From assembly GCA_027005735.1 (NCBI GenBank), contig JALTLF010000218.1, positions 22,935 to 86,934 of the forward strand: a stretch of 64,000 bases of DNA. Reading direction: 5' to 3'. A program made the translations under genes and the position numbers. Below are positions 1 to 64,000 of this stretch, one piece after another (positions within the stretch are counted from its first letter, which is position 1; every line of letters begins with the position of its first letter). Source of the stretch: Chromatiales bacterium (GTDB lineage Bacteria > Pseudomonadota > Gammaproteobacteria > CAMYNG01). The notes beneath the pieces are model-generated. The model worked only from the letters and a program-made list of their open reading frames with translations. It searched no databases and was not told the DNA's origin.

Positions 1-1651
1 CCAGCGGCGGCGAGGCGAGGTAGTTCATGCGTACCTCGGCATGCACGCGTCCCTCGAAGTTGCGGTTGCCGGAGAGCACCGAGGTCACGGTGAGGTTGTT
101 GTCGGCGATGGCGCGGCTCACCGCCTCGGGCAGGGGGCCGGAATTGCCGATGCAGGTGGTGCAGCCGTAACCGACCACGTAGAAGCCCAGGGCCTCGAGA
201 TCGTCCATGAGGCCGGCCTTCTCGAGATAATCGGTGACCACGCGCGAGCCCGGCCCGAGAGAGGTCTTGACCCAGGGCTTGACGCGCAGGCCGCGCTCGC
301 GGGCCTTCTTCGCCACCAGGCCGGCGCCCAGCATCACCGAGGGGTTGGAGGTGTTGGTGCAGGAGGTAATGGCGGCGATGACCACGGCGCCGTCCTCGAG
401 GGTGACTTCCTCGCCGTCGAGGGTGAGGCGGCCCGCGCCGCTGGATTCAATCTTGCGTTCCTGCTTCAGCCTCGCGAGGGCGTCGTTGAACATGTCGCGC
501 GATTTCGACAGGGGCACGCGATCCTGCGGGCGCTTGGGGCCGGCGAGGCTTGGCACAATGCTGGCGAGATCCAGCGACAGGGTGCTGCTGTAGCGCGCCG
601 CCGGCTGGCTGCCGTCGGCGAACATGCCCTGGGCCTTTGCGTAGGCCTCCACCAGCCGGATCTGCTCCTCGTCGCGGCCCGACAGGCGCAGGTAGTTGAG
701 GGTCTCGGCATCGATGGGGAAGATGCCGCAGGTGGCGCCATACTCCGGCGCCATGTTGGCGATGGTGGCGCGGTCCGCCAGCGGCAGCTGGGCGAGGCCC
801 TCGCCGTAGAACTCGACGAACTTGCCCACCACGCCGTGCCGACGCAGCATCTCGACGATGGTCAGCACCAGGTCGGTGGCGGTGGCGCCTTCGGGCAGGG
901 CGCCGGTGAGCTCGAAGCCCACCACCTGCGGGATGAGCATGGAGATGGGCTGCCCCAGCATGGCCGCCTCGGCCTCGATGCCGCCCACGCCCCAGCCCAG
1001 CACGCCGATGCCGTTGATCATGGTGGTGTGGGAATCGGTGCCGACGAGGGTATCGGGATAGGCCTGCAGGACGCCGTCGTTTTCCTGCGCGAACACGGTA
1101 CGCGCCAGGTGTTCCAGGTTGACCTGGTGGACGATGCCGGTCTCGGGCGGCACGACGCGGAAGTTGGCGAAGGCCTGCTGGCCCCACTTGAGGAAGCTGT
1201 AGCGCTCGGTGTTGCGTTCGTATTCCAGCGTCTCGTTGGCGGCGAAGGCGTCCCGGTTGCCGAACCTGTCCACCTGCACCGAGTGATCGATGACCAGCTC
1301 GGCGGGCTGGAGAGGATTGATGCGGTCCGGATCGCCGCCGAGGGCCTGCATGGCGTCGCGCATGGCGGCGAGATCCACCACTGCGGGTACGCCGGTGAAG
1401 TCCTGCATGAGGACGCGCGCGGGACGAAAGGCGATCTCGCGATCCGGTTCGGCCTCCGCCTGCCAGCCGGCCAGCGCCTCGATGTCGGCCTTCTCCACGG
1501 TGACGCCATCCTCGAAGCGCAGCAGGTTCTCCAGCAGGATCTTGAGGGAATAGGGCAGTGTCTCGCTGCCGGCCACCTTGTCGAGGCGGTAGATTTCGTA
1601 GTCCTTGCCGTTGACCGAGAGGCGGTCACGGGCGCCAAAACTGTCGCTCAT
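1..1651 (-). CDS. acnA: Aconitate hydratase A, N-terminal ~550 aa; C-terminus lies beyond the window start
   Basis: Reverse-strand translation from the ATG at 1651 reads [49 protein letters not shown]... and continues through [26 protein letters not shown] and [16 protein letters not shown], the classic aconitase Fe-S ligand motifs. The frame is not in the ORF track because no stop lies inside the window. Overlapping plus-strand ORFs (41..1963 etc.) are high-GC mirror artefacts. Confidence 0.9.
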
Positions 1652-1787
1652 GCTTACTCCTGCCTGGGTTTGCGGCCACGGCTGCGGTGGCCATGCACAA
1701 TGAGGGCGCGATTATACGCGAAATGGCCCCGGCGTGGGACTCGGCGAGGGGGTGGCGCGCCGGGGTGCCGCGAAAGTCGAACGCGAT

Positions 1788-2429
1788 TCAGCTGTAGCGG
1801 CGCGGCAGCTCGGTGTGCAGCAGGTGCTCGGCGGCGGCCACGTAGCGGCCGCGCTGGAAGAGGATATGCCAGCGCCGGCCACCCACCTGGCGAAACAGCA
1901 CCGCGGCGCGAAATCCCGCCAGCAGGATGGCGCGGATCTTGTTGGCGTTGGCCTCGTTGTTGAGGTGCAGCGGTTCGCCGGTGACCATGATGCGCGGGCT
2001 GAGGGTGCTGATGGTGTCGGCGTAGAGCTGGCCGAGGCGTGCCAGCATGTTCTCGTGGGTGATGGGGAAGTGGCTGAGTTGCGCCCTGACGTCTTCCAGC
2101 CCGCTGAAGATGCGCGCCATGAGATCCCCGCGGCGCGCCAGCTTGCGTTCCAGGTGCAGGATGCCAACCACGTAGCGCGTGGTTTCGATGTCCCGTTGCG
2201 TGCTTTCCACGCCCAGTTGCGCGATGAGCACCTCGAGGCCGCGGCGCAGCTGGATGAGATTGCCGAAGACCGACTCGGTATCGGGGGGATCCTCCACCAG
2301 CAGGGAGTTGAGGCTGGTCTCCAGGTCATGGGGATTGGCGTTGCCGCTGTGGGAGACCTCGCGCACCAGGTCGGCGGCCTGGAAGACGCCGGCCAGCGCG
2401 ATGGTCCTGTCAGTGATGGAGCCTTTCAT
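1788..2429 (-). CDS. hflD: High-frequency lysogenization protein HflD
   Basis: MKGSITDRTIALAGVFQAADLVREVSHSGNANPHDLETSLNSLL... aligns along its length with E. coli HflD. Position after mnmA is the conserved mnmA-hflD pair. Start placed at the internal ATG 68 codons into ORF 1788..2633. Confidence 0.85.
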   Translation of the reverse strand: MKGSITDRTIALAGVFQAADLVREVSHSGNANPHDLETSLNSLLVEDPPDTESVFGNLIQLRRGLEVLIAQLGVESTQRDIETTRYVVGILHLERKLARRGDLMARIFSGLEDVRAQLSHFPITHENMLARLGQLYADTISTLSPRIMVTGEPLHLNNEANANKIRAILLAGFRAAVLFRQVGGRRWHILFQRGRYVAAAEHLLHTELPRRYS

Positions 2430-2431
2430 TC

Positions 2432-3550
2432 TTATTCTATTCCCCGTGGTGACTGCTCGGTGGCCTCGATGGTGCCCCCGCCGAGGCAACGCTCGCCATT
2501 GTACAGGACCACTGCCTGTCCCGGCATCACCGCCCACTGGGGCTGGGCGAAGACCACGCGGATGCGATCCTCGCCCAGCGCTTCGACGCGGCAGGCGGCA
2601 TCGGGGTGTCGGTAGCGGACCCTGGCGGTGCACTCCAGGGGCAGGGGCGGCGCCGCGCCCGCCACCCAGTGCAGGGCGTCGGCCTCCAGCCAGCGGCTGT
2701 AGAGCAGGGGGTGTTCATGACCCTGGGCGACGATGAGACGGTTGCGGGCGAGATCCTTGCCCACCACGTACCAGGGTTCTTCCGGGTAGTCCCGCAGACC
2801 ACCGATGCCGAGGCCCTGGCGCTGGCCGAGGGTGTAGTACATGAGGCCGTGGTGGCGACCGATCCGGTCGCCCTCGGGCGTTACCATCTCGCCGGGGCTG
2901 GCAGGCAGGTAGCGCTCGAGGAAGGCGCGAAAGTCGCGCTCGCCGATGAAGCAGATCCCGGTGCTGTCCTTCTTGTCGTGGGTGACGAGGCCGTGGCTTG
3001 CGGCCAGGCGCCGCACCTCGGGCTTGCTGAGCTCGCCGAGGGGGAACAGCGCACGCGCCAACTGGCGCTGGCCGAGGGTATAGAGAAAATAGGACTGGTC
3101 CTTGTTGGTGTCGCGGCCACGGCACAGCACATACTCGCCGTCGTGTTCCTCGATGCGCGCGTAGTGGCCGGTGGCGATGTAGTCGGCGCCCTGGTCCAGG
3201 GCGTAGTCGAGAAAGGCGGCGAACTTGATCTCCCGGTTGCACAGGATGTCGGGGTTGGGCGTCTTGCCCGCGCGGTAGCTCTCCAGGAAATAAGTGAACA
3301 CGCGATCCCAGTACTCGGCGGCGAAGTTGATCCCGTTGAGGGGGATGCCGAGGGTCTCGCACACCTGGCGCGCGTCGCGCAGATCCGTCTCGGCGCTGCA
3401 ATGGGTGTCGGTATCGTCCTCTTCCCAGTTTTTCATGAACACGCCACGCAGCTCGGCGCCCTGTTCCCTGAGCAGGAGTGCGGCCACGGAGGAATCGACC
3501 CCGCCGGACATGCCGATGATGACCTTGCTGTGGGCTGGGATCTTGCGCAT
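2432..3550 (-). CDS. mnmA: tRNA-specific 2-thiouridylase MnmA
   Basis: [27 protein letters not shown] (PP-loop SGGxDS), catalytic Cys region and C-terminal barrel are typical of MnmA. Start taken at the internal M preceding the PP-loop. Its stop abuts the hflD start (2429/2432), suggesting coupled expression. Confidence 0.9.
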
Positions 3551-3640
3551 GAAAAACCGCCAAACGGGCCGGGGCGTGAGAGGAGGAACCCGGGAAGGCG
3601 CAATCATACCCCCTTGCCGGGCAGGCTGCATCTCGCGGTT

Positions 3641-4099
3641 TCAACCCGCGCCGGGGATATCCCGCAGCAGGTCGAGATGGTAGCGCCGGCCCGCCAGGTA
3701 GTCGTCGATGCAGCGCATGACCAGCGGGCTGCGCAGCGGCAGGCCGGCGAGTTCCGCGTAGGGCTTCCAGTGGGTGGCGACGATGGCCGAATCCAGTGGC
3801 CGGGCCGCGGCATCGCGGCGGATCTGGCCGCCGAAACAGAAGCGCAGGAAACAGGGACTGTCGGCGTCCCGTTGCCAGCGATAGATACCCACCAGGTAGC
3901 CGGGGGTGAAATGCAGGCCGGTTTCTTCCCGGGTTTCGCGTTGCACGGCCTCGATGAGGCTTTCGCCTTCTTCCAGGTGACCGGCGGGCTGGTTGAAGAC
4001 CCGCTGTCCGGCATCACGCTCTTCCACCAGCAGGAAGCATCCCGCCTCCTCGATGATGGCGGCCACCGTGGCGCGGGGTGTCCAGCGAGTTTCCGTCAT
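3641..4099 (-). CDS. NUDIX hydrolase (NudJ-like)
   Basis: Nudix box GHLEEGESLIEAVQRETREETG (GX5EX7REUXEEXGU). Sits upstream of mnmA exactly as nudJ does in E. coli. Confidence 0.8.
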   Translation of the reverse strand: MTETRWTPRATVAAIIEEAGCFLLVEERDAGQRVFNQPAGHLEEGESLIEAVQRETREETGLHFTPGYLVGIYRWQRDADSPCFLRFCFGGQIRRDAAARPLDSAIVATHWKPYAELAGLPLRSPLVMRCIDDYLAGRRYHLDLLRDIPGAG

Positions 4100-4809
4100 C
4101 AGCCGTGTTTGAGCAACGAGGCGACCTGTTCGCGCAGGAAGTGGTTTTCGTCTTCCAGTGAGAAAATGCAGTGGGACAGTTCGCGGTGGCTGTTGGCCAG
4201 GGTATTCAGGCGTTTCTTCAGTTCTTCGGGGCCAAGCTCGCCTTCCTCTTCGTCAAGCGTACTCAGAAACCGTTCCAGTTCTTCCTGCTGTTGCTTCATC
4301 AGGGCCCGGAGTTCCGCGATCTCGTCCTCGTCCTCGTCCTCGTCCCCGGTCTCCGTGACCGGGATGCGTTTCACCAGGTGGCAGCCGGTGAGCAGGCGGC
4401 GGATACCCTCGGCCAGGCGCTTCCAGAAGACGTCTTCGCGCGCCGTGTCCTGCAGGAGTTCCGCTTCGAGACCCAGGTAGCGGTCCCGCAGGGAAAGCAG
4501 ATCCGCCTCGGTGAGCTCCGGCTCCAGCGGCACGCCCTCGGGGTAGAGGCTCTCCAGCCGCCCCCTGGTGAGCTTGATCTCGGTGGCGAGGTAGTGCGCC
4601 GTACTGGTGTCTGGCCGCTCACCGTCAGTGGCGTTTTCCGCCTCGTCCATCTGCCGGCCGCGTTTCAGCCGGCGGAGGCGGAAGTACAGCCAGCCGCTGA
4701 GCAGGGCGAGGACCACGAGGAGCTGGATATAGAGGGCGATGGCAAGGGGGGAGAGGGTGATCACGGCATCCTGCCTTCCGGGGTGTGGATAGAGGGGCGC
4801 ACGAGACAA
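4099..4809 (-). CDS. Hypothetical membrane-anchored coiled-coil protein with an acidic DEDEDEDE tract
   Basis: One N-terminal TM helix (LSPLAIALYIQLLVVLALLSGWLYF), then charged coiled-coil-like sequence and a TGDEDEDEDEIAELRAL tract. Strong GC3 bias. The track start is TTG; a GTG near 4764 with an AGGA upstream is a plausible alternative. No recognisable family. Confidence 0.55.
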   Translation of the reverse strand: MSRAPLYPHPGRQDAVITLSPLAIALYIQLLVVLALLSGWLYFRLRRLKRGRQMDEAENATDGERPDTSTAHYLATEIKLTRGRLESLYPEGVPLEPELTEADLLSLRDRYLGLEAELLQDTAREDVFWKRLAEGIRRLLTGCHLVKRIPVTETGDEDEDEDEIAELRALMKQQQEELERFLSTLDEEEGELGPEELKKRLNTLANSHRELSHCIFSLEDENHFLREQVASLLKHG

Positions 4810-4851
4810 AGTGTAGTCATAAAACCGGGCAGGAAAAAGCGCGCGCCCATG

Positions 4852-5478
4852 TCAGCTCCGTCGTGGGCCGTGTCGTCGCCCCCGCTGTCCCGGGCGACTT
4901 CCGCCCGCGCGCCGCTTCCTGCCGCCTCGCGCCAGCGGTGGCACCTCGAGGCAGCGCCACTGGCCGGGGGCGAGGCCATCCAGCGTCCAGTCGCCCACGG
5001 CGTAGCGCACCAGCCGCAGGGTGGGATGCCCCACCGCCGCGGTCATGCGGCGGACCTGCCGATTGCGGCCCTCCCGCAGGCGGATTTCCAGCCAACTGGT
5101 GGGGATATGGCGCCGGAAGCGGATGGGCGGATCGCGAGGCCAGAGATCGGGTGCCGCCATGCGCCGGGCTTCGGCGGGGCGGGTGGGACCGTCCTTGAGC
5201 ACCACGCCGTGGCGCAGTCGCGCCAGCGCGCTGTCGTCGGGAATGTTCTCCACCTGGACCCAGTAGGTCTTGGGCAGCTTGTGGCGGGGATCGGCGATAC
5301 GCTGCTGCCAGCGGCCGTCGTCGGTGAGCAGCAGCAGCCCCTCGCTGTCGTGGTCCAGGCGCCCGGCCGGATACACACCAGGGATATCAACAAGTTCGGC
5401 AAGCCCGGGGTGATGCCCGTCGCTGCGAAACTGGCTGAGGACGCCGAAGGGCTTGTTGAGCAGAACGATACGGGCCAT
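4852..5478 (-). CDS. rluE: 23S rRNA pseudouridine synthase RluE (RsuA/RluE family)
   Basis: MARIVLLNKPFGVLSQF...GRLDHDSEGLLLLTDDG contains the catalytic Asp motif of RsuA/RluB/RluE-type pseudouridine synthases; the C-terminal Arg-rich tail is typical of RluE. Position nudJ-side matches E. coli. Confidence 0.8.
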   Translation of the reverse strand: MARIVLLNKPFGVLSQFRSDGHHPGLAELVDIPGVYPAGRLDHDSEGLLLLTDDGRWQQRIADPRHKLPKTYWVQVENIPDDSALARLRHGVVLKDGPTRPAEARRMAAPDLWPRDPPIRFRRHIPTSWLEIRLREGRNRQVRRMTAAVGHPTLRLVRYAVGDWTLDGLAPGQWRCLEVPPLARGGRKRRAGGSRPGQRGRRHGPRRS

Positions 5479-5560
5479 GGGCGCATGTTAATGCCCACGT
5501 AAACTCTCAGCAATTTGTGGGCCCGGCCGATAAATATCAGGGTAGACGGTCACCGCAGGG

Positions 5561-8548
5561 TTGAGCAGGGATCCCCACATGCAGCAGACTCCCCCGGCAG
5601 GCAACACGCGCTCCAGTATCCGGCGCCATTTCATGGTGCTCATGGCTGCGGTGTTTGTCGCGCTGCTGCTGGCGGTCTGGTACACCGAGAAACTGGTGCG
5701 CGATACCGCGGTGGAGGCGCGTCTGCAGGCCGACACCGAGGAACAGGTCACCGCCCGCCTGGCGGAACTGAAAAACCGCCTGCAGACCACCGAGACCGCG
5801 GTCTATGAGTACCTGCTGTTGTTCGATCCCGAACAGCGTCGGACCATCGACAAGCGGCTTGAAAACGCCACCGTGGCATTAAATGTCCTCAACCGCTTTT
5901 CCACCCAGTCCCCTTACGAGGGATTCGTTCGTGACCTGGAAGAACTGAAGACCCGGTATCAGGAAATGGAGGCGGGGGTGCGCGAAGCCGTGACGGTGGC
6001 CTCGCGGGCGGAGACGCGGTTCCCGGCAATGAATATCCTGCTCGATGAACTCTATGTCAGCAACGCGAGTTTTTCGCGTGCCGTGGAATCGGCCATTGAA
6101 GAAGCACGCGAAATGCACACCATGCCCCGGCAGCGCGAGATCAACGAGCTGCTGTGGAAAATCCGCTACTACTGGTCGCAGCAGATCAGCGCCTTTCGTA
6201 TCTTCGTCGCCAATCGCTCTGGTGTCTTTGGCACGCCTGACAAATCGCTGGGCGACAACCTGGCCAATATCAAGATCTATTTCGAGGAGATACAACGCCT
6301 GCTTGGTGAGTTACGCAAGTACGATGAAGAAGACCTGCTTGGCTTGCAGCAATCCGAGTCGCTGGCGGAGATGGAGCTGCAACGGGAACTCTACGTGCGT
6401 GGTTTCAATCGTGCCGCGGAGATCTATCTCTCCGATCGCTGGCGGGCCGATATTCCCATCGTGCGCGAGCGGATCCAGCCGGCCTTCCTCGCGCTGCATC
6501 ATCATATCGGCGAGATAGAGAACAGCCTGGCGCAGCGTAGCGAGTCCACCATGGCCAATACCCTGGGTACGACGGAAACCCTGTCGCGTTTCATCTGGCT
6601 GTTGACGGCTTTCGTCAGTCTGCTGCTGTATCTTGCCTACCTGGCATTCGAGCGCATCATCCGCAGGCCCATGCTGCAGGTCAGCCGTGCCATGGAGGCC
6701 GAGGCCACCGGCCAGGGATCGCGGCCCTTGCCGACGCAGGCCTACCAGACCGAGGAGACCCGTAACCTCATCACCGCCTTCGAACACATGCGCCGCGAGG
6801 TGAATTCCCGCCAGCAGCGCCTCGAGTCCATCCTCGACAATGCCGCCGAGGGCATCGTCGTCATCGACGCCCGCGGCTTCATCGAGTCGGCCAATTCCGC
6901 GGCGCAGGCCCTGTTCGGCTTCTCGGAGGACGAGATGAAGGGCCGGCATATCCGTCGCATGGTGACGAAGGGAAGCTGGAAGAAGTTCCTGTCGCTCTAC
7001 AATCATGGCCGCCGGGGCGCGGCGCAACACATCGAAGGCATCGAAGACGAATTCTATGGGCGGCGCAAGAACGGTGAGGCCTTTGCCATGGCGGTGAAGG
7101 TCTCGCAAATGGAAATCGAGGGTCGGGTGCTGGCCACGGCCCTGGTTTCCGATGTCAGCGAACGCAAGGCCATGGTGGAGAGCCTGCGGCGCATGGCCGA
7201 GCACGACGCCCTCACCGGGCTCTACAACCGCCAGTACCTGCTCGACGAGCTGGAACGGGTTCATGCCTCGGCGCAACGCAGTGGCCGCTACCACTCGGCG
7301 CTGATTTATATCGACCTCGATCATTTCAAGTACGTCAACGATACGCTTGGTCACCTGGCCGGCGACAAGGTGCTGGTGGAGGTCACCGAACTCCTGCGCG
7401 ATCGCCTGCGCAAGGAAGACATACTCGCCCGTCTGGGTGGTGATGAATTCGCCATCCTGCTCTATGACATCAGCCCCACGCAGCTACCGCAGGTGGCCGA
7501 TGCCTATCGCCGGCGCCTGTCGGGTTACGTATTCCGCCATGACGGTGAGGCAGTGGACGTGGGTTGTTCCATTGGCGCGGCGATGCTCGAGCCCGACGTC
7601 GCTTCGAAGGAGGACCTGCTGGCGCGCGCGGACCTGGCCTGCCATATCGCCAAGCACGGTGGCCGCAACCGTATCCACGTATATACCGCCCACGACAGCC
7701 GCAACATGGACGTCATGTCCGCCGACATGGGCTGGGCGCGGCGTATCAAGTCCGCCATCGAGGAGGATCGTTTCATTCTTGCGCGCCAGCCCATCATTGA
7801 ACTCTCCAGCGGCCGTATCAGCCGCTATGAACTCCTGCTGCGCATGCTCGACGAGGAGGGGGACATCATCATGCCCGGCGGTTTTCTCTCCTCGGCGGAG
7901 CGTTTCAGCCTGTCGGTGGATATCGACAAGTGGGTCATCGGCGCGGCCATGGAACGCGTGGCGCAGAGCCTGCGGGAAGGACGCCGGGTTTCCTATGCCA
8001 TCAACCTCAGCGCCGATTCCATCGGCTCGCCCGAAGTGATGCAGCTGATCAAGTCGCGTGTGCGGGAACTGCGGATCCCGCCGGAGATCCTCGTCTTCGA
8101 GATCACCGAGACGGTGGCGATCCGCAACCTGTCCAGCGCCGCCGATTTCATTACCGAGTTGCGCAATCTGGGTTGCCTGGCTGCCCTCGACGACTTCGGT
8201 TCGGGCTATTGTTCCTTCGCCTACCTGGAGGACATTCCCGTCGACATGATCAAGATCGACGGTTCCTTCGTGCGCGATCTGAAAGACGATGACCTGCACC
8301 AGACCATCGTGCGCGCCATCAACGATATTTCCCATGCCATGGGCAAACGGACCATCGCCGAGTTCGTCGAGGACCAGGAGACGATGGAACTGTTGAAGCA
8401 GATCGGCGTGGACATGGCCCAGGGCTACGCCATCGGTCGCCCGGAACTGCTGGGACGCACGGACGAGGAACGCATCGACGCCGACCGGAATCCGGACAAC
8501 ATCGTGCCCTTCGGCAAACAGCGCGGCTCACGTGCCGCCGACGACTGA
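5561..8548 (+). CDS. Membrane sensor with HAMP-PAS-GGDEF-EAL domains (c-di-GMP cyclase/phosphodiesterase)
   Basis: Two TM segments bracket a ~300-aa extracytoplasmic region. Then a HAMP-like linker, a PAS domain (ILDNAAEGIVVIDARGFIESANSAAQALFGF), a GGDEF domain with an intact RLGGDEF motif, and an EAL domain (ELLLRM, EITE, DDFGSG motifs). The true start may be the MQQT or MVLMAAV methionine a few codons in. Confidence 0.85.
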   Translation: MSRDPHMQQTPPAGNTRSSIRRHFMVLMAAVFVALLLAVWYTEKLVRDTAVEARLQADTEEQVTARLAELKNRLQTTETAVYEYLLLFDPEQRRTIDKRLENATVALNVLNRFSTQSPYEGFVRDLEELKTRYQEMEAGVREAVTVASRAETRFPAMNILLDELYVSNASFSRAVESAIEEAREMHTMPRQREINELLWKIRYYWSQQISAFRIFVANRSGVFGTPDKSLGDNLANIKIYFEEIQRLLGELRKYDEEDLLGLQQSESLAEMELQRELYVRGFNRAAEIYLSDRWRADIPIVRERIQPAFLALHHHIGEIENSLAQRSESTMANTLGTTETLSRFIWLLTAFVSLLLYLAYLAFERIIRRPMLQVSRAMEAEATGQGSRPLPTQAYQTEETRNLITAFEHMRREVNSRQQRLESILDNAAEGIVVIDARGFIESANSAAQALFGFSEDEMKGRHIRRMVTKGSWKKFLSLYNHGRRGAAQHIEGIEDEFYGRRKNGEAFAMAVKVSQMEIEGRVLATALVSDVSERKAMVESLRRMAEHDALTGLYNRQYLLDELERVHASAQRSGRYHSALIYIDLDHFKYVNDTLGHLAGDKVLVEVTELLRDRLRKEDILARLGGDEFAILLYDISPTQLPQVADAYRRRLSGYVFRHDGEAVDVGCSIGAAMLEPDVASKEDLLARADLACHIAKHGGRNRIHVYTAHDSRNMDVMSADMGWARRIKSAIEEDRFILARQPIIELSSGRISRYELLLRMLDEEGDIIMPGGFLSSAERFSLSVDIDKWVIGAAMERVAQSLREGRRVSYAINLSADSIGSPEVMQLIKSRVRELRIPPEILVFEITETVAIRNLSSAADFITELRNLGCLAALDDFGSGYCSFAYLEDIPVDMIKIDGSFVRDLKDDDLHQTIVRAINDISHAMGKRTIAEFVEDQETMELLKQIGVDMAQGYAIGRPELLGRTDEERIDADRNPDNIVPFGKQRGSRAADD

Positions 8549-8629
8549 GCCCCGTGCCGGCACGGGTGCCATGGCGTCGGCAAAAATGGTAGTATGCGCG
8601 CCGGTTCACACTGGCTAAAGAGTATCGAC

Positions 8630-9886
8630 ATGGCGTACCAGCATATTTCCGTGCCGCAGGACGGCGAAAAAATCCAGGTCAATCCCGATCATTCCCTGAG
8701 CGTTCCCGCGCGGCCCATCGTCCCCTACATCGAGGGTGACGGCATCGGCGTGGACATCACGCCGGTGATGAAGAAGGTCACCGACGCCGCGGTGGAGAAG
8801 GCCTATGGCGGCGAACGTTCCATCGCCTGGATGGAGATCTACGCCGGCGAGAAGTCCACGCGCGTCTATGGCAAGGACACCTGGTTGCCCGAGGAGACCA
8901 TGGAGGCCATCCGTGAATTCGCCGTTGCCATCAAGGGCCCCCTGACCACGCCCGTGGGCGGCGGCATCCGTTCGCTCAACGTGACCCTGCGCCAGGACCT
9001 CGATCTCTATGTCTGCCTGCGCCCGGTGCGTTACTACGACGGCACGCCGAGCCCGCTGAAGGAACCGGAGAAGACCGACATGGTCATCTTCCGCGAGAAC
9101 TCCGAGGACATCTATGCCGGTATCGAGTGGGCCGCGGGAACCGAGGAAGTGAAGAAGGTCATAGCCTTCCTGCAGGACGAGATGGGCGTGCGCAAGATCC
9201 GCTTCCCCGAGACCTCGGGCATCGGCGTCAAGCCGGTCTCCAGCGAGGGAACGAAACGCCTCGTGCGTCGCGCCATCCAGTACGCCATCGACAATGACCG
9301 CGCCTCGGTGACGCTGGTGCACAAGGGCAACATCATGAAGTTCACCGAGGGGGCCTTCAAGAACTGGGGCTATGAACTGGCGCGCGAGGAGTTCGGCGCC
9401 ACCGAGATCGACGGCGGCCCCTGGTGTCGTCTTACCAACCCGAATACGGGCGGCGAGATCGTCGTCAAGGACGTCATCGCCGACGCCTTCCTGCAGCAGA
9501 TCCTCCTGCGTCCCGAGGACTATGACGTCATCGCGACGTTGAATCTCAACGGCGATTATGTCTCCGACGCCCTGGCGGCGCAGGTGGGCGGCATCGGCAT
9601 CGCGCCGGGGGCCAACCTGTCCGACTCCGTGGCCCTGTTCGAGGCCACCCACGGCACGGCGCCCAAGTATGCCGGCCAGGACAAGGTCAATCCCGGCTCG
9701 CTGATCCTGTCCGCGGAGATGATGTTGCGCCACCTGGGCTGGACCGAGGCCGCCGATCTGGTGGTCAGGGGCATGGCCGGCGCCATCGCCGCCGGCACCG
9801 TGACCTACGATCTCGAGCGTCTCATGGACGGCGCCACGCTGGTAAGCTGTTCCGGCTTTGGCGAGGCGGTCATCGCGAAGATGTAG
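8630..9886 (+). CDS. icd: NADP-dependent isocitrate dehydrogenase
   Basis: Near-colinear with E. coli Icd ([43 protein letters not shown]-terminal [11 protein letters not shown]). Start set at MAYQHISVP, 12 codons into the track ORF. Confidence 0.92.
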
Positions 9887-9920
9887 CCGGTCCGGCGACC
9901 CGGACAATCCGCATGAAAAT

Positions 9921-9952
9921 GAAAAAGGCGTGCCACGGGGCACGCCTTTTTC
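9921..9952. terminator. Bidirectional rho-independent terminator between icd and cspD
   Basis: GAAAAAGGCGTGCC-ACGG-GGCACGCCTTTTTC: an 8-bp GC stem flanked by an A-run and a T-run, between the convergent icd (+) and cspD (-) genes. Confidence 0.7.
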
Positions 9953-10020
9953 GCTGGCCGGGCGGGGGGCCTGGCCGTGTCAGTCACGGCTTCCCGGCAG
10001 CCGGCCGGGATGCCGCTTGC

Positions 10021-10266
10021 TCAATGGTTGGCGGAACTGGACTCGCCGGCACCGTCGCCGGCGTCATCGGGCCAGATCGCCGTGGCGTGCATGCCCTTGG
10101 GCCCCTGCGTCACGTCGAACTGGACCTTCTGGCCCTTCTTGAGGGTCTTGTAGCCTTCCATATTGATGGCGGAGAAATGCGCAAACACGTCGTCACCCCC
10201 TTCCACCGGTGAGATAAAGCCGTACCCCTTCGCATTACTGAACCACTTGACAGTACCATTCGCCAT
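10021..10266 (-). CDS. cspD: Cold-shock domain protein CspD-like
   Basis: [34 protein letters not shown] carries the RNP1/RNP2 motifs of the CSD. Divergent from clpS-clpA, as in E. coli and Pseudomonas. Confidence 0.85.
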
Positions 10267-10523
10267 GCCTTCCTAGCCTCCTTACATTCGGTCACATCTT
10301 GGGTCTACAATCGCGTTCGTGGCAAAAAACCCACAAAAATAAAGGGAATAAGCGGTCCCTGAGCGGGACTCTCGGTATTTTGTCCCCTTACTATAGTCAA
10401 ATCCGGCCAGGATTCACTATCAGGAAAACCCTAATACCCGGTCCCCCGCGTTGAAATCCAGCCCCGCCGCACCCACATCCCGGGGATAGGGTGTTTTGCC
10501 CGTTTGGGCTACAATCGTGAAAT

Positions 10524-10853
10524 ATGGCAAGCCGTAAAGATATTGAAAAATTCGACGACGGGCTGGCGCTGGAAGAGGCAAAACCGCGCCTCAAGAAGCC
10601 GCCCATGTATAAAGTTGTGCTGCTAAATGACGACTACACCCCTATGGAGTTTGTCGTGCACATCCTCGAGACCTTTTTTGGCATGGATCGTGTAAAGGCA
10701 ACCCGTGTGATGTGGATGGTCCACACCGAAGGCAAGGGGGTCTGTGGCGTCTTCACACGGGATATCGCCGAGACCAAGGTGGTGCAGGTCAACGAGTTCT
10801 CGCGCAAGCATGAGCATCCGCTGATGTGCACCCTCGAAGAATCCGATGGGTGA
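10524..10853 (+). CDS. clpS: ATP-dependent Clp protease adaptor ClpS
   Basis: [23 protein letters not shown] is the ClpS core; the gene lies immediately upstream of clpA. Confidence 0.9.
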
Positions 10854-10859
10854 ACAGTT

Positions 10860-13127
10860 ATGTTGAACAAGGAACTGGAAGCAGCACTCAACCAGGCTTT
10901 TCGCGAGGCCCGCGAGAAGGATCACGAATTCATGACCGTCGAGCACCTTCTGCTGGCCCTGCTCGACAACGACTCCGCGCGTGACGTGCTCACCGCCTGC
11001 GGCGCCGACATGAACGCCCTGCGCCGCGACCTGCAGGCCTTCCTCGAGGAGACCACGCCACTGTTGCCGCCCAACGACGAGCGCGAGACGCAGCCGACGC
11101 TGGGCTTCCAGCGCGTCCTGCAGCGCGCCGTGTTCCACGTGCAGTCCTCGGGCAAGCAGGAAGTCACCGGTGCCAACGTGCTGGTGGCCATCTTCAGCGA
11201 GCAGGAATCCCAGGCGGTGTATTTCCTCAAGCGCCAGGACATCTCCCGCCTCGACGTGGTCAACTACATCGCCCACGGTATTTCCAAGATCGGCGAGGAC
11301 GAGGGCCAGGCGGGTGAGGGCGTGGCCGGCAACGAGGAAGGTGGCGATACCCGCCAGAGCCCGCTGGAGCAGTTCACCAGCAACCTGAACGAACTTGCCC
11401 GTGCCGGCAAGATCGATCCCCTCATCGGCCGCAAGCACGAAATCGAACGCACCATCCAGATCCTCTGCCGTCGGCGCAAGAACAATCCGCTGTTCGTCGG
11501 CGAGGCCGGGGTGGGCAAGACGGCGCTGGCCGAGGGCCTGGCGAAGATGATTGTCGACGGCGAGGTGCCCGAGATCCTGCGGGATGCCACCATCTACTCC
11601 CTCGACATGGGTACCCTGCTGGCCGGCACCAAGTATCGCGGCGACTTCGAGAAGCGCCTCAAGGCCATCCTCGCCCAGCTCAAGCGCGAGGAAGGCGCCA
11701 TCCTGTTCATCGACGAGATCCATACCATCATCGGCGCGGGCGCGGCCTCGGGCGGCGCCATGGACGCCTCCAACCTGGTCAAGCCGGTGCTGGCCTCGGG
11801 GGAACTCAAGTGCATCGGTTCCACCACCTACCAGGAGTACCGCGGTATCTTCGAGAAGGACCGCGCCCTGGCGCGACGCTTCCAGAAGGTGGACGTCAAG
11901 GAACCGAGCGTCGAGGAGACCGTCCAGATCCTCGAGGGTCTCAAGAGCCGCTTCGAGGAACACCACGAGGTGCGCTATACGCGCCAGGCACTCCGGAGCG
12001 CCGCCGAGCTGGCGGAGCGCTACATCAATGATCGCCACCTGCCCGACAAGGCGGTGGACGTCATCGACGAGGCCGGCGCCAACCAGCGCATGCAGCCGGC
12101 CTCGAAGCGCAGGAAGACCATCGGCGTGCGTGAAGTGGAGTCGGTGGTGTCGAAGATCGCCCGTATTCCGCCGAAGTCCGTGTCGCGGGACGACAAGCAG
12201 GCGCTGCGCAACCTCGAGCGGGATCTCAAGCTGGTGATCTACGGGCAGGACGAAGCCATCGAGTCGCTCGCCACCGCCATCAAGCTGGCGCGCTCGGGTC
12301 TGTCCAGCGAGCACAAGCCCATCGGCTCCTTCCTGTTCGCCGGTCCCACCGGCGTGGGCAAGACCGAGGTCACGCGGCAACTGGCGCGCACGCTGGGTAT
12401 CGAGCTGATCCGCTTCGACATGTCCGAGTACATGGAACGCCATACCGTCTCGCGCCTCATCGGCGCGCCGCCGGGCTACGTCGGCTACGACCAGGGCGGC
12501 CTGCTCACCGAGGAAATCAACAAGCATCCCCATGCGGTGTTGCTGCTCGACGAGATCGAAAAGGCCCACCCGGATGTCTTCAACCTGCTCCTGCAGGTCA
12601 TGGACCACGGCACCCTGACGGACAACAACGGCCGCAAGGCCGATTTCCGCAACGTCATCATCGTCATGACCAGCAACGCCGGCGCGGACCGGCTGGATCG
12701 CCCGTCCATCGGCTTCACCCAGCAGGACCACAGCACGGATACCACCGAGGTGATTAACAAGGTCTTCTCGCCGGAATTCCGCAACCGCCTCGACGGCATC
12801 ATCCAGTTCCGCGCCCTGCAGCCGGACACCATCGGCAAGGTAGTGGACAAGTTCATCTTCGAACTGGAAGGCCAACTGGAGGAGAAGGGCGTCACGCTGA
12901 GCGTGGACGACGAGGCACGCACCTGGCTCGCCCTGCACGGCTACGATCCGAAGATGGGCGCCCGTCCCATGGCGCGGACCATACAGGAACACATCAAGAA
13001 GCCGCTCGCGGAGGAACTGTTGTTCGGCAAGCTTGCCCAGGGTGGGCACATTGCCATCAGCATTCGCGACGACGCCCTGCATTTCGAACTCACGGGCAAG
13101 AAGGAAGAGAAGGTCACCAGCGACTGA
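10860..13127 (+). CDS. clpA: ATP-dependent Clp protease ATP-binding subunit ClpA
   Basis: N-domain plus two AAA+ modules (GEAGVGKT and GPTGVGKT Walker A), 755 aa, directly following clpS. The minus-strand ORF 10623..13082 is a mirror artefact. Confidence 0.92.
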   Translation: MLNKELEAALNQAFREAREKDHEFMTVEHLLLALLDNDSARDVLTACGADMNALRRDLQAFLEETTPLLPPNDERETQPTLGFQRVLQRAVFHVQSSGKQEVTGANVLVAIFSEQESQAVYFLKRQDISRLDVVNYIAHGISKIGEDEGQAGEGVAGNEEGGDTRQSPLEQFTSNLNELARAGKIDPLIGRKHEIERTIQILCRRRKNNPLFVGEAGVGKTALAEGLAKMIVDGEVPEILRDATIYSLDMGTLLAGTKYRGDFEKRLKAILAQLKREEGAILFIDEIHTIIGAGAASGGAMDASNLVKPVLASGELKCIGSTTYQEYRGIFEKDRALARRFQKVDVKEPSVEETVQILEGLKSRFEEHHEVRYTRQALRSAAELAERYINDRHLPDKAVDVIDEAGANQRMQPASKRRKTIGVREVESVVSKIARIPPKSVSRDDKQALRNLERDLKLVIYGQDEAIESLATAIKLARSGLSSEHKPIGSFLFAGPTGVGKTEVTRQLARTLGIELIRFDMSEYMERHTVSRLIGAPPGYVGYDQGGLLTEEINKHPHAVLLLDEIEKAHPDVFNLLLQVMDHGTLTDNNGRKADFRNVIIVMTSNAGADRLDRPSIGFTQQDHSTDTTEVINKVFSPEFRNRLDGIIQFRALQPDTIGKVVDKFIFELEGQLEEKGVTLSVDDEARTWLALHGYDPKMGARPMARTIQEHIKKPLAEELLFGKLAQGGHIAISIRDDALHFELTGKKEEKVTSD

Positions 13128-13306
13128 TCTGGCAGGGCCCCTCCCCGCGGCGCAGGGGAAGCCCGGTGTCTTTCAATGGTCCTGTGATGAGGCGCCGTTC
13201 GTGCCTGAAGGGCGACTCGCGTCGCTCCGCTGGGGGAAGGACAGGTGGGGTGATCCGGGTCTTCTCGGGTGTTCGGGGATTTGGAACACGTATCTGGCGT
13301 CTGCCG

Positions 13307-13525
13307 CTATCTGCTGCGGAAGACGATGCGGCCCTTGCTGAGATCGTAGGGGGTCAGCTGAACGGTGACGCGGTCACCGGTGAGGATACGGATGTAGTGC
13401 TTGCGCATCTTGCCGGAGATATGGGCCGTGACGACGTGGCCGTTGTCCAGCTCGACGCGGAACATGGTGTTGGGCAGGGTGTCGATCACCGTGCCTTCCA
13501 TCTCGATGTGTTCTTCCTTTGCCAT
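13307..13525 (-). CDS. infA: Translation initiation factor IF-1
   Basis: [72 protein letters not shown] is nearly identical to E. coli IF-1. Start taken at the internal M of ORF 13307..13546. Confidence 0.93.
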
Positions 13526-13652
13526 CAGGGTTAACTGCTCTTCCAACCACGGGTCTGAATTCAGCGCGCATCATGCCTGAATCGGCGTGCATTTTCAAAG
13601 CCGTTTTCCCCTCCGCCGGTCCCGGCCGGCGTACTTCATCGCCCCCCCTGCC

Positions 13653-13946
13653 TCAGAGCGCGTGACCGGCGAGGTCCGCCGGCGTCTCCCCGTGCGGGCT
13701 GTTCGCGTCGGCGGCGCGCGGCATGGCGCGCCACTGGATGCGACTCCAGGCGACGTGGGGATGCTGCACCCCGCGATCGATGAGCATCTCCATGCCCAGG
13801 AAACGGGAGATCCCTTCCATGCCCTCGATGCCCGCCAGCTCCGCGCGCAGGCGGGCGAGGTGGCGGGGATTGAGGTAGAGGAGCGTGGGCGCGACGCCGT
13901 GGCGGCGCCGGTAGTCGGTGGCAATGCGGTACAGGTAGCTCAGCAT
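13653..13946 (-). CDS. Hypothetical small protein (97 aa)
   Basis: Strong GC3 bias in this frame. It fills an otherwise ~500-bp gap between infA and bpt. No recognisable domain. Confidence 0.35.
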   Translation of the reverse strand: MLSYLYRIATDYRRRHGVAPTLLYLNPRHLARLRAELAGIEGMEGISRFLGMEMLIDRGVQHPHVAWSRIQWRAMPRAADANSPHGETPADLAGHAL

Positions 13947-14024
13947 GATGCCTCCTTCGGGCTGACGGGCGCGAACGGCGTTCGCATCCGCATGCCCGTC
14001 ATAGCGGCCTGCCGTCTTCGACCT

Positions 14025-14789
14025 TTAGACCGTCGCCGGGGTTCCACCCGCACCGTCCCCGTGCAGCTCCGCCTTCCAGTAGCGTCCATCGAAGGCCTCC
14101 AGGGGGCGGTAGCGGTTCTTGTAGGCCATCTTCGGGCATTCGGCGATCCAGTAGCCGAGGTAGAGCCACCGGCGCTCCAGCCGCACGGCTTGCCGTATCT
14201 GCCATAACACAGCATAGACGCCCAGCCCGCGGCGACCCTGATCGGGATCAAAGAAGGTGTAGACGGCCGACAGCGCGTCGCCGAGGTGATCGGTGACGGC
14301 CACCGCCAGCAGGCGGCCGTCCTCGCGGAATTCGTACAGACGGGTGTCGCTCCACGGACTGGAGATAAAGGCCATGTAGTGCTCGGGGGAATCCTGATCC
14401 ATGCCGCCGCCGCGATGGCGCGTGCTGATGTAGCGCCGGTAGAGGGCATAGTGCTCCTCGTCGAAACGTACCGGCCGTTGGTGGGTGGTGAGATGGGCGT
14501 TGCGTTTCCAGGTACGTCGCTGGCTGCGGCTGGCGACGAAGCGCGCCACCGGCACGCGCACCGGTACGCAGGCGTGACAGGTGGCGCAATGGGGTCGGTA
14601 GATGTGCTCCCCGCTGCGGCGAAAACCCAGCGCGGAGAGCCGGGTATAGAGCGCGTTGTCCATGCGCGCGGAGGGATCGGCAAACAGGGTGGTGGCCTCG
14701 CGGCCGGGCAGGTAACTGCATGCGTGGGGCACGGTGGCGTAGAAGTGCAACGACTCCAGACTGACGGGAATGTCCTTGCCGGCTTTCAT
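14025..14789 (-). CDS. bpt: Arginyl-tRNA--protein transferase (bacterial Bpt/Ate, Asp/Glu leucyltransferase family)
   Basis: [39 protein letters not shown]...[22 protein letters not shown]...YLGYWI is the Ate1/Bpt N- and C-domain signature. Start at the internal ATG (cat at 14787-14789), overlapping the aat stop by 4 nt. The upstream part of ORF 14025..15407 is read-through artefact. Confidence 0.85.
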
Positions 14790-15529
14790 GCGAATCGCTT
14801 TCCGTTTACCACCTCGTCCCTGATGCGCGGGTCCAGTTGCCAGCGCGATGGCCGAGCCGCTTCGGCGGTGTGGCGCGCCAGCAGGGCGTTGAACTGGCGA
14901 CGCGGGATCATCTCCGCGCCGAAACGCTCGAGGTGCGCGGTATGGACCTGGCAGTCGATGAGACGCACGCCGCGCCCCTGCAACTGCGCCACCATGTGCG
15001 CGAAGGCCACCTTGGAGGCATCGCTGACGCGGGCGAACATGGACTCGCCGTAGAACACCCGGCCGATGGCCACGCCGTAGAGGCCGCCGACGAGCTGGCC
15101 GTCCTGCCAGCACTCCATGGAGTGCGCCCAGCCCGCCGCGTGCAACCTTGCATAAGCATAGATCATTTCCTCGCCGATCCAGCTGCCCGGTTCCGCGTCC
15201 TGCCGGCGGGGCGCGGCGCAGGCGCGCATGACGTCCTCGAAGGCGGTGTCCATGCTCAAACGGAAGGGATCGCGGCGCAGGGTCTTGCGCAGGCTGCGCG
15301 AGAGGTGCAGTTTTTCCGGGAACAGCACCATGCGGGGATCCGGCGACCACCACAGGATGGGTTGCGGTTCGCTGTACCAGGGGAAGATCCCCCGGCGATA
15401 GGCGCACAGCAGTCGTTCGACGCCGAGATCGCCGCCCACCGCGAGCAGGCCGTCGGGTTTGCGCAGGGCGCTCTCGACGTCGGGGAAGCCGCAGGGATCG
15501 CGGGGATCGAGCCAGGGGATGTCCAGCAT
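14786..15529 (-). CDS. aat: Leucyl/phenylalanyl-tRNA--protein transferase
   Basis: [69 protein letters not shown] is colinear with E. coli Aat. Start at the internal ATG of ORF 14786..16057. Confidence 0.88.
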
Positions 15530-15542
15530 GGGATGGCGGTCC

Positions 15543-16703
15543 TCAGGCCCCGGCCAGGGCCCGGCTGTCGGCACGGAAGGGCGCGCCCTCGCGCAGGCTC
15601 TCCATGTAATGCCGCACGCCGGCCCGTTCGCGGCGCAGGAAGTCGGCCACCGGCTCGCGGAAGGCCGGTTCGCGCAGCCAGTGGGCCGACCAGGTGGGGG
15701 TGGGCAGGAAGCCGCGCGCCACCTTGTGTTCCCCCTGGGCGCCGGGTTCGAAGCGGGACAGGCCGTGGCGGATGCAGTAGTCCAGGCCCTGGTAGTAACA
15801 GGTCTCGAAGTGCAGGCTGTGAAAATAGCGATCACAGCCCCAGTGACGGCCGTAGAGGCTGGTGTCGTCCCGCAGGTTGAGGGCGGCGGCGACGTACTCG
15901 CCCGCGTGGCGCGCCAGCACCAGCACCACGGCCTCGGGCATGCTGCGGGCGATCTCCGCGAAGAAACCCGGCGAGAGGGTGGGCAGGCCGCCCTTGCGGT
16001 CGAAGGTAGCAGCGTAATAGTGATGGAACAGGCGCCAGTGTTCCTCGCCGGCGGCATGACCGTCGAGGATCTCGAAGCTCACCGCCTGTTCCGCGGCGCG
16101 GCGGCGTTCGCGTTTGATCTTCTTGCGCTTCGCCGCGGTGAACTCGGCAAGGTAGTCGTCGAAGTCACGGTAGCCGGCATTGTGCCAGTGGAACTGGCAG
16201 CCGAGGCGTAGCATGAAGCCGGCCTCTTCGAGCCGGGCGGCTTCCGCCTCGGGGGGGAACAGCCAGTGCACGCCGGACAGTTCCCGTTCCTCGGCAAAGC
16301 CGCGCAGCGCTTCGCCGAAGCGGCGGGTGATGGCGTCGCGCTCGGCCTCGTGGGCGGGATCGATGAGCAGGCGCGGCCCGGTGACCGGCGAATAGGGCAC
16401 CGCCGCCACCAGCTTGGGGTAGTAGGCCAGGCCGCTGCGCGCATAGGCCTCGGCCCAGGCCCAGTCGAAGACGAATTCGCCGTAGGAGTTGCTCTTGATG
16501 TAACAGGGCGCGGCGGCGCGCAGGCGGCCGTCGGCGCGCAGGAGGAAGTACACCGGCAGCCAGCCGTAGGCCTCGCCCACCGCGCCGTGGCGCTCCAGCG
16601 CGACGAGGAATTCGTGGCGCAGGAAGGGATTGCCGCCGGGATTGAGCCGGTTCCAGTCCGCCGCCGGCACCGATTCCAGCGAGTGTGCCGTCTCCATGCG
16701 CAT
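15543..16703 (-). CDS. FemAB-like/DUF482 (COG3146) GNAT-fold N-acyltransferase
   Basis: About 387 aa. [32 protein letters not shown]...[24 protein letters not shown]...[53 protein letters not shown] is the conserved COG3146 'FemAB-related' core. Start at MRMET (16703) or MET (16697). Confidence 0.7.
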
Positions 16704-16741
16704 GGCGATGGGTCGGGCCGTGGCGATACCGCGAGGCGTGG

Positions 16742-17710
<969 letters not shown>

Positions 17711-17883
17711 CTAGACTCCGGCGAAATAAACCTGGGTGTGCGGAACGGCGACGCTGGCCCGCGGCGCCCGAAGCAACCAGCTGTTTGACAGCCTGTCGGC
17801 AACAGGTTCCGTGGTGCGCGCACAATATACGAGATGCGCTGCACAGGGTAAAGGCACATCGACACAGGACAGGACGGCGACAC

Positions 17884-18951
17884 ATGCATATCGGTATTCC
17901 GCGAGAGATCAAGATCCACGAAGGACGCGTGGCGCTCATCCCCGACGCCGTCGCCGAACTGGTGGCGGCGGGCCACACGGTGAGCGTGGAGACCGCTGCC
18001 GGCATGGGCAGCGGCTACCGCGACGAGGACTACGAGGCGGCGGGCGCGCGCATCGCGCCGGACGCCGCGGCGCTCTACGATGCCGCCCGGCTCATCGTCA
18101 AGGTCAAGGAACCCCAGGCGGAGGAGCTGGCGCTGTTGCGCGCCCATCACCTGCTGTTTTCCTACCTGCACCTCGCCGCCGCCCCGGCGCTGTTGCAGGC
18201 GCTGCTCGACATCGGTCTCACGGCGGTGGCCTTCGAGACCGTCAGCGATGCCCGCGGCCGCCTGCCTTTGCTCGCTCCCATGAGCGACATCGCCGGGCGG
18301 GTGGCGGTGATGACGGGCAGCAACCTGCTCTACCGGCATGCCGGCGGCAAGGGGCTGCTGCTGGGTGGCCTGCCCGGCGCCCCGCGCGGCCACGTGGTGG
18401 TGCTGGGGGCGGGCGTCGCCGGCGGCAATGCCACGCGCCTGGCGGCGGCCCTGGGCGCCGAGGTCACGGTCTTCGAGCGCCGCCGGGAGCGCCAGGAGGC
18501 CATGCGCGCCCTTGGCGCCAACGTCACCGCGCTGCACCCCTATCCCCGCGCCATCGCCGAGGCGGTGGCCCGTGCCGATCTGCTGGTGGGGGCGGTGCTC
18601 ATCACCGGTCAGCGGGCGCCGCACCTGGTGGACGAGGCCATGGTGGAGACCATGGCCCCGGGCAGCGTCATCATCGACATTTCCGTGGATCAGGGAGGCT
18701 GTATCGCCACCACGCGCCCCACGAGCTGGGCTGAGCCCACCTTCGTCCACGCCGGCGTGCTCCATTACGGCGTGACCAACATGCCCGGGGCGGTGCCCCG
18801 CAGCGCCTCACAGGCCCTCTCCGCGGCCCTGACGCCCTATGTCCATCGTCTCACGCAGGAAAACTGGGACGCAGCCCCGGATCTGGCTGCCGGGATCAAT
18901 GTAAAAGGGGGTAAAATCGTGTTTCCCGGCCTGTCCGCCCCCGCTGCGTAA
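17884..18951 (+). CDS. ald: Alanine dehydrogenase
   Basis: [36 protein letters not shown]..., NAD-binding [12 protein letters not shown], and the C-terminal [14 protein letters not shown] match the AlaDH/PNT family. Start at the internal ATG of ORF 17785..18951. Confidence 0.88.
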
Positions 18952-19026
18952 GGATGCTGCGCGGGCTTGTAAATTACCCGATATATTAGTAAGTTAAGCC
19001 ATCAACCTGATATAGAAGTTTAAGTC

Positions 19027-21336
19027 TTGGCCCAGGCATCGCAAAAGAAATCCGCCGATCCGGCGCCGCTGGCCGCGCACGTGCGCCGCGGCCTGAAGGA
19101 AGGGGCGCTGCTGGTCTTCGGCCTGGTGGCGCTCTACCTGTTGCTGGCCCTGGCCACTTACCACCCCGAGGATCCCGGCTGGTCCCACAGCACCGGTGGC
19201 GGCGGGGTGCACAATCTCGCCGGGCCCGCCGGCGCCTGGTTCGCCGACATCTTCCTCAGCCTGTTCGGCGCCATGGCCTTCCTGTTTCCCGTCATGGTGG
19301 CCTATGCCGGCTGGCTCATCTACCGCGGCCTGCGCCAGGACGCCCCCATGGACATGCGCGAGATCATCCTGCGCTCGGTGGGTTTCGTGCTGACCCTGCT
19401 GTCGGGCTGCGGGCTCGCGGCGTTGCACTACAGCGTGCCGGTGACGGTGCTGCCCGCCGATACCGGCGGGATCCTCGGCGACGTGGTGGGCGCGGGCATG
19501 CGCACGCTGTTCGGTTTCCTCGGCGCCACCCTGCTGCTGCTGGCGGGCTTCCTCTCCGGCGTCACCCTGTTTACCCACCTGTCCTGGATCCGGCTCATCG
19601 ATCTCACCGGCGCGGCGACCCTGCGCCTCGGCGGCTGGGCGCGCGGCCTGCTCGCGACGCTGCGCGAGGGCTGGCAGGCGCGCCGCGCGCGCCGCGACCA
19701 CGAGGCGCGTTCGCGGGAACGGGTGGCGAGCGTGCGCGCGAAGAGCGCGCGGCGCAAGCCGCCGCGCATCGAGCCGGTGGTGCGCGAGGTGCCGAAGGGC
19801 GAACGGGTCATGCGCGAGAAGCAGGCCACCCTGTTCGAGATCGAATCCGACGGCGAGCTGCCGCCGCTGTCGCTGCTCGATGAGGCCGAGGTCAACAAGC
19901 ATAGCCTGTCTCCCGAGGCGCTGGAGGCCATGTCCCGCCAGGTGGAACTCAAGCTGGCCGACTTCGGGATCAGCGTGGAGGTGGTGGCGGTGCATCCCGG
20001 CCCGGTGATCACGCGCTTCGAGCTGGAACCGGCGCCCGGCGTCAAGGTCAGCCAGATCACCAACCTTGCCAAGGATCTCGCGCGGGCCCTCTCCACCGCC
20101 ACGGTGCGCGTGGTGGAGGTCATTCCGGGCAAGTCCACCGTCGGCCTGGAGATCCCCAACCAGGTGCGCGAGACGGTGCGCCTCTCCGAGACCCTGCAGT
20201 CGCAGGCCTTCGAGGACTCCACCTCGCCACTGACCCTGGCGCTGGGCAAGGACATCAGCGGGGTGCCGGTGGTGGCGGACCTGGCGAAGATGCCGCACCT
20301 GTTGGTGGCGGGTACCACCGGCGCGGGCAAGTCGGTGGCCATCAACGCCATGCTCCTCAGCATCCTGTACAACGCCTCGCCGGAACAGGTGCGCCTGATC
20401 CTCATCGATCCCAAGATGCTGGAGCTGTCGGTTTACGACGGCATCCCGCACCTGCTGACGCCGGTGGTCACCGACATGAAGGACGCCGCCAACGCCCTGC
20501 GCTGGTGCGTGGCCGAGATGGATCGCCGTTACCGCCTGATGTCGGCGCTCAAGGTGCGCAACATCAACGGCTTCAATCGCAAGGTCAGCGAGGCGAAGGC
20601 GGCGGGCAAGCCCATCCTCGACCCGCTGTTCCAGCCGCAGCACGAGGAGGATCAGCCCGAGGAACTGGTGCCGCTGCCCTACATCGTCGTCACCGTGGAC
20701 GAACTCGCCGACATGATGATGCTGGTGGGCAAGAAGGTGGAGGAACTGATTGCGCGCCTGGCGCAGAAGGCGCGCGCCGCGGGGATCCACCTCATCCTTG
20801 CCACCCAGCGGCCCTCGGTGGACGTGCTCACCGGGCTCATCAAGGCCAATATCCCCACGCGCATCGCCTTCCAGGTCTCGGTGCGCGCCGACTCGCGCAC
20901 CATTCTCGACCAGATCGGCGCCGAGCAACTACTGGGCCACGGCGATATGCTCTACCTGCCGCCGGGGACCGCCAATCCCGTGCGCGTGCACGGCGCCTTC
21001 GTCGCCGATCAGGAAGTCCACCGCGTGGTGGAAAACCTCAAGCAGCGCGGCAGGCCCAACTACATCGAGGAGGTCACCGCCGAGATCAGCGACAGCGATG
21101 CTGGCGGGGAGGGCGGCGGCGCAGCGGACGCGGAACAGGATCCGCTCTACGACGAGGCCGTGCGCATCGTCACCGAGACCCGCAAGGCCTCCATCTCCGG
21201 CGTCCAGCGGCGACTCAAGATCGGCTACAACCGCGCGGCGCGCATGATCGAGGCCATGGAACTGGCGGGCATCGTCAGTCCCGCCGAGACCAACGGCGTG
21301 CGCGAGGTCCTCGCCCCGCCACCACCCAAAGACTGA
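19027..21336 (+). CDS. ftsK: DNA translocase FtsK
   Basis: N-terminal 4-TM domain, Pro/Arg-rich linker, RecA-like motor ([19 protein letters not shown] Walker A) and C-terminal gamma winged helix ([18 protein letters not shown]). The track start is TTG; the true start is uncertain. Confidence 0.9.
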
Positions 21337-21346
21337 GGGGCGAACC

Positions 21347-21976
21347 ATGTCATACCGATTCCAGCGCAGCGGCCTCGGCCTTGCCCTCTGGTGCCTGCTG
21401 GGCGTGGCCGGGGCGACGCCGGCCTCACTGACGGACTACTTCCACGGCATCACCACCCTGCGTGCCCATTTCACCCAGGAAGTGCGCGGCACGGTCTCCG
21501 ACCGAGTGCAGCGAACCGAGGGCATACTGGCCATCTACCGGCCGGATCGCTTCTACCTCGAGTACACCGAACCCTATCGCCAGCTCTACGTCGCCGACGG
21601 CAAGACCCTGTGGGCCTACGACGAGGATCTCGAGCAGGTCACCGTGCACCGCCAGCAGGGCATGCTGCAGAACACCCCGGCGCTGATCCTCACCCAGCCG
21701 GAGAAGCTGGCGGCCAGCTACACCATCGTGCGCCGGGAAGGGGACGGCAAGGTGGTCTTCGAACTCACGCCACGCGATCCCAACAGTCAGTTCGAATTGA
21801 TCAGCATCGGCTTTCGCGGCAAGCAGCTGGTGCTGATGGAACTGCGCGACGCGCTGGGGCAGACCACCGTGCTGCGTTTCAGTCGCCTGCAGTTGAACCC
21901 GCTCATCGACGAGGCGCGGTTTCGCTTTACGCCGCCGGAAGGCGTGGACCTGATCAGGGCCGATGAGAGCTTCTAG
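21347..21976 (+). CDS. lolA: Outer-membrane lipoprotein carrier LolA
   Basis: Signal peptide followed by a LolA fold sequence (FTQEVRG...LWAYDEDLEQVTV...FELTPRDPNSQF). ftsK-lolA-rarA-serS order as in E. coli. Confidence 0.85.
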   Translation: MSYRFQRSGLGLALWCLLGVAGATPASLTDYFHGITTLRAHFTQEVRGTVSDRVQRTEGILAIYRPDRFYLEYTEPYRQLYVADGKTLWAYDEDLEQVTVHRQQGMLQNTPALILTQPEKLAASYTIVRREGDGKVVFELTPRDPNSQFELISIGFRGKQLVLMELRDALGQTTVLRFSRLQLNPLIDEARFRFTPPEGVDLIRADESF

Positions 21977-21993
21977 CCGCCAGGTGATGGAGC

Positions 21994-23346
21994 ATGAACC
22001 GCAGCGGTGATCTCTTTGCCCCCGATGAAACCGCCACGGCGGAGGCCCGGCGTCCCTGGCAACCGCTGGCCGATCGCATGCGTCCGCGCACGTTGGCGGA
22101 GTTCGCTGGGCAGCAGCACCTGCTCGCGCCCGGCAAGCCCCTGCGCCAGGCCCTCGAGGAAGGCCGCCTGCATTCCCTCATCCTGTGGGGGCCGCCCGGC
22201 ACCGGCAAGACCACCCTGGCGCGCATGATGGCGGCCTGTTGCGAGGCGCACTTCCTGTCCCTGTCGGCCGTGCTCGCCGGGGTCAAGGACATTCGCGCCG
22301 CAGTGGACACCGCACGCCAGGTCTCGCAGCGCGAGAACCGCGCCAGCGTGCTGTTCGTGGACGAGGTGCATCGCTTCAACAAGGCCCAGCAGGATGCCTT
22401 CCTGCCGCATATCGAGGACGGCACCATCACCTTCGTCGGTGCCACCACGGAGAATCCCTCCTTCGAACTCAACAATGCGCTGCTCTCGCGCGCGCGGGTC
22501 TATGTCCTCAAGGCGCTCGACAGCGAAGATATCGTCAGCGTGCTGCGCGATGCGCTGGCCGACGCGGAGCGGGGGATCGCCGACCTTGGCTGCGACGACG
22601 AGAACCTGCGTCGCATCGCCGTGTTCGCCGACGGCGACGCGCGCCGCGCCCTCAACCTGCTGGAGCTGGCCGCGGAGATCAGCCGGGCGCAGGGCCGTGA
22701 GTGTATCGATGCCGCCATCCTCGACGAGGTCCTAACCAGCGGCACGCGGCGCTTCGACAAGCAGGGCGAGGCCTTCTACGATCTCATTTCCGCGCTGCAC
22801 AAGTCGGTGCGCGGCTCCGATCCCGATGCCAGCCTCTACTGGTTCGCGCGCATGCTGGACGGTGGCTGCGACCCTCTGTATATTGCCCGCCGGGTGGTGC
22901 GCATGGCCTCGGAGGACATCGGCAACGCCGATCCCCGCGGTCTCAGCCTGGCGCTGGATGCCTGGGAGACGCAGGAACGCCTCGGCAGTCCCGAGGGCGA
23001 ACTGGCGGTGGCGCAGGCCATCGTTTATCTCGCCTGCGCGCCCAAGAGCAATGCCGTGTACACGGCCTTCAAGGCCGCCATGCGCGACGTGAAAAGCGGC
23101 GGTTCGGAAGAAGTCCCGCTGCGCCTGCGTAATGCGCCCACCTCCCTGATGAAGGAACTGGGCTACGGCGAACAGTATCGCTACGCCCACGACGAACCCG
23201 AAGGCTATGTCGCGGGCGAACATTATTTCCCGGACGGCATGGAAAAGCGACGTTACTATCGACCGGTGATGCGCGGGCTCGAATCGCGCATTGCCGAGCG
23301 TCTGGCCTACTGGCGCGAACTGGACAGGAAACACGACAAGTCATGA
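21994..23346 (+). CDS. rarA: Replication-associated recombination protein A (RarA/MgsA AAA+ ATPase)
   Basis: [16 protein letters not shown]...[58 protein letters not shown] and the MgsA C-terminal domain. Confidence 0.92.
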
Positions 23347-23713
23347 ATCAGGTACTCGCCATCGCCGTGGGGGGCGCTGCCGGTGCGGTGATGCGCTTCT
23401 GGGTCTCCACCCTGACTTATCGCCTGCTGGGGCAGGGCTTCCCCTGGGGGACCCTGATGGTCAATGTCACGGGCTCGCTGGCCATGGGTTTCATCTACGT
23501 GCTGCTGGTGGAGCGCCTCAGCCTGGGCCCCGAGTGGCGCGCGGTGCTGATGATTGGTTTTCTCGGCGCCTTTACCACCTTTTCCACCTTTTCCGTCGAG
23601 GCACTCAACCTGGTGCAGGCGGGTTCGCCGATGCGCGCGCTGCTCTATATACTGGCGAGTGTCATCTTTTGTGTACTGGCTGCCTATGTGGGCATGATTG
23701 CGGGAAGACAGGT

Positions 23714-23717
<4 letters not shown>
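23343..23717 (+). CDS. crcB: Fluoride ion channel CrcB/FluC
   Basis: 124-aa, 4-TM protein with GxxGGxxR-like N-terminus ([12 protein letters not shown]), TLMVNVTGS and FTTFSTFS motifs. Its ATG overlaps the rarA stop, so there is no room for a fluoride riboswitch. Confidence 0.85.
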
Positions 23718-25350
<1,633 letters not shown>

Positions 25351-25369
25351 AGGGAAGAAAGTGCGTGCT

Positions 25370-25552
25370 TCAGCGCACTGACATGATCAGGAAGATCACG
25401 AACAACACCACCAGCCCGATGGGGATGAGCAGGGCCTGCCAGTCACCCTGTTTGGCCTTTGGGCTGTGCTTGACCATCTGCCTGGCGCGCGGCAGGAGAA
25501 AGATGATCATGGCGCCAATCAGGATCGCCGAGCCGATCTTGAACCAGTCCAT
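25370..25552 (-). CDS. Hypothetical small membrane protein (60 aa, two TM helices)
   Basis: MDWFKIGSAILIGAMIIFLLPRARQ...LLIPIGLVVLFVIFLIMSVR. A GGAGGGG Shine-Dalgarno lies 9 nt upstream. Convergent with serS. Confidence 0.5.
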   Translation of the reverse strand: MDWFKIGSAILIGAMIIFLLPRARQMVKHSPKAKQGDWQALLIPIGLVVLFVIFLIMSVR

Positions 25553-25574
25553 ATCCGGATCCCCTCCACGGTAG

Positions 25575-25606
25575 AAAAAGAAAAGCCCCGTAGTCGGGGC
25601 TTTTCC
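25575..25606 (-). terminator. Rho-independent terminator downstream of the BI-1/YccA gene
   Basis: On the minus strand GGAAAAGCCCCG-ACTA-CGGGGCTTTTCTTTTT: GC stem plus a U-run. Confidence 0.6.
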
Positions 25607-25626
25607 TCGGTTCCTGTGCTGCTGCC

Positions 25627-26298
25627 TTAGTCGTCGCCGCTCAGCGCGCCCAGCAGGTTCAACAGATGAATGAAGATGTTGAAGATGTCGAGATACAGGG
25701 CCACCGTGGCCATGATGTAGTTGGTCTCCCCGCCATTGATGATGCGGCTGGTGTCATACAGGATGAAACCGCTGAAGAGCAGGATGACGGCGGCGGAAAT
25801 GGCCAGCGAGAGGGCCGGGATGGCAAAGAAGATATTGCCCAGCGCGGCAAAGAGGATCACCAGCAGCCCCACGAACAGCATGCCACCAAGGAAGCTGAAG
25901 TCGCGCCTGGTGGTCAGGGCATAGCCCGACAGGCCCAGGAAGATCACCCCGGTGCCGCCCAGGGCGGTCATGATCAGCTGGGCGCCATTGGACAGGGCCA
26001 GGTACTGAGTGAGGATGGGGCCCAGCGAGAAGCCCAGCAGGCCGGTAATGGCAAACACCACCCCGATGCCGGCGCTGGAATTGGCGGTGCGCGGTAGCAC
26101 CAGCCAGATGAGCAGGAAGGCACCACCGACAGACAGCAGGTAGGTTCCCGGTCCGGTTTCCACGTACATGGAGACGGCGGCCATCAGGGCGCTGAACAGC
26201 AGTGTCATGGACAGCAGGCTGTAGGTGTTGCGCAGCACCTTGTTGGTGGCCAGCACCGATTCGGCGCTACGGCTGACGGCCGGTTGGTTAAATGCCAT
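25627..26298 (-). CDS. Bax-inhibitor-1/YccA family (TMBIM) membrane protein
   Basis: Seven predicted TM helices; the family signature C-terminus (ATVALYLDIFNIFIHLLNLLG) is present. Start at MAFNQP inside ORF 25627..26349. As in E. coli, it sits next to a tRNA-Ser gene (yccA-serT). Confidence 0.8.
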   Translation of the reverse strand: MAFNQPAVSRSAESVLATNKVLRNTYSLLSMTLLFSALMAAVSMYVETGPGTYLLSVGGAFLLIWLVLPRTANSSAGIGVVFAITGLLGFSLGPILTQYLALSNGAQLIMTALGGTGVIFLGLSGYALTTRRDFSFLGGMLFVGLLVILFAALGNIFFAIPALSLAISAAVILLFSGFILYDTSRIINGGETNYIMATVALYLDIFNIFIHLLNLLGALSGDD

Positions 26299-26621
26299 GG
26301 TTGGTATCCTCCTGATTCTCTGGATATAAATTACTAATTGCCTGGACACAGCATACCGGAACAGTTCCCGATATCAAGTAACAACATGGGGTCGGACGCC
26401 GCAAATTCAAACTGGCCAGCCCGCCCCCTTTTTGGGTATGCTTCGCCCCATTGTGCGTCGCCGGGCGAGCGGGGGCAAGGGCCGGACGTTTCGAAAAATC
26501 CGTAGCCGCCTCTCGGAAAAAACTGAAAAAAATCAGTCTGTTACCTTTTCTATATACGCCGCACGCGGGGGTATCGCTGGGATACTGCATACACCGGGCC
26601 GGGGCGGCGACGCGACAATCT

Positions 26622-26709
26622 GGAGAGCTGGCTGAGTGGTCGAAAGCGGCGGTCTTGAAAACCGTTGACCGGCGACGGTCCGGGGGTTCGAATCCCTCGC
26701 TCTCCGCCA
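26622..26709 (+). tRNA. serT: tRNA-Ser (anticodon UGA), type II tRNA with long variable arm, CCA encoded
   Basis: GGAGAGCTGGCTGAGTGGTCGAAAGCGGCGGTCTTGAAAACCGTTGACCGGCGACGGTCCGGGGGTTCGAATCCCTCGCTCTCCGCCA. Acceptor stem GGAGAGC/GCTCTCC, anticodon loop CU-UGA-AA, long variable arm, T-loop GGTTCGAATCC. Closely parallels E. coli serT. Confidence 0.9.
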
Positions 26710-26714
26710 CACAC

Positions 26715-26746
26715 GAAAGGCCCCTTCGGGGGCCTTTCGTGTTTGT
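26715..26746 (+). terminator. Rho-independent terminator after tRNA-Ser
   Basis: GAAAGGCCCC-TTCG-GGGGCCTTTC followed by GTGTTTGTGG. Confidence 0.7.
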
Positions 26747-27142
26747 GGAAAGGGGTCGATGACTCGCTGGACAGCGGATCTTCCCGAAGATAGTTGAACC
26801 CACTGCCCTCTCGGGTTTCGCACAAAGATAATCGGCCTGCAACCCCAGGCTGGGACTCAGGCGTTAGCAAGTCCGACGCCGGGGTGGTGCCGACTGGTGT
26901 TCGATATGCTCAAGAAATACGCACAGCGGGCCGAAACTTCATGCTGTCGGCACCGCAACAGGGCGCATTACAAGAGGATGCGGTCAAAATCTGACCATAT
27001 TACGGCCCATGCAGGCCTGCCGTGGAAAGGGTGTAGCACACCCCGATTGGCAGTTTGCGGTCTTTTGTGGGAGATTATGGCGTGCGTGCCCCGGGCAGGA
27101 AACCGGGTATGACGAGAAGAACAAGCCGGAGAAGAGCAGGCG

Positions 27143-27538
27143 ATGTCGCGGATCAAGATCTACAGGCTCGGTCGCAACAGCAGTAATGATTATGTCATCA
27201 ACGACGACACGGTCTCGCGTTCACACGCGGAATACATCGTCTGTGATGATGGCCGCCTGTACGTAACCGATTGTCACAGTACCAGTGGCACCTTCGTTTT
27301 CCGCGGTGAGACCTGGCAGAAGATCCGCCAGGACTTCGTGGCCCCCGATGAGAAGCTGCGCTTCGGCGAGGCCGAGGTGAGCCCCGTGGAACTGGCATCT
27401 CGCGCAAAGGCCAGTGGACCCACGGCGGCAACCGTGGCCCCGCAGGCCGGCGAGAGTGAAAAGCTTTCCGAAGCACCGGAGGCGGGCACCGGTTTCGTGC
27501 GCAATCCCGAAACGGGCGAAATCATTTCCAAACAATAA
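27143..27538 (+). CDS. FHA-domain protein (small, N-terminal FHA, disordered C-tail)
   Basis: YRLGRNSSNDYVINDDTVSRSHAEYIVCDDGRLYVTDCHSTSGTFV has the FHA hallmarks (GR, SRxH, S-x-NGT-like TSGTFV). Confidence 0.8.
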   Translation: MSRIKIYRLGRNSSNDYVINDDTVSRSHAEYIVCDDGRLYVTDCHSTSGTFVFRGETWQKIRQDFVAPDEKLRFGEAEVSPVELASRAKASGPTAATVAPQAGESEKLSEAPEAGTGFVRNPETGEIISKQ

Positions 27539-27558
27539 CACGAGACAATAATCAGGAA

Positions 27559-28314
27559 ATGGGAAATCGCACCACCGTATTACTGGTCAGCTCGGGTGCC
27601 GGCCTTGTTTTCATTCTGCTGCTCAGCCTGGTCCTCGACAGCGGTTTCTTTGCCGATTTTCTCCTCGATCGAAACACGAGCTGGGCGCCGTACCCGTTCA
27701 CCATCCAGAATGTCATGTGGCTGGTATTCTTCTTTGGCCTGGGCGAACTGTATCTTCGCCACGAGAGCGGCAGCGATGACCTGCGGCAGATTTCGCTGGG
27801 TCTCCTGCCCGAGGACGAAACCAGTCTCCTGCGCCCGAAAGACCTGCCGGCACTCTACCGCAAGGTACGCCAGTCCGATCCGGACAGGCGGCATTTTTTA
27901 CAACGCATGTTGACGCGCTGTATCCTGCAGTTTCAGAGCAGTAATTCCGTGGACCAGGCAAATACCCTGTTCAATTCCAGCCTCGAGCTGTACCAGCACG
28001 AGGTGGAGCTGCGCTATAACATGTTGCGCTATATCGTCTGGCTCATCCCGACCCTGGGGTTCATCGGCACGGTTGTGGGGATCGCGCTCGCCCTCAGTGA
28101 TGCCGGCGCGGCAAAGGATTTCCAGGATCCGGAACTGCTCAAGGTCCTGACCAGGAGCCTGGGCGTGGCGTTTTATACTACCTTGCTGGCGCTGATGATG
28201 TCGGCGGTGCTGGTATTTCTCATGCACGTGATCGAAGGCCGGGAAGAACGCGTGTTGAATACGGTTGGTCAATATACGCTCGATAACCTGATCAACCGGC
28301 TCTATGAAAAATAA
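27559..28314 (+). CDS. MotA/TolQ/ExbB-like proton-channel family membrane protein (orphan, no ExbD/TolR/MotB partner)
   Basis: Topology is an N-terminal TM pair, a cytoplasmic loop, then two C-terminal TMs. WLIPTLGFIGTVVGIALAL matches the conserved LGLLGTVxG channel helix of ExbB/TolQ, followed by a second amphipathic TM (LGVAFYTTLLALMMSAVLVFL). Confidence 0.55.
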   Translation: MGNRTTVLLVSSGAGLVFILLLSLVLDSGFFADFLLDRNTSWAPYPFTIQNVMWLVFFFGLGELYLRHESGSDDLRQISLGLLPEDETSLLRPKDLPALYRKVRQSDPDRRHFLQRMLTRCILQFQSSNSVDQANTLFNSSLELYQHEVELRYNMLRYIVWLIPTLGFIGTVVGIALALSDAGAAKDFQDPELLKVLTRSLGVAFYTTLLALMMSAVLVFLMHVIEGREERVLNTVGQYTLDNLINRLYEK

Positions 28315-28409
28315 ATGATCCCCCGGAATCGGTGGCAGGGAACCGACCGCAGCTCGATGCCGCGCCACCGCAGGGCTTGAACCACCAAAGCAGAACAGGC
28401 AGGTAAACC

Positions 28410-29003
28410 ATGAGTGACTCTGACTACGATTCACCTACCCGCAAGGTAGGATCTCCGACACGGCGCAATACGGTCAAATCGGGTGACGCGGGCGCCACCC
28501 GTCCGGCAGGAAGAGGTGGCGCCGCTGATAGCGGTGAGACAAAGACCCAGATCTATCGGCCGGGGCGTCGGCGGGATGCCGATGCCGACACCCAGTCCAA
28601 CCCCACCGGCAGTAGCGCGCGTCGCGCCGCCGCCTCCGCCATGGACGATCCCCCCGCGGGCTGGCTGGTGGTCATCAGGGGACCGGGGATGGGCAGTGTC
28701 GTGACCATCGGCATAGGCAGCAATTCCATCGGCCGGGATGCCAGCGAACGCATCAGCCTGGACTTCGGCGATGAGACCATTTCCCGTGAAGGCCATGCCA
28801 TCGTAACCTACGATCCGCGTGGCAAGAAGTTCTATATCCAGCATGGGGGCGGCAAGAACCTGACCTATCTCAACAACGAACCCGTGCTGGCCCCCGCCGA
28901 ACTGGAAGCGGGTGCGGAGATCGTCATCGGGGAGACTGCGCTGCGCTTCATGCCGCTGTGTGGGCCCGACTTCAACTGGGAAGATCTCGAGACGGATCGG
29001 TAA
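28410..29003 (+). CDS. FHA-domain protein (disordered Arg/Ser/Thr-rich N-terminus, C-terminal FHA)
   Basis: WLVVIRGPGMGSVVTIGIGSNSIGRDASERISLDFGDETISREGHAIVTYD...GGKNLTYLNNEPV is an FHA core. Confidence 0.8.
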   Translation: MSDSDYDSPTRKVGSPTRRNTVKSGDAGATRPAGRGGAADSGETKTQIYRPGRRRDADADTQSNPTGSSARRAAASAMDDPPAGWLVVIRGPGMGSVVTIGIGSNSIGRDASERISLDFGDETISREGHAIVTYDPRGKKFYIQHGGGKNLTYLNNEPVLAPAELEAGAEIVIGETALRFMPLCGPDFNWEDLETDR

Positions 29004-29025
29004 GGACAGCAAAGAAAGCGAGCGC

Positions 29026-29769
29026 ATGTTTCAGGTTAAAGGCGATCAAATCATCGGCGCCCGGACGCGCCAGGAAGACAGTTTTCGCATTGAACAACTG
29101 GATACCACGGCACAGCACCTCATGGTCATCACTGACGGCATGGGTGGTCATGCAGGTGGCGCGCAGGCAAGCCGCATCGTGGCAGACAGCTTCGTCGATG
29201 CATGGCTTGGTGGAGAAGGTACAACGGTGGATCGCCTGCACGATGCGCTGTTTTACGCCAACGACCAGGTGGCCCGGGCGATAGAAGACGATCCGGAGCT
29301 GGTCGACATGGGAACGACCCTGCTGGCCTGTGTGCTGGATGGCAGTGAGTTGTCCTGGGTCAGCGTGGGTGATTCCATACTGTGGGTTTACCGTGACGGT
29401 AAGCTGCTGCGCATCAACGACGATCACTCCATGGCCCCGGTAATCGATGGCCTGGTGGAAATCGGTCGCATGACACCCGAAGAGGCCGCCAGTGACCCCA
29501 GGCGGAACCAGTTGCGTTCAGTAGTGACGGGTGAGGACATACCGCTCATCGATATCAGCAAGACGCCTCTCGTGCTGGAGGACGCTGATATCCTGCTGCT
29601 CGCCACGGACGGCATCCTCACATTGGGTGAGGACGAAATTATTTCCGTGCTGCGGGATAGCCGCCCAGCGGGACCCGAGGCATGCGCCGGAGCGATTTTC
29701 GCCGCCATTGAATCACATGCGGAGCCACAGCAGGACAATACGACCCTGATAGTTGCTTCGCAAGACTGA
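29026..29769 (+). CDS. PP2C-family Ser/Thr protein phosphatase
   Basis: RQEDSF...VITDGMGGHAGG, LLATDGI and the C-terminal DNTTLIV are metal-binding motifs of bacterial PP2C (Stp/PppA-like). Start at the internal ATG of ORF 28912..29769. Confidence 0.85.
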   Translation: MFQVKGDQIIGARTRQEDSFRIEQLDTTAQHLMVITDGMGGHAGGAQASRIVADSFVDAWLGGEGTTVDRLHDALFYANDQVARAIEDDPELVDMGTTLLACVLDGSELSWVSVGDSILWVYRDGKLLRINDDHSMAPVIDGLVEIGRMTPEEAASDPRRNQLRSVVTGEDIPLIDISKTPLVLEDADILLLATDGILTLGEDEIISVLRDSRPAGPEACAGAIFAAIESHAEPQQDNTTLIVASQD

Positions 29770-29814
29770 ACTACGAGCTCCGGCCGACGCCGGTGAGTCA
29801 ACGCAGGAAAAAGA

Positions 29815-31299
29815 ATGAAAACATCCATCCTGAAGAAGATCCTTGTTTCGACCCTGATCATCCTCTCGTGCCTTGTGCCGATATCGTTCGCCGCCGCGGA
29901 TGCCATTCTCGACCAGACAGGAAAGGCCCTGGTCCGGATCCATGTTCTGCATGGCGGCAAGGTAGAGAGTGAGCAGATCGGTTTCATCATCAACAATGAA
30001 ACGGGTCATGTGGCAACCTACTCAGGCAGCCTGGGCAAGGACAGCACGGTCAGCATTACCACCGCCAGCAACCATGAACTCAAGGCAGAGGTCGTCTTGC
30101 TGCGCCCCGAGGAGGGCGTGGCCATCTTGCGCACCAATCTCGCCGGGATGGATGTGGACTCCGTCCTGTTTGCAAAGGATCCCCTCGAAGATGGACGTAC
30201 GGTGGCAACAGCGGTTCTTTCCGGTAGTGCGCCGGACACGGAGATCGGTATACGCCGCGGCAGTGTCGGGCAAATGGTGCCGGCGGTGGGCACTGGCAAG
30301 CCGGTGCTCATTCAGCACAACGCGCTGGCAAATACCCGCAGCTTTGGCGCGCCGCTGTTCAACAACTGTGGTGAAGTTGGCGGCCTGCTGATACCGGAAA
30401 AACGCGCGCTGACGGCCATTTTCGGCGTGCCCGATGCACAGGAAGAGGGCGTTGCCTACGCGATAAGTGGCGAATGGTTGAAGAATCTCCTGCTGGCGAA
30501 CGATATTCCGTATTACACCGCGGAAGAGACCTGTGCCAGCGAGATCGAGCAGGTCGCCCAGGCCGAGGGGGATGTGGAGCGGGCCGAGGAAGAGATCCGC
30601 GCCGCCAACGAACGCCTGGACGAACTGCGGCGCCAGCTCGAAGAGGCCGGACAGGCCAGCGCCGAGGAGCGGGCGCGCCTGCAGGACGAAATAAAGAAGG
30701 CCGAAGCCTCGGTACAGGCGCTGAAGAAGAAGCAGAAAGAGCTCGAGGCGCAGGCGGCGGAGCTGGCCGAGCGGGCCGAGGCCGTGCGCAAACGCGAGCG
30801 GCAGGTGACCATCGCCGCCGCCGTCGTTGTTGCCATCCTGTTACTGCTGGTTTTACTCGCATGGCGGCGCAAGCGCCGTGCCCTGCGGGAGAAACAGGCG
30901 GCGGAGCGGGCACGCCGGGAAACGGAAGGGGAGCTGGAAAAGAAACTGGCAGAAGAGGCCATGTTGAAGGAGATCCCCGACGTGCTGCTCGAAGCGGAGT
31001 CACCGGACGGGGAGAAATTTGCAGTCAAGATCCCGGGGCCCAATCTTGGCGGCGCGGAAGGGGCGACAGTAGGTCGCAATCCCGAGATGAGTAATTTCGT
31101 CATCAATCATCCCGATGTGTCCCGCACGCATTTCCGCCTGCTGTCAGTACGCAAGCAACTTCTGATCGAAGACCTGGGATCGACCAATGGTACCAGCATC
31201 AACGGCATCCTGCTTGGTGAAGGCGAACTGGAAGCGGTCATGAATGGCACCGTTATCAGGATCGGGGACCTGCGCATCAAGGTGACGATAAAACAATGA
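29815..31299 (+). CDS. Signal peptide / degenerate trypsin-like (S1) domain / periplasmic coiled coil / TM helix / cytoplasmic FHA domain
   Basis: Cleavable N-terminal signal peptide and an S1-like fold. Compared with the downstream paralogue the catalytic positions are altered (EGVAILRT in place of IDVALLRT; RSFGAPLF in place of GNSGGPLF). Heptad-rich EIEQVAQAEGDVERAEEEIRAANERLDELRRQLEEAG..., TM IAAAVVVAILLLLVLLAW, C-terminal FHA (ATVGRNPEMSNFVINHPDVSRTHFRLL...GSTNGTSINGILL). Confidence 0.75.
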   Translation: MKTSILKKILVSTLIILSCLVPISFAAADAILDQTGKALVRIHVLHGGKVESEQIGFIINNETGHVATYSGSLGKDSTVSITTASNHELKAEVVLLRPEEGVAILRTNLAGMDVDSVLFAKDPLEDGRTVATAVLSGSAPDTEIGIRRGSVGQMVPAVGTGKPVLIQHNALANTRSFGAPLFNNCGEVGGLLIPEKRALTAIFGVPDAQEEGVAYAISGEWLKNLLLANDIPYYTAEETCASEIEQVAQAEGDVERAEEEIRAANERLDELRRQLEEAGQASAEERARLQDEIKKAEASVQALKKKQKELEAQAAELAERAEAVRKRERQVTIAAAVVVAILLLLVLLAWRRKRRALREKQAAERARRETEGELEKKLAEEAMLKEIPDVLLEAESPDGEKFAVKIPGPNLGGAEGATVGRNPEMSNFVINHPDVSRTHFRLLSVRKQLLIEDLGSTNGTSINGILLGEGELEAVMNGTVIRIGDLRIKVTIKQ

Positions 31300-31318
31300 A
31301 TCACAGTGGAACTGGATA

Positions 31319-32638
31319 ATGTCTGAGAAACTCATGCGGCGCTCCCTGCTTCTCGGGGCTTGTCTCCTGTGTCTGCTGCTGGTGCCAGCGAGTGTGCTTG
31401 CGCGGCAGTTCGACGTGGTCAAGCTTGAGAAGAGCGTGGTTCGTGTCATCACCAACAACGGGACCGGCACCGGTTTTGTCATCAACAAGGATGGCTATGT
31501 TCTCACCAATCACCACGTCATCGAAGGCGCCTCACGTTTTGTCGTGATGTCAAGTTACCTGGCACAACCGGTCGAGGCCGAGGTGGTGTTTTTCGATCGC
31601 CAGATCGACGTCGCGCTTCTTCGTACCCGCGGTCTCAATCTGCCGCCGGTAACACTGACCACCGTGACACCGGAAAAGAGCGACCAGGTTTTCGCGTTCG
31701 GTTTCCCCGGTCTCGCCGACTACGGCTCCTGGGAAGAGATTGAAGGCATTGCCCTGGATGTCACCATTACCGATGGCGTCCTGAGCCGCATTTTTGATCA
31801 GCCCTGGGCGGGAAATTCCACGGTGATCACCATTCTCCAGCACAACGCCCAGATCAATCCGGGCAACAGCGGTGGCCCGCTGTTCGATCTATGCGGGCGC
31901 GTGATCGGTATCAATACCCAGCAGGGTGTCGGCGGCCAGGGGATTTTCTGGGCCTCGCACATCAAGGAGGCAATGGGCCTGCTGAAGCAGAAGAACATCC
32001 GTTTCAAGGTCACCAGCAAGCCCTGCAAGGAAGTGACGCCGGCCGCGCCACCTCCGCCGCCGGCACCGGCGCCGAAGGTGATTGTGCCTCCGCAGTCGCG
32101 TTACACCCCCTGGCTGGTGGCGCTTTCCATTCTCGTTGCCACCGCGGCACTGTTGCTGGCGCTCAGAAAGCCGCGCGAGCGCATCGTGGAAGTGACCAAG
32201 CGCTACGCGAGTGGTATCACGCGGCGCATTACCGGGGCAAGGAAAGACACGCAAAGCGAGGGGGGCGCCACTGTCAGGGCAGGTGCAGGCGGGAAGAGCC
32301 AGGGGAAAAAGGCTGGCAGGACGGGCTTGTTGCTTTCCGGGTTTACCAGCGGGGGCAAGCCAATACGCGTCGAGATCACCGATCAGCAACTCGCCGGTCT
32401 GGGGTTCAGTCTGGGGCGTCATCCCAACCTGGTGGACTTCGTTATCGCCGACGACTCCCTGTCACGGCGTCATTTGCGCATCAGCGGGGGACATGGGCGC
32501 TACTACGTGGAAGACCTCAACTCCAGCAACGGGGTATTGATCAACGGCAAGCCGGCGAAACCCTTCGCCAGGGTCGAGATTGTGCCGGGTGACAGGCTGA
32601 CGCTGGGAGACGTGGAAATCGATGTGTCCCGGATTTAA
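31319..32638 (+). CDS. Signal peptide / HtrA- or trypsin-like serine protease (intact triad) / TM helix / cytoplasmic FHA domain
   Basis: Catalytic His (GTGFVINKDGYVLTNHHVIEGA), Asp (IDVALLRT) and Ser (INPGNSGGPLFD) are all present. Pro-rich linker, TM WLVALSILVATAALLLAL, C-terminal FHA (FSLGRHPNLVDFVIADDSLSRRHLRI...SSNGVLINGKP). Confidence 0.8.
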   Translation: MSEKLMRRSLLLGACLLCLLLVPASVLARQFDVVKLEKSVVRVITNNGTGTGFVINKDGYVLTNHHVIEGASRFVVMSSYLAQPVEAEVVFFDRQIDVALLRTRGLNLPPVTLTTVTPEKSDQVFAFGFPGLADYGSWEEIEGIALDVTITDGVLSRIFDQPWAGNSTVITILQHNAQINPGNSGGPLFDLCGRVIGINTQQGVGGQGIFWASHIKEAMGLLKQKNIRFKVTSKPCKEVTPAAPPPPPAPAPKVIVPPQSRYTPWLVALSILVATAALLLALRKPRERIVEVTKRYASGITRRITGARKDTQSEGGATVRAGAGGKSQGKKAGRTGLLLSGFTSGGKPIRVEITDQQLAGLGFSLGRHPNLVDFVIADDSLSRRHLRISGGHGRYYVEDLNSSNGVLINGKPAKPFARVEIVPGDRLTLGDVEIDVSRI

Positions 32639-32689
32639 GCGCCTGGCACGGCGTTTGCCGGTGTCCGTCTCCGTGTCAGGACGCCAGCC

Positions 32690-33511
32690 GTGAGACGCCG
32701 CAACCGGGAGATCAATATCTTCAACGTTTCGGCGCTGGACCTGTTTGCCTCGGCGCTGGGGGCCTTCATACTCATCACGGTGGTCCTGTTCCCCTACTTT
32801 CCAAATACGGGAGACTCGCCGGAGCGGGTGGCGACCTGCAAGCAGGCCCTGCAGGAATGCCGCAAGGAAAAACAGCGTCTCGAACGGGAACTGGCCAGGG
32901 CACAATTCCCCCATCTCGACCTTGTCATTGCCCTGGATGTCACCGGCAGCATGAAAGAACAGATCGACGGTCTGAAGTCGGAACTACAGCAACTGACCAT
33001 GGTGCTGGGAAAACTGGCCCCTTCCCTCGGTATTGGCGTGGTTGCCTTTGGCGACCGAAAATGGGAACAACCCATCTTCACCTATCGTCTCAGGGAGGTT
33101 GGCGGCTCCCCTGCCAATTTCCGGGATCTGCAGCGATTCATCGATGGCCTGGCACCCAACATGGGCCTGGGTTCGGGGGATAACGATGATTACCCCGAAG
33201 CCGTTGCGCGCGCGTTAGATGAAGCCATAGCGATGCCGTGGCGGGCGCAGGCAAAGAAACGGATCATTGTCGTCATCACCGACAATCCGGCCTACCCGGA
33301 AAGGATTAGCTATTCTTTACGAAGGGCAGAGGAATTTGCGCGTACACCGGGACAACAGGTGTCCACCGTTCTGGTGATTTCGCAAAATGATCCCGAAATC
33401 TATGGGCCGGCACGGGAATTTTTGGCTAAACTGGCCCGTAAGGGGAAAGGAGAAGCCGTCAAGGCCGGCGGCTCCATGACTGCGGCACTGCTGTTGGCAT
33501 TGCTGGGATAA
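32690..33511 (+). CDS. Membrane-anchored periplasmic von Willebrand factor A (vWA) domain protein
   Basis: Basic N-terminus, TM LFASALGAFILITVVLFPYF, then LVIALDVTGSM (MIDAS DxSxS-type motif) and a Rossmann-like vWA fold (IGVVAFGD..., IIVVITDNPA). Confidence 0.75.
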   Translation: MRRRNREINIFNVSALDLFASALGAFILITVVLFPYFPNTGDSPERVATCKQALQECRKEKQRLERELARAQFPHLDLVIALDVTGSMKEQIDGLKSELQQLTMVLGKLAPSLGIGVVAFGDRKWEQPIFTYRLREVGGSPANFRDLQRFIDGLAPNMGLGSGDNDDYPEAVARALDEAIAMPWRAQAKKRIIVVITDNPAYPERISYSLRRAEEFARTPGQQVSTVLVISQNDPEIYGPAREFLAKLARKGKGEAVKAGGSMTAALLLALLG

Positions 33512-33553
33512 TTTGACTACCGAGGCACATCAAACCAGAAGCAGGAAATAACG

Positions 33554-34528
33554 ATGAATGATAACCATACGACAGTGAGAGAGAAAGGCGTATCGGGCTG
33601 GCTCATTACGGCCATACTTGGTCTGATGTTTGGTTCAACGGCGGCCTATGCGGATCAACCGTCCGATACGGCGACCTTCGATGCGGAATTCCAGGTCGCT
33701 CTGGAAGAGCAACCCGATCCTGCCCGTCTGCAGGCCATGCTACGGCTTGCCGAGGCAAAGAGCAGCAGCGGTGGAGGCGGCGGCAGCGCGCCCGTGGCGA
33801 GCGGGGGAAATGTCTGGTTCGCCATCTTTCGCACTACCGACAACCGACAGCGCTGGGTACGCAACACTTCGCTCCAGGAGTTCACGAATTCCATTCGCAA
33901 GGCCTGGAGGGACGGCTATCATCTCAAGCGTGTCAACTACGCCGATGGGCGCTGGGTGGGCATCTTCGTCGACACCAAGGTGGGTTGTGCCGAACGTAAC
34001 GGTTTTGAAACCGCTGGTTCACGCGAGGCTTTCCTCAAGGCCGTAAAGCAACGTTGGGTCGATGGTTATACCCTGGTAGATGCGGCCTATGGCGAAGGCA
34101 CCTGGTTTGGTAACTTCTGTGAGGATCCCCGTGACAATACCTATGTCACGGCGAGTGACTGGGATGCCCTGAGCAACCTGATCAGCAAGAAATGGGACCA
34201 GGACAGCCAGTGGCACGTGCTCTCAGCAGACCGTGGTCCCGACGGCTGGTTGGCGGTATTCGTCAAGGGGGAGTGCCCGGGACGCAATGGCTGGAGCATC
34301 TATGATTCCCAGGCCGCCCTGGAAGAAGCACTGCGCGACAGCAACAACGACGGTTTCGCGGTTCGCAACATGGCCTACACCAATGGAAACTGGATTGCGA
34401 TGCGTTGCGAAGAGGATGTCAGCAACATCTATGAAACTGCCGCCAGCTGGCCGCAGTTGAAGGAAAAAATCAAGCAGCGCTGGGGTCAGGGCCTAGACCT
34501 GATCGCCATCGACTACGGTCGGCGCTAG
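33554..34528 (+). CDS. Secreted protein made of five tandem copies of an uncharacterised ~55-aa W/G/aromatic repeat; paralogue of the kinase ectodomain
   Basis: Signal peptide (ITAILGLMFGSTAAYA). Repeats: NVWFAIFRTTDNRQRWVRNTSLQEFTNSIRKAWRDGYHLKRVNY..., ERNGFETAGSREAFLKAVKQRWVDGYTLVDAAYGEGTWFGNF, NTYVTASDWDALSNLISKKWDQDSQWHVLSA..., RNGWSIYDSQAALEEALRDSNNDGFAVRNMAYTNGNWIAM, SNIYETAASWPQLKEKIKQRWGQGLDLIAIDYG. About 60-70% identical to residues ~485-725 of the kinase. Confidence 0.7.
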   Translation: MNDNHTTVREKGVSGWLITAILGLMFGSTAAYADQPSDTATFDAEFQVALEEQPDPARLQAMLRLAEAKSSSGGGGGSAPVASGGNVWFAIFRTTDNRQRWVRNTSLQEFTNSIRKAWRDGYHLKRVNYADGRWVGIFVDTKVGCAERNGFETAGSREAFLKAVKQRWVDGYTLVDAAYGEGTWFGNFCEDPRDNTYVTASDWDALSNLISKKWDQDSQWHVLSADRGPDGWLAVFVKGECPGRNGWSIYDSQAALEEALRDSNNDGFAVRNMAYTNGNWIAMRCEEDVSNIYETAASWPQLKEKIKQRWGQGLDLIAIDYGRR

Positions 34529-34839
34529 CTCGCATATCCACACTTGGGGGCGGTCCCGGTCTCCGGGACCGCGCCCTGCCAGCGTGGAACCTTCCACGGC
34601 AGGCCCGGCAGGACGCCGCCACGGGAATACCGTCGTGCCCCCGTGTCGGTGGGGGCCGAAGGGCGCGCGCCTGGCCCGAGTCATTGAAATTGCGGGGATT
34701 TTCAGGTTAGATAAGCCACGTGGCGAGGATGTTGTCGGTAACGGCGAGCTTCCACGCCCGGCGCCATGCTCACATGGCCACTGGATCTACCCCCGGGATC
34801 CCGCTGGTCGCGGTACATTAAAATCATAATGAAGTCGCC

Positions 34840-37017
34840 ATGAACGAACATCACCATTCCCTGCCGGAGGGCTACCAGCTTTTCGAATATCGCATCGATG
34901 GTATTCTGGGCACCGGTGGCTTCGGGATCACCTACCTTGGGTGGGACAGCAATCTCGACAAGCAGGTGGCCATCAAGGAGTACCTGCCCGGTGAATACGC
35001 CGTGCGTCTCGAAGGCGAGACCGTGGCGCCCCGGTCCACCGAGGACGAAGACGACTATGCCTGGGGGCTGGAGCGTTTTCTCGACGAGGCCCGTGCCCTG
35101 GCCCGCTTCGATCATCCCAATATCAACCGCGTACTGCGTTTTTTCGAAGCCAACAACACGGCCTACCTGGTGCTGGAGTACGTCGAGGGCAGGACGCTGG
35201 CCAAGGTTCTCAAGTCCGGCTACAGCTTCAGCGAAGCCGAGATCACCGAAATGCTGGGCGCCATGCTGTCCGGCCTGGCGGTGGTGCACCGTGCCGGCTA
35301 TGTTCACCGCGACATCAAGCCGGCCAATATCATGTTGCGCCCGGACGGCCAGCCGGTATTGCTGGATTTCGGCGCTGCCCGCCAGGCCATCGGCCGCAAG
35401 ACACAGAGCATTACCACGGTCCTCACCCCCGGCTATGCGCCCATCGAGCAGTATGACCAGCATGCCGAGGACATCGGCCCGTGGACCGATATTTACGCAC
35501 TCGGCATGGTCTTCTACCGCTGCGTCACCGGGATCTCGGACGGTGAACTGGTCGATGCCGTGGCGCGCGCGCGCATGCAGCGCAAGGGAGAAGATCCCCT
35601 CGCGCCGGCGGTGATCGCCGCGCAGGGCAAGTACAGTCCGAAGTTGCTCGAAGCCATCGACTGGGCAGTGGCGGTCAACGAGGAGGATCGTCCCCAGAAC
35701 GTCTCCGAACTCACCTCGATTCTGCCGGCCTTCGAAAACCGCACCCAGGTCTCGGGACGCGGTGATACCCAGGCCCCCACGCAGGCCGCCGGCCAGGCCC
35801 CGGGCGGGCGGCATCCGGCGGATCAGAAGACCCGGGCGGTCGCGCCGGTGGGCATGACCAGTGGTGCCCGCTGGGCACTTGGCGTGACGCTGGCGCTGGT
35901 TCTCATCGGCATTGCCCTGGGTGCGGCGTGGGTCTTCTGGGCCGGCCCGCCCGATGGAGGGGAGTCCGGCGGCCCGCTTGCCGGTGGGCCCGCGCCCGGT
36001 CCGCAGGCCACGGATCCCACGCCCGCGGTGGCCTCGCCCGTGGAAGTCGCGCCGGCCTACCTGGTGGTGCGCAGCAATGTCTCCGGCGATCACGTCATCG
36101 TCGATGGTCGGGATCTCGGGCACAGCGGGACGCGCCGTCACGAACTGGCACCGGGTGAACATGAAATACGGGTGGAGAAAAAGGGTTACATCCCCTGGAA
36201 GCGGACGCTGACGCTGGAGAGTGGCAAGACCCTCACGGTCAGGGCGCGCCTGCGTCCCCTCGCCGGGGTGCCACCGGTGGCCGGCGGGGGCCGCAGGGGC
36301 CACTGGTTTGCCGTGTTCAGGTCGACGGACAACCGCCAGCGCTGGGTACGCAACAGTTCACTCCAGGAGTTCACGGCTTCCATCCAGAAGGGCTGGGAAG
36401 ACAACTACCACCTGAGCCGCGTGATCTACAGCCGTAATACCTGGGTCGGGGTTTTCGTTGACCCGGCGGTGGGCTGCGCCAATCGAAACGGCTACGAGGT
36501 GGCGAGTACGCGCAGCGAGTTCATTAATCGTATCAAGGAGCGCTGGAAGGATGGTTTCACGCTCGTGGACATGGCCTACGGCGAGGGCGTGTGGTTTGGA
36601 AACTTCTGTGAGGACGCGCGTGGCAATACCTATGCCACGGCATCCACCTGGGATGCGCTGGCGAAAAAGATCAGCCAGAAATGGAACAAGGACAGCGATT
36701 GGCATGTCATCTCGGTGGAGCGAGGCAGGGGCGGCTGGATGGCGGTCTTCGTCAAGGGGCTGTGCCCGGGGCGCAACGGCTGGAACCGTGTCGGCTCCAG
36801 CGCGGAGCTGGAAAGGGAACTCCGGCAGGGTAGCCGCGAGGGGTTTTCGGTACGCAATATCCGCTACACCGACGGCGCCTGGTATGCCCTGCGTTGCGAG
36901 GACGGGATGCACAACATCTATGAAACCGCCAGCAGTTGGGAGGAAATGAAGAAAAAGATCAGTACGCGCTGGAGCCAGAAACTGGATCTCGTGGCGCTGG
37001 ATTACGGCCCCAACTGA
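34840..37017 (+). CDS. Hanks-type Ser/Thr protein kinase / TM / periplasmic PEGA domain / five-repeat ectodomain
   Basis: GTGGFGITYLG...VAIKE (P-loop and VAIK Lys), HRDIKPANIML, DFGAA, TPGYAPIEQ. TM WALGVTLALVLIGIALGAAWVFW. PEGA-like YLVVRSNVSGDHVIVDGRDLGHSGTRRHELAPGEHEIRVEKKGYIPWKRTLTL. Five repeats HWFAVFRSTDNRQRWVRNSSLQEF... to ...LDLVALDYGPN. Confidence 0.85.
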   Translation: MNEHHHSLPEGYQLFEYRIDGILGTGGFGITYLGWDSNLDKQVAIKEYLPGEYAVRLEGETVAPRSTEDEDDYAWGLERFLDEARALARFDHPNINRVLRFFEANNTAYLVLEYVEGRTLAKVLKSGYSFSEAEITEMLGAMLSGLAVVHRAGYVHRDIKPANIMLRPDGQPVLLDFGAARQAIGRKTQSITTVLTPGYAPIEQYDQHAEDIGPWTDIYALGMVFYRCVTGISDGELVDAVARARMQRKGEDPLAPAVIAAQGKYSPKLLEAIDWAVAVNEEDRPQNVSELTSILPAFENRTQVSGRGDTQAPTQAAGQAPGGRHPADQKTRAVAPVGMTSGARWALGVTLALVLIGIALGAAWVFWAGPPDGGESGGPLAGGPAPGPQATDPTPAVASPVEVAPAYLVVRSNVSGDHVIVDGRDLGHSGTRRHELAPGEHEIRVEKKGYIPWKRTLTLESGKTLTVRARLRPLAGVPPVAGGGRRGHWFAVFRSTDNRQRWVRNSSLQEFTASIQKGWEDNYHLSRVIYSRNTWVGVFVDPAVGCANRNGYEVASTRSEFINRIKERWKDGFTLVDMAYGEGVWFGNFCEDARGNTYATASTWDALAKKISQKWNKDSDWHVISVERGRGGWMAVFVKGLCPGRNGWNRVGSSAELERELRQGSREGFSVRNIRYTDGAWYALRCEDGMHNIYETASSWEEMKKKISTRWSQKLDLVALDYGPN

Positions 37018-37311
37018 CGCGCGCACGCGGATCTTGCCGCAGCACATGCACAATTGTGGTGCGTGGAGATGGGGCCAGGCGGCCGGGCGGGCACGTTTCG
37101 CCTGTGCCTGTATCAGGACTGGGGTTTCGCGTATGGTTTGCGCTAGAATTACCCGGCCGACCGCCCATGCCGGTTTCCCCGGGAAGGGCGTAGGATAGCC
37201 GGGGCCCGCACAGTGCCAGCGGGCGGGGCAGCTGGAACACCAACCCCAATATAGACTTATGATGGTTTTTCCCGATCGCCCCCGTGGGCGTCAATGCTGG
37301 AGGAAGTCACC

Positions 37312-37959
37312 ATGATCAGGGTCCTGCTGGTGGATGACCACGATCTGGTGCGTACCGGGATCCGGCGCCTGCTGGAGGACGTCAACGATATCGAGATCGT
37401 CGGCGAGGCGGCCAGTGGCGAGGAGGCGGTCAACCAGGCACGGACGCAGATGCCCGACGTGGTGTTGATGGATCTCTCCATGCCGGGCATGGGGGGGATC
37501 GAGGCGACGCGCAAGCTGCTGCAACACCATCCCGATATCCGCGTCATCGTGGTGACCATGCACGACGACGAACTCTATCCCCAGCGGCTGCTCAAGGCCG
37601 GCGCGCGCGGCTATCTCACCAAGGGGGCCAGCGCCACCGAGATCGTGCGTGCCATCCGCGAGGTCATGGCCAACCGCCGTTACCTGAGTCCCGACGTCGC
37701 CCAGCAGATCGCCCTGTCCACCTCCACCGATGGCGTCGCCTCACCCTTTGCCAACCTCTCCGAACGCGAGCTGCAGGTCATGATGATGCTCATGGAAGGC
37801 TGCAAGATCGGCGACATCTCCGAGCGCCTGTGCCTGAGTCCCAAGACCGTCAGCACCTACCGCTACCGGCTGTATGACAAGCTCGGCGTGAACAACGACA
37901 TGGAACTGGCGCGGCTGGCCATCCTGCACGGCGTGGTGGAGGGCAACGGCCCGCACTGA
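37312..37959 (+). CDS. uvrY: NarL/FixJ-family response regulator UvrY/GacA/SirA orthologue
   Basis: MIRVLLVDDHDLVRTGIRRLLEDVNDIEIVGEAASGEEAV...VVLMDLSMPGMGGIEATRKL and a LuxR HTH (ERELQVMMMLMEGCKIGDISERLCLSPKTVSTYRYRLYDKLG) are colinear with E. coli UvrY. Confidence 0.85.
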   Translation: MIRVLLVDDHDLVRTGIRRLLEDVNDIEIVGEAASGEEAVNQARTQMPDVVLMDLSMPGMGGIEATRKLLQHHPDIRVIVVTMHDDELYPQRLLKAGARGYLTKGASATEIVRAIREVMANRRYLSPDVAQQIALSTSTDGVASPFANLSERELQVMMMLMEGCKIGDISERLCLSPKTVSTYRYRLYDKLGVNNDMELARLAILHGVVEGNGPH

Positions 37960-37982
37960 GGTTTTCGCGCTACCCCTGTTCC

Positions 37983-38441
37983 TCAGGGCGTCAGCCGCTT
38001 GTGCATGCGGGTATGGGTGATACAGCCGAACAGGGTCGGCCCCGGCCCCGCCTCTGCGTAACCCTGCCGGCGGTAGAAGCCCACCGCGCCGCTACGGGCG
38101 TTGAGACTGATTTCGCCGAGGCCCATTTCCCGTCCGCGTGCCTCCAGCCAGGCGAGGATGGCCGTGCCGACGCCACATCCCCGTGCGTCTTCCGCCACCG
38201 CCATGTAGCGGATCGCCCCTTCTCCCTCCGTCACGCGCTGCAGGCGTCCCACCCCCAGGGCCGCGCCGCCTTCGTCTCGCACCAGGCAATGAACGGCGCG
38301 TGAGGGAGGGCTGTCCCAGGCATCGCGCTCGCTACCCCGGGGCTGTCGCCAGGGGGCGCGCAACACCTGCCAGCGCAGGGCGAAATAGGCCTGCCACTCC
38401 GCCGTGGTGGCGGGCGGGCCGATGCGCCAGGACTCAGGCAA
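37983..38441 (-). CDS. GNAT-family N-acetyltransferase
   Basis: Acetyl-CoA motif A: RYMAVAEDARGCGVGTAILAWLEARGREMGL. Confidence 0.7.
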   Translation of the reverse strand: MPESWRIGPPATTAEWQAYFALRWQVLRAPWRQPRGSERDAWDSPPSRAVHCLVRDEGGAALGVGRLQRVTEGEGAIRYMAVAEDARGCGVGTAILAWLEARGREMGLGEISLNARSGAVGFYRRQGYAEAGPGPTLFGCITHTRMHKRLTP

Positions 38442-39042
38442 AGACCACCCAGGTGGTGGCGATGTACTTCACCCCCGCTTCCAGGGTCACGCCGCGGTGT
38501 TCGTGGGTCCAGAAGGGGGGAAACAGCAACAGGCTGCCCTCGCGGGGCGTGACCTTGAGATCCTGGAAGAGAAACTCCGTCTCCCCGCCGGGACCGGCGA
38601 CGTCGTTGAGGTACCACACCGCCACCAGCTGGCGCTGGGAGAACTCGTGGCTGCCGCCGTCGATGTGCCAGTGGTAGTGCTCGCCCGGCAGGGTACGCTG
38701 GATGGCGTAGCCCATGTCCTTGAACGGGCCCTTGAAGTAGGGGAAGTGTTCGCGGAACTCGAGGATGGCCTCGCCGAGCGAGCGAAACAGGGCGCGGTCG
38801 ATGTCCTTCCAGTGGGGCTTGCCGCTGACCACCAGGTCGGTGGACTTCTTGATGCTGCGATCCTTTTGCGCCAGCTGGCCGATACGGCCCTCGTATTGCT
38901 CGTCGTCGGCGGCCTCGAAGCGCGAAATCATCTCGCGACACAGGGCGGCGGGCAGGGCATGCTCCTTGAGGAAGATGAAACTGTTGGGGGCCAGCTCGCG
39001 AATGGTCTGCAAGGGGCGGCGGGTGGATGCTTCGGACGACAT
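38434..39042 (-). CDS. 2OG-Fe(II) oxygenase superfamily protein (PhyH/P4H-like)
   Basis: HWHIDGG ... TEFLF ... FWTHEHRG gives an HxD...H facial triad with an Arg for 2OG. Confidence 0.65.
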   Translation of the reverse strand: MSSEASTRRPLQTIRELAPNSFIFLKEHALPAALCREMISRFEAADDEQYEGRIGQLAQKDRSIKKSTDLVVSGKPHWKDIDRALFRSLGEAILEFREHFPYFKGPFKDMGYAIQRTLPGEHYHWHIDGGSHEFSQRQLVAVWYLNDVAGPGGETEFLFQDLKVTPREGSLLLFPPFWTHEHRGVTLEAGVKYIATTWVVFA

Positions 39043-39080
39043 GGGACAACCCCGGGGGTGACAAATGGCAGGGGGATTGT

Positions 39081-40127
39081 CTACAGGGTGTGCTTGTCGA
39101 TCAAGTCCTGCGTGGCCTGCTGGAGCGCCGCCGGGCCCCTTTCGTGGGCCGCGAGCAAGCGCGTGGCGGCCTCTCGCCAGTGTGCGCGGCCCGTGTCGAT
39201 GAGACGCGCGAAGACGTCCCAGTCACCGCTCTCGCGCCACGCTTGCCAGGCCGCCAGCAGGGCGGGGAACAGAACCTTGCGCATGCCGGTGAGATTGGCG
39301 ACATAGTAGTGCAGCGAGGGCGTGCGCCGCGCCGCCACCAGCTCGGGCAGGGTGGTGAGGCAGTCGGCGTAGAGATCCTTGACCGCGCGGGCGATCAGCT
39401 CGCTGCGGCTGCGCGGCAGGGCGGCGAGCATCTCCCGCCACTGGGGGCCAAGTGCGCGACCCGCGGTGATCTCGCCGATCTCGTGCAGGCGCACGGTGTC
39501 CAGTTCCTGGTTGGTCATGGCCTCCAGGGCGTCCTCCAGCCTGCCTTCGAAGTCGTAGCAGCCGAAGGCGGCGCCAAGGGCATTGTCGGGACGATTCCAG
39601 CGCCACTCCTCCAGTTTCTGCCACAGCAGGGCGCGCAGGGCCTCGCGGCGCAGGAAGATGGTGCTACCCTGGACCATGGCCGGCGGGGCGCTGAGATCGC
39701 GGGCGTATTCCTCGCCGCAGGTGAGGATGCGGTAACCATCACGTTCCTCGCAGGCCACGAGACGGGCGAGGAAGAAGTGGGGGCGGGCGCGCTGTCCCAG
39801 CCCGGCGCTGTAGACCAGGCCTTCCTCCAGCAGGTGGCGGTTGACCGCCTCGGTCTCGAAGGGCGGCACCTGCTCGCCGGCCACCGGCACGTCGGCATAG
39901 TCCTCTTCTTCCAGCTCGCTCCACAGGGCCTCGCGCTCCATCAGCCAGTTGCTCAGCGGCTCGTTGGGCAGGCGCGCGGAGAAACCGAAGCCATGTTCCC
40001 AGCGAAAGAATTCGCGCATCTTCATCAAGTAGATACACACGGTGTCGTCACCGGCGTGGCGGGCATCCGCGATGTGGCAGTTGCGTTGCACGGCTTCGCA
40101 GACAGGCTGAGCGACGGGTTTGTTCAT
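39081..40127 (-). CDS. Conserved hypothetical protein (~349 aa)
   Basis: Strong GC3 bias and a long uninterrupted frame. No recognisable motif. Start tentatively at MNKPVAQP. Confidence 0.5.
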   Translation of the reverse strand: MNKPVAQPVCEAVQRNCHIADARHAGDDTVCIYLMKMREFFRWEHGFGFSARLPNEPLSNWLMEREALWSELEEEDYADVPVAGEQVPPFETEAVNRHLLEEGLVYSAGLGQRARPHFFLARLVACEERDGYRILTCGEEYARDLSAPPAMVQGSTIFLRREALRALLWQKLEEWRWNRPDNALGAAFGCYDFEGRLEDALEAMTNQELDTVRLHEIGEITAGRALGPQWREMLAALPRSRSELIARAVKDLYADCLTTLPELVAARRTPSLHYYVANLTGMRKVLFPALLAAWQAWRESGDWDVFARLIDTGRAHWREAATRLLAAHERGPAALQQATQDLIDKHTL

Positions 40128-40290
40128 CACGGCATCCGGCTCCTCGTGATGGCGGGGGTTCACCCACACCGTTGAAAAAATGGTAGCATTGCCGCAGCCC
40201 GCTTGCTATTAACCTGAAAAATCAGGGGTTTTTCACGGCAGGGGGGCCGCGGGCCACCCGTGCCCGCCCATGGTCAAATAGCGAAGAGGT

Positions 40291-40875
40291 TTGAGATCCG
40301 TGCGTGTCAAAACCCGCTGGAACGACAAGAAGCAGCCCCGCAGCTACCGGGAAACCGCCAGCGCCCTGGCCTTCAATCTGTGGCGCCTGTGTGCCCAGGC
40401 GGTCCTGACCCTGGAGAACGAGAATTTTCAGACCGACTCCCAGAAGCAGCGCCTCGATATCATCGCCGAGTACATCGCCTTCCTGGTACACGTCACCGAT
40501 CGCCTCGCCTGGGGGCGTCTCGACGACGGGGAGCGCGCCGCCCTGGTGACGGAGATGGCGCTGGCCCTCAACCGGATCTTCGTCGACAACGCGCGCGACT
40601 TCGCCGACGCCGCGGTCTACCACGACGGCATCATCGACTTTATCAACCGGGTGGGCGGCGAGTATGCCGAGATGGCCTTTGCGGACGAGGAGCCCAGCTT
40701 CAGCATGCTGCGCCTGTTCGCCGAGCGCATCACTGCCGTGCTGGGTCCCCGCGATCGCAAGTGGGTCGCGGATCGCATCATCCAGCTGGACGGCCCGGAC
40801 GCCGTGGCGGTGCTGAAAAAGACCCTGCGCAGCCTGGTGCCGGAGCTGGGCCTGGGTAAGACCTCCCCGGCCTGA
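40291..40875 (+). CDS. Hypothetical protein (194 aa)
   Basis: Good codon bias; ends at a bidirectional terminator; no recognisable domain. Confidence 0.5.
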   Translation: MRSVRVKTRWNDKKQPRSYRETASALAFNLWRLCAQAVLTLENENFQTDSQKQRLDIIAEYIAFLVHVTDRLAWGRLDDGERAALVTEMALALNRIFVDNARDFADAAVYHDGIIDFINRVGGEYAEMAFADEEPSFSMLRLFAERITAVLGPRDRKWVADRIIQLDGPDAVAVLKKTLRSLVPELGLGKTSPA

Positions 40876-40893
40876 AGTGGCCACGCGGCCATG

Positions 40894-40933
40894 AAAAAAC
40901 CCCGTACGCGGTTTGCGCGATACGGGGTTTTTC
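40894..40933. terminator. Bidirectional rho-independent terminator
   Basis: AAAAAACCCCGTACGCGGTTTGCGCGATACGGGGTTTTTC between two convergent genes. Confidence 0.7.
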
Positions 40934-40954
40934 TTTTAGAACAGCAGGTTCTAC

Positions 40955-41152
40955 TTACTTCTTAACCCAGTTCTTGTAGTTGTCCATGTTCTTGGCGGCG
41001 CCGTCTTCGTAGCCGGCCTCGTAGGCCTCGGTGAGGCGCTGCTCTTCACGCTTGGGGTTGACGAGATAACCGCCCTGCCATCCCTGGATGTACTCGGGAT
41101 CGACACCGGCAGCTTCCATCTTGGTTACCATATCGTAGTAGGTCTGGTTCAT
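40955..41152 (-). CDS. Hypothetical small protein (65 aa)
   Basis: MNQTYYDMVTKMEAAGVDPEYIQGWQGGYLVNP.... Lower-GC, well-defined ORF between a terminator and the trpD-like gene. Confidence 0.45.
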   Translation of the reverse strand: MNQTYYDMVTKMEAAGVDPEYIQGWQGGYLVNPKREEQRLTEAYEAGYEDGAAKNMDNYKNWVKK

Positions 41153-41181
41153 GGTTCATGACTCCTCTATAGAATTCAGGG

Positions 41182-42309
41182 TTAATTGCTGCAAGCCGCC
41201 TGGAAGCGGGCCTTGGCGGCGCCGTTGTCCAGAACGTCTCTTACCAGGTTGGCCGCGCTGACCATGTCCTTCGCGCGACCCAGATGGTGAAGCACGATGG
41301 CACCACCATAAATCAGTGAATCCCGGGCGGGACCGGGGCTGCCCGCCAGCGCCGCGAGACCGTTTTCCGCCGCGCGCTCGGCGGCGGCATCGCTGTCCAG
41401 GCTCATGGCCCGGTTGTCGCCGGCCGCGGCCTGGGGCAGATCCGCCGGCAGGGGCGTGGCGCGCGTCTCGCTCTGGATGCCGATGTCCCCCGGCGCAATG
41501 ACCCGGGGCTGTTCCTCGCCGCCCTCGTGGCAGGCAAAGACCTTCGCCTCCTGCTGCAGGGACGGGATGATACCACCTTCCACGCCCCGGATGATGGCCG
41601 CGCTGTGGAAACCCGCCTCGCGGGCGAGGGACGCGTAGATGGGTGGATAGGCCTTGTGGACGTAGCCGGTGATCAGGTGCGTGCGGCGGCGTCCGCGCAG
41701 CGGGCCGAGCAGCACCTCCACGGTGGTCAGCACGGTGCGCTTGACCATGGTGGTGCGCAGGGGCACCAGGTCGTGGAGCGGCCGGCAGAAGGCGCGCTGG
41801 TCCACATAGCTCCAGCCGATGTTCGTATCGGCGAGGCGCGCTGCCGCCGTGGCCGGATCGAGATCCACCGGTGCGCCGGCGGCGCGCAGGACCTTGCGGT
41901 GGGTGATGCCGAACTTGGGTCCCACCGCCTCCAGGCCGTGGCTCACCGTGGCGAGACCGCAGGCGGCCAGCACGGCGGGCAGGAAGGGGGAGGCGGGCAG
42001 GCCGCGACTCCAGCCGTCGTAGGGATCCGCCAGATCCACCACCTCGTCCACCTCGGCGGTGGTGATGTCGGCGGCGTCGATGAGGGCGCGCAGGACGCCG
42101 CGGTTCTCCTCGTCGGTCTCGCGCTTCATGCGCATGGCGATGAGCAGAATGGCCGTCTGCACGGGATCGGCCTCGCCACGCAGGATGGTGGCCATGGCCT
42201 CGCGGGCCTCGTCGAGGCCGAGATCCTTGCTATACTCCGGGCCGGTGGCAACCTTCTGGATGCAGGCACGGAGCTGGAGCTGTGCGTCTGTCAGCGTGTC
42301 AGTTGTCAT
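41182..42309 (-). CDS. Anthranilate phosphoribosyltransferase-family protein (TrpD2/YbiB-like)
   Basis: GT3 N-terminal helical domain (DPVQTAILLIAMRMKRETDEE) and TrpD-like core (GTGGD-equivalent region ITGYVHKAYPP). Start at MTTDTL within ORF 41182..42411. Confidence 0.6.
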   Translation of the reverse strand: MTTDTLTDAQLQLRACIQKVATGPEYSKDLGLDEAREAMATILRGEADPVQTAILLIAMRMKRETDEENRGVLRALIDAADITTAEVDEVVDLADPYDGWSRGLPASPFLPAVLAACGLATVSHGLEAVGPKFGITHRKVLRAAGAPVDLDPATAAARLADTNIGWSYVDQRAFCRPLHDLVPLRTTMVKRTVLTTVEVLLGPLRGRRRTHLITGYVHKAYPPIYASLAREAGFHSAAIIRGVEGGIIPSLQQEAKVFACHEGGEEQPRVIAPGDIGIQSETRATPLPADLPQAAAGDNRAMSLDSDAAAERAAENGLAALAGSPGPARDSLIYGGAIVLHHLGRAKDMVSAANLVRDVLDNGAAKARFQAACSN

Positions 42310-42518
42310 TGAAATCCTTGTAATTCTCCCACGCGACCCCCAGCGGGCGCGGGCGCGGCAAGTATACCCAAGGCAAAAGAGCGTCATTATACCCCTATAG
42401 GGGTAGTTCATTGATTTCCCTGATTTCCTGCTGCGCGGGGGACGGATTTCAGGTTAAAATCGCCGTCCGCAAAATTTAGTGAATTAGTCGGATACTCCAC
42501 GGAGAACCCATCGGCATC

Positions 42519-42950
42519 ATGAGCAGTACAGAAGATACCCAGATGAGCCTGGAGAGCGGCATCGCCGCCTTCGAGGCGAAGCATTTTTCCACCGCCATGC
42601 AGCTGCTTTCGCCGCTGGCGGAGGCCGGCAATGCCGAGGCCCAGTACCGCCTCGCCATCATGTGCCAGAACGGCCTCGGCGTGGCGCAGAATCAGGCCCT
42701 GGGGGTGAAGTGGATGCGGGCCGCCGCCGAACAGGGGCTGGCCATTGCCCAGCACGGCCTGGGTTTCATGTACCTCGAGGGCGAGGGCGTGGAAAAGGAC
42801 GGCGAACAGGCGGTCGCCTGGTTCCGCAAGGCCGCGGAGCAGGGACTGGTGGGCTCCCAGGCCACCCTGGGGCGCATGTACGAGGAGGGTATCGGCGTGG
42901 AACAGGATGCCGAGGAAGCCCGCAAATGGTACGAAAAAGCCGGATTTTGA
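42519..42950 (+). CDS. Sel1-repeat (TPR-like) protein
   Basis: Four Sel1 repeats (AEAQYRLAIMCQNGLGVAQN..., AIAQHGLGFMYLEGEGVEKD..., VGSQATLGRMYEEGIGVEQDAEEARKWYEKA). Confidence 0.8.
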   Translation: MSSTEDTQMSLESGIAAFEAKHFSTAMQLLSPLAEAGNAEAQYRLAIMCQNGLGVAQNQALGVKWMRAAAEQGLAIAQHGLGFMYLEGEGVEKDGEQAVAWFRKAAEQGLVGSQATLGRMYEEGIGVEQDAEEARKWYEKAGF

Positions 42951-43012
42951 CGTATTTTCGCCGCAGATCGACGATACTGTTTCCTGTGAGCCAGCCGTAG
43001 CCCCACCGTCGT

Positions 43013-44161
43013 ATGGAATTATCCAAAGAAGACAGCCTGCGCCTGCACGTGTTGCTCAACCAGTCCCTCAAGGCGGTGCGTATCGACGAGGGGGCCATGG
43101 TGCTCCACGCGCTCACGGACCGCGGCGCGGCGCAGGTGCCCCTCAACCCCAACTGCCGCGACGAGCAGTACCTGCGGCTGGTCCGGGAGTTGCTCTCCAC
43201 CCACGTGCTGGGTTCGCCCGGGGGCTACCCGGTGTTTCTGCGCCGCTGGACGCGTATGGGACAGGCTCGCGCTGAAAGCCTGGACAAGCTGCTGCTGCTG
43301 GGTGAACCGGAAGCGGTGGTGGCCGTGGTTCACGCGGAGGGCCTGACCAACGAGCTGGCCCGCCGGGCATGGTGGATCATGCCCACGGCGGACAATGCGC
43401 GGCGCATGCTGGAGCGCGAGGACGTGGTACGCGGCGACATGGGGCCGGAACTGGCGGCCTTCCTGGTGGAATTTTTGCCCTTCGAGGAAGACTCGCGGGA
43501 CATTCTCGACTCCATCCGCCTCGTCCTGCAGCCGGGACTCATCGACGAGGCCACGCGGGACAAGCTGTGGCGGCGGGCGCGACAGAAATCGGTATACTAC
43601 GTGGGGTTTTTGAGCGGCGCGCCCCACACGCTGCCGGAACAGGCGGCGCCCCATCCGCTGCGCGAGGCCCTGCAGCCGGATGCCGATGCCGCGGCGCCGC
43701 TGGCGGAACTGGTGACGCTGATGCGCCAGGTCCTCGATGCCCCCGCGCAGACCTTCCTGCGGGTGGCGCTGGAGGCCATGCGCAAGCCGCGTGACCAGGA
43801 GACGGTGATCGCCCTGTTCAATGCCATCGGCCGGTATTTCCGCCCCTGCGAGCAGGTGCCACGCCAGGACACCATCGAGGCGCAGGTGGCCGCCGTGGAC
43901 GCCGCGCTGGCGGACGGGGACAATGAGACCCTGGCGCAGTTTCAGGCCCGTTATCCGGCCCATGGCGGGATGCTGCGGGCGGCGATGATCATCGGGGGTC
44001 TCTCGGACAGGATGCTCTCGCCCATCCTGTCGCGCACCGACGCCATGGGCAGCGTCATGCGCCGCAAGCTGGAGCCCGTGATGACGCCCGTGAGTGAACA
44101 GCTACAGGTATTACGCCCCGACGGGGGGCAGCGCGGCAGGCGCAGCGGGGCGCGAGGATGA
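43013..44161 (+). CDS. Conserved hypothetical protein (382 aa)
   Basis: Long GC3-biased ORF. Its stop overlaps the start of the next ORF (ATGA), so the two probably form an operon. Confidence 0.55.
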   Translation: MELSKEDSLRLHVLLNQSLKAVRIDEGAMVLHALTDRGAAQVPLNPNCRDEQYLRLVRELLSTHVLGSPGGYPVFLRRWTRMGQARAESLDKLLLLGEPEAVVAVVHAEGLTNELARRAWWIMPTADNARRMLEREDVVRGDMGPELAAFLVEFLPFEEDSRDILDSIRLVLQPGLIDEATRDKLWRRARQKSVYYVGFLSGAPHTLPEQAAPHPLREALQPDADAAAPLAELVTLMRQVLDAPAQTFLRVALEAMRKPRDQETVIALFNAIGRYFRPCEQVPRQDTIEAQVAAVDAALADGDNETLAQFQARYPAHGGMLRAAMIIGGLSDRMLSPILSRTDAMGSVMRRKLEPVMTPVSEQLQVLRPDGGQRGRRSGARG

Positions 44162-44706
44162 ATACGCTGAGCGTGGCCAAGGTGGCCCTGTCGCTGCGTC
44201 TGCGCATCCACCCCAACACCTTCGAGCGTTTCCTGCCGGCCTCGCCGGTGCGCGTCGGCGAGGAACTGGCGGAACTGGTGGACGGCATGGCCCGCCGGGA
44301 GGGCCTCGGTTACTACCCGGCGCTGGAATACTTCCGCGACCGCGAGGGCTTCGACGGTGATCTCCTCGATGCGGTGGAGCACATCGCCTGGGTGGCCACC
44401 AGCCTGGTGCGCGAGGAGGTGCAGATGAAACTGCGGCCGCTGTTTTCCAGCGTGCGCATCGAGGGGATCCAGTGCCTGGCCTTTACCCTGCCCACGGTAC
44501 GCCCGGGACAGGCCAATGCGCTGCAACGCCTGGCGATGCACTACACGCCGGACGCGGTGAAGCTGGACCTGACGCTGTCGCTGCTGCGCAAGGACACGCC
44601 GCGCGAGGGCCTGGAGAAATTTGCCGCCCACGTTGTGGAGCGCTGGCTGAAAGATTCCTTTGCAACCTTTGATATCACCTCGAGCCATCGTGTCGAGGCC
44701 GAATAG
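44158..44706 (+). CDS. Conserved hypothetical protein (182 aa)
   Basis: Translationally coupled to 43013..44161. No known motif. Confidence 0.5.
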   Translation: MNTLSVAKVALSLRLRIHPNTFERFLPASPVRVGEELAELVDGMARREGLGYYPALEYFRDREGFDGDLLDAVEHIAWVATSLVREEVQMKLRPLFSSVRIEGIQCLAFTLPTVRPGQANALQRLAMHYTPDAVKLDLTLSLLRKDTPREGLEKFAAHVVERWLKDSFATFDITSSHRVEAE

Positions 44707-44724
44707 AACGGGAGAACCCTGAAC

Positions 44725-44982
44725 GTGCCTGAAGTCCTCATGTACTGTACCGAGACTTGTCCCTTTTGCCAGCGCGCCCTGCGCCTGCTGGAGAAGAAGG
44801 GCGTGACCCCCGTGCGGATCGACGTCGACGACGATCCGGGCAAGTGGGAGGAGATGGAGAAACGCACCGGGCGCGACACCGTGCCGCAGATCTACATCGG
44901 TGAACGCCACGTGGGCGGTTTCGACGACCTCGTGGAACTGGACATGGACGGCGAACTGGATCCGCTCCTCGGACAGGAGTAG
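44725..44982 (+). CDS. grxC: Glutaredoxin 3
   Basis: MPEVLMYCTETCPFCQRALRLLEKKGV (CPFC active site), TVPQIYIG. Confidence 0.9.
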   Translation: MPEVLMYCTETCPFCQRALRLLEKKGVTPVRIDVDDDPGKWEEMEKRTGRDTVPQIYIGERHVGGFDDLVELDMDGELDPLLGQE

Positions 44983-45002
44983 GCGCGGGAGAACCCCCTG
45001 TT

Positions 45003-46460
45003 ATGGATTTTTTACCCATATTCATTGATATCCGCCACAAGCCGGTGCTGGTGGCGGGTGGCGGCAAGGTGGCGGCGCGCAAGGTGCGCCTGCTGCGCAA
45101 GGCCGGCGGCGAGGTCACCGTGGTGGCGCCGGAACTGTGCGAGGAACTGGCGGAACAGCGCGCGGCGGGCCACATCCGCCATGTGGCGCGCAAGTTCGAG
45201 GCCGCCGATCTGGATACGCCGGTGCTCATCATCGCCGCCACCGATGACCGCGAGGTCAACCGGGCGATCTCCGAGGGCGCTCGTGCCGCGCGCGTGCCGG
45301 TCAACGTGGTGGACGATCCGGAACTGTGCGGGTTTATCATGCCCTCCATCATCGATCGATCGCCGGTACAGATCGCCATCTCCACCGGCGGTTCCTCGCC
45401 GGTACTGGCGCGCCTGCTGCGCTCCAAGCTGGAGAGTTGTACCCCCGCCACCTACGGCAAGCTGGCCACCCTGGTGAATGACTACCGCGACCGGGTCAAG
45501 GAACGTTTTGCCGACGAGTCACAGCGCAAGCAGTTCTGGGAACAGATCCTCGAGGGTGAGGTGGCGGAACTGGTGTTCGCCGGCAAGGAGAAGGCCGCCC
45601 GCGAGGCGCTGTCGGCCGCCATCGCGTCCGCCGATCCCAGCGGCATGCCGAAGGGCGAGGTCTACCTGGTGGGTTCCGGTCCCGGCGATCCCGATCTTCT
45701 TACCTTCCGCGCCCTGCGCCTGATGCAGCAGGCCGACGTGGTGATCTATGATCGCCTGGTCTCGAAGCAGATCCTCGAGCTGGTGCGGCGCGACGCGGAA
45801 CTGGTCTATGCCGGCAAGGAACGGGACAACCACACCCTGCCACAGGAGCATATCAACCAGCTACTGGTGAAATATGCCCGCAAGGGTTATCGCGTATTGC
45901 GCCTCAAGGGCGGAGATCCCTTCATCTTCGGTCGCGGGGGCGAGGAGATCGCTACCCTCATGGAGGAGGGGATCGGCTTCCAGGTGGTGCCGGGGATCAC
46001 CGCCGCCGCCGGCTGCGCCTCCTATGCGGGGATCCCGCTGACCCACCGTGATCACGCGCAGAGTTGCGTCTTCGTCACCGGCAATCTCAAGGACGGTTCG
46101 CTGGATCTCAACTGGCAGGCGCTGGCCCATCCCAACCAGACCATCGTCTTCTACATGGGCCTGCATGGCGTACAGACCATTTGCACAAAACTCGTGGAAC
46201 ACGGGCTGGCCGCCGATACGCCGGCGGCGCTGGTGCAACAGGGGACGACGCCCAACCAGCGGGTGTTCACCGGCACGCTGGCAAGCCTGCCCGAGCTGGT
46301 GGAAAGCAACGACGTCAGGCCACCGACGCTGATCATCGTCGGTTCGGTGGTTTCACTGCAGGACAAGCTCGCGTGGTTCGAGCCGGTGACCACGGAGACC
46401 GAACAGAAGGACATCTTCAGTAGCAATCCCGGCCGTGACGGGAAAAGCGAAAAGAGGTAG
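45003..46460 (+). CDS. cysG: Siroheme synthase CysG (precorrin-2 dehydrogenase/ferrochelatase fused to uroporphyrinogen-III C-methyltransferase)
   Basis: N-terminal Rossmann VLVAGGGKVAARK plus the SUMT domain (GEVYLVGSGPGDPDLLTFRALRLMQQADVVIYDRLV, VRLKGGDPFIFGRGGEE). Confidence 0.9.
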   Translation: MDFLPIFIDIRHKPVLVAGGGKVAARKVRLLRKAGGEVTVVAPELCEELAEQRAAGHIRHVARKFEAADLDTPVLIIAATDDREVNRAISEGARAARVPVNVVDDPELCGFIMPSIIDRSPVQIAISTGGSSPVLARLLRSKLESCTPATYGKLATLVNDYRDRVKERFADESQRKQFWEQILEGEVAELVFAGKEKAAREALSAAIASADPSGMPKGEVYLVGSGPGDPDLLTFRALRLMQQADVVIYDRLVSKQILELVRRDAELVYAGKERDNHTLPQEHINQLLVKYARKGYRVLRLKGGDPFIFGRGGEEIATLMEEGIGFQVVPGITAAAGCASYAGIPLTHRDHAQSCVFVTGNLKDGSLDLNWQALAHPNQTIVFYMGLHGVQTICTKLVEHGLAADTPAALVQQGTTPNQRVFTGTLASLPELVESNDVRPPTLIIVGSVVSLQDKLAWFEPVTTETEQKDIFSSNPGRDGKSEKR

Positions 46461-46465
46461 CTGCC

Positions 46466-46789
46466 ATGTTAGACTTTGACTCGACAGGATGCGGCGAGGC
46501 GGAACACTTCGCGCTCCAGGTACTGGGCACCAGCATGGAACCGGAGTTCCCGGATCAGTGTATCGTCATCATCGATCCCGCCGGGGTCGCCGAGGATGGC
46601 GCCTATGTGATCGCCAATTACCGGGACGAACTGATCTTCCGCCAGCTGCGGATCATCGACCAGCGCTACTACCTGGTTCCGCTCAACGATGCCTTCCCCA
46701 CGCATGAGATCGCCGGACCCGAGGAAGTGAAGGGGATCATCGTGCAGCGTGCCGGCACGCGGCGCTCGATGCACAAGCACTATACCTGA
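46466..46789 (+). CDS. Stand-alone S24 (LexA/UmuD-like) peptidase domain protein
   Basis: GTSMEPEF (nucleophilic Ser) and a downstream Lys region (VKGIIVQRAG). No DNA-binding N-domain. Starts 6 nt after the cysG stop. Confidence 0.6.
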   Translation: MLDFDSTGCGEAEHFALQVLGTSMEPEFPDQCIVIIDPAGVAEDGAYVIANYRDELIFRQLRIIDQRYYLVPLNDAFPTHEIAGPEEVKGIIVQRAGTRRSMHKHYT

Positions 46790-46795
46790 AGCCGT

Positions 46796-47284
46796 TCAGG
46801 CAGCCTGTGGTCCAAGCTGTTCCTTGCTGACCTTCGAGGCGAAGAAGGCGTCGGCGGCCTCGATATCGACGACATTGCCGTTCTCGTCCACCAGTTCCTG
46901 TTCATAGTCGTTCCAGCCGCGCAGGCCGGTCTTGAGCGAGCGCACGGATCGGTAGCCCATGCGTTGCATGACCTCACAGGCCAGCGCGCTGCGGTTTCCG
47001 GAGCGACAGATGACGATGATGTCGCGTTCGCGCGCCTGTACCAGGTCGGGAATGGTCTCTTCGTAACCCCAGTCACAGGCGCTCTCGAGGATCCCGCGCG
47101 GCACGTTGATGGAGTTGCGGATGTGCATGGCGGCATATTCGTGGGGCTCGCGAACGTCCAGCAGCAGGACATCGCTGTAGCCCGCGATCAATTCCTCCAG
47201 GTCCCAGGGAAAGATCTCTTCGACGTGTTCGAGACTCTCTGCCACGAGTTGCGAAAAACTCATTGTCGGACTTGCTTCAGACAT
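46796..47284 (-). CDS. Rhodanese-domain sulfurtransferase
   Basis: LLLDVREPHEY...CRSGNRS (catalytic Cys loop). Start at ATG MSEASP with an AAGAGGA SD; the longer track ORF begins at a TTG. Confidence 0.75.
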   Translation of the reverse strand: MSEASPTMSFSQLVAESLEHVEEIFPWDLEELIAGYSDVLLLDVREPHEYAAMHIRNSINVPRGILESACDWGYEETIPDLVQARERDIIVICRSGNRSALACEVMQRMGYRSVRSLKTGLRGWNDYEQELVDENGNVVDIEAADAFFASKVSKEQLGPQAA

Positions 47285-47924
47285 TGCGTGTAATTCCTCT
47301 TTCAACGGCGATCACCGCGGCTTCGACGCGGGAGTGTACATCAAGTTTACGCAGGATGGCCTTGACATGAAGCTTGACGGTGCCATCCGATATACCGAGG
47401 TTGCGCGCGATAACCTTGTTGCTCTGACCCTCGGCAAGATGGCACAGGATCTCCATCTCGCGCGGGGTGAGACTGGAAAACGGCGACTCCGGCACCTCGA
47501 CCTCCTGGTCTCCGTCCTGTACCACCTTGGCCAGTACGCCGGTGAGGGTGGGGGCGACCACGGTCTTGCCCGTGGAGATGTCCTTGAGGACCTGTTCCAG
47601 TTCCTCGGGTTCGATGTCCTTGAGCAGGTAACCCTGGGCGCCATTGCGCAGGGCATCGACGAGATCCTTTTCATCGTCGCTGGTGGTGAGCATGACGATG
47701 GGCATCTCGGCGCCATTCTTGCGCAGCTCGCGCAGTACTTCGAGGCCGGACATGTCGGGCATGCGCATGTCGAGCAGGATAACGTCGGGGTTCTGTTCCT
47801 CGGCAAGACGCAGGCCCTCCTGCCCCGAGCCGGCCGTGCCGACGACGGTGATGCCGCGACTCTCAAGCAGGGTCTGCAGGCCGACGCGGAACAGGGCGTG
47901 GTCGTCGATGAGTAATACGCGCAT
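47277..47924 (-). CDS. NarL/FixJ-family response regulator
   Basis: REC domain (LLIDDHALFRVGL...VILLDMRMPDMSG) plus LuxR HTH (LTPREMEILCHLAEGQSNKVIARNLGISDGTVKLHVKAILRKL). Confidence 0.88.
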   Translation of the reverse strand: MRVLLIDDHALFRVGLQTLLESRGITVVGTAGSGQEGLRLAEEQNPDVILLDMRMPDMSGLEVLRELRKNGAEMPIVMLTTSDDEKDLVDALRNGAQGYLLKDIEPEELEQVLKDISTGKTVVAPTLTGVLAKVVQDGDQEVEVPESPFSSLTPREMEILCHLAEGQSNKVIARNLGISDGTVKLHVKAILRKLDVHSRVEAAVIAVERGITRNV

Positions 47925-47935
47925 AGTTTCTATCG

Positions 47936-49567
47936 TTAAAGTGTCGTTGACAGGCCGCCGGGGCCCTTGTGCTCGTCCGCGAAGGGATAGCGGAAGGTAA
48001 GGATAACACGTGTGCCTTCGCCGGGCTCGCTCTCCAGGCTCAGATCGCCATGCAGCTTCTGTGCGCGCTCGCGCATGATGGAAATGCCGATGTGGTTGCC
48101 GCCGACCCCGGCACGCGCGCTGATGTCTTCACCCAGGCCCACGCCATCGTCTTCCACCAGTACCAGGTAATTGTTGTCGGCCTCCTGACGCAGGAGAATG
48201 CGCACGGCGCGCGCCGAGCTGTGCTTGCGGATGTTGGACAGGGATTCCTGCACGATGCGCAGGATCTGCAACTCCAGGTTGGCCGGCAGCTTGGCCTCAT
48301 TCCATTCGTCCTGAAGGAAAACGAGGATATTGTTGTGGGCGCGGTATTTCTTGATCATGTCCTGCAGCGCGGGTACCAGGCCGCGCTCATCCATGGGGGT
48401 GCGGAAGTGATTCAGCAGCTCGCGCAGTTCCTGGTTGGCCTCCTCGATACTGTTCTTGAGCTGGATGACCTCGCTGTTGGAAATCGTCGACCAGGTGGCG
48501 AGGGATTCCTCCATGGTGCGGATCTGGAAACGCAAGCTGGCCAGCGTCTGCGCCAGTGAGTCGTGCAGTTCATGCGCCAGCAGGTTGCGTTCCTCGATGA
48601 TGGACAGGCGACGGGCTTCGTCGTCCAGACGCGCCTTTTCGATGGCCATGCCAAGGTGGCGGCCGATACTGGTGAGCAGTTCCTGCATGTCGCCCTGCAT
48701 GAGGGAATCCGGGTTGCTGGTATCGACGAAGAGATTGAAGACGCCGAGGGGCCGGCCCTGGTAGTCGAGGGGGACCGAGATCATCTCCGTGTTACCATCC
48801 TGGAACAGGGGCTGGCCGACGAATTTTTCACAGTCGGCATGGCGCGTGTGGCACACCGCCGTGCCCTCGTTGAGGGAACTGCCGCAGAAACAGCGATCTA
48901 CCGGGACAAGGGATTCTTCCTTCAGGACTTCCTCGCGAAAGCCGGCGCTGGCCACCATGCGTAACTGGTTGTTTTCGGTGAGCAGGCGGATCGAACCCGC
49001 GCGCGCGCCCAGTAGGCTCATGAGGATATCGAGGAAACGGCTGAGGAGATCTTCCACGGTAAGCGCGCCGTTGATATTGGCGGCAACCTCGTAGAGGATC
49101 TTCAGCGAACGGCTCTTCTGTTCGAGGCTCTCGGTCTGCTTGCGAATGCGGACCTCCATTTCCTGCGACAGGGTCTGCAGATCCTCGCTGAGGGCATTGA
49201 TGTCCCGCGCCAGCTCGGTGAATTCCCCATGGCCGGGGATGGGCAGGCGGGCGTTGAGGTGCCCGGCGCGCATGCGCAGTGCCCAGTTGCGCATGTGAGA
49301 GAGCGGCGTGAAGAGATCGGCGCGGATGCGCTGCGCGATGACCACCAGCAGCAGGACGGAGACGCCGATCAGCGCGAGTTGCAGCCATATTACGGGCCAG
49401 AAGAAGCTCAGCACCAGCGCCAGGAAGGTGAGCCCGAGGCCAAGGAAAGGGACGAACAGGCGGCTCTTGATGAGGCTCAGGCCCTTGTGGCGCCATCCCC
49501 GGGCCGGCGGGATCACCCGTGTGAGGAAATGCTTCCTCTGGCTGTTCGTCTGTACCGCTGCTTTCAT
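47936..49567 (-). CDS. NarX/NarQ-type sensor histidine kinase: 2 TM / HAMP / Cys-rich GAF / HisKA_3 / HATPase
   Basis: Short periplasmic loop, HAMP (LTFLALVLSFF...), GAF containing VDRCFCGSSLNEGTAVCHTRHADC, H-box LAHELHDSLAQTLASL (HisKA_3), then the N and G boxes (ESLSNIRKHS, DDGVGL, GISIMRERA). Confidence 0.85.
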   Translation of the reverse strand: MKAAVQTNSQRKHFLTRVIPPARGWRHKGLSLIKSRLFVPFLGLGLTFLALVLSFFWPVIWLQLALIGVSVLLLVVIAQRIRADLFTPLSHMRNWALRMRAGHLNARLPIPGHGEFTELARDINALSEDLQTLSQEMEVRIRKQTESLEQKSRSLKILYEVAANINGALTVEDLLSRFLDILMSLLGARAGSIRLLTENNQLRMVASAGFREEVLKEESLVPVDRCFCGSSLNEGTAVCHTRHADCEKFVGQPLFQDGNTEMISVPLDYQGRPLGVFNLFVDTSNPDSLMQGDMQELLTSIGRHLGMAIEKARLDDEARRLSIIEERNLLAHELHDSLAQTLASLRFQIRTMEESLATWSTISNSEVIQLKNSIEEANQELRELLNHFRTPMDERGLVPALQDMIKKYRAHNNILVFLQDEWNEAKLPANLELQILRIVQESLSNIRKHSSARAVRILLRQEADNNYLVLVEDDGVGLGEDISARAGVGGNHIGISIMRERAQKLHGDLSLESEPGEGTRVILTFRYPFADEHKGPGGLSTTL

Positions 49568-49675
49568 GTCTGCCGTGCCCGCGGGGCGGAGTAGGGTAAA
49601 ACCGCTCTAATATATCTGTTTTTGCCTCCCGGCGACAGCCCGCGGCCGGGGGTTTCGACAAAAATATCAATATAT

Positions 49676-51115
49676 TCAGTCGGTTATTGCGTAGATGCCG
49701 GGGCGGAATATGGCCTTGCCGGACTGCAGGAACTCGGCGGTATAGGGATCGACGGCATTCTCCAGCTCCTCGCACCAGGAGGGGTGGCTGTAGCTGATGT
49801 CCTTGAGGAACCACAGGCCGCGCGGCGACTGGCAGGCGGCGGTAAGCATCTGGATCTGCTCGCCGGCCTCGGGGCCGACGATGCAGCCGCCCAGCATCTG
49901 GCCGGTTTCCTCGTCGTGGATCACCTCCACGAAACCCTCGGCGTCGTGGCGTCCCAGAGCCTTGGCCGAGCCGGCGTAATTGGCGCGCGCCACGTCGGGT
50001 TCGAAGCCGGCGGACTCGGCCATGTCCTCGCTGAGACCGACGGCAGCGATCTCCAGCGCGGTATCGATGACCACCGGCACGCGGCGGTAGTTGCGCGCCA
50101 GCTCGTTGCCGTTCACGGCGTTGGTTGCCGCCACCTTGGCATCGTGCAGGGCCGCGTTGGCGGTCATGGGACCTTCCTTGACGTCACCCACGGCGTAGAT
50201 CCCGGCGACGCTGGTCTCGAGAAACTCGTTGGTTTCGATGAAGCCGCGCGCGTCACGCTGGATGCCCGCGGCGTCAAGACCAAGATCCGCGGTGCGCGGT
50301 TCCCGTCCGATGGCCACAAGCACACAGTCGAATTCCGCCTGGCTGTCATCGGAGAAGCCAAGCGTGATCGTCTCCCCCTGTCGCTGGCAGCGGGTGACCG
50401 CCGTCTCCAGGCGGTGGTGGATGCCCAGGCGATCGAACTTGCGCTGCAACATGCCGCTGGCGCGCAGCGGGATCTCCGGTTTGTTGAGCAGGCGTGGCGC
50501 GGTGTCGACGATAGTCACCTCGCTGCCGAACTGATGACACAGATAGCCCAGTTCCACACCGATGGCGCCCCCGCCGACGATGAGTATGCGGCGGGGAAGC
50601 GCCCCGCTGATACGCATGAAATCGCCGGAATGGATGATCTTCTCGCCGTCGTGACGACAGACGGGATGTGGCCGGGGGCGCGAGCCGGTGGCAAGGATGA
50701 TGCGCTCGGCCTGCAGATGAAGCGTTTTCCCTTCGCCGCATACCTCAACGCTGCGGGGATCGAGGAGGCGCGCCGCGCCGGCGAACATGTTGACGCCGAG
50801 ATGGCGCAACCAGAGGGGGAAGTGGCCACGGATACCGCTGATGACTTCTTCCTTGTGGCGCCAGGCGCCGGCGAAATCACCCTGGGTGGTACCCTTCAGG
50901 CCACGGCCCTGGAGTGAATTGACGTCCTCGATGAGGCTGGCGATATAGAGCATCGCCTTCTTGGGTATGCAACCCTGGTTGAGGCAGGTGCCACCCGGCA
51001 AGCCCTTTTCGATCAATGCCACGCGCGCACCGAGATGCGCCGCGGTCACCGCGGCCTTGTAGCCGCCCGGACCACTGCCAATGACGATGAGATCGAAGCG
51101 GGATCGCGAAGTCAT
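49676..51115 (-). CDS. Class-I pyridine-nucleotide-disulfide oxidoreductase (dihydrolipoamide-dehydrogenase-like flavoprotein)
   Basis: DLIVIGSGPGGYKAAV (FAD site), redox-active GGTCLNQGCIPKK, NAD(P) site ILIVGGGAIGVELG, C-terminal dimerisation domain with an HPSWCEE variant of the His-Glu dyad. It begins 12 nt after the dsrR stop, so it is probably the last dsr-operon gene. Confidence 0.85.
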   Translation of the reverse strand: MTSRSRFDLIVIGSGPGGYKAAVTAAHLGARVALIEKGLPGGTCLNQGCIPKKAMLYIASLIEDVNSLQGRGLKGTTQGDFAGAWRHKEEVISGIRGHFPLWLRHLGVNMFAGAARLLDPRSVEVCGEGKTLHLQAERIILATGSRPRPHPVCRHDGEKIIHSGDFMRISGALPRRILIVGGGAIGVELGYLCHQFGSEVTIVDTAPRLLNKPEIPLRASGMLQRKFDRLGIHHRLETAVTRCQRQGETITLGFSDDSQAEFDCVLVAIGREPRTADLGLDAAGIQRDARGFIETNEFLETSVAGIYAVGDVKEGPMTANAALHDAKVAATNAVNGNELARNYRRVPVVIDTALEIAAVGLSEDMAESAGFEPDVARANYAGSAKALGRHDAEGFVEVIHDEETGQMLGGCIVGPEAGEQIQMLTAACQSPRGLWFLKDISYSHPSWCEELENAVDPYTAEFLQSGKAIFRPGIYAITD

Positions 51116-51126
51116 GAGGGCGGTTT

Positions 51127-51441
51127 CTACTCGGCAGGCGGCGTGTAGTTGGGATCGTTTGGGTTGAGAAACACGAACTCCCTGTTGCCGTCGTCGAGTT
51201 CAACGAAGTCGATGGTCATACCGACGACCAGGTCGAGACTGACCGGTGAAACGACGATATCGATACCCTCGGACTTGAAATGGTTGTCGCCATCACGGGA
51301 CTCATCGTCGAAACCGATGCCGTAGTGGATGCTGCCATCGGGGTTACGTTGTGCGGCAATTCGCAGGGCCATGCCCTCCATGCGTCCTTCCTTGGCGGAA
51401 TGGCGAATTTGTGCGGCGGCTTCCGGGGTTATGGTGATCAA
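51127..51441 (-). CDS. dsrR: DsrR (IscA/HesB-like protein lacking the Fe-S cysteines)
   Basis: MITITPEAAAQIRH...GMALRIAAQRNPDGSIHYGIGFDD...DIVVSP: A-type-carrier fold with no conserved Cys, in the expected position after dsrN. Confidence 0.8.
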   Translation of the reverse strand: MITITPEAAAQIRHSAKEGRMEGMALRIAAQRNPDGSIHYGIGFDDESRDGDNHFKSEGIDIVVSPVSLDLVVGMTIDFVELDDGNREFVFLNPNDPNYTPPAE

Positions 51442-51465
51442 TGTGAGTACCTCGAAGTGGATTGT

Positions 51466-52878
51466 TCAACAAATGTCGGCCTGGCGGGCCTCTGCCTTGA
51501 CCGAGGCGACAAAGGCCAGAAAGCGCGTCACCCAGGGGTTCTGCCAGGTGTGACGTAGATGGCTGTAGTTGCCCAGCACGTTGCGATAGACGATACCGTC
51601 GTGGCCGTCCCCAATCCCCTTGCCGCGCTTCATGCGATAGGCAAAGCGCAGATCCGGGGCGAGTGCCTCCAGCGCGGAGTAGTGGAACTCGTGGGCAGGC
51701 ACCGGTCGTGCGGGCTTGATGGCAGCCGGGACGGGCCAGGGGAAATCCGCGGTCTCTTCCAGGAACACGTAGCCGCGGCCCTGGGGTCGCGCGTGCATGA
51801 CCGTATCGGCCGGCAGGACCCCGGCCATGGGGTACACGGCTTCCCCCCAGCGCAGGCTGCGGCTCAGGTACATGAGTCCGCCACACTCGGCATAGACCGG
51901 CAGTCCGGCCTCGATGGCGGCGGCAATGGCCTTGCGCAGGCCCTCGTTGGCGCTGATCTGCGCCGCATGGGTCTCGGGGAAACCGCCGCCGATGAACAGG
52001 CCGTCGAGGGGGGGCAGGGCGGTGTCGCGCATGCTGTTCAACCGGACCAACTGTGCACCCTGATCGCGGAAGGCCTGCAGATCGCCGGGGTAGTAGAAAC
52101 CGAAGGCGTCGTCCTGGATGATGCCGATACGCAGACCGTCAAAGCGGGCCGACGGCCCTGGCTCCGGGGCCTGCATCGTCGGGACGGCAAGGGCGGGCGC
52201 CTGCTCGGCGACGCCAATCAGCGCGTCGAGCTCCACCTCGGCAGCGAGACGTCGGGCGAAGGTGTCGATGATCTCGTTGGAACCCGCCTGTTCGTTGCTC
52301 GGCACCAGCCCAAGGTGACGCTCGTCGATATGCAGGCTCTCATCACGCCCCACGGCACCCAGCACCGGGAGATCGGTATAGCGCTCGATAATGGCGCGCA
52401 GCTTGCCCTCATGACGGCTGCCGCCCACCTGGTTGAGGATCACGCCGCGGATGGCGACTTCGGGATCGAAGGCCTGGAAACCCTGCAGTAGGGCCGCCAC
52501 GCCCCGCGTCATGCCACGGGTATCGACCACCATCACCACCGGACTGGCAACGAGTTTCGCCAACGCGGCGTTGCTGTTGCTGCCGTCGATATCGACGCCG
52601 TCGTGCAGGCCCTTGTTGCCCTCGATCAGGCTGAGATCGGCATCGCGCGAGTAGTGGGCAAGCTTGTAACGGATCTCGTCACTGCCCTGGGTGTGGAAAT
52701 CGAGGTTGTGGCAGGGGCGGCCGGCGGCCTGGCCCAGCCACAGCGGGTCGATATAGTCAGGCCCCTTCTTGAAGGGTTGGACCGCCAGGCCACGGCGCCT
52801 GAGCGCCGCGCACAGACCAACGGCGATGGTGGTCTTGCCGGAGGACTTGTGCGCCGCGGAGATCAGCAGGTGAGCCAT
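51466..52878 (-). CDS. dsrN: DsrN, siroheme amidase (cobyrinic acid a,c-diamide synthase homologue)
   Basis: MAHLLISAAHKSSGKTTIAVGL (CobB/CbiA P-loop) and a C-terminal glutamine amidotransferase domain (ECGGLMYL). Confidence 0.85.
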   Translation of the reverse strand: MAHLLISAAHKSSGKTTIAVGLCAALRRRGLAVQPFKKGPDYIDPLWLGQAAGRPCHNLDFHTQGSDEIRYKLAHYSRDADLSLIEGNKGLHDGVDIDGSNSNAALAKLVASPVVMVVDTRGMTRGVAALLQGFQAFDPEVAIRGVILNQVGGSRHEGKLRAIIERYTDLPVLGAVGRDESLHIDERHLGLVPSNEQAGSNEIIDTFARRLAAEVELDALIGVAEQAPALAVPTMQAPEPGPSARFDGLRIGIIQDDAFGFYYPGDLQAFRDQGAQLVRLNSMRDTALPPLDGLFIGGGFPETHAAQISANEGLRKAIAAAIEAGLPVYAECGGLMYLSRSLRWGEAVYPMAGVLPADTVMHARPQGRGYVFLEETADFPWPVPAAIKPARPVPAHEFHYSALEALAPDLRFAYRMKRGKGIGDGHDGIVYRNVLGNYSHLRHTWQNPWVTRFLAFVASVKAEARQADIC

Positions 52879-52935
52879 ATTCCAGCACCCTTGCCAGGGT
52901 CGACCTCACTGACCCGATCACCGTGGTGGCGGCGA

Positions 52936-54168
52936 TCAGGCCGATGCGGTATCGGCGGCCCCGGACTTGTGATAAGGATCGACCATGTTGTCTGCCAGGC
53001 TGATGGGCAGGAACTTGAGCACCTTCACCGCGAACAGCACCATGAACAGGGCCACGGCCACGCCACCCAGTCCCAGCATGACCTCGGGCCAGCTCGGCGA
53101 ATAGGGTGCCACCACGCCCTCGGTAAAGGTACTGGAGGCCTCGTAACCGGGGAAGATCACCAATGGGTAGGCCTGGCCGCCAATCACGATGACGTAGACC
53201 TGCGCGAGGCCGCCAATGATGACGAGCAGGGCGGCAAGACCGATGAGCTTGCGGTTTTTGCCCCAGCTCGGGTGGTAGAGCAGGGCCAGCGGTACCAGCG
53301 AGCCCAGGACGATCTGCACCCACCAGAACAGGGTCGTGTAGATGCCCCCGTCGCGCAGGATGAAGGCCTCCACGCCGTGATGCTCGGTGGCATAGAGATT
53401 GGTCAGGTGGAAGGCCAGCACGAAATACAGGACGCCGGCGATAAACACCCCGAGCAGGTTCTTCAGCCGCCGGATGGCGAGATCACCCAGGGGACGCCGG
53501 GTACCATTGTAGAGACCCATCAGCAGCAAAATGAAGATCGCCAGTCCGAACGAGAAGGACATGGCGATGAACAGGGGCGCCATGATGGCGGCATCGTAGC
53601 CCTGGCGCGCCACCAGGAATCCAAAGATGGAGCCGGTACCGGTGGTCAGGATGAGGCGCCACAGGAAGGCGAAGAAGCCGACCGGCTTGCTGTACTTGCC
53701 CAGCGAGTGCTGCATCATGGTCCACAGGTAGACGGCCACGATGGCAAAGAACCCGTTGTACAGGATGATGTTCCACGCAAAGATGGATTTGAAGTTGTAA
53801 TAGGTCATTGCGACGACGAGCCGCTCGGGACGTCCCAGGTCGAGCACCAGTACCGTCAGGCCACCGGCGAGCAGGCAGATGGCAAGCAGGCCGGAGAGCC
53901 GCGCCAATGGCTTGTACTGGTACTTCCCGAACACGGAGGCAATAGAGGCGACGTTGAGGGCGCCGGAAGCAGCCACGATGAGAAAGATGGCGAACACGTG
54001 CGGAGTTCCCCACACGATCTGGTTGCTCATGCCCGTGATCCAGTGGCCTTCATGCTCCATGAGGTACCAGCCATAGCCGGCGACGGCCATCAGGCCGACG
54101 AGGGCAAGCAGAATGGCCCAGTAACCGCCGGAACGTCCTTCGATCTCCTGGTAGTCGTAGTGATTCAT
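52936..54168 (-). CDS. dsrP: DsrP (NrfD/PsrC-like integral membrane quinone-interacting subunit)
   Basis: 410 aa with about 10 TM helices, of the NrfD family; position after dsrO. Confidence 0.85.
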   Translation of the reverse strand: MNHYDYQEIEGRSGGYWAILLALVGLMAVAGYGWYLMEHEGHWITGMSNQIVWGTPHVFAIFLIVAASGALNVASIASVFGKYQYKPLARLSGLLAICLLAGGLTVLVLDLGRPERLVVAMTYYNFKSIFAWNIILYNGFFAIVAVYLWTMMQHSLGKYSKPVGFFAFLWRLILTTGTGSIFGFLVARQGYDAAIMAPLFIAMSFSFGLAIFILLLMGLYNGTRRPLGDLAIRRLKNLLGVFIAGVLYFVLAFHLTNLYATEHHGVEAFILRDGGIYTTLFWWVQIVLGSLVPLALLYHPSWGKNRKLIGLAALLVIIGGLAQVYVIVIGGQAYPLVIFPGYEASSTFTEGVVAPYSPSWPEVMLGLGGVAVALFMVLFAVKVLKFLPISLADNMVDPYHKSGAADTASA

Positions 54169-54174
54169 AACCTG

Positions 54175-54930
54175 CTAAATCCCCTTGTAATGGATGCCCG
54201 GGTTGAGTCCCAGGTCTGCACGGATTTGCCGTGATCCAAATTTCTTGAGAGTCTGTGATAGGCGGCTGTCGGGATCGTTGAGATCGCCGAAGACAAAGGC
54301 CGCGTGACCTTCCTCGTTACAGGCCTCGGCGCAGGCCGGGACGGCGTTTTCACCGTCGCGGTCAACACGGTGCACGCACAGGGTGCAGGACTCCACCGTG
54401 CCCTTGCCGCGAGGCGCGTTCACGCTCTGATCCTGCAGGACTTCATGGATGAAGGATCGTGCCTTGTAGGGGCAGGCCATCATGCAGTAGCGACAGCCGA
54501 TACAGATATGCTTGTCCACCAGGACGATGCCATCCGCGCGGCGGAAGGACGCCCCGGTGGGACAGACATCCGCGCAGGGCGGCGTTTCGCAGTGCTGACA
54601 CAGCATGGGCAGGGAATAGGTCGCACCGGTGGCCTTGTGCTTGAGGTTGACCTTGCGGATCCACTGCGCCTGCTGGTCCGGGCGGGAGTTTACCTCGTTG
54701 GAACCCCAGCCGTTTTCCTGCTGGCAGGCGGTGACACAGGCGTTACAGTCCTTGGCGCACTTGTTGGTATCGATCAACATGCCCCAGCGATTCTTCGCGC
54801 TGACGGGTTCGTCGGCCGGTTTGCCGTGGGCCAGATCGACAAGAAATACGCCGGGCGCGACGGAAAGGCCAGTGAGGGCGGCGGCCTGACCAAGGAACTT
54901 ACGCCGCGTGGCGTTGACGTCTTTGCTCAT
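54175..54930 (-). CDS. dsrO: DsrO (Tat-exported 4x[4Fe-4S] ferredoxin)
   Basis: Tat motif TRRKFLGQAAALTGLSVA and multiple CxxCxxCxxxCP clusters (CAKDCNACVTAC, CQHCETPPCADVCP, CIGCRYCMMACP, CTLCVHR). Stop overlaps the dsrJ start. Confidence 0.88.
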   Translation of the reverse strand: MSKDVNATRRKFLGQAAALTGLSVAPGVFLVDLAHGKPADEPVSAKNRWGMLIDTNKCAKDCNACVTACQQENGWGSNEVNSRPDQQAQWIRKVNLKHKATGATYSLPMLCQHCETPPCADVCPTGASFRRADGIVLVDKHICIGCRYCMMACPYKARSFIHEVLQDQSVNAPRGKGTVESCTLCVHRVDRDGENAVPACAEACNEEGHAAFVFGDLNDPDSRLSQTLKKFGSRQIRADLGLNPGIHYKGI

Positions 54931-55415
54931 TCTTCCTCCTCCCTGGTGGCGACACGCACTGCTTCATCCACGAGGTCAAGCGGCTGGGCAAGGGGCGTCG
55001 GACGTCCTTCGGCGCCAGTCAACTCCAGCGGCTGCCCGGTGGGACCATCGTTGTGGCATTCGAAGCAGTCGATGGTGACACCGGCGTAATTGTGACAGGA
55101 GGAGCAGAAGTGCTCGTCGCTGCCATACCGAACCCGCTCCTGTCCTGCCTCGGCCTTCGGCACGTGGCAATTCAGGCACTGCGCAAGGGAATGTTGCGGC
55201 GTGCGAATACCCTCATGCATGGTGGCGTCACGTTGGTGCAGGATGAACTCGAAGTGACGTTTACGCATGACGTCGGTGGGCTCGACACACTTCACGCCTT
55301 TCCCCTTGGGGACCACCGGCACCGGCGTATCCGCCATGGCAGGCAAGGCGAAGGAAAGTAACACCGCCACCAGCAGGGTGGCGATGCGCTTATTGTTATA
55401 ATACAAAGACTTCAT
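54927..55415 (-). CDS. dsrJ: DsrJ (periplasmic triheme cytochrome c)
   Basis: Signal peptide and three CxxCH motifs (CLNCH, CSSCH, CFECH). Confidence 0.88.
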   Translation of the reverse strand: MKSLYYNNKRIATLLVAVLLSFALPAMADTPVPVVPKGKGVKCVEPTDVMRKRHFEFILHQRDATMHEGIRTPQHSLAQCLNCHVPKAEAGQERVRYGSDEHFCSSCHNYAGVTIDCFECHNDGPTGQPLELTGAEGRPTPLAQPLDLVDEAVRVATREEEE

Positions 55416-55432
55416 TGGGCTTCCCCGTTGGC

Positions 55433-57373
55433 TTATTCACCCATACCCATTTCGATGTAACCGGTCGGGCAAACATCGGCGCAGATGTGGCAACCAATAC
55501 ACTTCGTGTAGTCGGTGGCAACGTAGCGACCCAGGGTGCGCTTATCCTTCGGTACACGATAGACTGCATCCTGCGGGCAGTAGATGACGCAGTTGTCACA
55601 CTCGAAACACATACCGCAGCTCATGCAACGGTTCGCCTCGGCAACGGTCTCTTCCTCGCTGAGGCCCTTCATACGCTCTTCAAAGTGACCCAGAACCTCG
55701 TCTGCCGTGGGGACGTCTTCCCTGCGTTTGATACGATCGACGTGTTCGAAGTGACCAAGGAAGAGGTTGTCGGCCGGGATGATCTCCTGGCGGGCACGGT
55801 CTTCGAAGTTGTGGATTGCGAAATTGGCTTCCGAGGTACCGCGGGTCTCCTCGTGGTTGTACTCCTCGGGCGCCAGGCCGGTTTCACGCAGCTTGGCCAG
55901 CAGGTCGAAGTGGTGCTTGTCCACCTTGGGACGCTTGCCAAGTTCTTCATTGCGGAAATAGCGATCGATGCTCTCGGCTGCGACCGAGGCCTGGCCGATG
56001 GCCGTGGTCAAAAGGTGAGGACGTACGATATCGCCGGCGACGAAGTGGCCTTCCTTGCCCGGGACGCGATAGTGCTGGTCGGCATCGATGAAGCCCTTGC
56101 CATTGTCCAGATCCTCGAGGCCGGAGAGGTCGCCCTTCTGACCGATGGCGGCGACGATCAGGTCGGCCTCGATGTCGAACTCCGTGCCTTCCTTCGGCGT
56201 CTTGCCGTCGGCTTCCAGCTCAACGACGCGCAGGGCAACGGCACGACCGTTGTCGTCCTTGATGACCTTGACCGGGTTCAGGCAACCGCGGATATTGACA
56301 CCTTCGCGCAGGGCGTCCTGGATTTCGTGCTCGGCGGCGTTCATCTGCTCGATGGGCGAACGCGAGATGAGCGTTACCGTCGCGCCCATACGCTTGGCGG
56401 TGGCGGCAACGTCGTGCGCGGCGTGGCCGAGGACGATGTTTTCCGGACGGTCCTGTTCGTTCATGTTGGTGATGTGACCCAGACGACGGGCGACCGAGAC
56501 CACGTCGATGGAGGTATCACCACCACCGATGACGACGACTTTCTCGGAAACCGCCTTCAGGCGGCCTTCGTTGAAGGCGCGCAGGAAGTCCACGCCGGTG
56601 AGGCAGTTGGGCGCATCGGAGCCCTCGATGGGGAGCTGACGACCGGAGTGGGTGCCGACGGCCCACAGGATAGCGTCGTACTCCTTCTCCAGGTCTTCTA
56701 CCTTGACGTCGCGGCCCACGCGGGTCTTCAGTTTTACTTCGACGCCCATATCGACGATGCGCTGATTCTCGCCGTCGAGGACGGAACGCGGCGTACGATA
56801 ACCGGGGATGCCGTAGCGCATCATGCCGCCCAGCTCCTCGCGCTCGTCGAAGACGGTGCAGGCATGGCCCATTTTCCGCAACTGGTAGGCCGCGGCCATG
56901 CCGGCGGGGCCACCTCCGATGATGGCCACCTTCTTGCCGGATTCCTTTTCGGGCGGCGCGAAGGACATCTTGTTCTCCAGCGCCCAGTCGCCGATGAACT
57001 GCTCTACGGCGTTGATACCAACGCGGTCATCCACTTCGTTGCGGTTGCAACCGGCCTCGCAGGGTGCCGGGCAGACACGGCCCATGACGGCGGGGAAGGG
57101 GTTGGCGGCCGTGGAGCGCTCGAAGGCGTACTGCTGCCAGCTCTCGCCCTCGGCGGGCTTCTCAATGCCGCGGACGATATCCAGCCAGCCGCGGATGTCT
57201 TCACCAGCGGGGCAACTGCCCTGGCAGGGCGGAGTACGGTGAACGTAGGTCGGGCACTTGTGCGACCAACCGGCCTGGAAGATCGCCTCCTGCCAGTCGT
57301 CGTGTTGATAATCCCCGTCCTTAAACTTACGGAACGTATGTTCTTTGTGCATATCTTCCGGGGAAGTCGCCAT
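55433..57373 (-). CDS. dsrL: DsrL (NAD(P)H:acceptor oxidoreductase, GltD-like with C-terminal ferredoxin domain)
   Basis: N-terminal Fe-S Cys clusters (CPTYVHRTPPCQGSCPAGEDI, CPAPCEAGC), FAD/NAD sites VAIIGGGPAGMAAA and VVVIGGGDTSID, C-terminal 2x[4Fe-4S] CMSCGMCFECDNCVIYCP and CIGCHICADVCP. Confidence 0.9.
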   Translation of the reverse strand: MATSPEDMHKEHTFRKFKDGDYQHDDWQEAIFQAGWSHKCPTYVHRTPPCQGSCPAGEDIRGWLDIVRGIEKPAEGESWQQYAFERSTAANPFPAVMGRVCPAPCEAGCNRNEVDDRVGINAVEQFIGDWALENKMSFAPPEKESGKKVAIIGGGPAGMAAAYQLRKMGHACTVFDEREELGGMMRYGIPGYRTPRSVLDGENQRIVDMGVEVKLKTRVGRDVKVEDLEKEYDAILWAVGTHSGRQLPIEGSDAPNCLTGVDFLRAFNEGRLKAVSEKVVVIGGGDTSIDVVSVARRLGHITNMNEQDRPENIVLGHAAHDVAATAKRMGATVTLISRSPIEQMNAAEHEIQDALREGVNIRGCLNPVKVIKDDNGRAVALRVVELEADGKTPKEGTEFDIEADLIVAAIGQKGDLSGLEDLDNGKGFIDADQHYRVPGKEGHFVAGDIVRPHLLTTAIGQASVAAESIDRYFRNEELGKRPKVDKHHFDLLAKLRETGLAPEEYNHEETRGTSEANFAIHNFEDRARQEIIPADNLFLGHFEHVDRIKRREDVPTADEVLGHFEERMKGLSEEETVAEANRCMSCGMCFECDNCVIYCPQDAVYRVPKDKRTLGRYVATDYTKCIGCHICADVCPTGYIEMGMGE

Positions 57374-57454
57374 GTCTGTATCTCCTGTGAATTATCCGGA
57401 CCGTGTCCGATTAACAACTAAAACTCAAAATTGGATGAATTGCGTATCCAGTTA

Positions 57455-58978
57455 TTACTCTTCGTCACCACTATCGCCATCGTCGTCAGTGTCCGCGCCA
57501 TCAAGGATGATGGCCTCGCTGACGAGCTGATGCACGCTGACGATCTGATCCATGGTGAAGCCATAGTAGGGGATCACCTTGGTAAACTGACTCTTGCAGA
57601 TGGCGCAGATCGCGGCCATGTGCGTGACGCCGTGGTTTTCCACTACGTGTTTGAGGGCCTGCATGCGGGGCAGGGCGCCCTTGACGCGAATTTCCATCAG
57701 GTCGTCGGTGAGCAGGCCACCGCCGCCACCGCAACAGAAGGTTGCCTCGCCGATGGTATCGCTGGGCATATCGACGAAGTTGTTGCAGCAGGCCTTGATG
57801 ATTTCACGCGGGATCCTGAACTGGCCACCGGGTTCGTCACCCATGCGCGAGGCGCGCGCCACGTTGCAGGAGTCGTGGTACGTCAGCGTCATGTGATCGT
57901 TCTCGGACTTGTCGAACTTGATCACGCCGCGCTGAATGAGATCATAGGTGACCTCGCAGATGTGTTGGGGCACGGGGTAGTTCGGATCCAGGAAGTCGAA
58001 GGGCCCCGCAAGCGTGTTCAGGAAGGAGTAGGCGACACGCCAGGCGTGACCACATTCGCCGAAGACGATGCGCTTGACGCCCAGTTCCTCGGCGGCCTCG
58101 CGTATGCGCACGGAGATCCGGCGCATGTTCTCGTAGCTACCGATGAACATGCCGAAATTGGCCGCCTCGGAGGCATGGGAACTCAGGGTCCAGCTCAGGC
58201 CGGCCTGGTGAAAGACCTTGGCATAGCCGATGAGGCCATCGACATGCGGCTCGGCAAAGAAATCCGCGGAGGGCGTCACCAGGAGGATGTCGGCACCCTT
58301 CTGGTCGAGGGGGAACTTGACCGGCACGCCGGTGTCATCCTCGACTTCCTCTTCGAGACCTTCCAGCGTATCGGCCAGTGCGGGCTCCGGCAGGCCGAGG
58401 TTGTTGCCGATCTTGAAGACCTTGCCGATGATTTCGTTACAGTACTTCTGGCCCATGCCGATACTGTCCATGATCTCGCGCGCGGCCATGGAGATTTCGG
58501 CGGTATCGATACCGTAGGGACAGTACACGGAGCAGCGGCGGCACTGGGAACACTGGTGAAAGTAGCTGTACCACTCCTCGAGGACTTCCTTCGTCAGGTC
58601 GACAGCACCCACCAGCTTGGGGAAATACTTTCCGGCGAAGGTAAACTTGCGGCGATAGACGCGGCGCAGCAGGTCCTGACGTGCCACCGGCATGTTGTTG
58701 GCGTCCTCGGTACCGAGGTAATAGTGGCACTTGTCGGTACAGGCGCCACATTTCACACAGGAATCCAGGTAGACGCGGAAGGAGCGGTACTTGCCGAGCA
58801 GCTCCTCCATTTTCGCGTAGGCCTTCTCCTGCCAGTCATCCACCAGCTCACCGGGATACCCCAGAGGCTCCTGGAATTCCTCCTTGGAGAGGAAGGGCTT
58901 CGAATGCGACATCACACCCAGCTTGATGTGCGGGATGACGGGATATTCTTTGATTTCCGGCGTTTCAAAATCAGCCAC
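57455..58978 (-). CDS. dsrK: DsrK (HdrD-like catalytic subunit with CCG domains)
   Basis: CVKCGACTDKC and CSQCRRCSVYCP ferredoxin-type clusters, followed by two CCG domains (FGECGHAW; IKACCNNF; ATFCCGGGGG). Confidence 0.9.
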   Translation of the reverse strand: MADFETPEIKEYPVIPHIKLGVMSHSKPFLSKEEFQEPLGYPGELVDDWQEKAYAKMEELLGKYRSFRVYLDSCVKCGACTDKCHYYLGTEDANNMPVARQDLLRRVYRRKFTFAGKYFPKLVGAVDLTKEVLEEWYSYFHQCSQCRRCSVYCPYGIDTAEISMAAREIMDSIGMGQKYCNEIIGKVFKIGNNLGLPEPALADTLEGLEEEVEDDTGVPVKFPLDQKGADILLVTPSADFFAEPHVDGLIGYAKVFHQAGLSWTLSSHASEAANFGMFIGSYENMRRISVRIREAAEELGVKRIVFGECGHAWRVAYSFLNTLAGPFDFLDPNYPVPQHICEVTYDLIQRGVIKFDKSENDHMTLTYHDSCNVARASRMGDEPGGQFRIPREIIKACCNNFVDMPSDTIGEATFCCGGGGGLLTDDLMEIRVKGALPRMQALKHVVENHGVTHMAAICAICKSQFTKVIPYYGFTMDQIVSVHQLVSEAIILDGADTDDDGDSGDEE

Positions 58979-59030
58979 GATATTTTCCTCGATCCTGTTC
59001 TGCGCGCTATGGCAGTTTCGTTATGCTTTT

Positions 59031-59786
59031 TTAACCGTTGCCTTCTTCAAGCTTGGCGGCCCACGGCGCCAGGTGGCGCTTCTCCCGTGGGTTGTCCACC
59101 TGGTTGCGCGTCGGGCTGAAGAATACACCGGGAGCATGCAGCAGCTTGCTGATGGGGAAAATGACCATCAGGATCAGTACCAGCGCCAGATGCGTAATGA
59201 GCAGACCACTCTCGGGCAGGGGCTGCCAGTCGAAGTACAGCAGTCCCAGCGCAAAGGCCTTGAGCTGCACGATATCGACGTCCCGCGCATAGAAGGACAT
59301 TAATACGCCGGTGGCGGCAATGCTGAAGATCAGGATCAGCATCAGGTAGTCCGAGGGACTGGAAATATAGCGCACGCGGTCGACGACGATGCGACGCACG
59401 AACAGGCCGGCGAGGCCGATCAACATGGCGAGGCCGGCGTACTTACCGGCCGCCTGAACGATCTGCATGCTTACCAGCGGCCACAGGAAAGATTCCGGCG
59501 GCACGATGTAGCGCAGGTGGCGGAAGAAGGCCAGCAGCAGCGAGAAATGAAACATCCAGCCAAAGATCCAGATCCACTTGTTGGATTTGAACAGGCTGTT
59601 GAACAGCACGACTTCACTTGCCATGCGAACTACAACCCCGCTAGTGGTTGTCGGAGCGGGTGTTGTGGGGATCTTCAATGGGGCAGGGGTGCGCGCGTAC
59701 TGCACGATCTTTCGGGCCAGGCCGAAAACCAGCAGTATGGTGGCGGCGACGAAAGCGCCTGCAAATATATAGGACAAGGCCGACAT
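59031..59786 (-). CDS. dsrM: DsrM (NarI-like dihaem b membrane subunit)
   Basis: Five TM helices with conserved His pairs (FHFSLLLAFFRHL, ITHLALVLILMVIFPISKLLH). Confidence 0.88.
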   Translation of the reverse strand: MSALSYIFAGAFVAATILLVFGLARKIVQYARTPAPLKIPTTPAPTTTSGVVVRMASEVVLFNSLFKSNKWIWIFGWMFHFSLLLAFFRHLRYIVPPESFLWPLVSMQIVQAAGKYAGLAMLIGLAGLFVRRIVVDRVRYISSPSDYLMLILIFSIAATGVLMSFYARDVDIVQLKAFALGLLYFDWQPLPESGLLITHLALVLILMVIFPISKLLHAPGVFFSPTRNQVDNPREKRHLAPWAAKLEEGNG

Positions 59787-59862
59787 CCTAGTAAAATCCT
59801 CTGTTTTTATACTTCGATTAGGAAAGAGGGGGTTGAAAACCCCCTCTCGTCGTTCCTAAGCG

Positions 59863-60195
59863 TTATACGCAGCCCGTGGGCTTGGGCAGGCCGGCGTACT
59901 TACAGGCCTGCTTGGCGGGGCCGTAGGGGAACAGTTCGTACAGGTACTTGCTGTTACCCTTTTCCTTGCCCAGCTTCTTGCCGATGGCCTTGGTCAGAAC
60001 GCGGACTGCCGGAGCAATCTGGTACTCGTCGTAGTACTCGCGCAGGAAGTTGATGACTTCCCAGTGCTCGTCGCTGAGCTCGGTACCGTCTTCCTTGGCC
60101 ATTGCTTCACCAACTTCAGGGGTCCACTCGCTCAGGTTAGCCAGGTAACCCTCTTCGTCGGTTTCGTAGGTCTTACCGTTTACTTCAATAGGCAT
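59863..60195 (-). CDS. dsrC: DsrC (persulfide-carrying substrate protein)
   Basis: 110 aa. The C-terminal arm ...CKYAGLPKPTGCV carries the two conserved Cys (penultimate CV). A TusE/DsrC-family core (EHWEVINFLREYY) is present. Confidence 0.92.
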   Translation of the reverse strand: MPIEVNGKTYETDEEGYLANLSEWTPEVGEAMAKEDGTELSDEHWEVINFLREYYDEYQIAPAVRVLTKAIGKKLGKEKGNSKYLYELFPYGPAKQACKYAGLPKPTGCV

Positions 60196-60227
60196 TGTTT
60201 AGATCTCCTCGTTAGCAGATTGAATCG

Positions 60228-60536
60228 TTATAGCCAGGGCTGCACGTTGTCGTGGTCAGCCACCAGATCAACGAACCCGCCGTAATCCACAACCTTGACG
60301 CCATCCAGTAGCTGGTCGTCACGAATACCACGCGCTTTCATGTCAGGACCGAGCACGTAGAAGGTCAGGCCCTTCATTGCCGCGGTTACCTTGTCCGAAA
60401 TCACGGTACCCTTGGTTGCGCCATAAACACCGTCTTCAAACAGAAGGACAGCACCACCTTCCTTCGCCAGGCGAATACAGGCATCCAGCGAATTTTTCTC
60501 GAAGGGGGATTTGTTTACTGTGTGTAATTTCGACAT
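60228..60536 (-). CDS. dsrH: DsrH
   Basis: 102-aa DsrH/TusB family protein directly after dsrF. Confidence 0.85.
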   Translation of the reverse strand: MSKLHTVNKSPFEKNSLDACIRLAKEGGAVLLFEDGVYGATKGTVISDKVTAAMKGLTFYVLGPDMKARGIRDDQLLDGVKVVDYGGFVDLVADHDNVQPWL

Positions 60537-60548
60537 AACAAAACTCCC

Positions 60549-60956
60549 CTAGAAAGCAAGAACAACGTCTTGTTCATCCATGATATCAGCCAACTCGGCG
60601 CTGGAAACGACCCGAATGGAGGGCTTCTCGGCCCAGTCATCGTCCTCGTCTTCATACGTCAGCGGCATGAGATCATCCTCGGTCAGGCCACGCGCCTCGA
60701 GTGATTCCTTTTCGACATACAGCTTGTTGACGTCGTAGTCACCCAGGGCATTGTAGGTCGGCGAAAAGTTCTTCATGCCGATCTCGCTCGTGTCCTGCCC
60801 CTTGACCAACTGGTAGACGCCGTCATCGACGAAAGCCAGGCTTACATCCTGCTCGAAGGCCGCGCCAATCAGTACGACTTCCAGGGATTCCAGCGCATAG
60901 ATGGTACCGTAAGGGGCCTTGCGGTTGAGATAAAGAAACTTCTTGATATCAGACAT
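60549..60956 (-). CDS. dsrF: DsrF
   Basis: 135-aa DsrF/TusC family protein (MSDIKKFLYLNRKAPYGTIYALESLEVVLIGAAF). Confidence 0.85.
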   Translation of the reverse strand: MSDIKKFLYLNRKAPYGTIYALESLEVVLIGAAFEQDVSLAFVDDGVYQLVKGQDTSEIGMKNFSPTYNALGDYDVNKLYVEKESLEARGLTEDDLMPLTYEDEDDDWAEKPSIRVVSSAELADIMDEQDVVLAF

Positions 60957-60970
60957 AATTCCCCCTACGC

Positions 60971-61363
60971 CTAGTCGCCGAAGGTCACCAGGCGGTCTGC
61001 CTGGATACCGGCTTCAATCAACTGACCCAGACCAGAGATGCGGAAGCCCGGTGCGATGTTGTTGCCATCCTTACCGTTACGTTCCTGCTCACCTTCGTCG
61101 ATGATGCCGCGCCGCTGCGCTGCAGCGACGCACACCACGAGGTCCAGATCATGCTTCTCGGCCAGTTCGGTCCACTGCTGGGTGATGTTGCGATCATCCT
61201 GCGGCGGAATCGAATAGCGAGTCGCATTGTTGACACCATCGTTGTAGAAGAAGACACGGAAAATCTCGTGCCCCTTCTCCAGCGCCGCCTTGGTGAACTG
61301 GTAGGCGGAATCACTGGCCTGATGGTTGTAGGGCCCTTCATTAATGAGAATGCCAAGCTTCAT
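60971..61363 (-). CDS. dsrE: DsrE (sulfur-transferase with active-site Cys)
   Basis: 130-aa DsrE/TusD family protein; conserved Cys in LVVCVAAAQRRG. Confidence 0.88.
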   Translation of the reverse strand: MKLGILINEGPYNHQASDSAYQFTKAALEKGHEIFRVFFYNDGVNNATRYSIPPQDDRNITQQWTELAEKHDLDLVVCVAAAQRRGIIDEGEQERNGKDGNNIAPGFRISGLGQLIEAGIQADRLVTFGD

Positions 61364-61387
61364 TCGTTTTTACCTCGATAAATCGTC

Positions 61388-62464
61388 TTAGAAACGAATG
61401 TGCGTGGAGGCATTCAGGCTGGCACGAGCGCCGCGCCAGTTGTCCACGTGGTACTTGGTGAACGGCAGACCGGTAACCTCGAAGAAGCGCGGCCAGCCGA
61501 TACGCTCGATCCACTCGTTGATACGCTCCCAGTCCTTCGCGCCTGCCTTGTATTCCTTGAGAATACGCTTGACGATGGCGGTTGCTTCCGGCCAACGCGG
61601 CGGGTTGTTGGGGATGCCGGCGGCGACCAGCTTCTGGAAGGTCGGCTTGCCGCGAGCATTGGAGTGGTTACCACCCACCCAGATGGCCAGCTTGGTGTGC
61701 TCGGCGTCGTTGATCTGCATCGGCGGGCAGGGCGGGAAGCAGGCACCGCAGCAGATGCACTTCTTCTCGTCAACTTCCAGCGAGGGCTTGCCGTTGACCA
61801 TGGCCGGGCGGATGGCCGCAACCGGGCAACGTGCAACCACGGAAGGACGTTCGCAGACGTTGGCAACCTGGTCGTGGTTGATCTTCGGCGGCTTGGTATG
61901 CTGAACGTTGATGGCGATATCACCCTGGCCGCCGCAGTTGATCTGGCAGCAGGAGGTGGTGATGTGCACGCGGTTCGGCATGTTGCAGTTTTTGAACTCG
62001 TCGATGAGCTCGTCCATCATGGACTTCACCACGCCCGAGGCATCGGTGCCGGGGATGTCGCAGTGCAGCCAGCCCTGGGTATGGGACAGGGTGGTGACGG
62101 AGTTTGCGGTACCGCCGACGACGAAACCGGCGTCCTCGATGGCCTTGATCAGCGGATCGACCTTGGCCTCATCGGTAACGACGTACTCGATGTTGGAACG
62201 CAGGGTGAAGCGGATGTAACCCTCGGCATACTTGTCGCCGATGTCGCACAGGGTGCGCAGGCTGAAGACATCGAGGATACGCTGGGTACCGACCTTGATG
62301 GTCCAGATCTTCTCACCGCTCTTGGCAACGTGCAGCAGCACACCCGGCTTGACGTTTTCGTGGTAGTCCCACAGGCCGTAGTTACGACGCATGGTGGGGT
62401 GCATGTACTGAAACCCATCCGGACAACCGGACTCAATGGGCTGACGCATTTCTTCTAACGCCAT
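61388..62464 (-). CDS. dsrB: Reverse-type dissimilatory sulfite reductase beta subunit
   Basis: Siroheme-[4Fe-4S] site TTSCCQINCGGQ, ferredoxin insert CICCGACFPPCP; 358 aa. Confidence 0.93.
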   Translation of the reverse strand: MALEEMRQPIESGCPDGFQYMHPTMRRNYGLWDYHENVKPGVLLHVAKSGEKIWTIKVGTQRILDVFSLRTLCDIGDKYAEGYIRFTLRSNIEYVVTDEAKVDPLIKAIEDAGFVVGGTANSVTTLSHTQGWLHCDIPGTDASGVVKSMMDELIDEFKNCNMPNRVHITTSCCQINCGGQGDIAINVQHTKPPKINHDQVANVCERPSVVARCPVAAIRPAMVNGKPSLEVDEKKCICCGACFPPCPPMQINDAEHTKLAIWVGGNHSNARGKPTFQKLVAAGIPNNPPRWPEATAIVKRILKEYKAGAKDWERINEWIERIGWPRFFEVTGLPFTKYHVDNWRGARASLNASTHIRF

Positions 62465-62513
62465 TGTAATCTCCTGAAATTATTGAATTCGTTGTAAGTC
62501 GAATGCGTAATGC

Positions 62514-63764
62514 TTAGCCAGCGGCTTCTTCGGCCTTGCGGGCAAACCACTTCTCGGCTTCCTCGTCCCAGCCGTCGGTGCGCACATAGGAGCACTGGCG
62601 CGGGTTGTTGATCATATGCGGATCAACATCGACGCCGACACCTTCGAGGAAGTTCACCAGGCCGATACGCTCGATCATCTCGCCGCAGCGCTCGTGCTCG
62701 AGGCCGTTCTCGGCCCAGAAGTCGATGACTTCCTCGGCAAACTCGACCAGCGACTCGTAGTCTTCAGCGGTTTCGAGCTTCTTGAAGGGAATGACGACGG
62801 TACCCATGAGGTCGCCGATCTTCAGGGTGCGCTTGCCACCGATGAGGATGGTCACGCCACGGTCGTTACCCGGCGACAGGGCCTTGGGCATGACGTTCAG
62901 GCAGTGCATGCAGCGTACGCAGTTGCTGTTGTCGACCGTCAGGGTGTTGTCTTCGTTCAGCGTCATGCAGTTGGTCGGGCAACGGCTGGTGACGTTGTCG
63001 ATGACATAGTCGCGGCCCTTTTTCTCGACGAAGGCCTTGACTTCATCCTGGTTGATGACCATGTCATCGCGCCAGGTGCCAATCACGGCGAAGTCGGAAC
63101 GCTCGATGGCGTTCTGGCAGTCATTGGGGCAACCGGAGATCTTGAACTTGAACTTGTAGGGCAGGGCCGGACGATGTACATCGTCGGTAAAGTTGTTGAG
63201 CAGGTGACGATGGATCGCATGCTCGTTGCAGCAGGACTGCTCGCAGCGGGCCGCGCCTACGCAGGACATGCCGGTACGTACGCAGGGGCCGGCACCACCG
63301 AGGTCCCAACCGTATTCGTTGATTTCATCGAAGAAGTGCTGCGTGCCATCGGTGTCGGTACCGATGAACATGATGTTACCGGTCTGGCCGTGGAAGGTGA
63401 TCAGGCCGGAACCGTGCTTCTCCCAGCTATCGGCCAGCTGGCGCAGCATGTCGGTGCTGTAGTAGTTGCCCGCGGGCGGCTGAACGCGCAGGGTGTGGAA
63501 TTCCTTGGACTCGGGGAAGGCGTCACCGACTTCGGAGAAACGCGGGATGATGCCGCCGCCGTAACCGAATACGGAAACCGTGCCGCCTTTCCAGTAACCC
63601 TTGCGGGTCTCGTAGGAGTGCTCCAGCTGACCAAGCAGACTGCCGCACACTTCGTTGATACGCTTCTCGGGATGTTCGTCACGTAAGCGCTTGATACCGC
63701 TGATGAAGCTCGGCCAGGGGCCGTTTTCCAGCTCGTCAAGCATCGGTGTTTCGTATTTTGGCAT
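62514..63764 (-). CDS. dsrA: Reverse-type dissimilatory sulfite reductase alpha subunit
   Basis: CVRTGMSCVGAARCEQSCC..., ferredoxin domain CPTNCMTLNED...CVRCMHCLNVMP; 416 aa. An AGGAG SD lies 7 nt upstream of the ATG. Confidence 0.93.
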   Translation of the reverse strand: MPKYETPMLDELENGPWPSFISGIKRLRDEHPEKRINEVCGSLLGQLEHSYETRKGYWKGGTVSVFGYGGGIIPRFSEVGDAFPESKEFHTLRVQPPAGNYYSTDMLRQLADSWEKHGSGLITFHGQTGNIMFIGTDTDGTQHFFDEINEYGWDLGGAGPCVRTGMSCVGAARCEQSCCNEHAIHRHLLNNFTDDVHRPALPYKFKFKISGCPNDCQNAIERSDFAVIGTWRDDMVINQDEVKAFVEKKGRDYVIDNVTSRCPTNCMTLNEDNTLTVDNSNCVRCMHCLNVMPKALSPGNDRGVTILIGGKRTLKIGDLMGTVVIPFKKLETAEDYESLVEFAEEVIDFWAENGLEHERCGEMIERIGLVNFLEGVGVDVDPHMINNPRQCSYVRTDGWDEEAEKWFARKAEEAAG

Positions 63765-63898
63765 GTCGCACTCCTTAAACGATTAAACTCAGCATTGAAA
63801 TTGTTCGGTTACCGGATAACAGTCTTCACCAACCATCAGTCCGCGGGCCGGGGGCCCTTTTGCTGGGGTGAGAAGTCTAGGTATCTCTTCACAATTCG

Positions 63899-63928
63899 CA
63901 TACCCCACCTATGGGGTGGGGGTGGTAT
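63899..63928. promoter_or_regulatory. Imperfect palindrome about 135-165 bp upstream of dsrA; candidate regulator operator
   Basis: ATACCCCACC-TATG-GGGTGGGGGTGGTAT sits in the AT-richer dsrA leader/promoter region. Confidence 0.3.
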
Positions 63929-64000
63929 TTATCAGTTATCCCTATTGGGATATAAGACTTGGGGCGCAGATTGTGCCTTAATTACGCCCCGTTTGGGAGT

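What the first reader, a model, noticed from the sequence alone, without database searches (positions are those of the whole stretch)
29815..32638. Tandem paralogues with unprecedented-looking topology: periplasmic trypsin-like protease / TM / cytoplasmic FHA, one with a degenerate catalytic triad
Both proteins have cleavable signal peptides, an S1 fold outside, a single TM and a C-terminal FHA domain inside. The downstream copy keeps His/Asp/Ser (HHV..., IDVALLR, GNSGGP). The upstream copy has EGVAILR and RSFGAPLF at the Asp and Ser positions and adds a ~90-residue periplasmic coiled coil. An active/pseudo-enzyme pair coupled to phospho-Thr readers suggests kinase-gated proteolysis (for example RIP-like or anti-sigma-like cleavage) with the inactive copy as scaffold or regulator. 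An FHA fused to a periplasmic protease through a membrane span is, to my knowledge, not a described architecture.
Basis: seen in the sequence. Interest (0 to 1): 0.75.

Follow-up and report, generated by a model that had tools for sequence, protein, structure and literature searches.

The report
Phospho-regulated periplasmic protease–pseudoprotease pair
Two adjacent genes encode membrane proteins with an HtrA-like protease head outside the cytoplasmic membrane and a phospho-threonine-reading FHA domain inside (one head active, one permanently dead), and together they form the conserved core of a widespread gene cluster of kinases, a phosphatase and a proton-motor-like pair that, as far as I could find, nobody has studied.

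Summary
P2 (31319-32638) is signal peptide, HtrA-type protease (His66/Asp97/Ser184, no PDZ), TM, then FHA. The architecture is not unprecedented in databases: 119 of the 120 best P2 homologues carry Trypsin_2+FHA. The dead copy is an old family of its own: 146 of the 148 best 50%-identity cluster representatives lack the Ser. I found no paper describing either.

The pair sits in a conserved cluster found in 10 of 11 loci sampled: small FHA, MotA/ExbB-TolQ-like channel, GarA-like FHA, PP2C (seen in 9 of the 10), P1, P2, and a vWA protein whose invariant N-terminal TM helix carries an Asp (TolR/ExbD-like). One to several receptor Ser/Thr kinases with swappable ectodomains accompany it. In two loci the active S1 partner is replaced by an M4- or M48-type metalloprotease-TM-FHA, while the pseudo-S1 stays.

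Best reading: phospho-Thr-gated extracytoplasmic proteolysis, probably coupled to a 5:2 proton motor. The RIP/anti-sigma idea has no support. All mechanism is inference.

The parts
26622..26709 (+). tRNA-Ser(TGA) immediately upstream of the cluster (context; possible island boundary)
   Evidence: GC 0.58-0.60 over 26-34 kb versus 0.63-0.70 over most of the rest of the window
27143..27538 (+). FhaS: small soluble FHA protein (131 aa) ending in the invariant motif RNPxTGE
   Evidence: Pfam FHA E=1e-12; ortholog alignment
27559..28314 (+). MotA/ExbB/TolQ-like channel subunit (251 aa; conserved PTLGFIGTVVGIALAL and GVAFYTTLLAL helices)
   Evidence: Pfam MotA_ExbB E=2e-12; weak ZorA matches; alignment of 8 orthologs
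28410..29003 (+). FhaL: GarA/OdhI-like protein, disordered N-terminus with an invariant Thr, then FHA (197 aa)
   Evidence: Pfam FHA E=2e-10; NCBIfam OdhI E=5e-10 and FhaB E=2e-11, both below cutoff; alignment
29026..29769 (+). PP2C-type Ser/Thr phosphatase (247 aa)
   Evidence: PP2C_2 E=3e-12; Stp1/IreP-type E=1e-37, below cutoff
29815..31299 (+). P1: signal peptide, HtrA-fold pseudoprotease, helical stalk, TM, FHA (494 aa)
29929..30519 (+). P1 pseudoprotease domain (res 39-235); triad positions are Gly71 (30025-30027), Gly101 (30115-30117), Phe177 (30343-30345)
   Evidence: AF2 model pLDDT 88; Foldseek to HtrA1/DegS/DegP/MarP TM 0.78-0.84, E about 1e-12; alignments
30541..30804 (+). P1 periplasmic helical stalk (res 243-330; two predicted helices, break at 281-282)
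30805..30873 (+). P1 transmembrane helix (res 331-353), followed by RRKRR
30979..31293 (+). P1 cytoplasmic FHA domain (res 389-493) with GR / SRTH / STNG pThr-binding signature
31319..32638 (+). P2: signal peptide, active-type HtrA protease (no PDZ), Pro-rich linker, TM, disordered linker, FHA (439 aa)
31436..32014 (+). P2 protease domain (res 40-232); His66 (31514-31516), Asp97 (31607-31609), Ser184 (31868-31870)
   Evidence: alignment to MucD 8k2y E=1e-21; triad invariant in 125/125 family members and in A1
32108..32173 (+). P2 transmembrane helix (res 264-285), followed by RKPRER
32324..32632 (+). P2 cytoplasmic FHA domain (res 336-438) with GR / SRRH / SSNG signature
32690..33511 (+). Asp-TM vWA protein (273 aa): basic N-tail, invariant TM helix SALDLFASALGAFILI with Asp17 (32738-32740), coiled coil, periplasmic vWA with DxTGS MIDAS-like motif; candidate TolR/ExbD-like partner of the MotA/ExbB-like subunit
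   Evidence: published concept in PMC12204202
33554..34528 (+). Secreted 324-aa protein, a soluble copy of the kinase sensor ectodomain (63% identity over 248 aa)
34840..37017 (+). Receptor Ser/Thr kinase (725 aa): kinase, TM, PEGA, novel repeated ectodomain
   Evidence: Pkinase E=9e-37, PEGA E=2e-14

Best explanation
P1 and P2 are the extracytoplasmic protease module of a conserved envelope system controlled by Ser/Thr phosphorylation. Shown: P2 carries an intact HtrA-type catalytic triad and P1 has the same fold with a dead site. Both hold a canonical pThr-binding FHA domain on the other side of a single TM helix. Both are genetically locked to a PP2C, two soluble FHA proteins, a MotA/ExbB-TolQ-like channel subunit, an Asp-TM vWA protein and receptor Ser/Thr kinases. 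Inferred: receptor kinases with interchangeable ectodomains sense a periplasmic or surface cue and write pThr marks, which the PP2C erases. The four FHA domains read those marks and so assemble or re-arrange P1 and P2 at the membrane, most likely on the cytoplasmic face of the TolQ-like pentamer, as predicted for the FHA-TM protein GltG on AglR. In the periplasm P1 and P2 form a mixed HtrA-like oligomer in which only P2 cuts; P1 acts as an allosteric, substrate-holding or inhibitory subunit on a long helical stalk. The TolQ-like / Asp-TM-vWA pair is a proton-driven 5:2 motor that supplies force or positioning. The net effect is 'inside-out' gating of proteolysis outside the cytoplasm. The substrate is unknown; candidates are the vWA protein, the kinase ectodomains or their soluble copy, or envelope proteins.
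For: Fold and residues. Triad conservation: 125/125 P2-type proteins are H-D-S, 25/25 P1-type lack Ser, and 146/148 top representatives of the P1 profile lack Ser with 143/146 having an internal TM. FHA pThr-binding residues are invariant in both families. Synteny: window plus L016-L019, L101-L103, L106, L107 share FhaS, MotA/ExbB, FhaL, P1, an active protease-TM-FHA, an Asp-TM protein and 1-5 kinases, and all but L102 also show a PP2C. Gaps between the window genes are 19-95 nt. Module swapping points to proteolysis as the selected output: S1 is replaced by an M4 (HExxH, Peptidase_M4_C E=1e-31) or M48-like metalloprotease, each with TM+FHA, while pseudo-S1 P1 stays. Motor: Asp17 and a basic N-tail are present in 120/120 homologues of the vWA protein, and no tolR/exbD-like gene is seen in the loci. 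PMC12204202 independently proposes that TM-tethered vWA proteins next to orphan tolQ genes insert a TolR-like Asp helix into the pentamer. PMC11761067 predicts that the FHA+TM of GltG binds the AglR pentamer.
Against: No experiment exists for any member. No step of the mechanism is shown: not P1-P2 interaction, kinase substrates, FHA ligands, motor assembly or protease substrate. The TolR/ExbD likeness of the vWA N-terminus is not statistically detectable (profile vs PDB gives only chance hits; BLAST vs E. coli TolR/ExbD E about 1). Simpler variants in Azospirillum lipoferum 4B and Chthoniobacter flavus have a Tryp-TM-FHA protein with kinase, PP2C, FHA and vWA but no P1 and no MotA/ExbB in the stretch examined, so motor coupling is not obligatory for the protease-FHA module. 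One P1-type protein (L108) is an orphan in a metabolic neighbourhood. The Thr/Ser-rich cytoplasmic linker of window P2, which would have suggested a phospho-acceptor, is not a family property. The loci sampled are few (11) and were chosen from hit lists, not at random.
Confidence: 0.55

Rival explanations
1. Outside-in co-receptor. The dead P1 head is a ligand or peptide sensor (as the S1C-like ectodomain of anti-sigma RsgI9 binds cellulose, or as DegS senses OMP tails). P1/P2 report envelope state to the cytoplasm, where their FHA domains recruit or scaffold the kinases. The proteases are inputs, not outputs.
For: Foldseek hit of the P1 model to the RsgI9 S1C-NTF2 ectodomain 7sjy; RsgI9's protease-like domain is described as cellulose-binding (PMC12203970). 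The cluster has no obvious cytoplasmic effector, so kinases acting on distant targets could be the output.
Against: The kinases already carry their own diverse sensor ectodomains (FGE-sulfatase, Sel1, PEGA-SoxYZ, Ank, novel repeat). The active partner is replaced by other catalytically intact proteases (M4, M48-like), which argues that cutting, not sensing, is selected.
Confidence: 0.2
2. Immune-like conflict system (a biological role compatible with the best mechanism). Arrays of hypervariable receptor kinases detect phage, predator or epibiont contact and trigger a toxic periplasmic protease held in check by P1 and the PP2C, giving abortive infection or envelope remodelling.
For: There are 1-5 paralogous kinases per locus with swapped ectodomains. 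FGE-sulfatase (C-type-lectin fold) is the typical target of diversity-generating retroelements (PMC10907252). A bAvd gene lies between two kinase paralogues in L019. The window cluster sits next to a tRNA gene with lower GC. An integrase-like gene (rve) in L016 and transposase, methylase and HNH genes in L101 lie nearby. ZorA-like weak matches for the channel subunit.
Against: No PADLOC system matches beyond generic domains. In L103 the cluster lies among housekeeping genes. No reverse transcriptase was seen in the stretches examined. No phage-defence data exist.
Confidence: 0.25
3. RIP-like or anti-sigma-like cascade. P2 is a DegS-like site-1 protease that cleaves a membrane regulator to release a transcription factor.
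For: P2 is HtrA/DegS-like in sequence (NCBIfam DegS E=2e-20, far below cutoff). A LuxR-type response regulator lies 276 nt downstream of the kinase in the window.
Against: No sigma factor, anti-sigma factor, RseP/S2P or membrane-tethered transcription factor occurs in any of the 10 loci. The response regulator is not conserved in other loci. P2 lacks the PDZ domain that gates DegS.
Confidence: 0.06
4. Ordinary envelope quality-control HtrA paralogues that happen to carry FHA anchors; the dead copy is a decaying duplicate with no specific role.
For: HtrA-family proteases are ubiquitous and often duplicated.
Against: The dead copy is conserved as a distinct, diverse family with its own stalk and intact FHA. 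The AF2 model is confident. Synteny is strict across distant genomes (P2 orthologues are only 35-47% identical).
Confidence: 0.04

Closest known systems
HtrA/DegP/DegS/MucD family (MEROPS S1C)
   Same: Chymotrypsin fold and His-Asp-Ser triad with the TNxHV / D(V/L)A / GNSGGP motifs in P2. The P1 model superimposes on HtrA1, DegS and DegP protease domains. Extracytoplasmic location.
   Different: No PDZ domain in either protein. Anchored by a C-terminal TM helix followed by a cytoplasmic FHA domain. P1 lacks all three catalytic residues. All NCBIfam HtrA-type models score far below their cutoffs (99 bits vs 416 for degP_htrA_DO).
MarP (Rv3671c) of Mycobacterium tuberculosis
   Same: Membrane-anchored periplasmic S1 protease without a PDZ domain; sequence and fold matches.
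   Different: From my own knowledge, MarP is anchored by N-terminal TM helices and has no FHA. The score is 88 bits against a cutoff of 250. No pseudoprotease partner is known.
RsgI9 anti-sigma factor S1C-like ectodomain (Clostridium thermocellum, PDB 7sjy)
   Same: Single-pass membrane signalling protein whose extracytoplasmic S1C-fold domain is used for binding, not (as described) for catalysis. It is a precedent for P1.
   Different: The cytoplasmic part is an anti-sigma domain, not FHA. It is Gram-positive, has no active paralogue partner, and signals through RseP/ClpXP.
Threonine-phosphorylation pathway of the type VI secretion system (PpkA / PppA / Fha1)
   Same: Receptor Ser/Thr kinase, PP2C phosphatase and FHA reader control assembly of an envelope machine, and a vWA domain is involved (own knowledge). 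FHA matches TagH-type models weakly.
   Different: No T6SS structural genes in any locus; no protease in the T6SS pathway; four FHA proteins here.
TolQ-like plus TM-tethered vWA 'transpore helix' proteins (PMC12204202, Mol Biol Evol 2025)
   Same: An orphan tolQ/exbB-like gene without tolR/exbD, tightly linked to a vWA protein whose N-terminal TM helix carries a conserved Asp. These sometimes occur in heterologous pairs, as in L106.
   Different: That paper does not mention kinases, proteases or FHA proteins. Identity of the two families was not tested directly, because I had no sequence from the paper.
GltG with the AglRQS motor (Myxococcus gliding machinery)
   Same: A bitopic protein with a cytoplasmic FHA next to its TM helix and a long periplasmic extension, predicted to dock on a TolQ-like pentamer and compared with TolA (PMC11761067).
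   Different: Opposite polarity (FHA N-terminal, periplasmic part C-terminal). TonB-C-like head, not a protease. No kinase/PP2C in that machinery as described.
FhaB/FipA (Rv0019c) and GarA/OdhI of Actinobacteria
   Same: The TM-plus-FHA half of P1 aligns along nearly the whole FhaB model (res 332-486 to positions 6-154 of 158, E=7e-11). FhaL resembles GarA/OdhI (N-terminal Thr region plus FHA).
   Different: Scores are below family cutoffs. The actinobacterial proteins have no extracytoplasmic domain.
vWA-STK-FHA-PP2C operons (Deinococcus DRA0331-0334; archaeal ArnA/ArnB)
   Same: The same four domain types are encoded together, and FHA-vWA partnership is documented.
   Different: Those systems are cytoplasmic and lack protease, pseudoprotease and a MotA/ExbB-like subunit.

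Membership tests
HtrA family (S1C) | Chymotrypsin-like two-barrel fold | tested here: met
   P2: Trypsin_2 E=1e-29 and MucD E=1e-21. P1: AF2 model matches HtrA1/DegS with TM 0.78-0.84.
HtrA family (S1C) | Catalytic His-Asp-Ser triad | tested here: met
   Met for P2 (His66/Asp97/Ser184). NOT met for P1 (Gly71/Gly101/Phe177), so P1 is a pseudoenzyme of the fold, not a protease.
HtrA family (S1C) | At least one C-terminal PDZ domain | tested here: not met
   No PDZ match in Pfam or NCBIfam for either protein; the protease domain is followed by linker/stalk, TM and FHA.
HtrA family (S1C) | Trimeric (or higher) assembly through the protease domain | not testable with these tools
   Only single-chain prediction is available; a mixed P1/P2 oligomer is inference.
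FHA domain (pThr reader) | Conserved Gly-Arg, Ser-x-x-His and Asn-Gly loops that bind phospho-threonine | tested here: met
   P1 has GR/SRTH/STNG and P2 has GR/SRRH/SSNG. These residues are invariant or nearly invariant in alignments A1 and A3. The FHA fold is confident in both models.
DegS-type site-1 protease of a RIP cascade | Genetic or functional link to an anti-sigma factor, sigma factor and site-2 protease | tested here: not met
   None of these is present in the 10 loci.
5:2 ion-driven motor (MotAB / ExbBD / TolQR / ZorAB) | A-subunit of the MotA_ExbB family | tested here: met
   PF01618 E=2e-12, above the gathering score; present in 10 of 11 loci.
5:2 ion-driven motor (MotAB / ExbBD / TolQR / ZorAB) | B-subunit: N-in single TM helix with an essential Asp near the cytoplasmic end, and a periplasmic C-terminal domain | tested here: inconclusive
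   The layout and an invariant Asp17 are present in 120/120 homologues, and no other tolR/exbD-like gene is seen. However, no significant sequence similarity to ExbD, TolR or MotB was found.
5:2 ion-driven motor (MotAB / ExbBD / TolQR / ZorAB) | 5:2 stoichiometry and proton-dependent activity | not testable with these tools
   Needs multimer prediction or cryo-EM and physiology.
T6SS threonine-phosphorylation pathway | Co-location with T6SS core genes | tested here: not met
   No T6SS families among the neighbours in any locus.
Known anti-phage defence systems (PADLOC 2.0) | Match of the gene set to a described system | tested here: not met
   Only generic domain-level hits (kinase to PD-T4-6/mad6; protease to RT-Protease/LmuA/Avs1b heads; channel to ZorA at E of 3e-6 or worse); no system-level match.
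MarP family serine protease | Score above the NCBIfam cutoff (250 bits) | tested here: not met
   88 bits.

The most novel reading that the evidence does not exclude
The cluster encodes a previously unrecognised kind of envelope machine: a proton-driven TolQ-like / Asp-TM-vWA 5:2 motor whose peripheral partners are not TonB/TolA-type transducers. They are instead an FHA-anchored protease and pseudoprotease. Their docking on the motor is written and erased by an array of interchangeable (in some genomes possibly retroelement-diversified) receptor Ser/Thr kinases and a PP2C. This would be an antigen-receptor-like surveillance system that converts recognition outside the cell into mechanically gated proteolysis in the periplasm.
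Probability: 0.2. Interest if true: 0.9.

Novelty: new variant of a known kind. Interest (0 to 1): 0.66.

Why it matters
Bacterial Ser/Thr kinase, FHA and PP2C modules are common, but their outputs are mostly unknown. Here the readers of the phospho-mark are physically fused, through one membrane span, to an extracytoplasmic protease and to a conserved dead copy of it. That gives a concrete and testable route by which cytoplasmic phosphorylation could control proteolysis outside the membrane ('inside-out' signalling). It also offers a natural active/pseudo-enzyme pair for studying allosteric control in HtrA-type proteases.

The tight linkage to an orphan TolQ-like subunit and an Asp-helix vWA protein connects this to the newly proposed vWA force transducers, whose function and regulation are open questions. 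The variable kinase arrays hint at a recognition system.

The family is large: 972 cluster representatives at E of 1e-30 or better for the P1 profile, 4228 hits for P2 and 908 hits for the vWA partner. Simpler variants exist in cultured strains, so the questions can be addressed experimentally.

Tried and rejected
(1) Genome-collection scan with P2 alone and metagenome scan with the P2 alignment. Chthoniobacter flavus (L006) was the only useful locus.

(2) Profile of the vWA N-terminus against PDB and BLAST against E. coli TolR/ExbD fetched from K-12. No significant similarity was found, so the TolR-like reading stays an inference from layout, the invariant Asp and gene linkage.

(3) The MotA-like protein against PDB by sequence gave nothing.

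(4) Idea that P2's Thr/Ser-rich cytoplasmic linker is the conserved phospho-acceptor: rejected. Median Thr fraction is 0.023 (P2-type) versus 0.028 (P1-type).

(5) P0243, an apparent vWA+FHA fusion, as a Rosetta stone: rejected. The FHA part starts MSRVRAI and ends RNPETGEIV like the adjacent small-FHA gene, so it is probably a read-through or gene-calling artefact.

(6) PADLOC scan: no system.

(7) Promoter/terminator scan: nothing above shuffled expectation.

(8) Organism identification by exact look-up of housekeeping proteins: no names returned. The window matches MAG assembly GCA_026998135.1, but its taxonomy is unresolved.

(9) AFDB50 fold search: library unavailable.

(10) Ten literature searches found no description of Tryp-TM-FHA or of the operon. 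The library holds open-access papers only, so absence is not proof.

(11) DGR in L019: repeats show kinase paralogy only. No template/variable-repeat pair or reverse transcriptase was identified in the stretch.

Full report
OBSERVATION. Pfam finds Trypsin_2 and FHA in both. The match is strong in P2 (E=1e-29 and 5e-15). In P1 the protease part is weak (E=1e-6, just above the gathering score), while FHA is E=2e-13. The two proteins are paralogous over both domains (26% identity, E=7e-7; 31% identity, E=2e-10).

Each protein has exactly two hydrophobic segments. One is an N-terminal signal-like segment, preceded by Lys/Arg and followed by small residues (…SFAAADA, …SVLA). The other is internal (P1 331-353, P2 264-285) and is followed at once by RRKRR or RKPRER. 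With no SignalP or TMHMM available, cleavage of the first segment is not shown. Either way the protease head is outside and the FHA inside. A Cys pair invariant in both families (P2 C192/C236; P1 C185/C240) fits a disulfide in an oxidising compartment.

CATALYTIC RESIDUES. P2 aligns with Pseudomonas MucD (8k2y, E=1e-21) and plant Deg1. LTNHHV, DVALLR and GNSGGPLF match the His, Asp and Ser motifs, giving His66, Asp97 and Ser184. In P1 the same columns hold Gly71, Gly101 and Phe177.

An AlphaFold2 model of P1 built on 20 family members is confident (mean pLDDT 88.3). It shows a beta-rich domain at 39-235, helices at 243-280 and 283-385 (the second running straight through the TM segment), and an FHA sandwich at 389-493. 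Foldseek places the ectodomain on HtrA1, DegS, DegP and MarP protease domains (TM-score 0.78-0.84 normalised to the target, E about 1e-12, 16-20% identity). P1 is therefore an HtrA-fold pseudoprotease.

The P2 model (pLDDT 82.6) shows a confident protease domain, a disordered Pro-rich periplasmic linker, the TM helix, a disordered cytoplasmic linker and a confident FHA. Neither protein has a PDZ domain. Both FHA domains keep the Gly-Arg, Ser-x-x-His and Asn-Gly loops that bind phospho-threonine, and these are invariant or nearly invariant across both families.

HOW COMMON. The claim of an unprecedented architecture does not hold for databases. P2 has 4228 hits at E of 1e-5 or better among the candidates scored, and 119 of the 120 best carry both Trypsin_2 and FHA. 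All 125 P2-type sequences examined keep His-Asp-Ser.

P1 is more divergent: the word-indexed search found only 25 hits. A profile search of 1.84 billion cluster representatives gave 972 proteins at E of 1e-30 or better. Of the 148 best, 146 lack the Ser (replaced by Y, F, H, A, V, I and others) and the other two have gaps. None is H-D-S. Of the 146, 143 have an internal TM, with a median of about 176 residues between the dead active site and the membrane. The dead copy is thus an old, diverse family with its own long stalk, not a decaying duplicate.

In the literature available to me I found no description of either protein or of the cluster. The nearest is a 2008 catalogue listing a single FHA-FHA-Tryp protein of Bacteroides thetaiotaomicron, with the opposite domain order (PMC2605481).

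CONTEXT. In the window the pair lies in a same-strand run with gaps of 19-95 nt:
- FhaS (27143-27538), a small FHA protein
- MotA/ExbB-like subunit (27559-28314)
- FhaL (28410-29003), a GarA/OdhI-like FHA protein
- PP2C phosphatase (29026-29769)
- P1 and P2
- a vWA protein (32690-33511)
- a secreted 324-aa protein (33554-34528)
- after 311 nt, a receptor Ser/Thr kinase (34840-37017)
.

Exact-protein look-ups of P2 and P1 homologues gave ten further loci. Nine of them carry the same set, sometimes in permuted order: L016-L019, L101-L103, L106, L107. A PP2C was not seen within the L102 stretch. One P1-type gene (L108) is an orphan. The P2 orthologues concerned are only 35-47% identical to the window protein, so the synteny is not due to close relatedness. 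The window itself matches a MAG contig with identical gene order.

The kinases vary in number (one to about five per locus) and in ectodomain: FGE-sulfatase, Sel1, PEGA-SoxYZ, ankyrin, or, in the window, PEGA plus a repeated domain with no Pfam family. The core does not vary.

In L106 and L107 the P1-type gene is kept, but the active S1 partner is replaced. L106 has signal peptide, M4 thermolysin-like protease (HExxH, Peptidase_M4_C E=1e-31), TM, FHA. L107 has signal peptide, M48-like (HExxH), TM, FHA. This swap of one intact protease for another, on the same TM-FHA chassis and beside the same pseudoprotease, is the best argument that extracytoplasmic proteolysis is the selected function.

THE vWA PROTEIN AND THE CHANNEL SUBUNIT. 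The vWA gene product has a basic N-tail and then a TM helix that is almost invariant in all loci: (R/K)xR(E/D)(I/V/L)NIFxxSALDLFASA(L/M)GAFILI…FPxFPN. Its periplasmic part varies between vWA and a DUF2135-like beta domain. Asp17 within that helix and the basic tail (mean net charge +2.6) are present in 120 of 120 homologues, out of 908 hits.

This is the layout of TolR, ExbD and MotB: N-in, an Asp near the cytoplasmic end of the helix, and a periplasmic C-terminal domain. No tolR/exbD-like gene accompanies the MotA/ExbB-like gene in these loci. Sequence similarity to real TolR/ExbD is not significant, so this is inference.

A 2025 paper reaches the same idea independently for TM-tethered vWA proteins that co-occur with orphan tolQ genes. 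It describes a TolR-like 'transpore helix' with the conserved Asp, sometimes in heterologous pairs as in L106. It says nothing about kinases, FHA proteins or proteases (PMC12204202).

A second precedent is GltG of the Myxococcus gliding machinery. It is a bitopic protein whose FHA domain next to the TM helix is predicted to dock on the TolQ-like AglR pentamer, and it is compared with TolA (PMC11761067).

MECHANISM (inferred). Receptor kinases sense something outside the cytoplasm and write pThr marks; the PP2C erases them. Two soluble FHA proteins and the FHA domains of P1 and P2 read the marks. This assembles or re-positions P1 and P2, plausibly on the cytoplasmic face of the TolQ-like pentamer. 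P1 and P2 form a mixed HtrA-like oligomer outside, in which only P2 (or the M4/M48 substitute) cuts. P1, on its helical stalk, holds, blocks or presents substrate. The TolQ-like / Asp-helix pair supplies proton-driven force or positioning.

Shown: folds, residues, topology indicators, conservation, synteny, module swapping. Not shown: any interaction, any phospho-site, any substrate, any motor activity. I put 0.55 on the general statement (phospho-Thr-controlled extracytoplasmic proteolysis by an active/dead pair) and about 0.3 on motor coupling. One reason for the lower figure is that simpler variants have a Tryp-TM-FHA protein with kinase, PP2C, FHA and vWA (in Azospirillum a vWA-FHA fusion) but no P1 and no MotA/ExbB in the stretch examined. 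These are in Azospirillum lipoferum 4B (plasmid AZO_p4, WP_014189772.1) and Chthoniobacter flavus Ellin428.

RIVALS.
- An outside-in role, with P1 as a binding sensor, has a precedent in the RsgI9 S1C-like ectodomain. It is weakened by the kinases' own sensor domains and by the protease swaps.
- A conflict or immune role is compatible with the mechanism. It is hinted at by the variable kinase arrays, FGE-sulfatase domains, a bAvd gene in L019, the tRNA-adjacent lower-GC setting in the window and mobile-element genes near some loci. However, PADLOC finds no system and L103 lies among housekeeping genes.
- Plain quality-control paralogues are excluded by the conservation pattern.

COMPARISON AND NOVELTY. 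P2 works like an HtrA protease but fails the family's PDZ criterion and scores far below all curated HtrA, DegS and MarP cutoffs. P1 fails the catalytic criterion. The signalling layer is of the known kinase/PP2C/FHA kind (T6SS threonine-phosphorylation pathway; vWA-STK-FHA-PP2C operons; GarA; FhaB/FipA, whose TM+FHA layout the C-terminal half of P1 matches at E=7e-11, below cutoff). The motor layer matches a recently proposed but uncharacterised class.

What is new is the combination: FHA readers fused across the membrane to a protease and to a conserved dead paralogue, locked to that motor pair and to interchangeable receptor kinases. I rate it a new variant of known kinds. It is already present, unnamed, in databases, and is of real interest (0.66) because it is widespread, coherent and directly testable.

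LIMITS. Eleven loci is a small, non-random sample. The two large collection scans were wasted on generic HtrA hits. The source organism's taxonomy is unresolved. The literature library covers open-access papers only.

Noticed in passing
window 33554-34528 (+) and 34840-37017 (+): The secreted 324-aa protein is a 63%-identical soluble copy (248 aa) of the kinase's C-terminal ectodomain. The domain is internally repeated and has no Pfam family above threshold (DUF7477 E=0.003). It may be a decoy or co-receptor for the kinase's ligand.
   Followed up: partly
window 26622-26709 and 26000-34000: tRNA-Ser(TGA) lies directly upstream of the cluster, and GC is 0.58-0.60 across it against 0.63-0.70 over most of the rest of the window. 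This suggests a horizontally acquired island. The flanks are housekeeping genes (FtsK, RarA/MgsA, CrcB, SerRS, Bax1-I family).
   Followed up: partly
L106 5379-7754 (-) and L107 13514-14866 (-): Metalloprotease versions of the same chassis: signal peptide, M4 thermolysin-like domain (HExxH), TM, FHA (791 aa, with an FTP-propeptide gene beside it); and signal peptide, M48-like domain (HExxH), TM, FHA (450 aa). Each sits in a cluster that keeps the S1 pseudoprotease.
   Followed up: yes
L018 9450-10202, L019 9354-10157, L101 10216-10992, L102 10549-11376; L106 10749-11594 and 11710-12504: The Asp-bearing N-terminal helix is fused either to vWA or to a different beta-rich domain with a weak DUF2135 signature. 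L106 has two such genes in tandem, one vWA-like and one coiled-coil only.
   Followed up: partly
L019 10163-17338: A bAvd (DGR accessory) gene lies between two kinase-FGE-sulfatase paralogues whose 5' ends are 95% identical. No reverse transcriptase or template/variable repeat pair was identified in the stretch available.
   Followed up: partly
window 27143-27538 and 28410-29003 (and orthologues): The small FHA protein ends in an invariant RNPxTGE motif. The longer FHA protein has a GarA/OdhI-like N-terminal region with an invariant Thr (E.KT.IYRPG). Both are candidate docking or phospho-acceptor peptides.
   Followed up: no
L020 (Azospirillum lipoferum 4B plasmid AZO_p4, 528454-547143) and L006 (Chthoniobacter flavus Ellin428): Cultured strains carry a simpler relative of the cluster: Trypsin_2-TM-FHA with PP2C, FHA proteins, vWA (fused to FHA in Azospirillum), kinases (one FHA-kinase-DUF805) and a Ppx/GppA-like protein. 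No pseudoprotease or MotA/ExbB gene lies in the stretch.
   Followed up: partly
protein P0243: Apparent vWA+FHA fusion of 393 aa. The FHA part begins and ends like the neighbouring small-FHA gene, so it is probably a read-through or gene-calling artefact and not a real fusion.
   Followed up: partly
window 37294-37959 (+): A LuxR-type response regulator (receiver + GerE) lies 276 nt downstream of the kinase. It is not conserved next to the cluster in other loci.
   Followed up: no
window 34702-36303 (-), 30359-31003 (-), 28431-29027 (-) and others: Long antisense ORFs overlap the real genes (up to 533 aa inside the kinase gene). They are typical high-GC artefacts, not genes.
   Followed up: no

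What the first reader, a model, noticed from the sequence alone, without database searches (positions are those of the whole stretch)
33790..37017. Uncharacterised ~55-aa repeat module (5 copies) duplicated between a secreted protein and the kinase ectodomain
ORF 33554..34528 (after its signal peptide) and residues ~485-725 of the kinase are about 60-70% identical at protein level, with conserved nucleotide stretches such as GACAACCG(C/A)CAGCGCTGGGTACGCAACA. Each consists of five repeats with conserved W, G, F/Y and N/D positions (e.g. WFAIFRTTDNRQRWVRNTSLQEFT; GEGTWFGNFCED). I cannot match the repeat to a named family. It may be a WG/β-propeller-like ligand-binding unit. A soluble copy of a receptor's sensor domain encoded next to the receptor suggests a decoy, co-receptor or ligand-shuttling role. 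The ~730-bp diverged direct repeat could also mediate recombination.
Basis: seen in the sequence. Interest (0 to 1): 0.7.

Follow-up and report, generated by a model that had tools for sequence, protein, structure and literature searches.

The report
Kinase sensor domain with secreted twin
A membrane Ser/Thr kinase of an uncultured sulfur-oxidising gammaproteobacterium uses as its outside sensor a five-repeat barrel domain of a known but functionally unexplained family (DUF7477, the polyglycine-hydrolase N-domain fold), and the gene just upstream encodes a free, exported copy of that same domain.

Summary
ORF 33554-34528 (residues 87-324) and kinase 34840-37017 (residues 488-725) share 63% identity over 248 aa (E 5e-116). 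Each holds five 46-50-aa repeats.

Both copies occur in all four related lineages found. The duplication predates their split, and both copies are under purifying selection (dN/dS 0.06-0.23). DNA identity is 68% and the longest identical run is 19 nt, so recombination between the copies is unlikely.

The genes close a ~10-kb operon: FHA, MotA/ExbB-like, FHA, PP2C, two periplasmic trypsin-like/FHA proteins, TM-vWA, free copy, kinase.

A free paralogue of the kinase sensor is rare in this operon family. I found one other case, built on an unrelated FGE-sulfatase fold.

The most likely role of the free copy is a periplasmic partner or modulator of the kinase sensor. This is inferred, not shown.

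The parts
33554..34528 (+). Gene for the exported free copy (324 aa). It has a signal peptide, a linker and a five-repeat DUF7477-like domain.
   Evidence: ORF. AGGAA lies 7 nt before the ATG. Orthologues P0001-P0003 are 69-89% identical. No Pfam or NCBIfam hit reaches threshold.
33554..33652 (+). Predicted Sec signal peptide (residues 1-33, cleavage AYA|DQ).
   Evidence: Read from the sequence. An A-x-A-type site is kept in the orthologues. No predictor was run.
33653..33811 (+). Linker (residues 34-86): an acidic stretch, the conserved segment DPARLQAMLRLAEAK, then a Gly-rich stretch SSSGGGGGS.
   Evidence: Sequence. It has no similarity to the kinase.
33812..34525 (+). Five-repeat domain of the free copy (residues 87-324). 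Repeats lie at 33812-33949, 33950-34099, 34100-34243, 34244-34387 and 34388-34525.
34537..34588 (+). Strong hairpin directly after the stop codon of the free copy.
   Evidence: dG -37.9 kcal/mol, z -4.5. Hairpins with different sequences sit at the same place in L001, L004 and L006 (z -5.1 to -5.8). The consensus terminator scan did not flag it because there is no T-run.
34683..34712 (+). Invariant intergenic motif ATTGAAA-N15-GGTTAGAT, promoter-like (-35-like TTGAAA), about 130 nt before the kinase ATG.
   Evidence: It is the only well-conserved block in the 269-312-nt spacer of all four lineages. It is unique in the window, with 0 matches expected by chance. Function was not tested.
34840..37017 (+). 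Hanks-type Ser/Thr kinase gene (725 aa). Catalytic domain about residues 17-300, TM 347-365, PEGA 408-473, five-repeat domain 488-725.
   Evidence: Pkinase E 8.8e-37 and PEGA E 1.9e-14. VAIK, HRD and DFG motifs are present in the sequence. TM helix.
36301..37014 (+). Five-repeat domain of the kinase (residues 488-725). Repeats lie at 36301-36438, 36439-36588, 36589-36732, 36733-36876 and 36877-37014.
27143..33511 (+). Upstream genes of the same operon: FHA (27143-27538), MotA/ExbB-like (27559-28314), FHA (28410-29003), PP2C (29026-29769), pseudoprotease-TM-FHA (29815-31299), trypsin-like protease-TM-FHA (31319-32638), TM-vWA (32690-33511).
   Evidence: Pfam hits. TM helices. Catalytic triad present in the second protease and lost in the first. 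Same order in L001, L004 and L006. The same backbone with other kinase ectodomains occurs in L095, L098 and L099.

Best explanation
SHOWN. The repeat module is a roughly 238-aa domain of five strand-strand-helix-strand units. It belongs, as a divergent member, to the DUF7477 / polyglycine-hydrolase N-domain superfamily. One copy is the C-terminal extracytoplasmic module of a catalytically intact Hanks-type Ser/Thr kinase (kinase, TM helix, PEGA, domain). A paralogous copy is made as a separate protein with a signal peptide from the gene immediately upstream. The pair arose once, before the four known lineages diverged, and both copies are kept by purifying selection. The genes close an operon that also encodes four FHA domains, a PP2C phosphatase, two membrane-spanning periplasmic trypsin-like proteins (one active, one without a catalytic triad), a TM-vWA protein and a MotA/ExbB-like channel.

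INFERRED. The tethered copy is the kinase's ligand- or partner-binding sensor. The free copy works in the periplasm as a partner or modulator of that sensor. It would bind the same ligand through the face formed by the conserved strand1-strand2 loops, or bind the sensor itself. Either way it would set how readily the kinase is activated, much as the operon-encoded periplasmic proteins RtkS and TagR control PpkA. Kinase autophosphorylation would then recruit the FHA proteins, including the FHA tails of the two protease-like proteins, and PP2C would reset the system.
For: Identity of the domain:
- AF2 models of both copies.
- Foldseek probability 1.0.
- hhalign 99.6%, E 7.8e-24, all five repeats in register.
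- 70 of 122 profile-search hits match DUF7477 (best E 1.9e-69) and 3 match BTRD1, the 'polyglycine hydrolase-like structural repeat'.

Use as a kinase sensor:
- 12 of the best 149 family members are kinase-TM-domain proteins.
- The kinase scaffold kinase-TM-PEGA-X carries interchangeable X modules in its closest relatives: FGE-sulfatase, PG_binding_1, SoxYZ, beta-helix, Sel1.

Both copies are functional and old:
- dN/dS is 0.08-0.17 for the free copy and 0.06-0.23 for the tethered copy.
- Paralogue dS is at least 1.2.
- There are 8 fixed paralogue-specific differences against 1 lineage-specific one.
- Both copies are present in every locus that has either.

Shared binding face: strands and strand1-strand2 loops are the most conserved elements across all 8 sequences (48-68% invariant), against 28% for the helices.

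Second, independent case: in L095/L179 a kinase with FGE-sulfatase sensor modules is followed by a secreted protein with three FGE-sulfatase modules that are 61-76% identical to them.

Against: - There is no direct evidence that the two copies, or either copy and a ligand, interact. No multimer prediction was available and model coordinates are not returned.
- Other kinases with a DUF7477 ectodomain have no free copy nearby. This holds for L010, L093 and L094; a fourth locus, L092, is too short to tell.
- In the operon family defined by the TM-vWA signature, 55 kinase ectodomain clusters were found, of which 36 have at least 2.5 kb of flank on both sides. Only the window lineage and one FGE-sulfatase case have a free paralogue. 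A free copy is therefore not generally required.
- A hairpin and a conserved promoter-like motif separate the free copy from the kinase, so the two may be expressed independently.
- The free copy evolves about half as fast as the tethered one. This could mean different constraints and different partners.
- The ligand of the whole family is unknown (PMC9912923).
Confidence: 0.4

Rival explanations
1. Protease-linked role. The domain is a target-recognition or docking module for periplasmic proteases. The free copy would bring substrates to the two membrane-anchored trypsin-like proteins of the operon, or be their regulated substrate. The tethered copy would dock them at the kinase. This can coexist with the main explanation.
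For: - The only solved member is the N-domain of a secreted protease. Its proposed, untested role there is substrate positioning or exosite binding (PMC9912923).
- Family members are repeatedly fused to peptidases: Trypsin_2 in 6 of 122, S8 in 3, caspase in 2 and leishmanolysin in 2. Confirmed architectures include P0058, P0097 and P0068 (trypsin/HtrA-like), P0054, P0011 and P0015.
- Every version of the operon that was inspected, apart from the shorter L097, encodes one active and one inactive periplasmic trypsin-like domain.
Against: - The operon backbone with both protease-like genes exists with kinase ectodomains of entirely different folds and no DUF7477 domain. The proteases therefore do not need this domain.
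- Most family members have no peptidase domain.
- No interaction was tested.
Confidence: 0.25
2. Independent functions. The free copy is an ordinary stand-alone periplasmic DUF7477 protein with its own job. The kinase acquired a copy of the neighbouring gene's domain as a new sensor module. The two now act separately, at most recognising related ligands.
For: - Signal-peptide-bearing proteins of about 260-290 aa made of the five repeats alone are frequent among the family hits.
- The kinase family swaps its C-terminal module freely. Only the 2 orthologues among its 119 closest relatives carry this domain.
- The two copies evolve at different rates, and a hairpin and promoter-like motif lie between the genes.
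Against: - Both copies are retained together in all four lineages across dS above 1, and never one without the other.
- The loop face is conserved between the paralogues.
- An independent second case of the same arrangement exists with another fold.
Confidence: 0.2
3. Neutral leftover or recombination substrate. The duplication is a recent accident, and its main consequence is deletion or conversion between the 0.7-kb direct repeats.
For: The two copies are direct repeats only 1.8 kb apart and share some conserved nucleotide stretches.
Against: - DNA identity is 68% and the longest identical run is 19 nt. From general knowledge of E. coli, RecA-dependent exchange needs roughly 23-27 identical bp; this was not tested here.
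- dS between the copies is 1.2 to saturation.
- dN/dS is well below 1 in both copies.
- Orthologous grouping is intact, with 8 fixed paralogue-specific sites.
- The arrangement is unchanged in four lineages.
Confidence: 0.03

Closest known systems
N-domain of fungal polyglycine hydrolases (Fvan-cmp, PDB 7TPU); Pfam BTRD1 PF17660 and DUF7477 PF24289
   Different: Sequence identity to 7TPU is only 8-12%. Direct Pfam scores for the window proteins are below the gathering cut-off (17.3 and 14.3 against 27 bits). The window repeats are clearly similar to each other in sequence and carry four conserved Cys, whereas the fungal repeats are described as structural only. Here the domain is attached to a kinase, or stands free, rather than attached to a beta-lactamase-fold protease.
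Other bacterial Ser/Thr kinases with a DUF7477 ectodomain (for example P0025, P0061, P0065, P0091)
   Same: They share the kinase, single TM helix, C-terminal five-repeat domain architecture. P0025 scores 73.8 bits and P0065 scores 103 bits on DUF7477.
   Different: Their kinase domains are not the closest relatives of the window kinase. They have no PEGA domain. No free copy lies next to them, and they lack the operon backbone with FHA, proteases and vWA.
PpkA with its periplasmic regulators RtkS (Serratia) and TagR (Pseudomonas) in the type VI threonine-phosphorylation pathway
   Different: There are no type VI secretion genes in the window or in the syntenic loci. RtkS and TagR are not paralogues of the kinase's sensor domain. 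Here the interaction is only inferred.
Soluble decoy or co-receptor paralogues of eukaryotic receptor kinases (own knowledge; not examined here)
   Same: In both, a secreted protein carries the receptor's ligand-binding module without the kinase.
   Different: The eukaryotic cases usually arise by splicing, shedding or distant gene copies, and competition is demonstrated. Here the secreted protein is a separate adjacent bacterial gene, and its function is untested.

Membership tests
DUF7477 / polyglycine-hydrolase N-domain fold (Pfam PF24289, PF17660; PDB 7TPU) | Five tandem units of about 44-50 aa, each with three beta-strands and one alpha-helix | tested here: met
   DSSP on the AF2 models shows 5 x (E-E-H-E) in both copies. 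Unit lengths are 46-50 aa. The same unit in circular order is described as EHEE, 44 aa plus a 5-6-aa loop, in PMC9912923.
DUF7477 / polyglycine-hydrolase N-domain fold (Pfam PF24289, PF17660; PDB 7TPU) | Whole-domain fold superimposable on the 7TPU N-domain | tested here: met
DUF7477 / polyglycine-hydrolase N-domain fold (Pfam PF24289, PF17660; PDB 7TPU) | Score above Pfam's gathering cut-off for PF24289 (27 bits) | tested here: not met
   The free copy scores 17.3 bits (E 0.0028) and the kinase 14.3 bits (E 0.023). DUF7477 is the top non-kinase, non-PEGA hit for both.
DUF7477 / polyglycine-hydrolase N-domain fold (Pfam PF24289, PF17660; PDB 7TPU) | Demonstrable remote homology to bona fide members | tested here: met
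   hhalign of the window family against six DUF7477-positive domains gives probability 99.6%, E 7.8e-24 over 231 columns, with repeats in register. A profile of the window family finds 235 proteins at E <= 1e-3. Of the best 122, 70 match DUF7477 at E <= 0.001.
Hanks-type receptor Ser/Thr kinase | Catalytic motifs (VAIK Lys, HRD, DFG), a single TM helix and an extracytoplasmic C-terminal module | tested here: met
   Pkinase E 8.8e-37. VAIKEY, HRDIKPAN and DFGAAR are present in the sequence. One TM helix at 347-365.
Type VI secretion threonine-phosphorylation pathway (PpkA/PppA/Fha/TagR or RtkS) | Linkage to type VI core genes, and FHA protein of the TagH/Fha1 family | tested here: not met
   No type VI gene was found among the ORFs scanned across the window or in the syntenic loci. 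The VI_FHA model scores 41 and 33 bits against a cut-off of 120.
Known anti-phage defence systems (PADLOC) | Operon proteins match the models of a defined system | tested here: not met
   Only generic domain-level hits were found (kinase to PD-T4-6/mad6, MotA to ZorA at E 3e-6, protease to RT-Protease). There were no hits for the free copy or the vWA protein.
Decoy or co-receptor of a receptor kinase | Binding of the same ligand, or of the receptor ectodomain, with an effect on signalling | not testable with these tools
   The only evidence is indirect: retention of both copies, a conserved loop face and a second independent case.

The most novel reading that the evidence does not exclude
The operon encodes an undescribed trans-envelope signalling device. 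In this reading, the kinase's sensor domain and its secreted twin form a ligand-dependent hetero-complex in the periplasm. The resulting kinase autophosphorylation in the cytoplasm recruits the FHA tails of an active/inactive pair of membrane-spanning proteases. Phosphorylation inside would thereby switch proteolysis outside, with the free copy or its cargo as target, and the MotA/ExbB-like channel and the TM-vWA protein would be further parts. If true, this would also give the first functional assignment to the DUF7477 / polyglycine-hydrolase N-domain fold, which occurs in all kingdoms.
Probability: 0.1. Interest if true: 0.8.

Novelty: new member of a known kind. Interest (0 to 1): 0.4.

Why it matters
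The DUF7477 / polyglycine-hydrolase N-domain fold is found in bacteria, fungi, plants and algae, and no function has been shown for it. In this locus the domain is wired to a readable output, a Ser/Thr kinase with FHA and PP2C partners, and it comes with a free paralogue. That offers a tractable genetic and biochemical system for finding what the fold binds.

The locus also documents a rare arrangement, seen twice independently with unrelated folds, in which a bacterial receptor kinase keeps a secreted copy of its own sensor module next to it. If the free copy tunes the kinase, this would be a bacterial counterpart of soluble receptor paralogues in eukaryotes.

As it stands, the finding is a well-supported annotation of a divergent member of a known family, plus a hypothesis.

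Tried and rejected
- Word-indexed protein searches with either copy returned only the three orthologues of the free copy. The exhaustive profile search was needed to reach the wider family.
- A PDB sequence search with the family profile found nothing at E <= 10.
- A scan of 185,579 species genomes with the free copy found nothing. The best identity was 74-75%, to uncultured gammaproteobacterial MAGs.
- The afdb50 fold library was not available.
- A literature search for 'DUF7477' found no papers. A search for 'BTRD1 / PF17660' found one table entry. A search for the operon's gene combination found nothing specific.
- PADLOC gave no defined defence system.
- Gene conversion or concerted evolution was rejected. 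Paralogue dS is at least 1.2, there are 8 fixed paralogue-specific sites against 1 lineage-specific one, and synonymous divergence dips only mildly at codons 1-20 and 91-120.
- L096 appeared to show Sel1-repeat proteins next to Sel1 kinases. I rejected it because the overlapping ORFs on that contig look like frameshifted kinase genes.
- The 352-aa secreted protein after the beta-helix kinase in L099 shows no similarity to that kinase's ectodomain.
- The idea that a free sensor paralogue is a general rule of this operon family was tested on 80 metagenomic loci and rejected. Only two independent cases were found.
- Two fixed paralogue-specific swaps in repeat 4 (E/L at domain position 155 and I/R at 164) suggested a complementary heterodimer contact. 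I did not pursue this because model coordinates are not returned and the two positions lie at opposite ends of a strand.
Full report
**Observation**

The window has two adjacent plus-strand genes, 33554-34528 (324 aa) and 34840-37017 (725 aa). BLASTP aligns residues 77-322 of the first with residues 476-723 of the second at 63% identity (155/248, E 5e-116). A second alignment, offset by about 94 residues, has E 2e-17 and reveals internal repetition.

At DNA level the two domain-coding stretches are 68% identical.

Cutting the 238-aa domain at its recurring G-x-W motif gives five units of 46, 50, 48, 48 and 46 aa. Pairwise unit alignments reach z 7-10 against shuffles for pairs 1-2, 1-4, 2-4, 2-5 and 3-5.

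**Topology**

The first protein starts with a basic n-region, a hydrophobic stretch and an AYA|DQ site. The orthologues keep an equivalent site. No signal-peptide predictor was available, so this is read from the sequence.

The kinase has intact VAIK, HRD and DFG motifs (Pkinase E 8.8e-37), one TM helix (residues 347-365), a PEGA domain (408-473) and then the repeat domain (488-725). Both copies of the domain should therefore lie in the periplasm, one free and one tethered.

**What the domain is**

Direct Pfam and NCBIfam scans give nothing above threshold. In both proteins the best hit outside the kinase and PEGA regions is DUF7477 (PF24289), at 17.3 and 14.3 bits against a cut-off of 27.

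An AlphaFold2 model of the free domain (pLDDT 89.4, pTM 0.86) consists of five strand-strand-helix-strand units. An independent model of the kinase's periplasmic part (pLDDT 86.7) shows a PEGA beta-sandwich, a disordered linker and the same five units.

7TPU is the Fusarium vanettenii polyglycine hydrolase. Its authors describe the N-domain as a novel fold of five quasi-identical units of about 44 aa (three strands, one helix) forming a barrel-like structure. They report that the fold occurs in all kingdoms, mostly in bacteria, and has unknown function. They speculate about substrate positioning or protein-protein interaction (PMC9912923).

An exhaustive profile search of 1.84 billion representative proteins found 235 relatives at E <= 1e-3. 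Of the best 122, 70 match DUF7477 (best E 1.9e-69) and 3 match BTRD1, which Pfam now titles 'polyglycine hydrolase-like, structural repeat'. A profile-profile comparison between the window family and six DUF7477-positive domains gives probability 99.6% and E 7.8e-24 over 231 columns, with the five repeats in register.

The module is therefore a divergent member of a named family of unknown function. It is not a beta-propeller.

**Family architectures**

Twelve of the best 149 relatives are kinase-TM-domain proteins. Others fuse the domain to trypsin/HtrA-like, subtilase, caspase or leishmanolysin peptidases, or to TIR. Many are secreted proteins of about 260-290 aa made of the five repeats alone.

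**Conservation of the pair**

Only three close homologues of the free copy exist among 5.8 billion clustered proteins. Their contigs, from hydrothermal-vent and other metagenomes, carry the whole locus in the same order, and each also has a kinase with the repeat ectodomain.

- Free copies are 78-90% identical to one another.
- Tethered copies are 62-82% identical to one another.
- Free versus tethered copies are 58-67% identical.
- Kinase catalytic domains are 90-98% identical.

Eight positions are fixed differently between all free and all tethered copies. Only one position groups both paralogues of a lineage together. The duplication therefore predates the split of the lineages, and there is no concerted evolution.

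dN/dS is 0.08-0.17 for the free copy, 0.06-0.23 for the tethered copy and 0.02-0.05 for the catalytic domain. The tethered copy accumulates amino-acid changes about twice as fast as the free one. Paralogue dS is 1.2 to saturation.

Across all eight sequences the strands and the strand1-strand2 loops are the most conserved elements (48-68% invariant), against 28% for the helices. Four Cys, in repeats 2-5, are invariant.

With 68% DNA identity and no identical run above 19 nt, homologous recombination between the copies is unlikely. The arrangement is stable in all four lineages.

**Genomic setting**

The two genes close a roughly 10-kb operon (27143-37017):

| Coordinates | Product |
|---|---|
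| 27143-27538 | FHA |
| 27559-28314 | MotA/ExbB-like |
| 28410-29003 | FHA |
| 29026-29769 | PP2C |
| 29815-31299 | periplasmic trypsin-like domain without catalytic triad, TM, FHA |
| 31319-32638 | active trypsin-like protease, TM, FHA |
| 32690-33511 | TM-vWA |
| 33554-34528 | free copy |
| 34840-37017 | kinase |

The operon sits between a Bax1-I/YccA-like gene and uvrY. In Pseudomonas-type genomes these two genes lie 340-370 bp apart. The operon also has lower G+C than its flanks. Both points suggest an insertion.

The host is an uncultured gammaproteobacterium. Its best SerRS identity is 74-75%, to MAGs. The window also carries dsr-type sulfur-oxidation genes at 51-64 kb and no type VI secretion genes among the ORFs scanned.

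Between the free copy and the kinase lies an unusually long spacer of 311 nt (269-312 nt in the relatives). It holds a strong hairpin right after the stop codon in all four lineages, with different sequences in each (z -4.5 to -5.8). It also holds an invariant motif, ATTGAAA-N15-GGTTAGAT, at 34683-34712. The kinase may therefore have its own promoter.

**How general is a free twin of the sensor?**

The closest relatives of the kinase (55-66% identical catalytic domains) share the kinase-TM-PEGA scaffold but end in other modules: FGE-sulfatase, PG_binding_1, SoxY/Z, beta-helix or Sel1. Only the two orthologues among 119 relatives carry the repeat domain.

Loci L095, L098 and L099 have the same operon backbone with such other kinases. 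In L095 a kinase with two FGE-sulfatase modules is followed by a signal-peptide-bearing protein of three FGE-sulfatase modules that are 61-76% identical to them. This is a second, independent case built on an unrelated fold.

A systematic scan used the invariant TM signature of the vWA protein and returned 80 metagenomic loci. These, together with the related loci already fetched, held 55 distinct kinase ectodomain clusters, 36 of them with adequate flanks. A free paralogue was found only in the window lineage and in the L095/L179 case. Within this operon family the DUF7477-like domain occurs only in the window lineage, and always as both copies.

Kinases from other phyla with a DUF7477 ectodomain have no free copy nearby. 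The arrangement is thus rare and sporadic. Where it exists, it is retained.

**Mechanism**

Shown: the domain's family and fold, the topology, the age of the pair and the purifying selection on both copies, and the signalling context.

Inferred: the tethered copy is the kinase's sensor, and the free copy is a periplasmic partner that binds the same ligand or the sensor itself and so tunes activation.

I put this explanation at about 0.4.

- A protease-linked role (about 0.25, not exclusive) rests on the recurrent fusion of the domain to peptidases and on the two trypsin-like proteins in the operon.
- Independent functions after domain capture by the kinase is the third option (about 0.2).
- A neutral or recombinogenic duplication is essentially excluded.

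**Novelty and verdict**

The fold, the Pfam family and kinase fusions of the domain are already on record. What is new is a divergent subfamily with sequence-similar repeats and conserved cysteines, its place in an elaborate and apparently undescribed kinase / FHA / PP2C / protease / vWA operon, and the conserved pairing of tethered and free copies.

I classify it as a new member of a known kind and score interest at 0.4. The more novel reading couples phosphorylation inside to proteolysis outside through the sensor and its twin. The evidence does not exclude it, but nothing directly supports it (probability about 0.1).

Noticed in passing
window 34528-34840 (hairpin 34537-34588; motif 34683-34712): The spacer between the free copy and the kinase is unusually long, 311 nt here and 269-312 nt in three related lineages. 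It holds a strong hairpin after the stop codon, with a different sequence in each lineage, and an invariant motif ATTGAAA-N15-GGTTAGAT. This suggests a transcript end or attenuator followed by a separate kinase promoter or regulator site.
   Followed up: partly
window 29815-31299 and 31319-32638: Two paralogous proteins have a periplasmic trypsin-like domain, a TM helix and a cytoplasmic FHA domain. The second keeps the catalytic triad (TNHHV, DVALL, GNSGGP). The first has lost all three residues and carries a coiled-coil stretch. The same active/inactive pair is present in L006.
   Followed up: partly
window 25627-37959: The roughly 10-kb kinase operon lies between a Bax1-I/YccA-like gene and uvrY. 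In Pseudomonas and Stutzerimonas loci (L018, L021, L050) these two genes lie 340-370 bp apart. G+C drops to 0.58-0.60 in the operon, against 0.64-0.70 around it. This looks like an inserted island.
   Followed up: partly
L095 12188-17724 (same sequence in L179): A related operon has a kinase with two FGE-sulfatase sensor modules. It is followed by a secreted protein with three FGE-sulfatase modules that are 61-76% identical to them. This is an independent second example of a kinase keeping a free copy of its sensor module.
   Followed up: partly
L098 10001-12517: In a locus with the same operon backbone, the kinase ectodomain is PEGA plus SoxY/SoxZ-like modules. The sensor is thus related to the soluble periplasmic sulfur-carrier protein of sulfur oxidisers.
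   Followed up: no
window 32690-33511 and loci L095-L179: The N-terminal TM segment of the vWA protein (SALDLFASALGAFILI) is almost invariant across very divergent versions of the operon (28-97% overall identity). It served as a signature that retrieved 223 metagenomic relatives. In L095 the protein at this position keeps that TM segment, but its C-terminal part gave no Pfam hit and aligns poorly with the vWA domain.
   Followed up: partly
window 51466-63764: A cluster of dsr-type genes is present: NIR_SIR (DsrAB-like), NrfD-like, Fe-S proteins, a DsrL-like oxidoreductase and a CobB/CobQ-like amidase. Sirohaem synthase lies at 45003-46460. This indicates a sulfur-oxidising lifestyle, consistent with the hydrothermal-vent origin of one related contig.
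   Followed up: no
window 34702-36303 (minus strand): A 533-aa open reading frame runs antisense inside the kinase gene. It is most likely an artefact of high G+C content. It was not scanned against the protein-family libraries.
   Followed up: no
domain positions 59, 103, 155, 199 (window 33986-33988, 34118-34120, 34274-34276, 34406-34408 and the equivalent kinase codons): Four Cys are invariant in all eight sequences, one each in repeats 2-5. Their placement suggests two disulfides linking repeat 2 to 3 and repeat 4 to 5. This could not be checked because model coordinates are not returned.
   Followed up: no

What the first reader, a model, noticed from the sequence alone, without database searches (positions are those of the whole stretch)
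46796..49567. NarX-type kinase with a cysteine-cluster GAF domain, NarL-type regulator and rhodanese immediately downstream of the dsr operon: candidate sulfur/redox-responsive regulator of dsr
The kinase has almost no periplasmic domain. Instead its cytoplasmic GAF domain contains CFCGSS...CHTRHADC (4 Cys + 2 His within 25 residues), a plausible metal, persulfide or redox sensing site. The RR stop overlaps the rhodanese start, so a sulfurtransferase is co-expressed with the regulator. dsr expression in purple sulfur bacteria is induced by reduced sulfur, with the sensing system poorly defined. This TCS is positioned like a dedicated regulator.
Basis: inference. Interest (0 to 1): 0.6.

Follow-up and report, generated by a model that had tools for sequence, protein, structure and literature searches.

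The report
Dedicated two-component regulator of dsr genes
A nitrate-sensor-like kinase that has lost its outer sensing domain, and its DNA-binding partner, sit at the end of the sulfur-oxidation (dsr) gene cluster in many sulfur bacteria, and a matching, highly conserved pair of binding sites lies in front of dsrA, so this is very probably the long-sought switch for dsr expression.

Summary
The three genes are real, all on the minus strand. The kinase (47936-49567) has a membrane hairpin, HAMP, GAF, HisKA_3 and HATPase domains. The regulator (47277-47924) is REC+GerE and 46% identical to E. coli NarL. The rhodanese start (ATG 47284) overlaps the regulator stop.

The kinase belongs to a distinct clade of NarX relatives without the periplasmic nitrate-sensing domain. 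In 25 of 45 assessable genomes (Gamma- and Betaproteobacteria) this pair directly follows dsr...N-R.

A NarL-type 7-2-7 palindrome, TAYCCC-N4-GGGRTA, lies about 175-190 nt upstream of dsrA (63937-63952). It is followed by a second site with the same half-sites and by a -10 element, with no -35. This layout recurs in 77 of 80 related dsrA loci (the other three are truncated) and in seven more complete dsr clusters, six of which carry the kinase/regulator pair. A near-ideal NarL site (42390-42405) precedes the operon containing cysG (sirohaem synthase).

The "regulator of dsr" reading is therefore well supported. The cysteine-cluster part is weaker. Three of the four Cys are conserved, but the motif is the ancestral NarX cysteine cluster, the His are not conserved, and some dsr-linked kinases lack the Cys. 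The signal remains unknown.

The parts
47936..49567 (-). Sensor histidine kinase, 543 aa: short cytoplasmic N-terminus, membrane hairpin, HAMP, GAF, HisKA_3 (H-box LAHELHDS, His335), HATPase_c. A NarX relative without the periplasmic domain.
49328..49465 (-). Membrane hairpin (residues ~35-80) with no periplasmic loop
   Evidence: hydropathy; homologues have spans starting at ~40 and ~70, against ~20 and ~180 in canonical NarX
48638..49063 (-). GAF domain (residues 169-310)
   Evidence: Pfam; AlphaFold2 model with mean pLDDT 80; Foldseek finds generic GAF folds, TM up to 0.73
48830..48892 (-). Cysteine cluster C226-F-C228-G...C239-H...C246. C226 and C228 replace residues of the canonical GAF G-E-G-I-x-G loop.
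47277..47924 (-). Response regulator, 215 aa, REC + GerE/LuxR HTH. 46% identical to E. coli NarL. D52 aligns with NarL D59. Recognition helix TVKLHVK.
46796..47284 (-). Single-domain rhodanese, 162 aa, with active-site loop CRSGNRS. The start codon overlaps the regulator's stop (ATGTCTGA).
63937..63952 (.). Box 1: TATCCCAATAGGGATA, a NarL-type 7-2-7 palindrome, 173-188 nt upstream of the dsrA ATG (63764). Predicted centre about -77.5.
63901..63918 (-). Box 2: CACCCCATAGGTGGGGTA, the same half-sites with a spacer 2 nt longer. Predicted centre about -42.5, overlapping the missing -35.
   Evidence: alignment of 78 dsrA upstream regions
63874..63879 (-). Conserved -10-like hexamer TAGACT (TAnAnT in relatives), 21 nt downstream of Box 2
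42390..42405 (.). TACCCCTATAGGGGTA, a near-ideal NarL 7-2-7 site in the divergent intergenic region. On one side is a glycosyltransferase-family-3 gene (41182-42309, minus). On the other is the plus-strand operon Sel1-repeat gene, two unknowns, glutaredoxin, cysG, S24-like (42519-46789).
   Evidence: NarL reference site TACCCCTAAAGGGGTA in PMC4549865
51127..63764 (-). dsrABEFHCMKLJOPNR, the proposed target operon
49676..51115 (-). Flavoprotein disulfide reductase (dihydrolipoyl-dehydrogenase-like, below the equivalog cut-off) between dsrR and the kinase. The same position is occupied in L039, L041, L163-165 and L169.
45003..46460 (+). cysG (sirohaem synthase), convergent with the rhodanese. 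A likely co-regulated gene.
   Evidence: boxes directly upstream of cysG in L039 and L163-165

Best explanation
This is a NarX/NarL-family two-component system that has been re-wired from nitrate respiration to the reverse dissimilatory sulfite reductase (dsr) pathway.

Shown: the kinase keeps the NarX cytoplasmic chain (HAMP, Cys-cluster GAF, HisKA_3, ATPase). It has only a membrane hairpin in place of the periplasmic nitrate-binding domain. It belongs to a separate clade found in sulfur-oxidising Gamma- and Betaproteobacteria, usually directly after dsrN-dsrR. The dsrA promoter region carries two conserved inverted repeats of the NarL-like half-site TAYCCC: a 7-2-7 box, and a second box with 2 extra spacer bases. 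These are followed by a -10 element and no -35.

Inferred: the phosphorylated regulator dimer binds these boxes, centred near -77 and -43, and activates dsr transcription as a class-II-type activator. It also binds a near-ideal site in front of the operon containing cysG, which would couple sirohaem supply to DsrAB synthesis. No terminator separates dsr from the kinase gene, so the pair may be read through from the dsr promoter, giving positive feedback.

Least certain: the input. It must be cytoplasmic or membrane-borne. The most likely sensor is the GAF domain, whose three conserved Cys could report sulfane sulfur or thiol redox state, possibly with the co-encoded rhodanese. This last step is conjecture.
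For: - Architecture and family.
- Separate clade: an NJ tree of the HAMP-to-C-terminus region splits 33 canonical NarX/NarQ sequences cleanly from 48 short-type sequences. Identity is 0.43 within each group and 0.29 between them.
- Synteny: dsr genes lie directly upstream of the kinase in 25 of 45 assessable loci. Six of seven further complete dsr clusters anchored on DsrL carry the pair.
- Operator: two exact matches to TAYCCCNNNNGGGRTA in the 64-kb window, with 0 in 100 shuffles, both in promoter regions.
- Conservation: 77 of 80 dsrA loci (DsrA 80-86% identical) carry the box 163-358 nt upstream of the ATG, while the flanking sequence is unconserved.
- Specificity: the box is nearly unique within each 5-22 kb locus. 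In 1.36 Mb of kinase loci, the only hits of 19 bits or more lie upstream of dsrA (L043), dsrN-dsrR-kinase (L028) and cysG (L039).
- Promoter layout: Box 2 and the -10 element sit at fixed spacing in 78 sequences.
- Regulator: 46% identical to NarL, with the recognition helix TVKLHVK against NarL's TVKVHVK. This helix region is almost invariant across the subfamily and differs from canonical NarL.
- Precedent: the NarL high-affinity site is TACCCCTAAAGGGGTA, and NarL 7-2-7 sites at -40 to -49 activate napF and yeaR (PMC4549865).
- Co-occurrence: box and pair are on the same contig in the window, L043, Ga0209918_1000144 (L085 with L164), L169-L173 and L175.
- Transcription unit: no terminator-like site between 46400 and 51500.
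Against: - No binding or expression data exist; every link between regulator and box is by association.
- One complete dsr cluster (L174) has the boxes but no adjacent kinase/regulator pair.
- About 20 short-type pairs are not next to dsr (Thiocapsa, Sedimenticola, Thiodiazotropha). For these, pairing of regulator and box could not be checked within one genome.
- No box was found upstream of the kinase itself, except in L028.
- The promoter (-10, transcription start) is inferred from conservation only; the consensus scan found no sigma-70 promoter.
- For the sensing step: the Cys cluster is shared with nitrate-sensing NarX. It is absent from six short-type kinases, four of them dsr-linked. The rhodanese is present in 19 of 48 loci.
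Confidence: 0.7

Rival explanations
1. The pair regulates something other than dsr (for example the rhodanese, cysG, or the ABC exporter and S24-like neighbours), and the conserved boxes at the dsrA promoter are bound by a different dimeric helix-turn-helix protein.
For: About 20 of 45 loci have the pair next to S24-like, ABC-transporter, rhodanese and cysG genes with no dsr gene within 10 kb. L174 has the boxes without an adjacent pair. Boxes also occur upstream of cysG.
Against: The boxes match the NarL 7-2-7 consensus almost perfectly, and the only NarL-like regulator in the cluster is this one. Its DNA-reading helix is as invariant as the box. Box and pair share a contig in nine independent genomes. 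The non-adjacent cases are all from sulfur oxidisers, which I know to carry dsr elsewhere; I did not test that here.
Confidence: 0.15
2. It is an ordinary nitrate/nitrite NarX-NarL system that controls nitrogen respiration and lies next to dsr by chance.
For: Best family matches are NarQ, NarX and NarL. Sources annotate homologues as NarX. Several hosts are denitrifying sulfur oxidisers such as Thiohalomonas denitrificans and Sulfuricella denitrificans.
Against: The periplasmic nitrate-binding domain is absent. Scores are far below the NarX/NarQ equivalog cut-offs (178.7 against 578; 218.9 against 553). The kinase falls in a clade separate from canonical NarX. The dsr linkage recurs across two classes. 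No nitrate-respiration genes lie in the 64-kb window. Allochromatium vinosum carries 'NarXL' genes but no nitrate reductase (PMC3368242), although I did not verify that those genes are orthologous to this pair.
Confidence: 0.05
3. On the sensing step only: the Cys cluster is a structural or metal-binding feature inherited from NarX. The real input comes from elsewhere, for example a small ligand in the GAF pocket (sulfite, sulfide), the membrane hairpin/HAMP (quinone pool), or a partner protein such as DsrR, the rhodanese or the adjacent disulfide reductase.
For: The motif is present in 31 of 31 canonical NarX, which sense nitrate periplasmically. It is lost in six short-type kinases, four of them dsr-linked. 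H240 and H243 are not conserved. dsrR sits directly upstream of the kinase in most dsr-linked loci. The N-terminal cytoplasmic motif PPxxGWRxK and the HAMP domain are strongly conserved, whereas the membrane spans are not.
Against: C226, C228 and C246 are invariant in 120 homologues at 44-90% identity and sit in the canonical GAF ligand-loop position, so they are under strong selection. No other sensory domain exists in the protein.
Confidence: 0.4

Closest known systems
E. coli NarX-NarL (and NarQ-NarP) nitrate/nitrite two-component systems
   Same: The same cytoplasmic chain: HAMP, central GAF-like module with a cysteine cluster, HisKA_3, HATPase_c. The regulator is REC+GerE and 46% identical to NarL, with the TVKxHVK recognition helix. 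Predicted operators are inverted heptamers in 7-2-7 arrangement, nearly identical to the NarL high-affinity site.
   Different: No periplasmic four-helix nitrate sensor. A separate clade, about 29% identical to canonical NarX over the shared region. Below all NCBIfam equivalog cut-offs. Genomic and operator linkage is to dsr and cysG rather than nar, nap, nir or frd. Half-site preference is TAYCCC, and a second site has a 7-4-7 spacing.
Bacillus licheniformis NreB-NreC (PMC9918477)
   Same: A NarL-family (HisKA_3 kinase, LuxR-type regulator) system with a cytoplasmic cysteine-bearing sensor domain. It responds to sulfide and activates sulfur-oxidation genes (sqr-pdo) from within the gene cluster.
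   Different: NreB is soluble and its Cys lie in a PAS domain (from my own knowledge, NreB is an Fe-S protein in staphylococci). Here the kinase is membrane-anchored and the Cys lie in a GAF domain. The targets are dsr, not sqr-pdo. There is no specific sequence relationship beyond the transmitter and receiver modules.
Mycobacterium DosS/DosT-DosR
   Same: GAF-HisKA_3 kinases without an extracytoplasmic sensor, which sense through a GAF domain and signal to a NarL-family regulator that binds a GC-rich palindrome. DosS/DosT GAF structures are among the fold matches.
   Different: From my own knowledge, DosS/T are soluble, have two GAF domains and bind haem through a His. No conserved His is present in this GAF pocket region, and there is no membrane anchor or HAMP in DosS/T.
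Persulfide-responsive repressors (SqrR, CstR, sHdrR/SoxR of Hyphomicrobium; PMC12423496) and the sulfur-oxidation two-component systems of Acidithiobacillus (TspSR, RsrSR; from memory)
   Same: Regulators that tie expression of sulfur-oxidation genes to reduced sulfur. The repressors use paired Cys as the sensor.
   Different: Different protein families (ArsR/CsoR-type one-component repressors; sigma-54-type or OmpR-type systems). Different target pathways (sox, sHdr, tetH, sqr). None is reported for dsr.

Membership tests
NarX/NarQ nitrate-nitrite sensor kinases | Periplasmic four-helix sensor domain (P-box) of ~120-150 residues between two membrane spans | tested here: not met
   The two spans are contiguous (residues ~35-85). 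The NarX model aligns only from model position 152. Canonical relatives have spans at ~20 and ~180.
NarX/NarQ nitrate-nitrite sensor kinases | HAMP linker followed by a central GAF-like module, HisKA_3 dimerisation/phospho-acceptor domain and HATPase_c | tested here: met
   Pfam hits above the gathering scores; alignment with E. coli NarX/NarQ.
NarX/NarQ nitrate-nitrite sensor kinases | NarX-type cysteine cluster in the central module | tested here: met
   The C-x-C-G...C motif is shared with 31 of 31 canonical betaproteobacterial NarX. The literature names it a NarX signature (PMC3519889, PMC1805755).
NarX/NarQ nitrate-nitrite sensor kinases | Score above the curated equivalog cut-off, and grouping with canonical NarX/NarQ | tested here: not met
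   NarQ 218.9 bits against 553; NarX 178.7 against 578. The NJ tree separates all 48 short-type sequences from all 33 canonical sequences.
NarX/NarQ nitrate-nitrite sensor kinases | Responds to nitrate or nitrite | not testable with these tools
   Needs autophosphorylation or reporter assays.
NarL/NarP response regulators | Receiver domain with phospho-acceptor Asp, plus a C-terminal GerE/LuxR helix-turn-helix | tested here: met
   Pfam Response_reg and GerE. D52 is in an invariant column with NarL; I know the aligned NarL residue, D59, to be the phosphorylation site.
NarL/NarP response regulators | Score above the NarL equivalog cut-off | tested here: not met
   236.6 bits against a cut-off of 250; NarP 171.3 against 343.
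NarL/NarP response regulators | DNA-contact residues of the recognition helix (NarL K188, V189, K192; from my knowledge of the NarL-DNA structures) | tested here: inconclusive
   TVKLHVK against NarL TVKVHVK: both Lys are kept and Val is replaced by Leu. The subfamily-specific helix is invariant.
NarL/NarP response regulators | Target sites are TACYYMT heptamers, with high-affinity sites as 7-2-7 inverted repeats | tested here: met
   Candidate sites TATCCCA-AT-AGGGATA (dsrA) and TACCCCT-AT-AGGGGTA (cysG operon), with 0 expected by chance. The reference site is TACCCCTAAAGGGGTA. Actual binding was not tested.
Rhodanese sulfurtransferases | Rhodanese fold with a catalytic Cys in a six-residue active-site loop (CRxGxR[ST]) | tested here: met
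   PF00581 at 65.3 bits. CRSGNRS in the window protein; the C-R-[SA]-G-x-R-S pattern is kept in all 20 orthologues aligned, one of which has Ala for Ser.
NreB-type Fe-S oxygen/sulfide sensor kinases | Cytoplasmic PAS domain with four Cys | tested here: not met
   No PAS hit; the Cys lie in a GAF domain.
DosS/DosT-type haem GAF kinases | Haem-ligating His conserved in the GAF pocket | tested here: inconclusive
   H240 and H243 are not conserved. H304 is invariant but lies in the last GAF helix. No residue-level structural superposition was possible.

The most novel reading that the evidence does not exclude
The GAF-domain cysteine cluster is a direct sensor of cytoplasmic sulfane sulfur. The co-translated rhodanese, or persulfidated Dsr carriers, would load a persulfide or polysulfide bridge onto C226/C228/C246, switching the kinase on. 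The adjacent flavoprotein disulfide reductase would reset it. This would be the first histidine kinase shown to read persulfide through a GAF domain. It would also give a function to the unexplained cysteine cluster of the whole NarX family.
Probability: 0.2. Interest if true: 0.85.

Novelty: new variant of a known kind. Interest (0 to 1): 0.68.

Why it matters
From my own knowledge, how sulfur-oxidising bacteria switch on the reverse Dsr pathway is unresolved. dsr is induced by reduced sulfur in Allochromatium vinosum, DsrR and DsrS act after transcription, and no transcription factor or operator has been assigned. Nine literature searches here found none.

This analysis gives a named candidate regulator, an exact operator sequence, and a conserved promoter layout across dozens of uncultured and several cultured lineages. 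The question becomes testable with a gel shift and one knockout.

It also shows a clear case of a NarX/NarL system that shed its periplasmic sensor and was recruited to another respiratory or energy pathway. It links dsr expression to sirohaem synthesis (cysG). It provides a cis-element that can be used to find dsr-co-regulated genes in metagenomes.

Tried and rejected
- **Autoregulatory box.** I looked for one upstream of the kinase. The matrix scan of 48 short-type loci gave as many hits at 10 bits or more as shuffled sequence (11 against 7-11). Only L028 has a strong box in front of dsrN-dsrR-kinase.
- **Box-2-type pattern.** AYCCC-N6-GGGRT is not enriched in the window (15 found, 11 expected), so no further targets were called from it.
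- **Promoter and terminator scans.** These found no sigma-70 promoter at dsrA or the kinase and no terminator between dsrR and the rhodanese. The -10 element was instead inferred from conservation.
- **Cys geometry.** The AlphaFold2 GAF model could not be used to measure Cys-Cys distances because coordinates are not exposed. Foldseek gave only generic GAF matches.
- **Rhodanese presence against Cys-cluster presence.** 15 of 34 against 1 of 6. The numbers are too small to conclude anything.
- **Allochromatium vinosum.** The genome paper lists NarXL (Alvin_1057/1058) without nitrate reductase. A pyrite transcriptome shows little change in these genes. I could not obtain the sequences, so orthology and the presence of the box in A. 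vinosum remain unchecked.
- **Source organism.** It could not be named. The exact proteins occur in unnamed MAGs GCA_027053495.1 and GCA_027058725.1.
- **Rejected reading.** I rejected a genuine nitrate sensor (see rival explanations).
Full report
**1. The observation**

All three genes exist on the minus strand at the stated coordinates.

*Kinase (47936-49567, 543 aa).* It has HAMP (87-131), GAF (169-310), HisKA_3 (326-392) and HATPase_c (432-526) domains. Residues ~35-85 form one uninterrupted hydrophobic stretch, that is, two membrane spans with no loop. The NCBIfam NarX model aligns only from its position 152 onward, so the periplasmic sensor is missing. The protein has exactly four cysteines (226, 228, 239, 246), with H240 and H243 among them.

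*Regulator (47277-47924).* It is REC+GerE and scores 236.6 bits on the NarL equivalog model, against a cut-off of 250. It is 46% identical to E. coli NarL.

*Rhodanese.* It most likely starts at ATG 47284. ATGTCTGA overlaps the regulator's stop codon, and independent gene calls give 162 aa. Its active-site loop is CRSGNRS, and the C-R-[SA]-G-x-R-S pattern is kept in all 20 orthologues aligned.

*One correction.* A 479-aa flavoprotein disulfide reductase gene (49676-51115) lies between dsrR and the kinase. dsrABEFHCMKLJOPNR fills 51127-63764 on the same strand.

**2. What the kinase is**

A search of 5.8 billion proteins returned 3,921 relatives. The best 120 are 44-90% identical, about 545 aa long, and share the same architecture. 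The named ones come from sulfur oxidisers: Ectothiorhodospiraceae, Sulfurivermis and Thiohalomonadaceae.

A scan of one genome per species gave 80 loci:
- Forty-eight kinases (37-53% identical over the best tblastn segment) have the short hairpin N-terminus.
- Thirty-one (30-35% identical, mostly Betaproteobacteria) are canonical NarX, with about 150 periplasmic residues.
- One locus holds only a truncated kinase fragment and was left out.

An NJ tree of the HAMP-to-C-terminus region separates all 33 canonical sequences (including E. coli NarX and NarQ) from all 48 short-type ones. Identity is 0.43 within each group and 0.29 between them. The kinase is therefore a member of a distinct NarX-derived clade that lacks the nitrate-binding domain.

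**3. The cysteine cluster**

- In the 120 closest homologues, C226, C228, G229 and C246 are invariant or nearly so. Counting the query as well (121 sequences), C239 is present in 27. H240 and H243 are not conserved.
- The same C-x-C-G...C motif is present in 31 of 31 canonical NarX.
- E. coli NarX has a related cluster that the literature treats as the NarX signature (PMC3519889, PMC1805755).
- Among the 48 short-type kinases, 34 keep all three Cys and 6 have none. Four of those six are dsr-linked.
- An AlphaFold2 model of residues 145-320 (mean pLDDT 80) is a standard GAF fold.
- A sequence alignment to the Nlh2 GAF domain puts D-R-C226-F-C228-G onto the canonical G-E-G-I-x-G loop.

The cluster is real and under selection. 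It is inherited from NarX, it is not specific to dsr, and it is not indispensable for dsr linkage.

**4. Genomic association**

tblastn of the window's proteins against the loci shows dsr genes directly upstream of the kinase in 25 of 45 assessable short-type loci. These span Gammaproteobacteria and Betaproteobacteria. The usual order is dsrN-dsrR-kinase-regulator, sometimes with the disulfide reductase in between.

The remaining loci (Thiocapsa sp. KS1, Sedimenticola, Ca. Thiodiazotropha and others) have the pair next to an S24-like gene, an ABC half-transporter, the rhodanese and cysG.

Counts across the 48 loci: rhodanese follows the regulator in 19, an S24-like gene is nearby in 20, and cysG in 14.

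**5. The operator**

TATCCCAATAGGGATA lies at 63937-63952.

- The pattern TAYCCC-N4-GGGRTA has two exact matches in the window and none in 100 shuffles.
- The second match, TACCCCTATAGGGGTA (42390-42405), lies in the divergent promoter region in front of the plus-strand operon Sel1-repeat gene, two unknowns, glutaredoxin, cysG, S24-like.
- That second site differs from the NarL high-affinity crystallisation site TACCCCTAAAGGGGTA only in the 2-bp spacer (PMC4549865).

A metagenome scan with DsrA gave 80 loci with DsrA 80-86% identical:
- 77 carry the box (2 mismatches or fewer) 163-358 nt upstream of the ATG.
- The three without it have less than 240 nt of upstream sequence.
- The flanks are unconserved, while the arms, an A/T-rich centre and a 5' A/C are conserved.

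A matrix built from these sites finds essentially one site per locus. In 1.36 Mb of kinase loci, the only hits of 19 bits or more lie upstream of dsrA (L043), dsrN-dsrR-kinase-regulator (L028) and cysG (L039). A weaker box sits 49 nt upstream of cysG in L163-165.

**6. Promoter layout**

Alignment of 78 upstream regions shows a fixed architecture:
- Box 1.
- About 16-18 variable nt.
- Box 2, cAYCCC-N6-rGGrTA. In the window this is CACCCCATAGGTGGGGTA (63901-63918).
- About 21 nt.
- A TAnAnT hexamer. In the window this is TAGACT (63874-63879).
- No -35 consensus.

If the hexamer is the -10 element, Box 2 is centred near -42.5 and Box 1 near -77.5. This is the geometry of an activator-dependent promoter. 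NarL activates napF and yeaR from 7-2-7 sites at -40 to -49. This step is an inference, since the transcription start was not determined.

**7. Linking regulator and boxes**

The regulator's recognition helix is TVKLHVK, against NarL's TVKVHVK. Across the short-type subfamily the helix-turn-helix reads LGISDGTVKLHVKAILRKL almost without change. It is distinct from the canonical betaproteobacterial NarL sequence AESTVKIHVQNILKKL. This fits a conserved, subfamily-specific DNA target.

Box and pair are on the same contig in these cases:
- the window;
- L043;
- Ga0209918_1000144 (L085 with L164);
- six of seven DsrL-anchored complete clusters: Ectothiorhodospiraceae bacterium 2226, Thiohalophilus sp., an Acidiferrobacterales MAG and three others.

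The seventh cluster (L174) has the boxes but ends at dsrR, followed by recG. There the regulator is either elsewhere in the genome or absent. This is the main caveat.

**8. Mechanism**

*Shown:* the family, the architecture, the synteny, the conserved operator pair and their co-occurrence.

*Inferred (about 0.7):* the phosphorylated regulator dimer binds Boxes 1 and 2 and activates dsr. It also acts at cysG, matching sirohaem supply to DsrAB. Read-through from dsr into the kinase gene (no terminator) would give positive feedback.

*Conjecture (about 0.2-0.3):* the GAF cysteines sense sulfane sulfur or thiol redox state, perhaps through the rhodanese.

Rivals for the input are a GAF-pocket ligand, the membrane/HAMP segment, or partner proteins such as DsrR. 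A true nitrate sensor is unlikely. The sensor domain is absent, the clade is separate, and the window holds no nitrate-respiration genes.

**9. Comparison and novelty**

The system works like NarX-NarL and descends from it. It fails the defining NarX test (periplasmic sensor) and the equivalog cut-offs.

The closest functional analogue is B. licheniformis NreBC, a NarL-family system that senses sulfide and activates sqr-pdo (PMC9918477).

Nine literature searches found no description of this pair or of the dsrA boxes.

I rate it a new variant of a known kind, of clear interest to the sulfur-oxidation field because it makes dsr regulation directly testable.

Noticed in passing
window 49676-51115 (-): A class-I flavoprotein disulfide reductase (CxxxxC motif GTCLNQGC; dihydrolipoyl dehydrogenase model at 375.6 bits against a cut-off of 408.8) is inserted between dsrR and the kinase. 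The same insertion occurs in L039, L041, L163-165 and L169. Its substrate is unknown; it could act on persulfides or polysulfides, or reset the sensor.
   Followed up: partly
window 46466-46789 (+); also about 20 related loci: A 107-aa S24 peptidase (LexA/UmuD C-terminal domain) with no DNA-binding domain is a recurrent neighbour of the kinase-regulator-rhodanese genes, usually convergent with the rhodanese. Its function is unknown.
   Followed up: partly
L017 7858-9729; L163 13181-15010; L170, L173, L175: A fused ABC half-transporter (ABC_membrane + ABC_tran, ~600-620 aa) is another conserved neighbour of the pair in relatives. It is absent from this window. Its substrate is unknown.
   Followed up: no
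L169-L175, ~300-570 nt upstream of dsrA on the opposite strand (beyond window position 64000): In all seven complete dsr clusters, dsrA is divergent from a conserved set: a TauD-family dioxygenase, in most clusters a small ORF, a PF09559 ('Cas6')-like protein, in six of the seven a 112-113-aa DsrC-like protein, and a ~67-aa ORF. The boxes lie in this shared intergenic region and might control both directions.
   Followed up: no
window 43013-44706 (+): Two genes without any Pfam or NCBIfam match (382 and 182 aa, overlapping stop and start) sit between the Sel1-repeat gene and glutaredoxin-cysG, downstream of the near-ideal 7-2-7 site. Genes of similar length (380 and 192-197 aa) occupy the same position, also before glutaredoxin-cysG, in L163-165; I did not compare the sequences.
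   Followed up: partly
L036, L037, L040, L046 (betaproteobacterial loci): An extra DsrC-like gene (42-47% identical to DsrC) lies between dsrN (or dsrP in L036) and dsrR, just before the kinase. In L043 a DsrC-like gene alone precedes the kinase, which is divergent from dsrA.
   Followed up: no
window 63845-63857 and 63903-63921: Two GC-rich hairpins lie in the dsrA leader and promoter region. The second coincides with Box 2. The first (GGGCCGGGGGCCC + T-run on the plus strand) looks like a terminator for the opposite strand.
   Followed up: no
window 31319-37017 and 37294-37959: A trypsin-like protease with an FHA domain, a 725-aa ORF that I took from its sequence to be a Ser/Thr protein kinase (no domain search was run on it), and a second NarL/FixJ-type regulator (221 aa). 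I read the last as GacA/UvrY-like from its sequence alone; it was not scanned against any family library. None of the three is related to the dsr finding.
   Followed up: no
short-type kinase loci L013-L020, L023, L024, L026, L027, L029, L035, L048: The four-Cys version of the cluster (with the C239 equivalent, ...GDILC...) is typical of the Chromatiaceae/Sedimenticola-type loci that are not next to dsr. The window's kinase has four Cys but is dsr-linked.
   Followed up: partly
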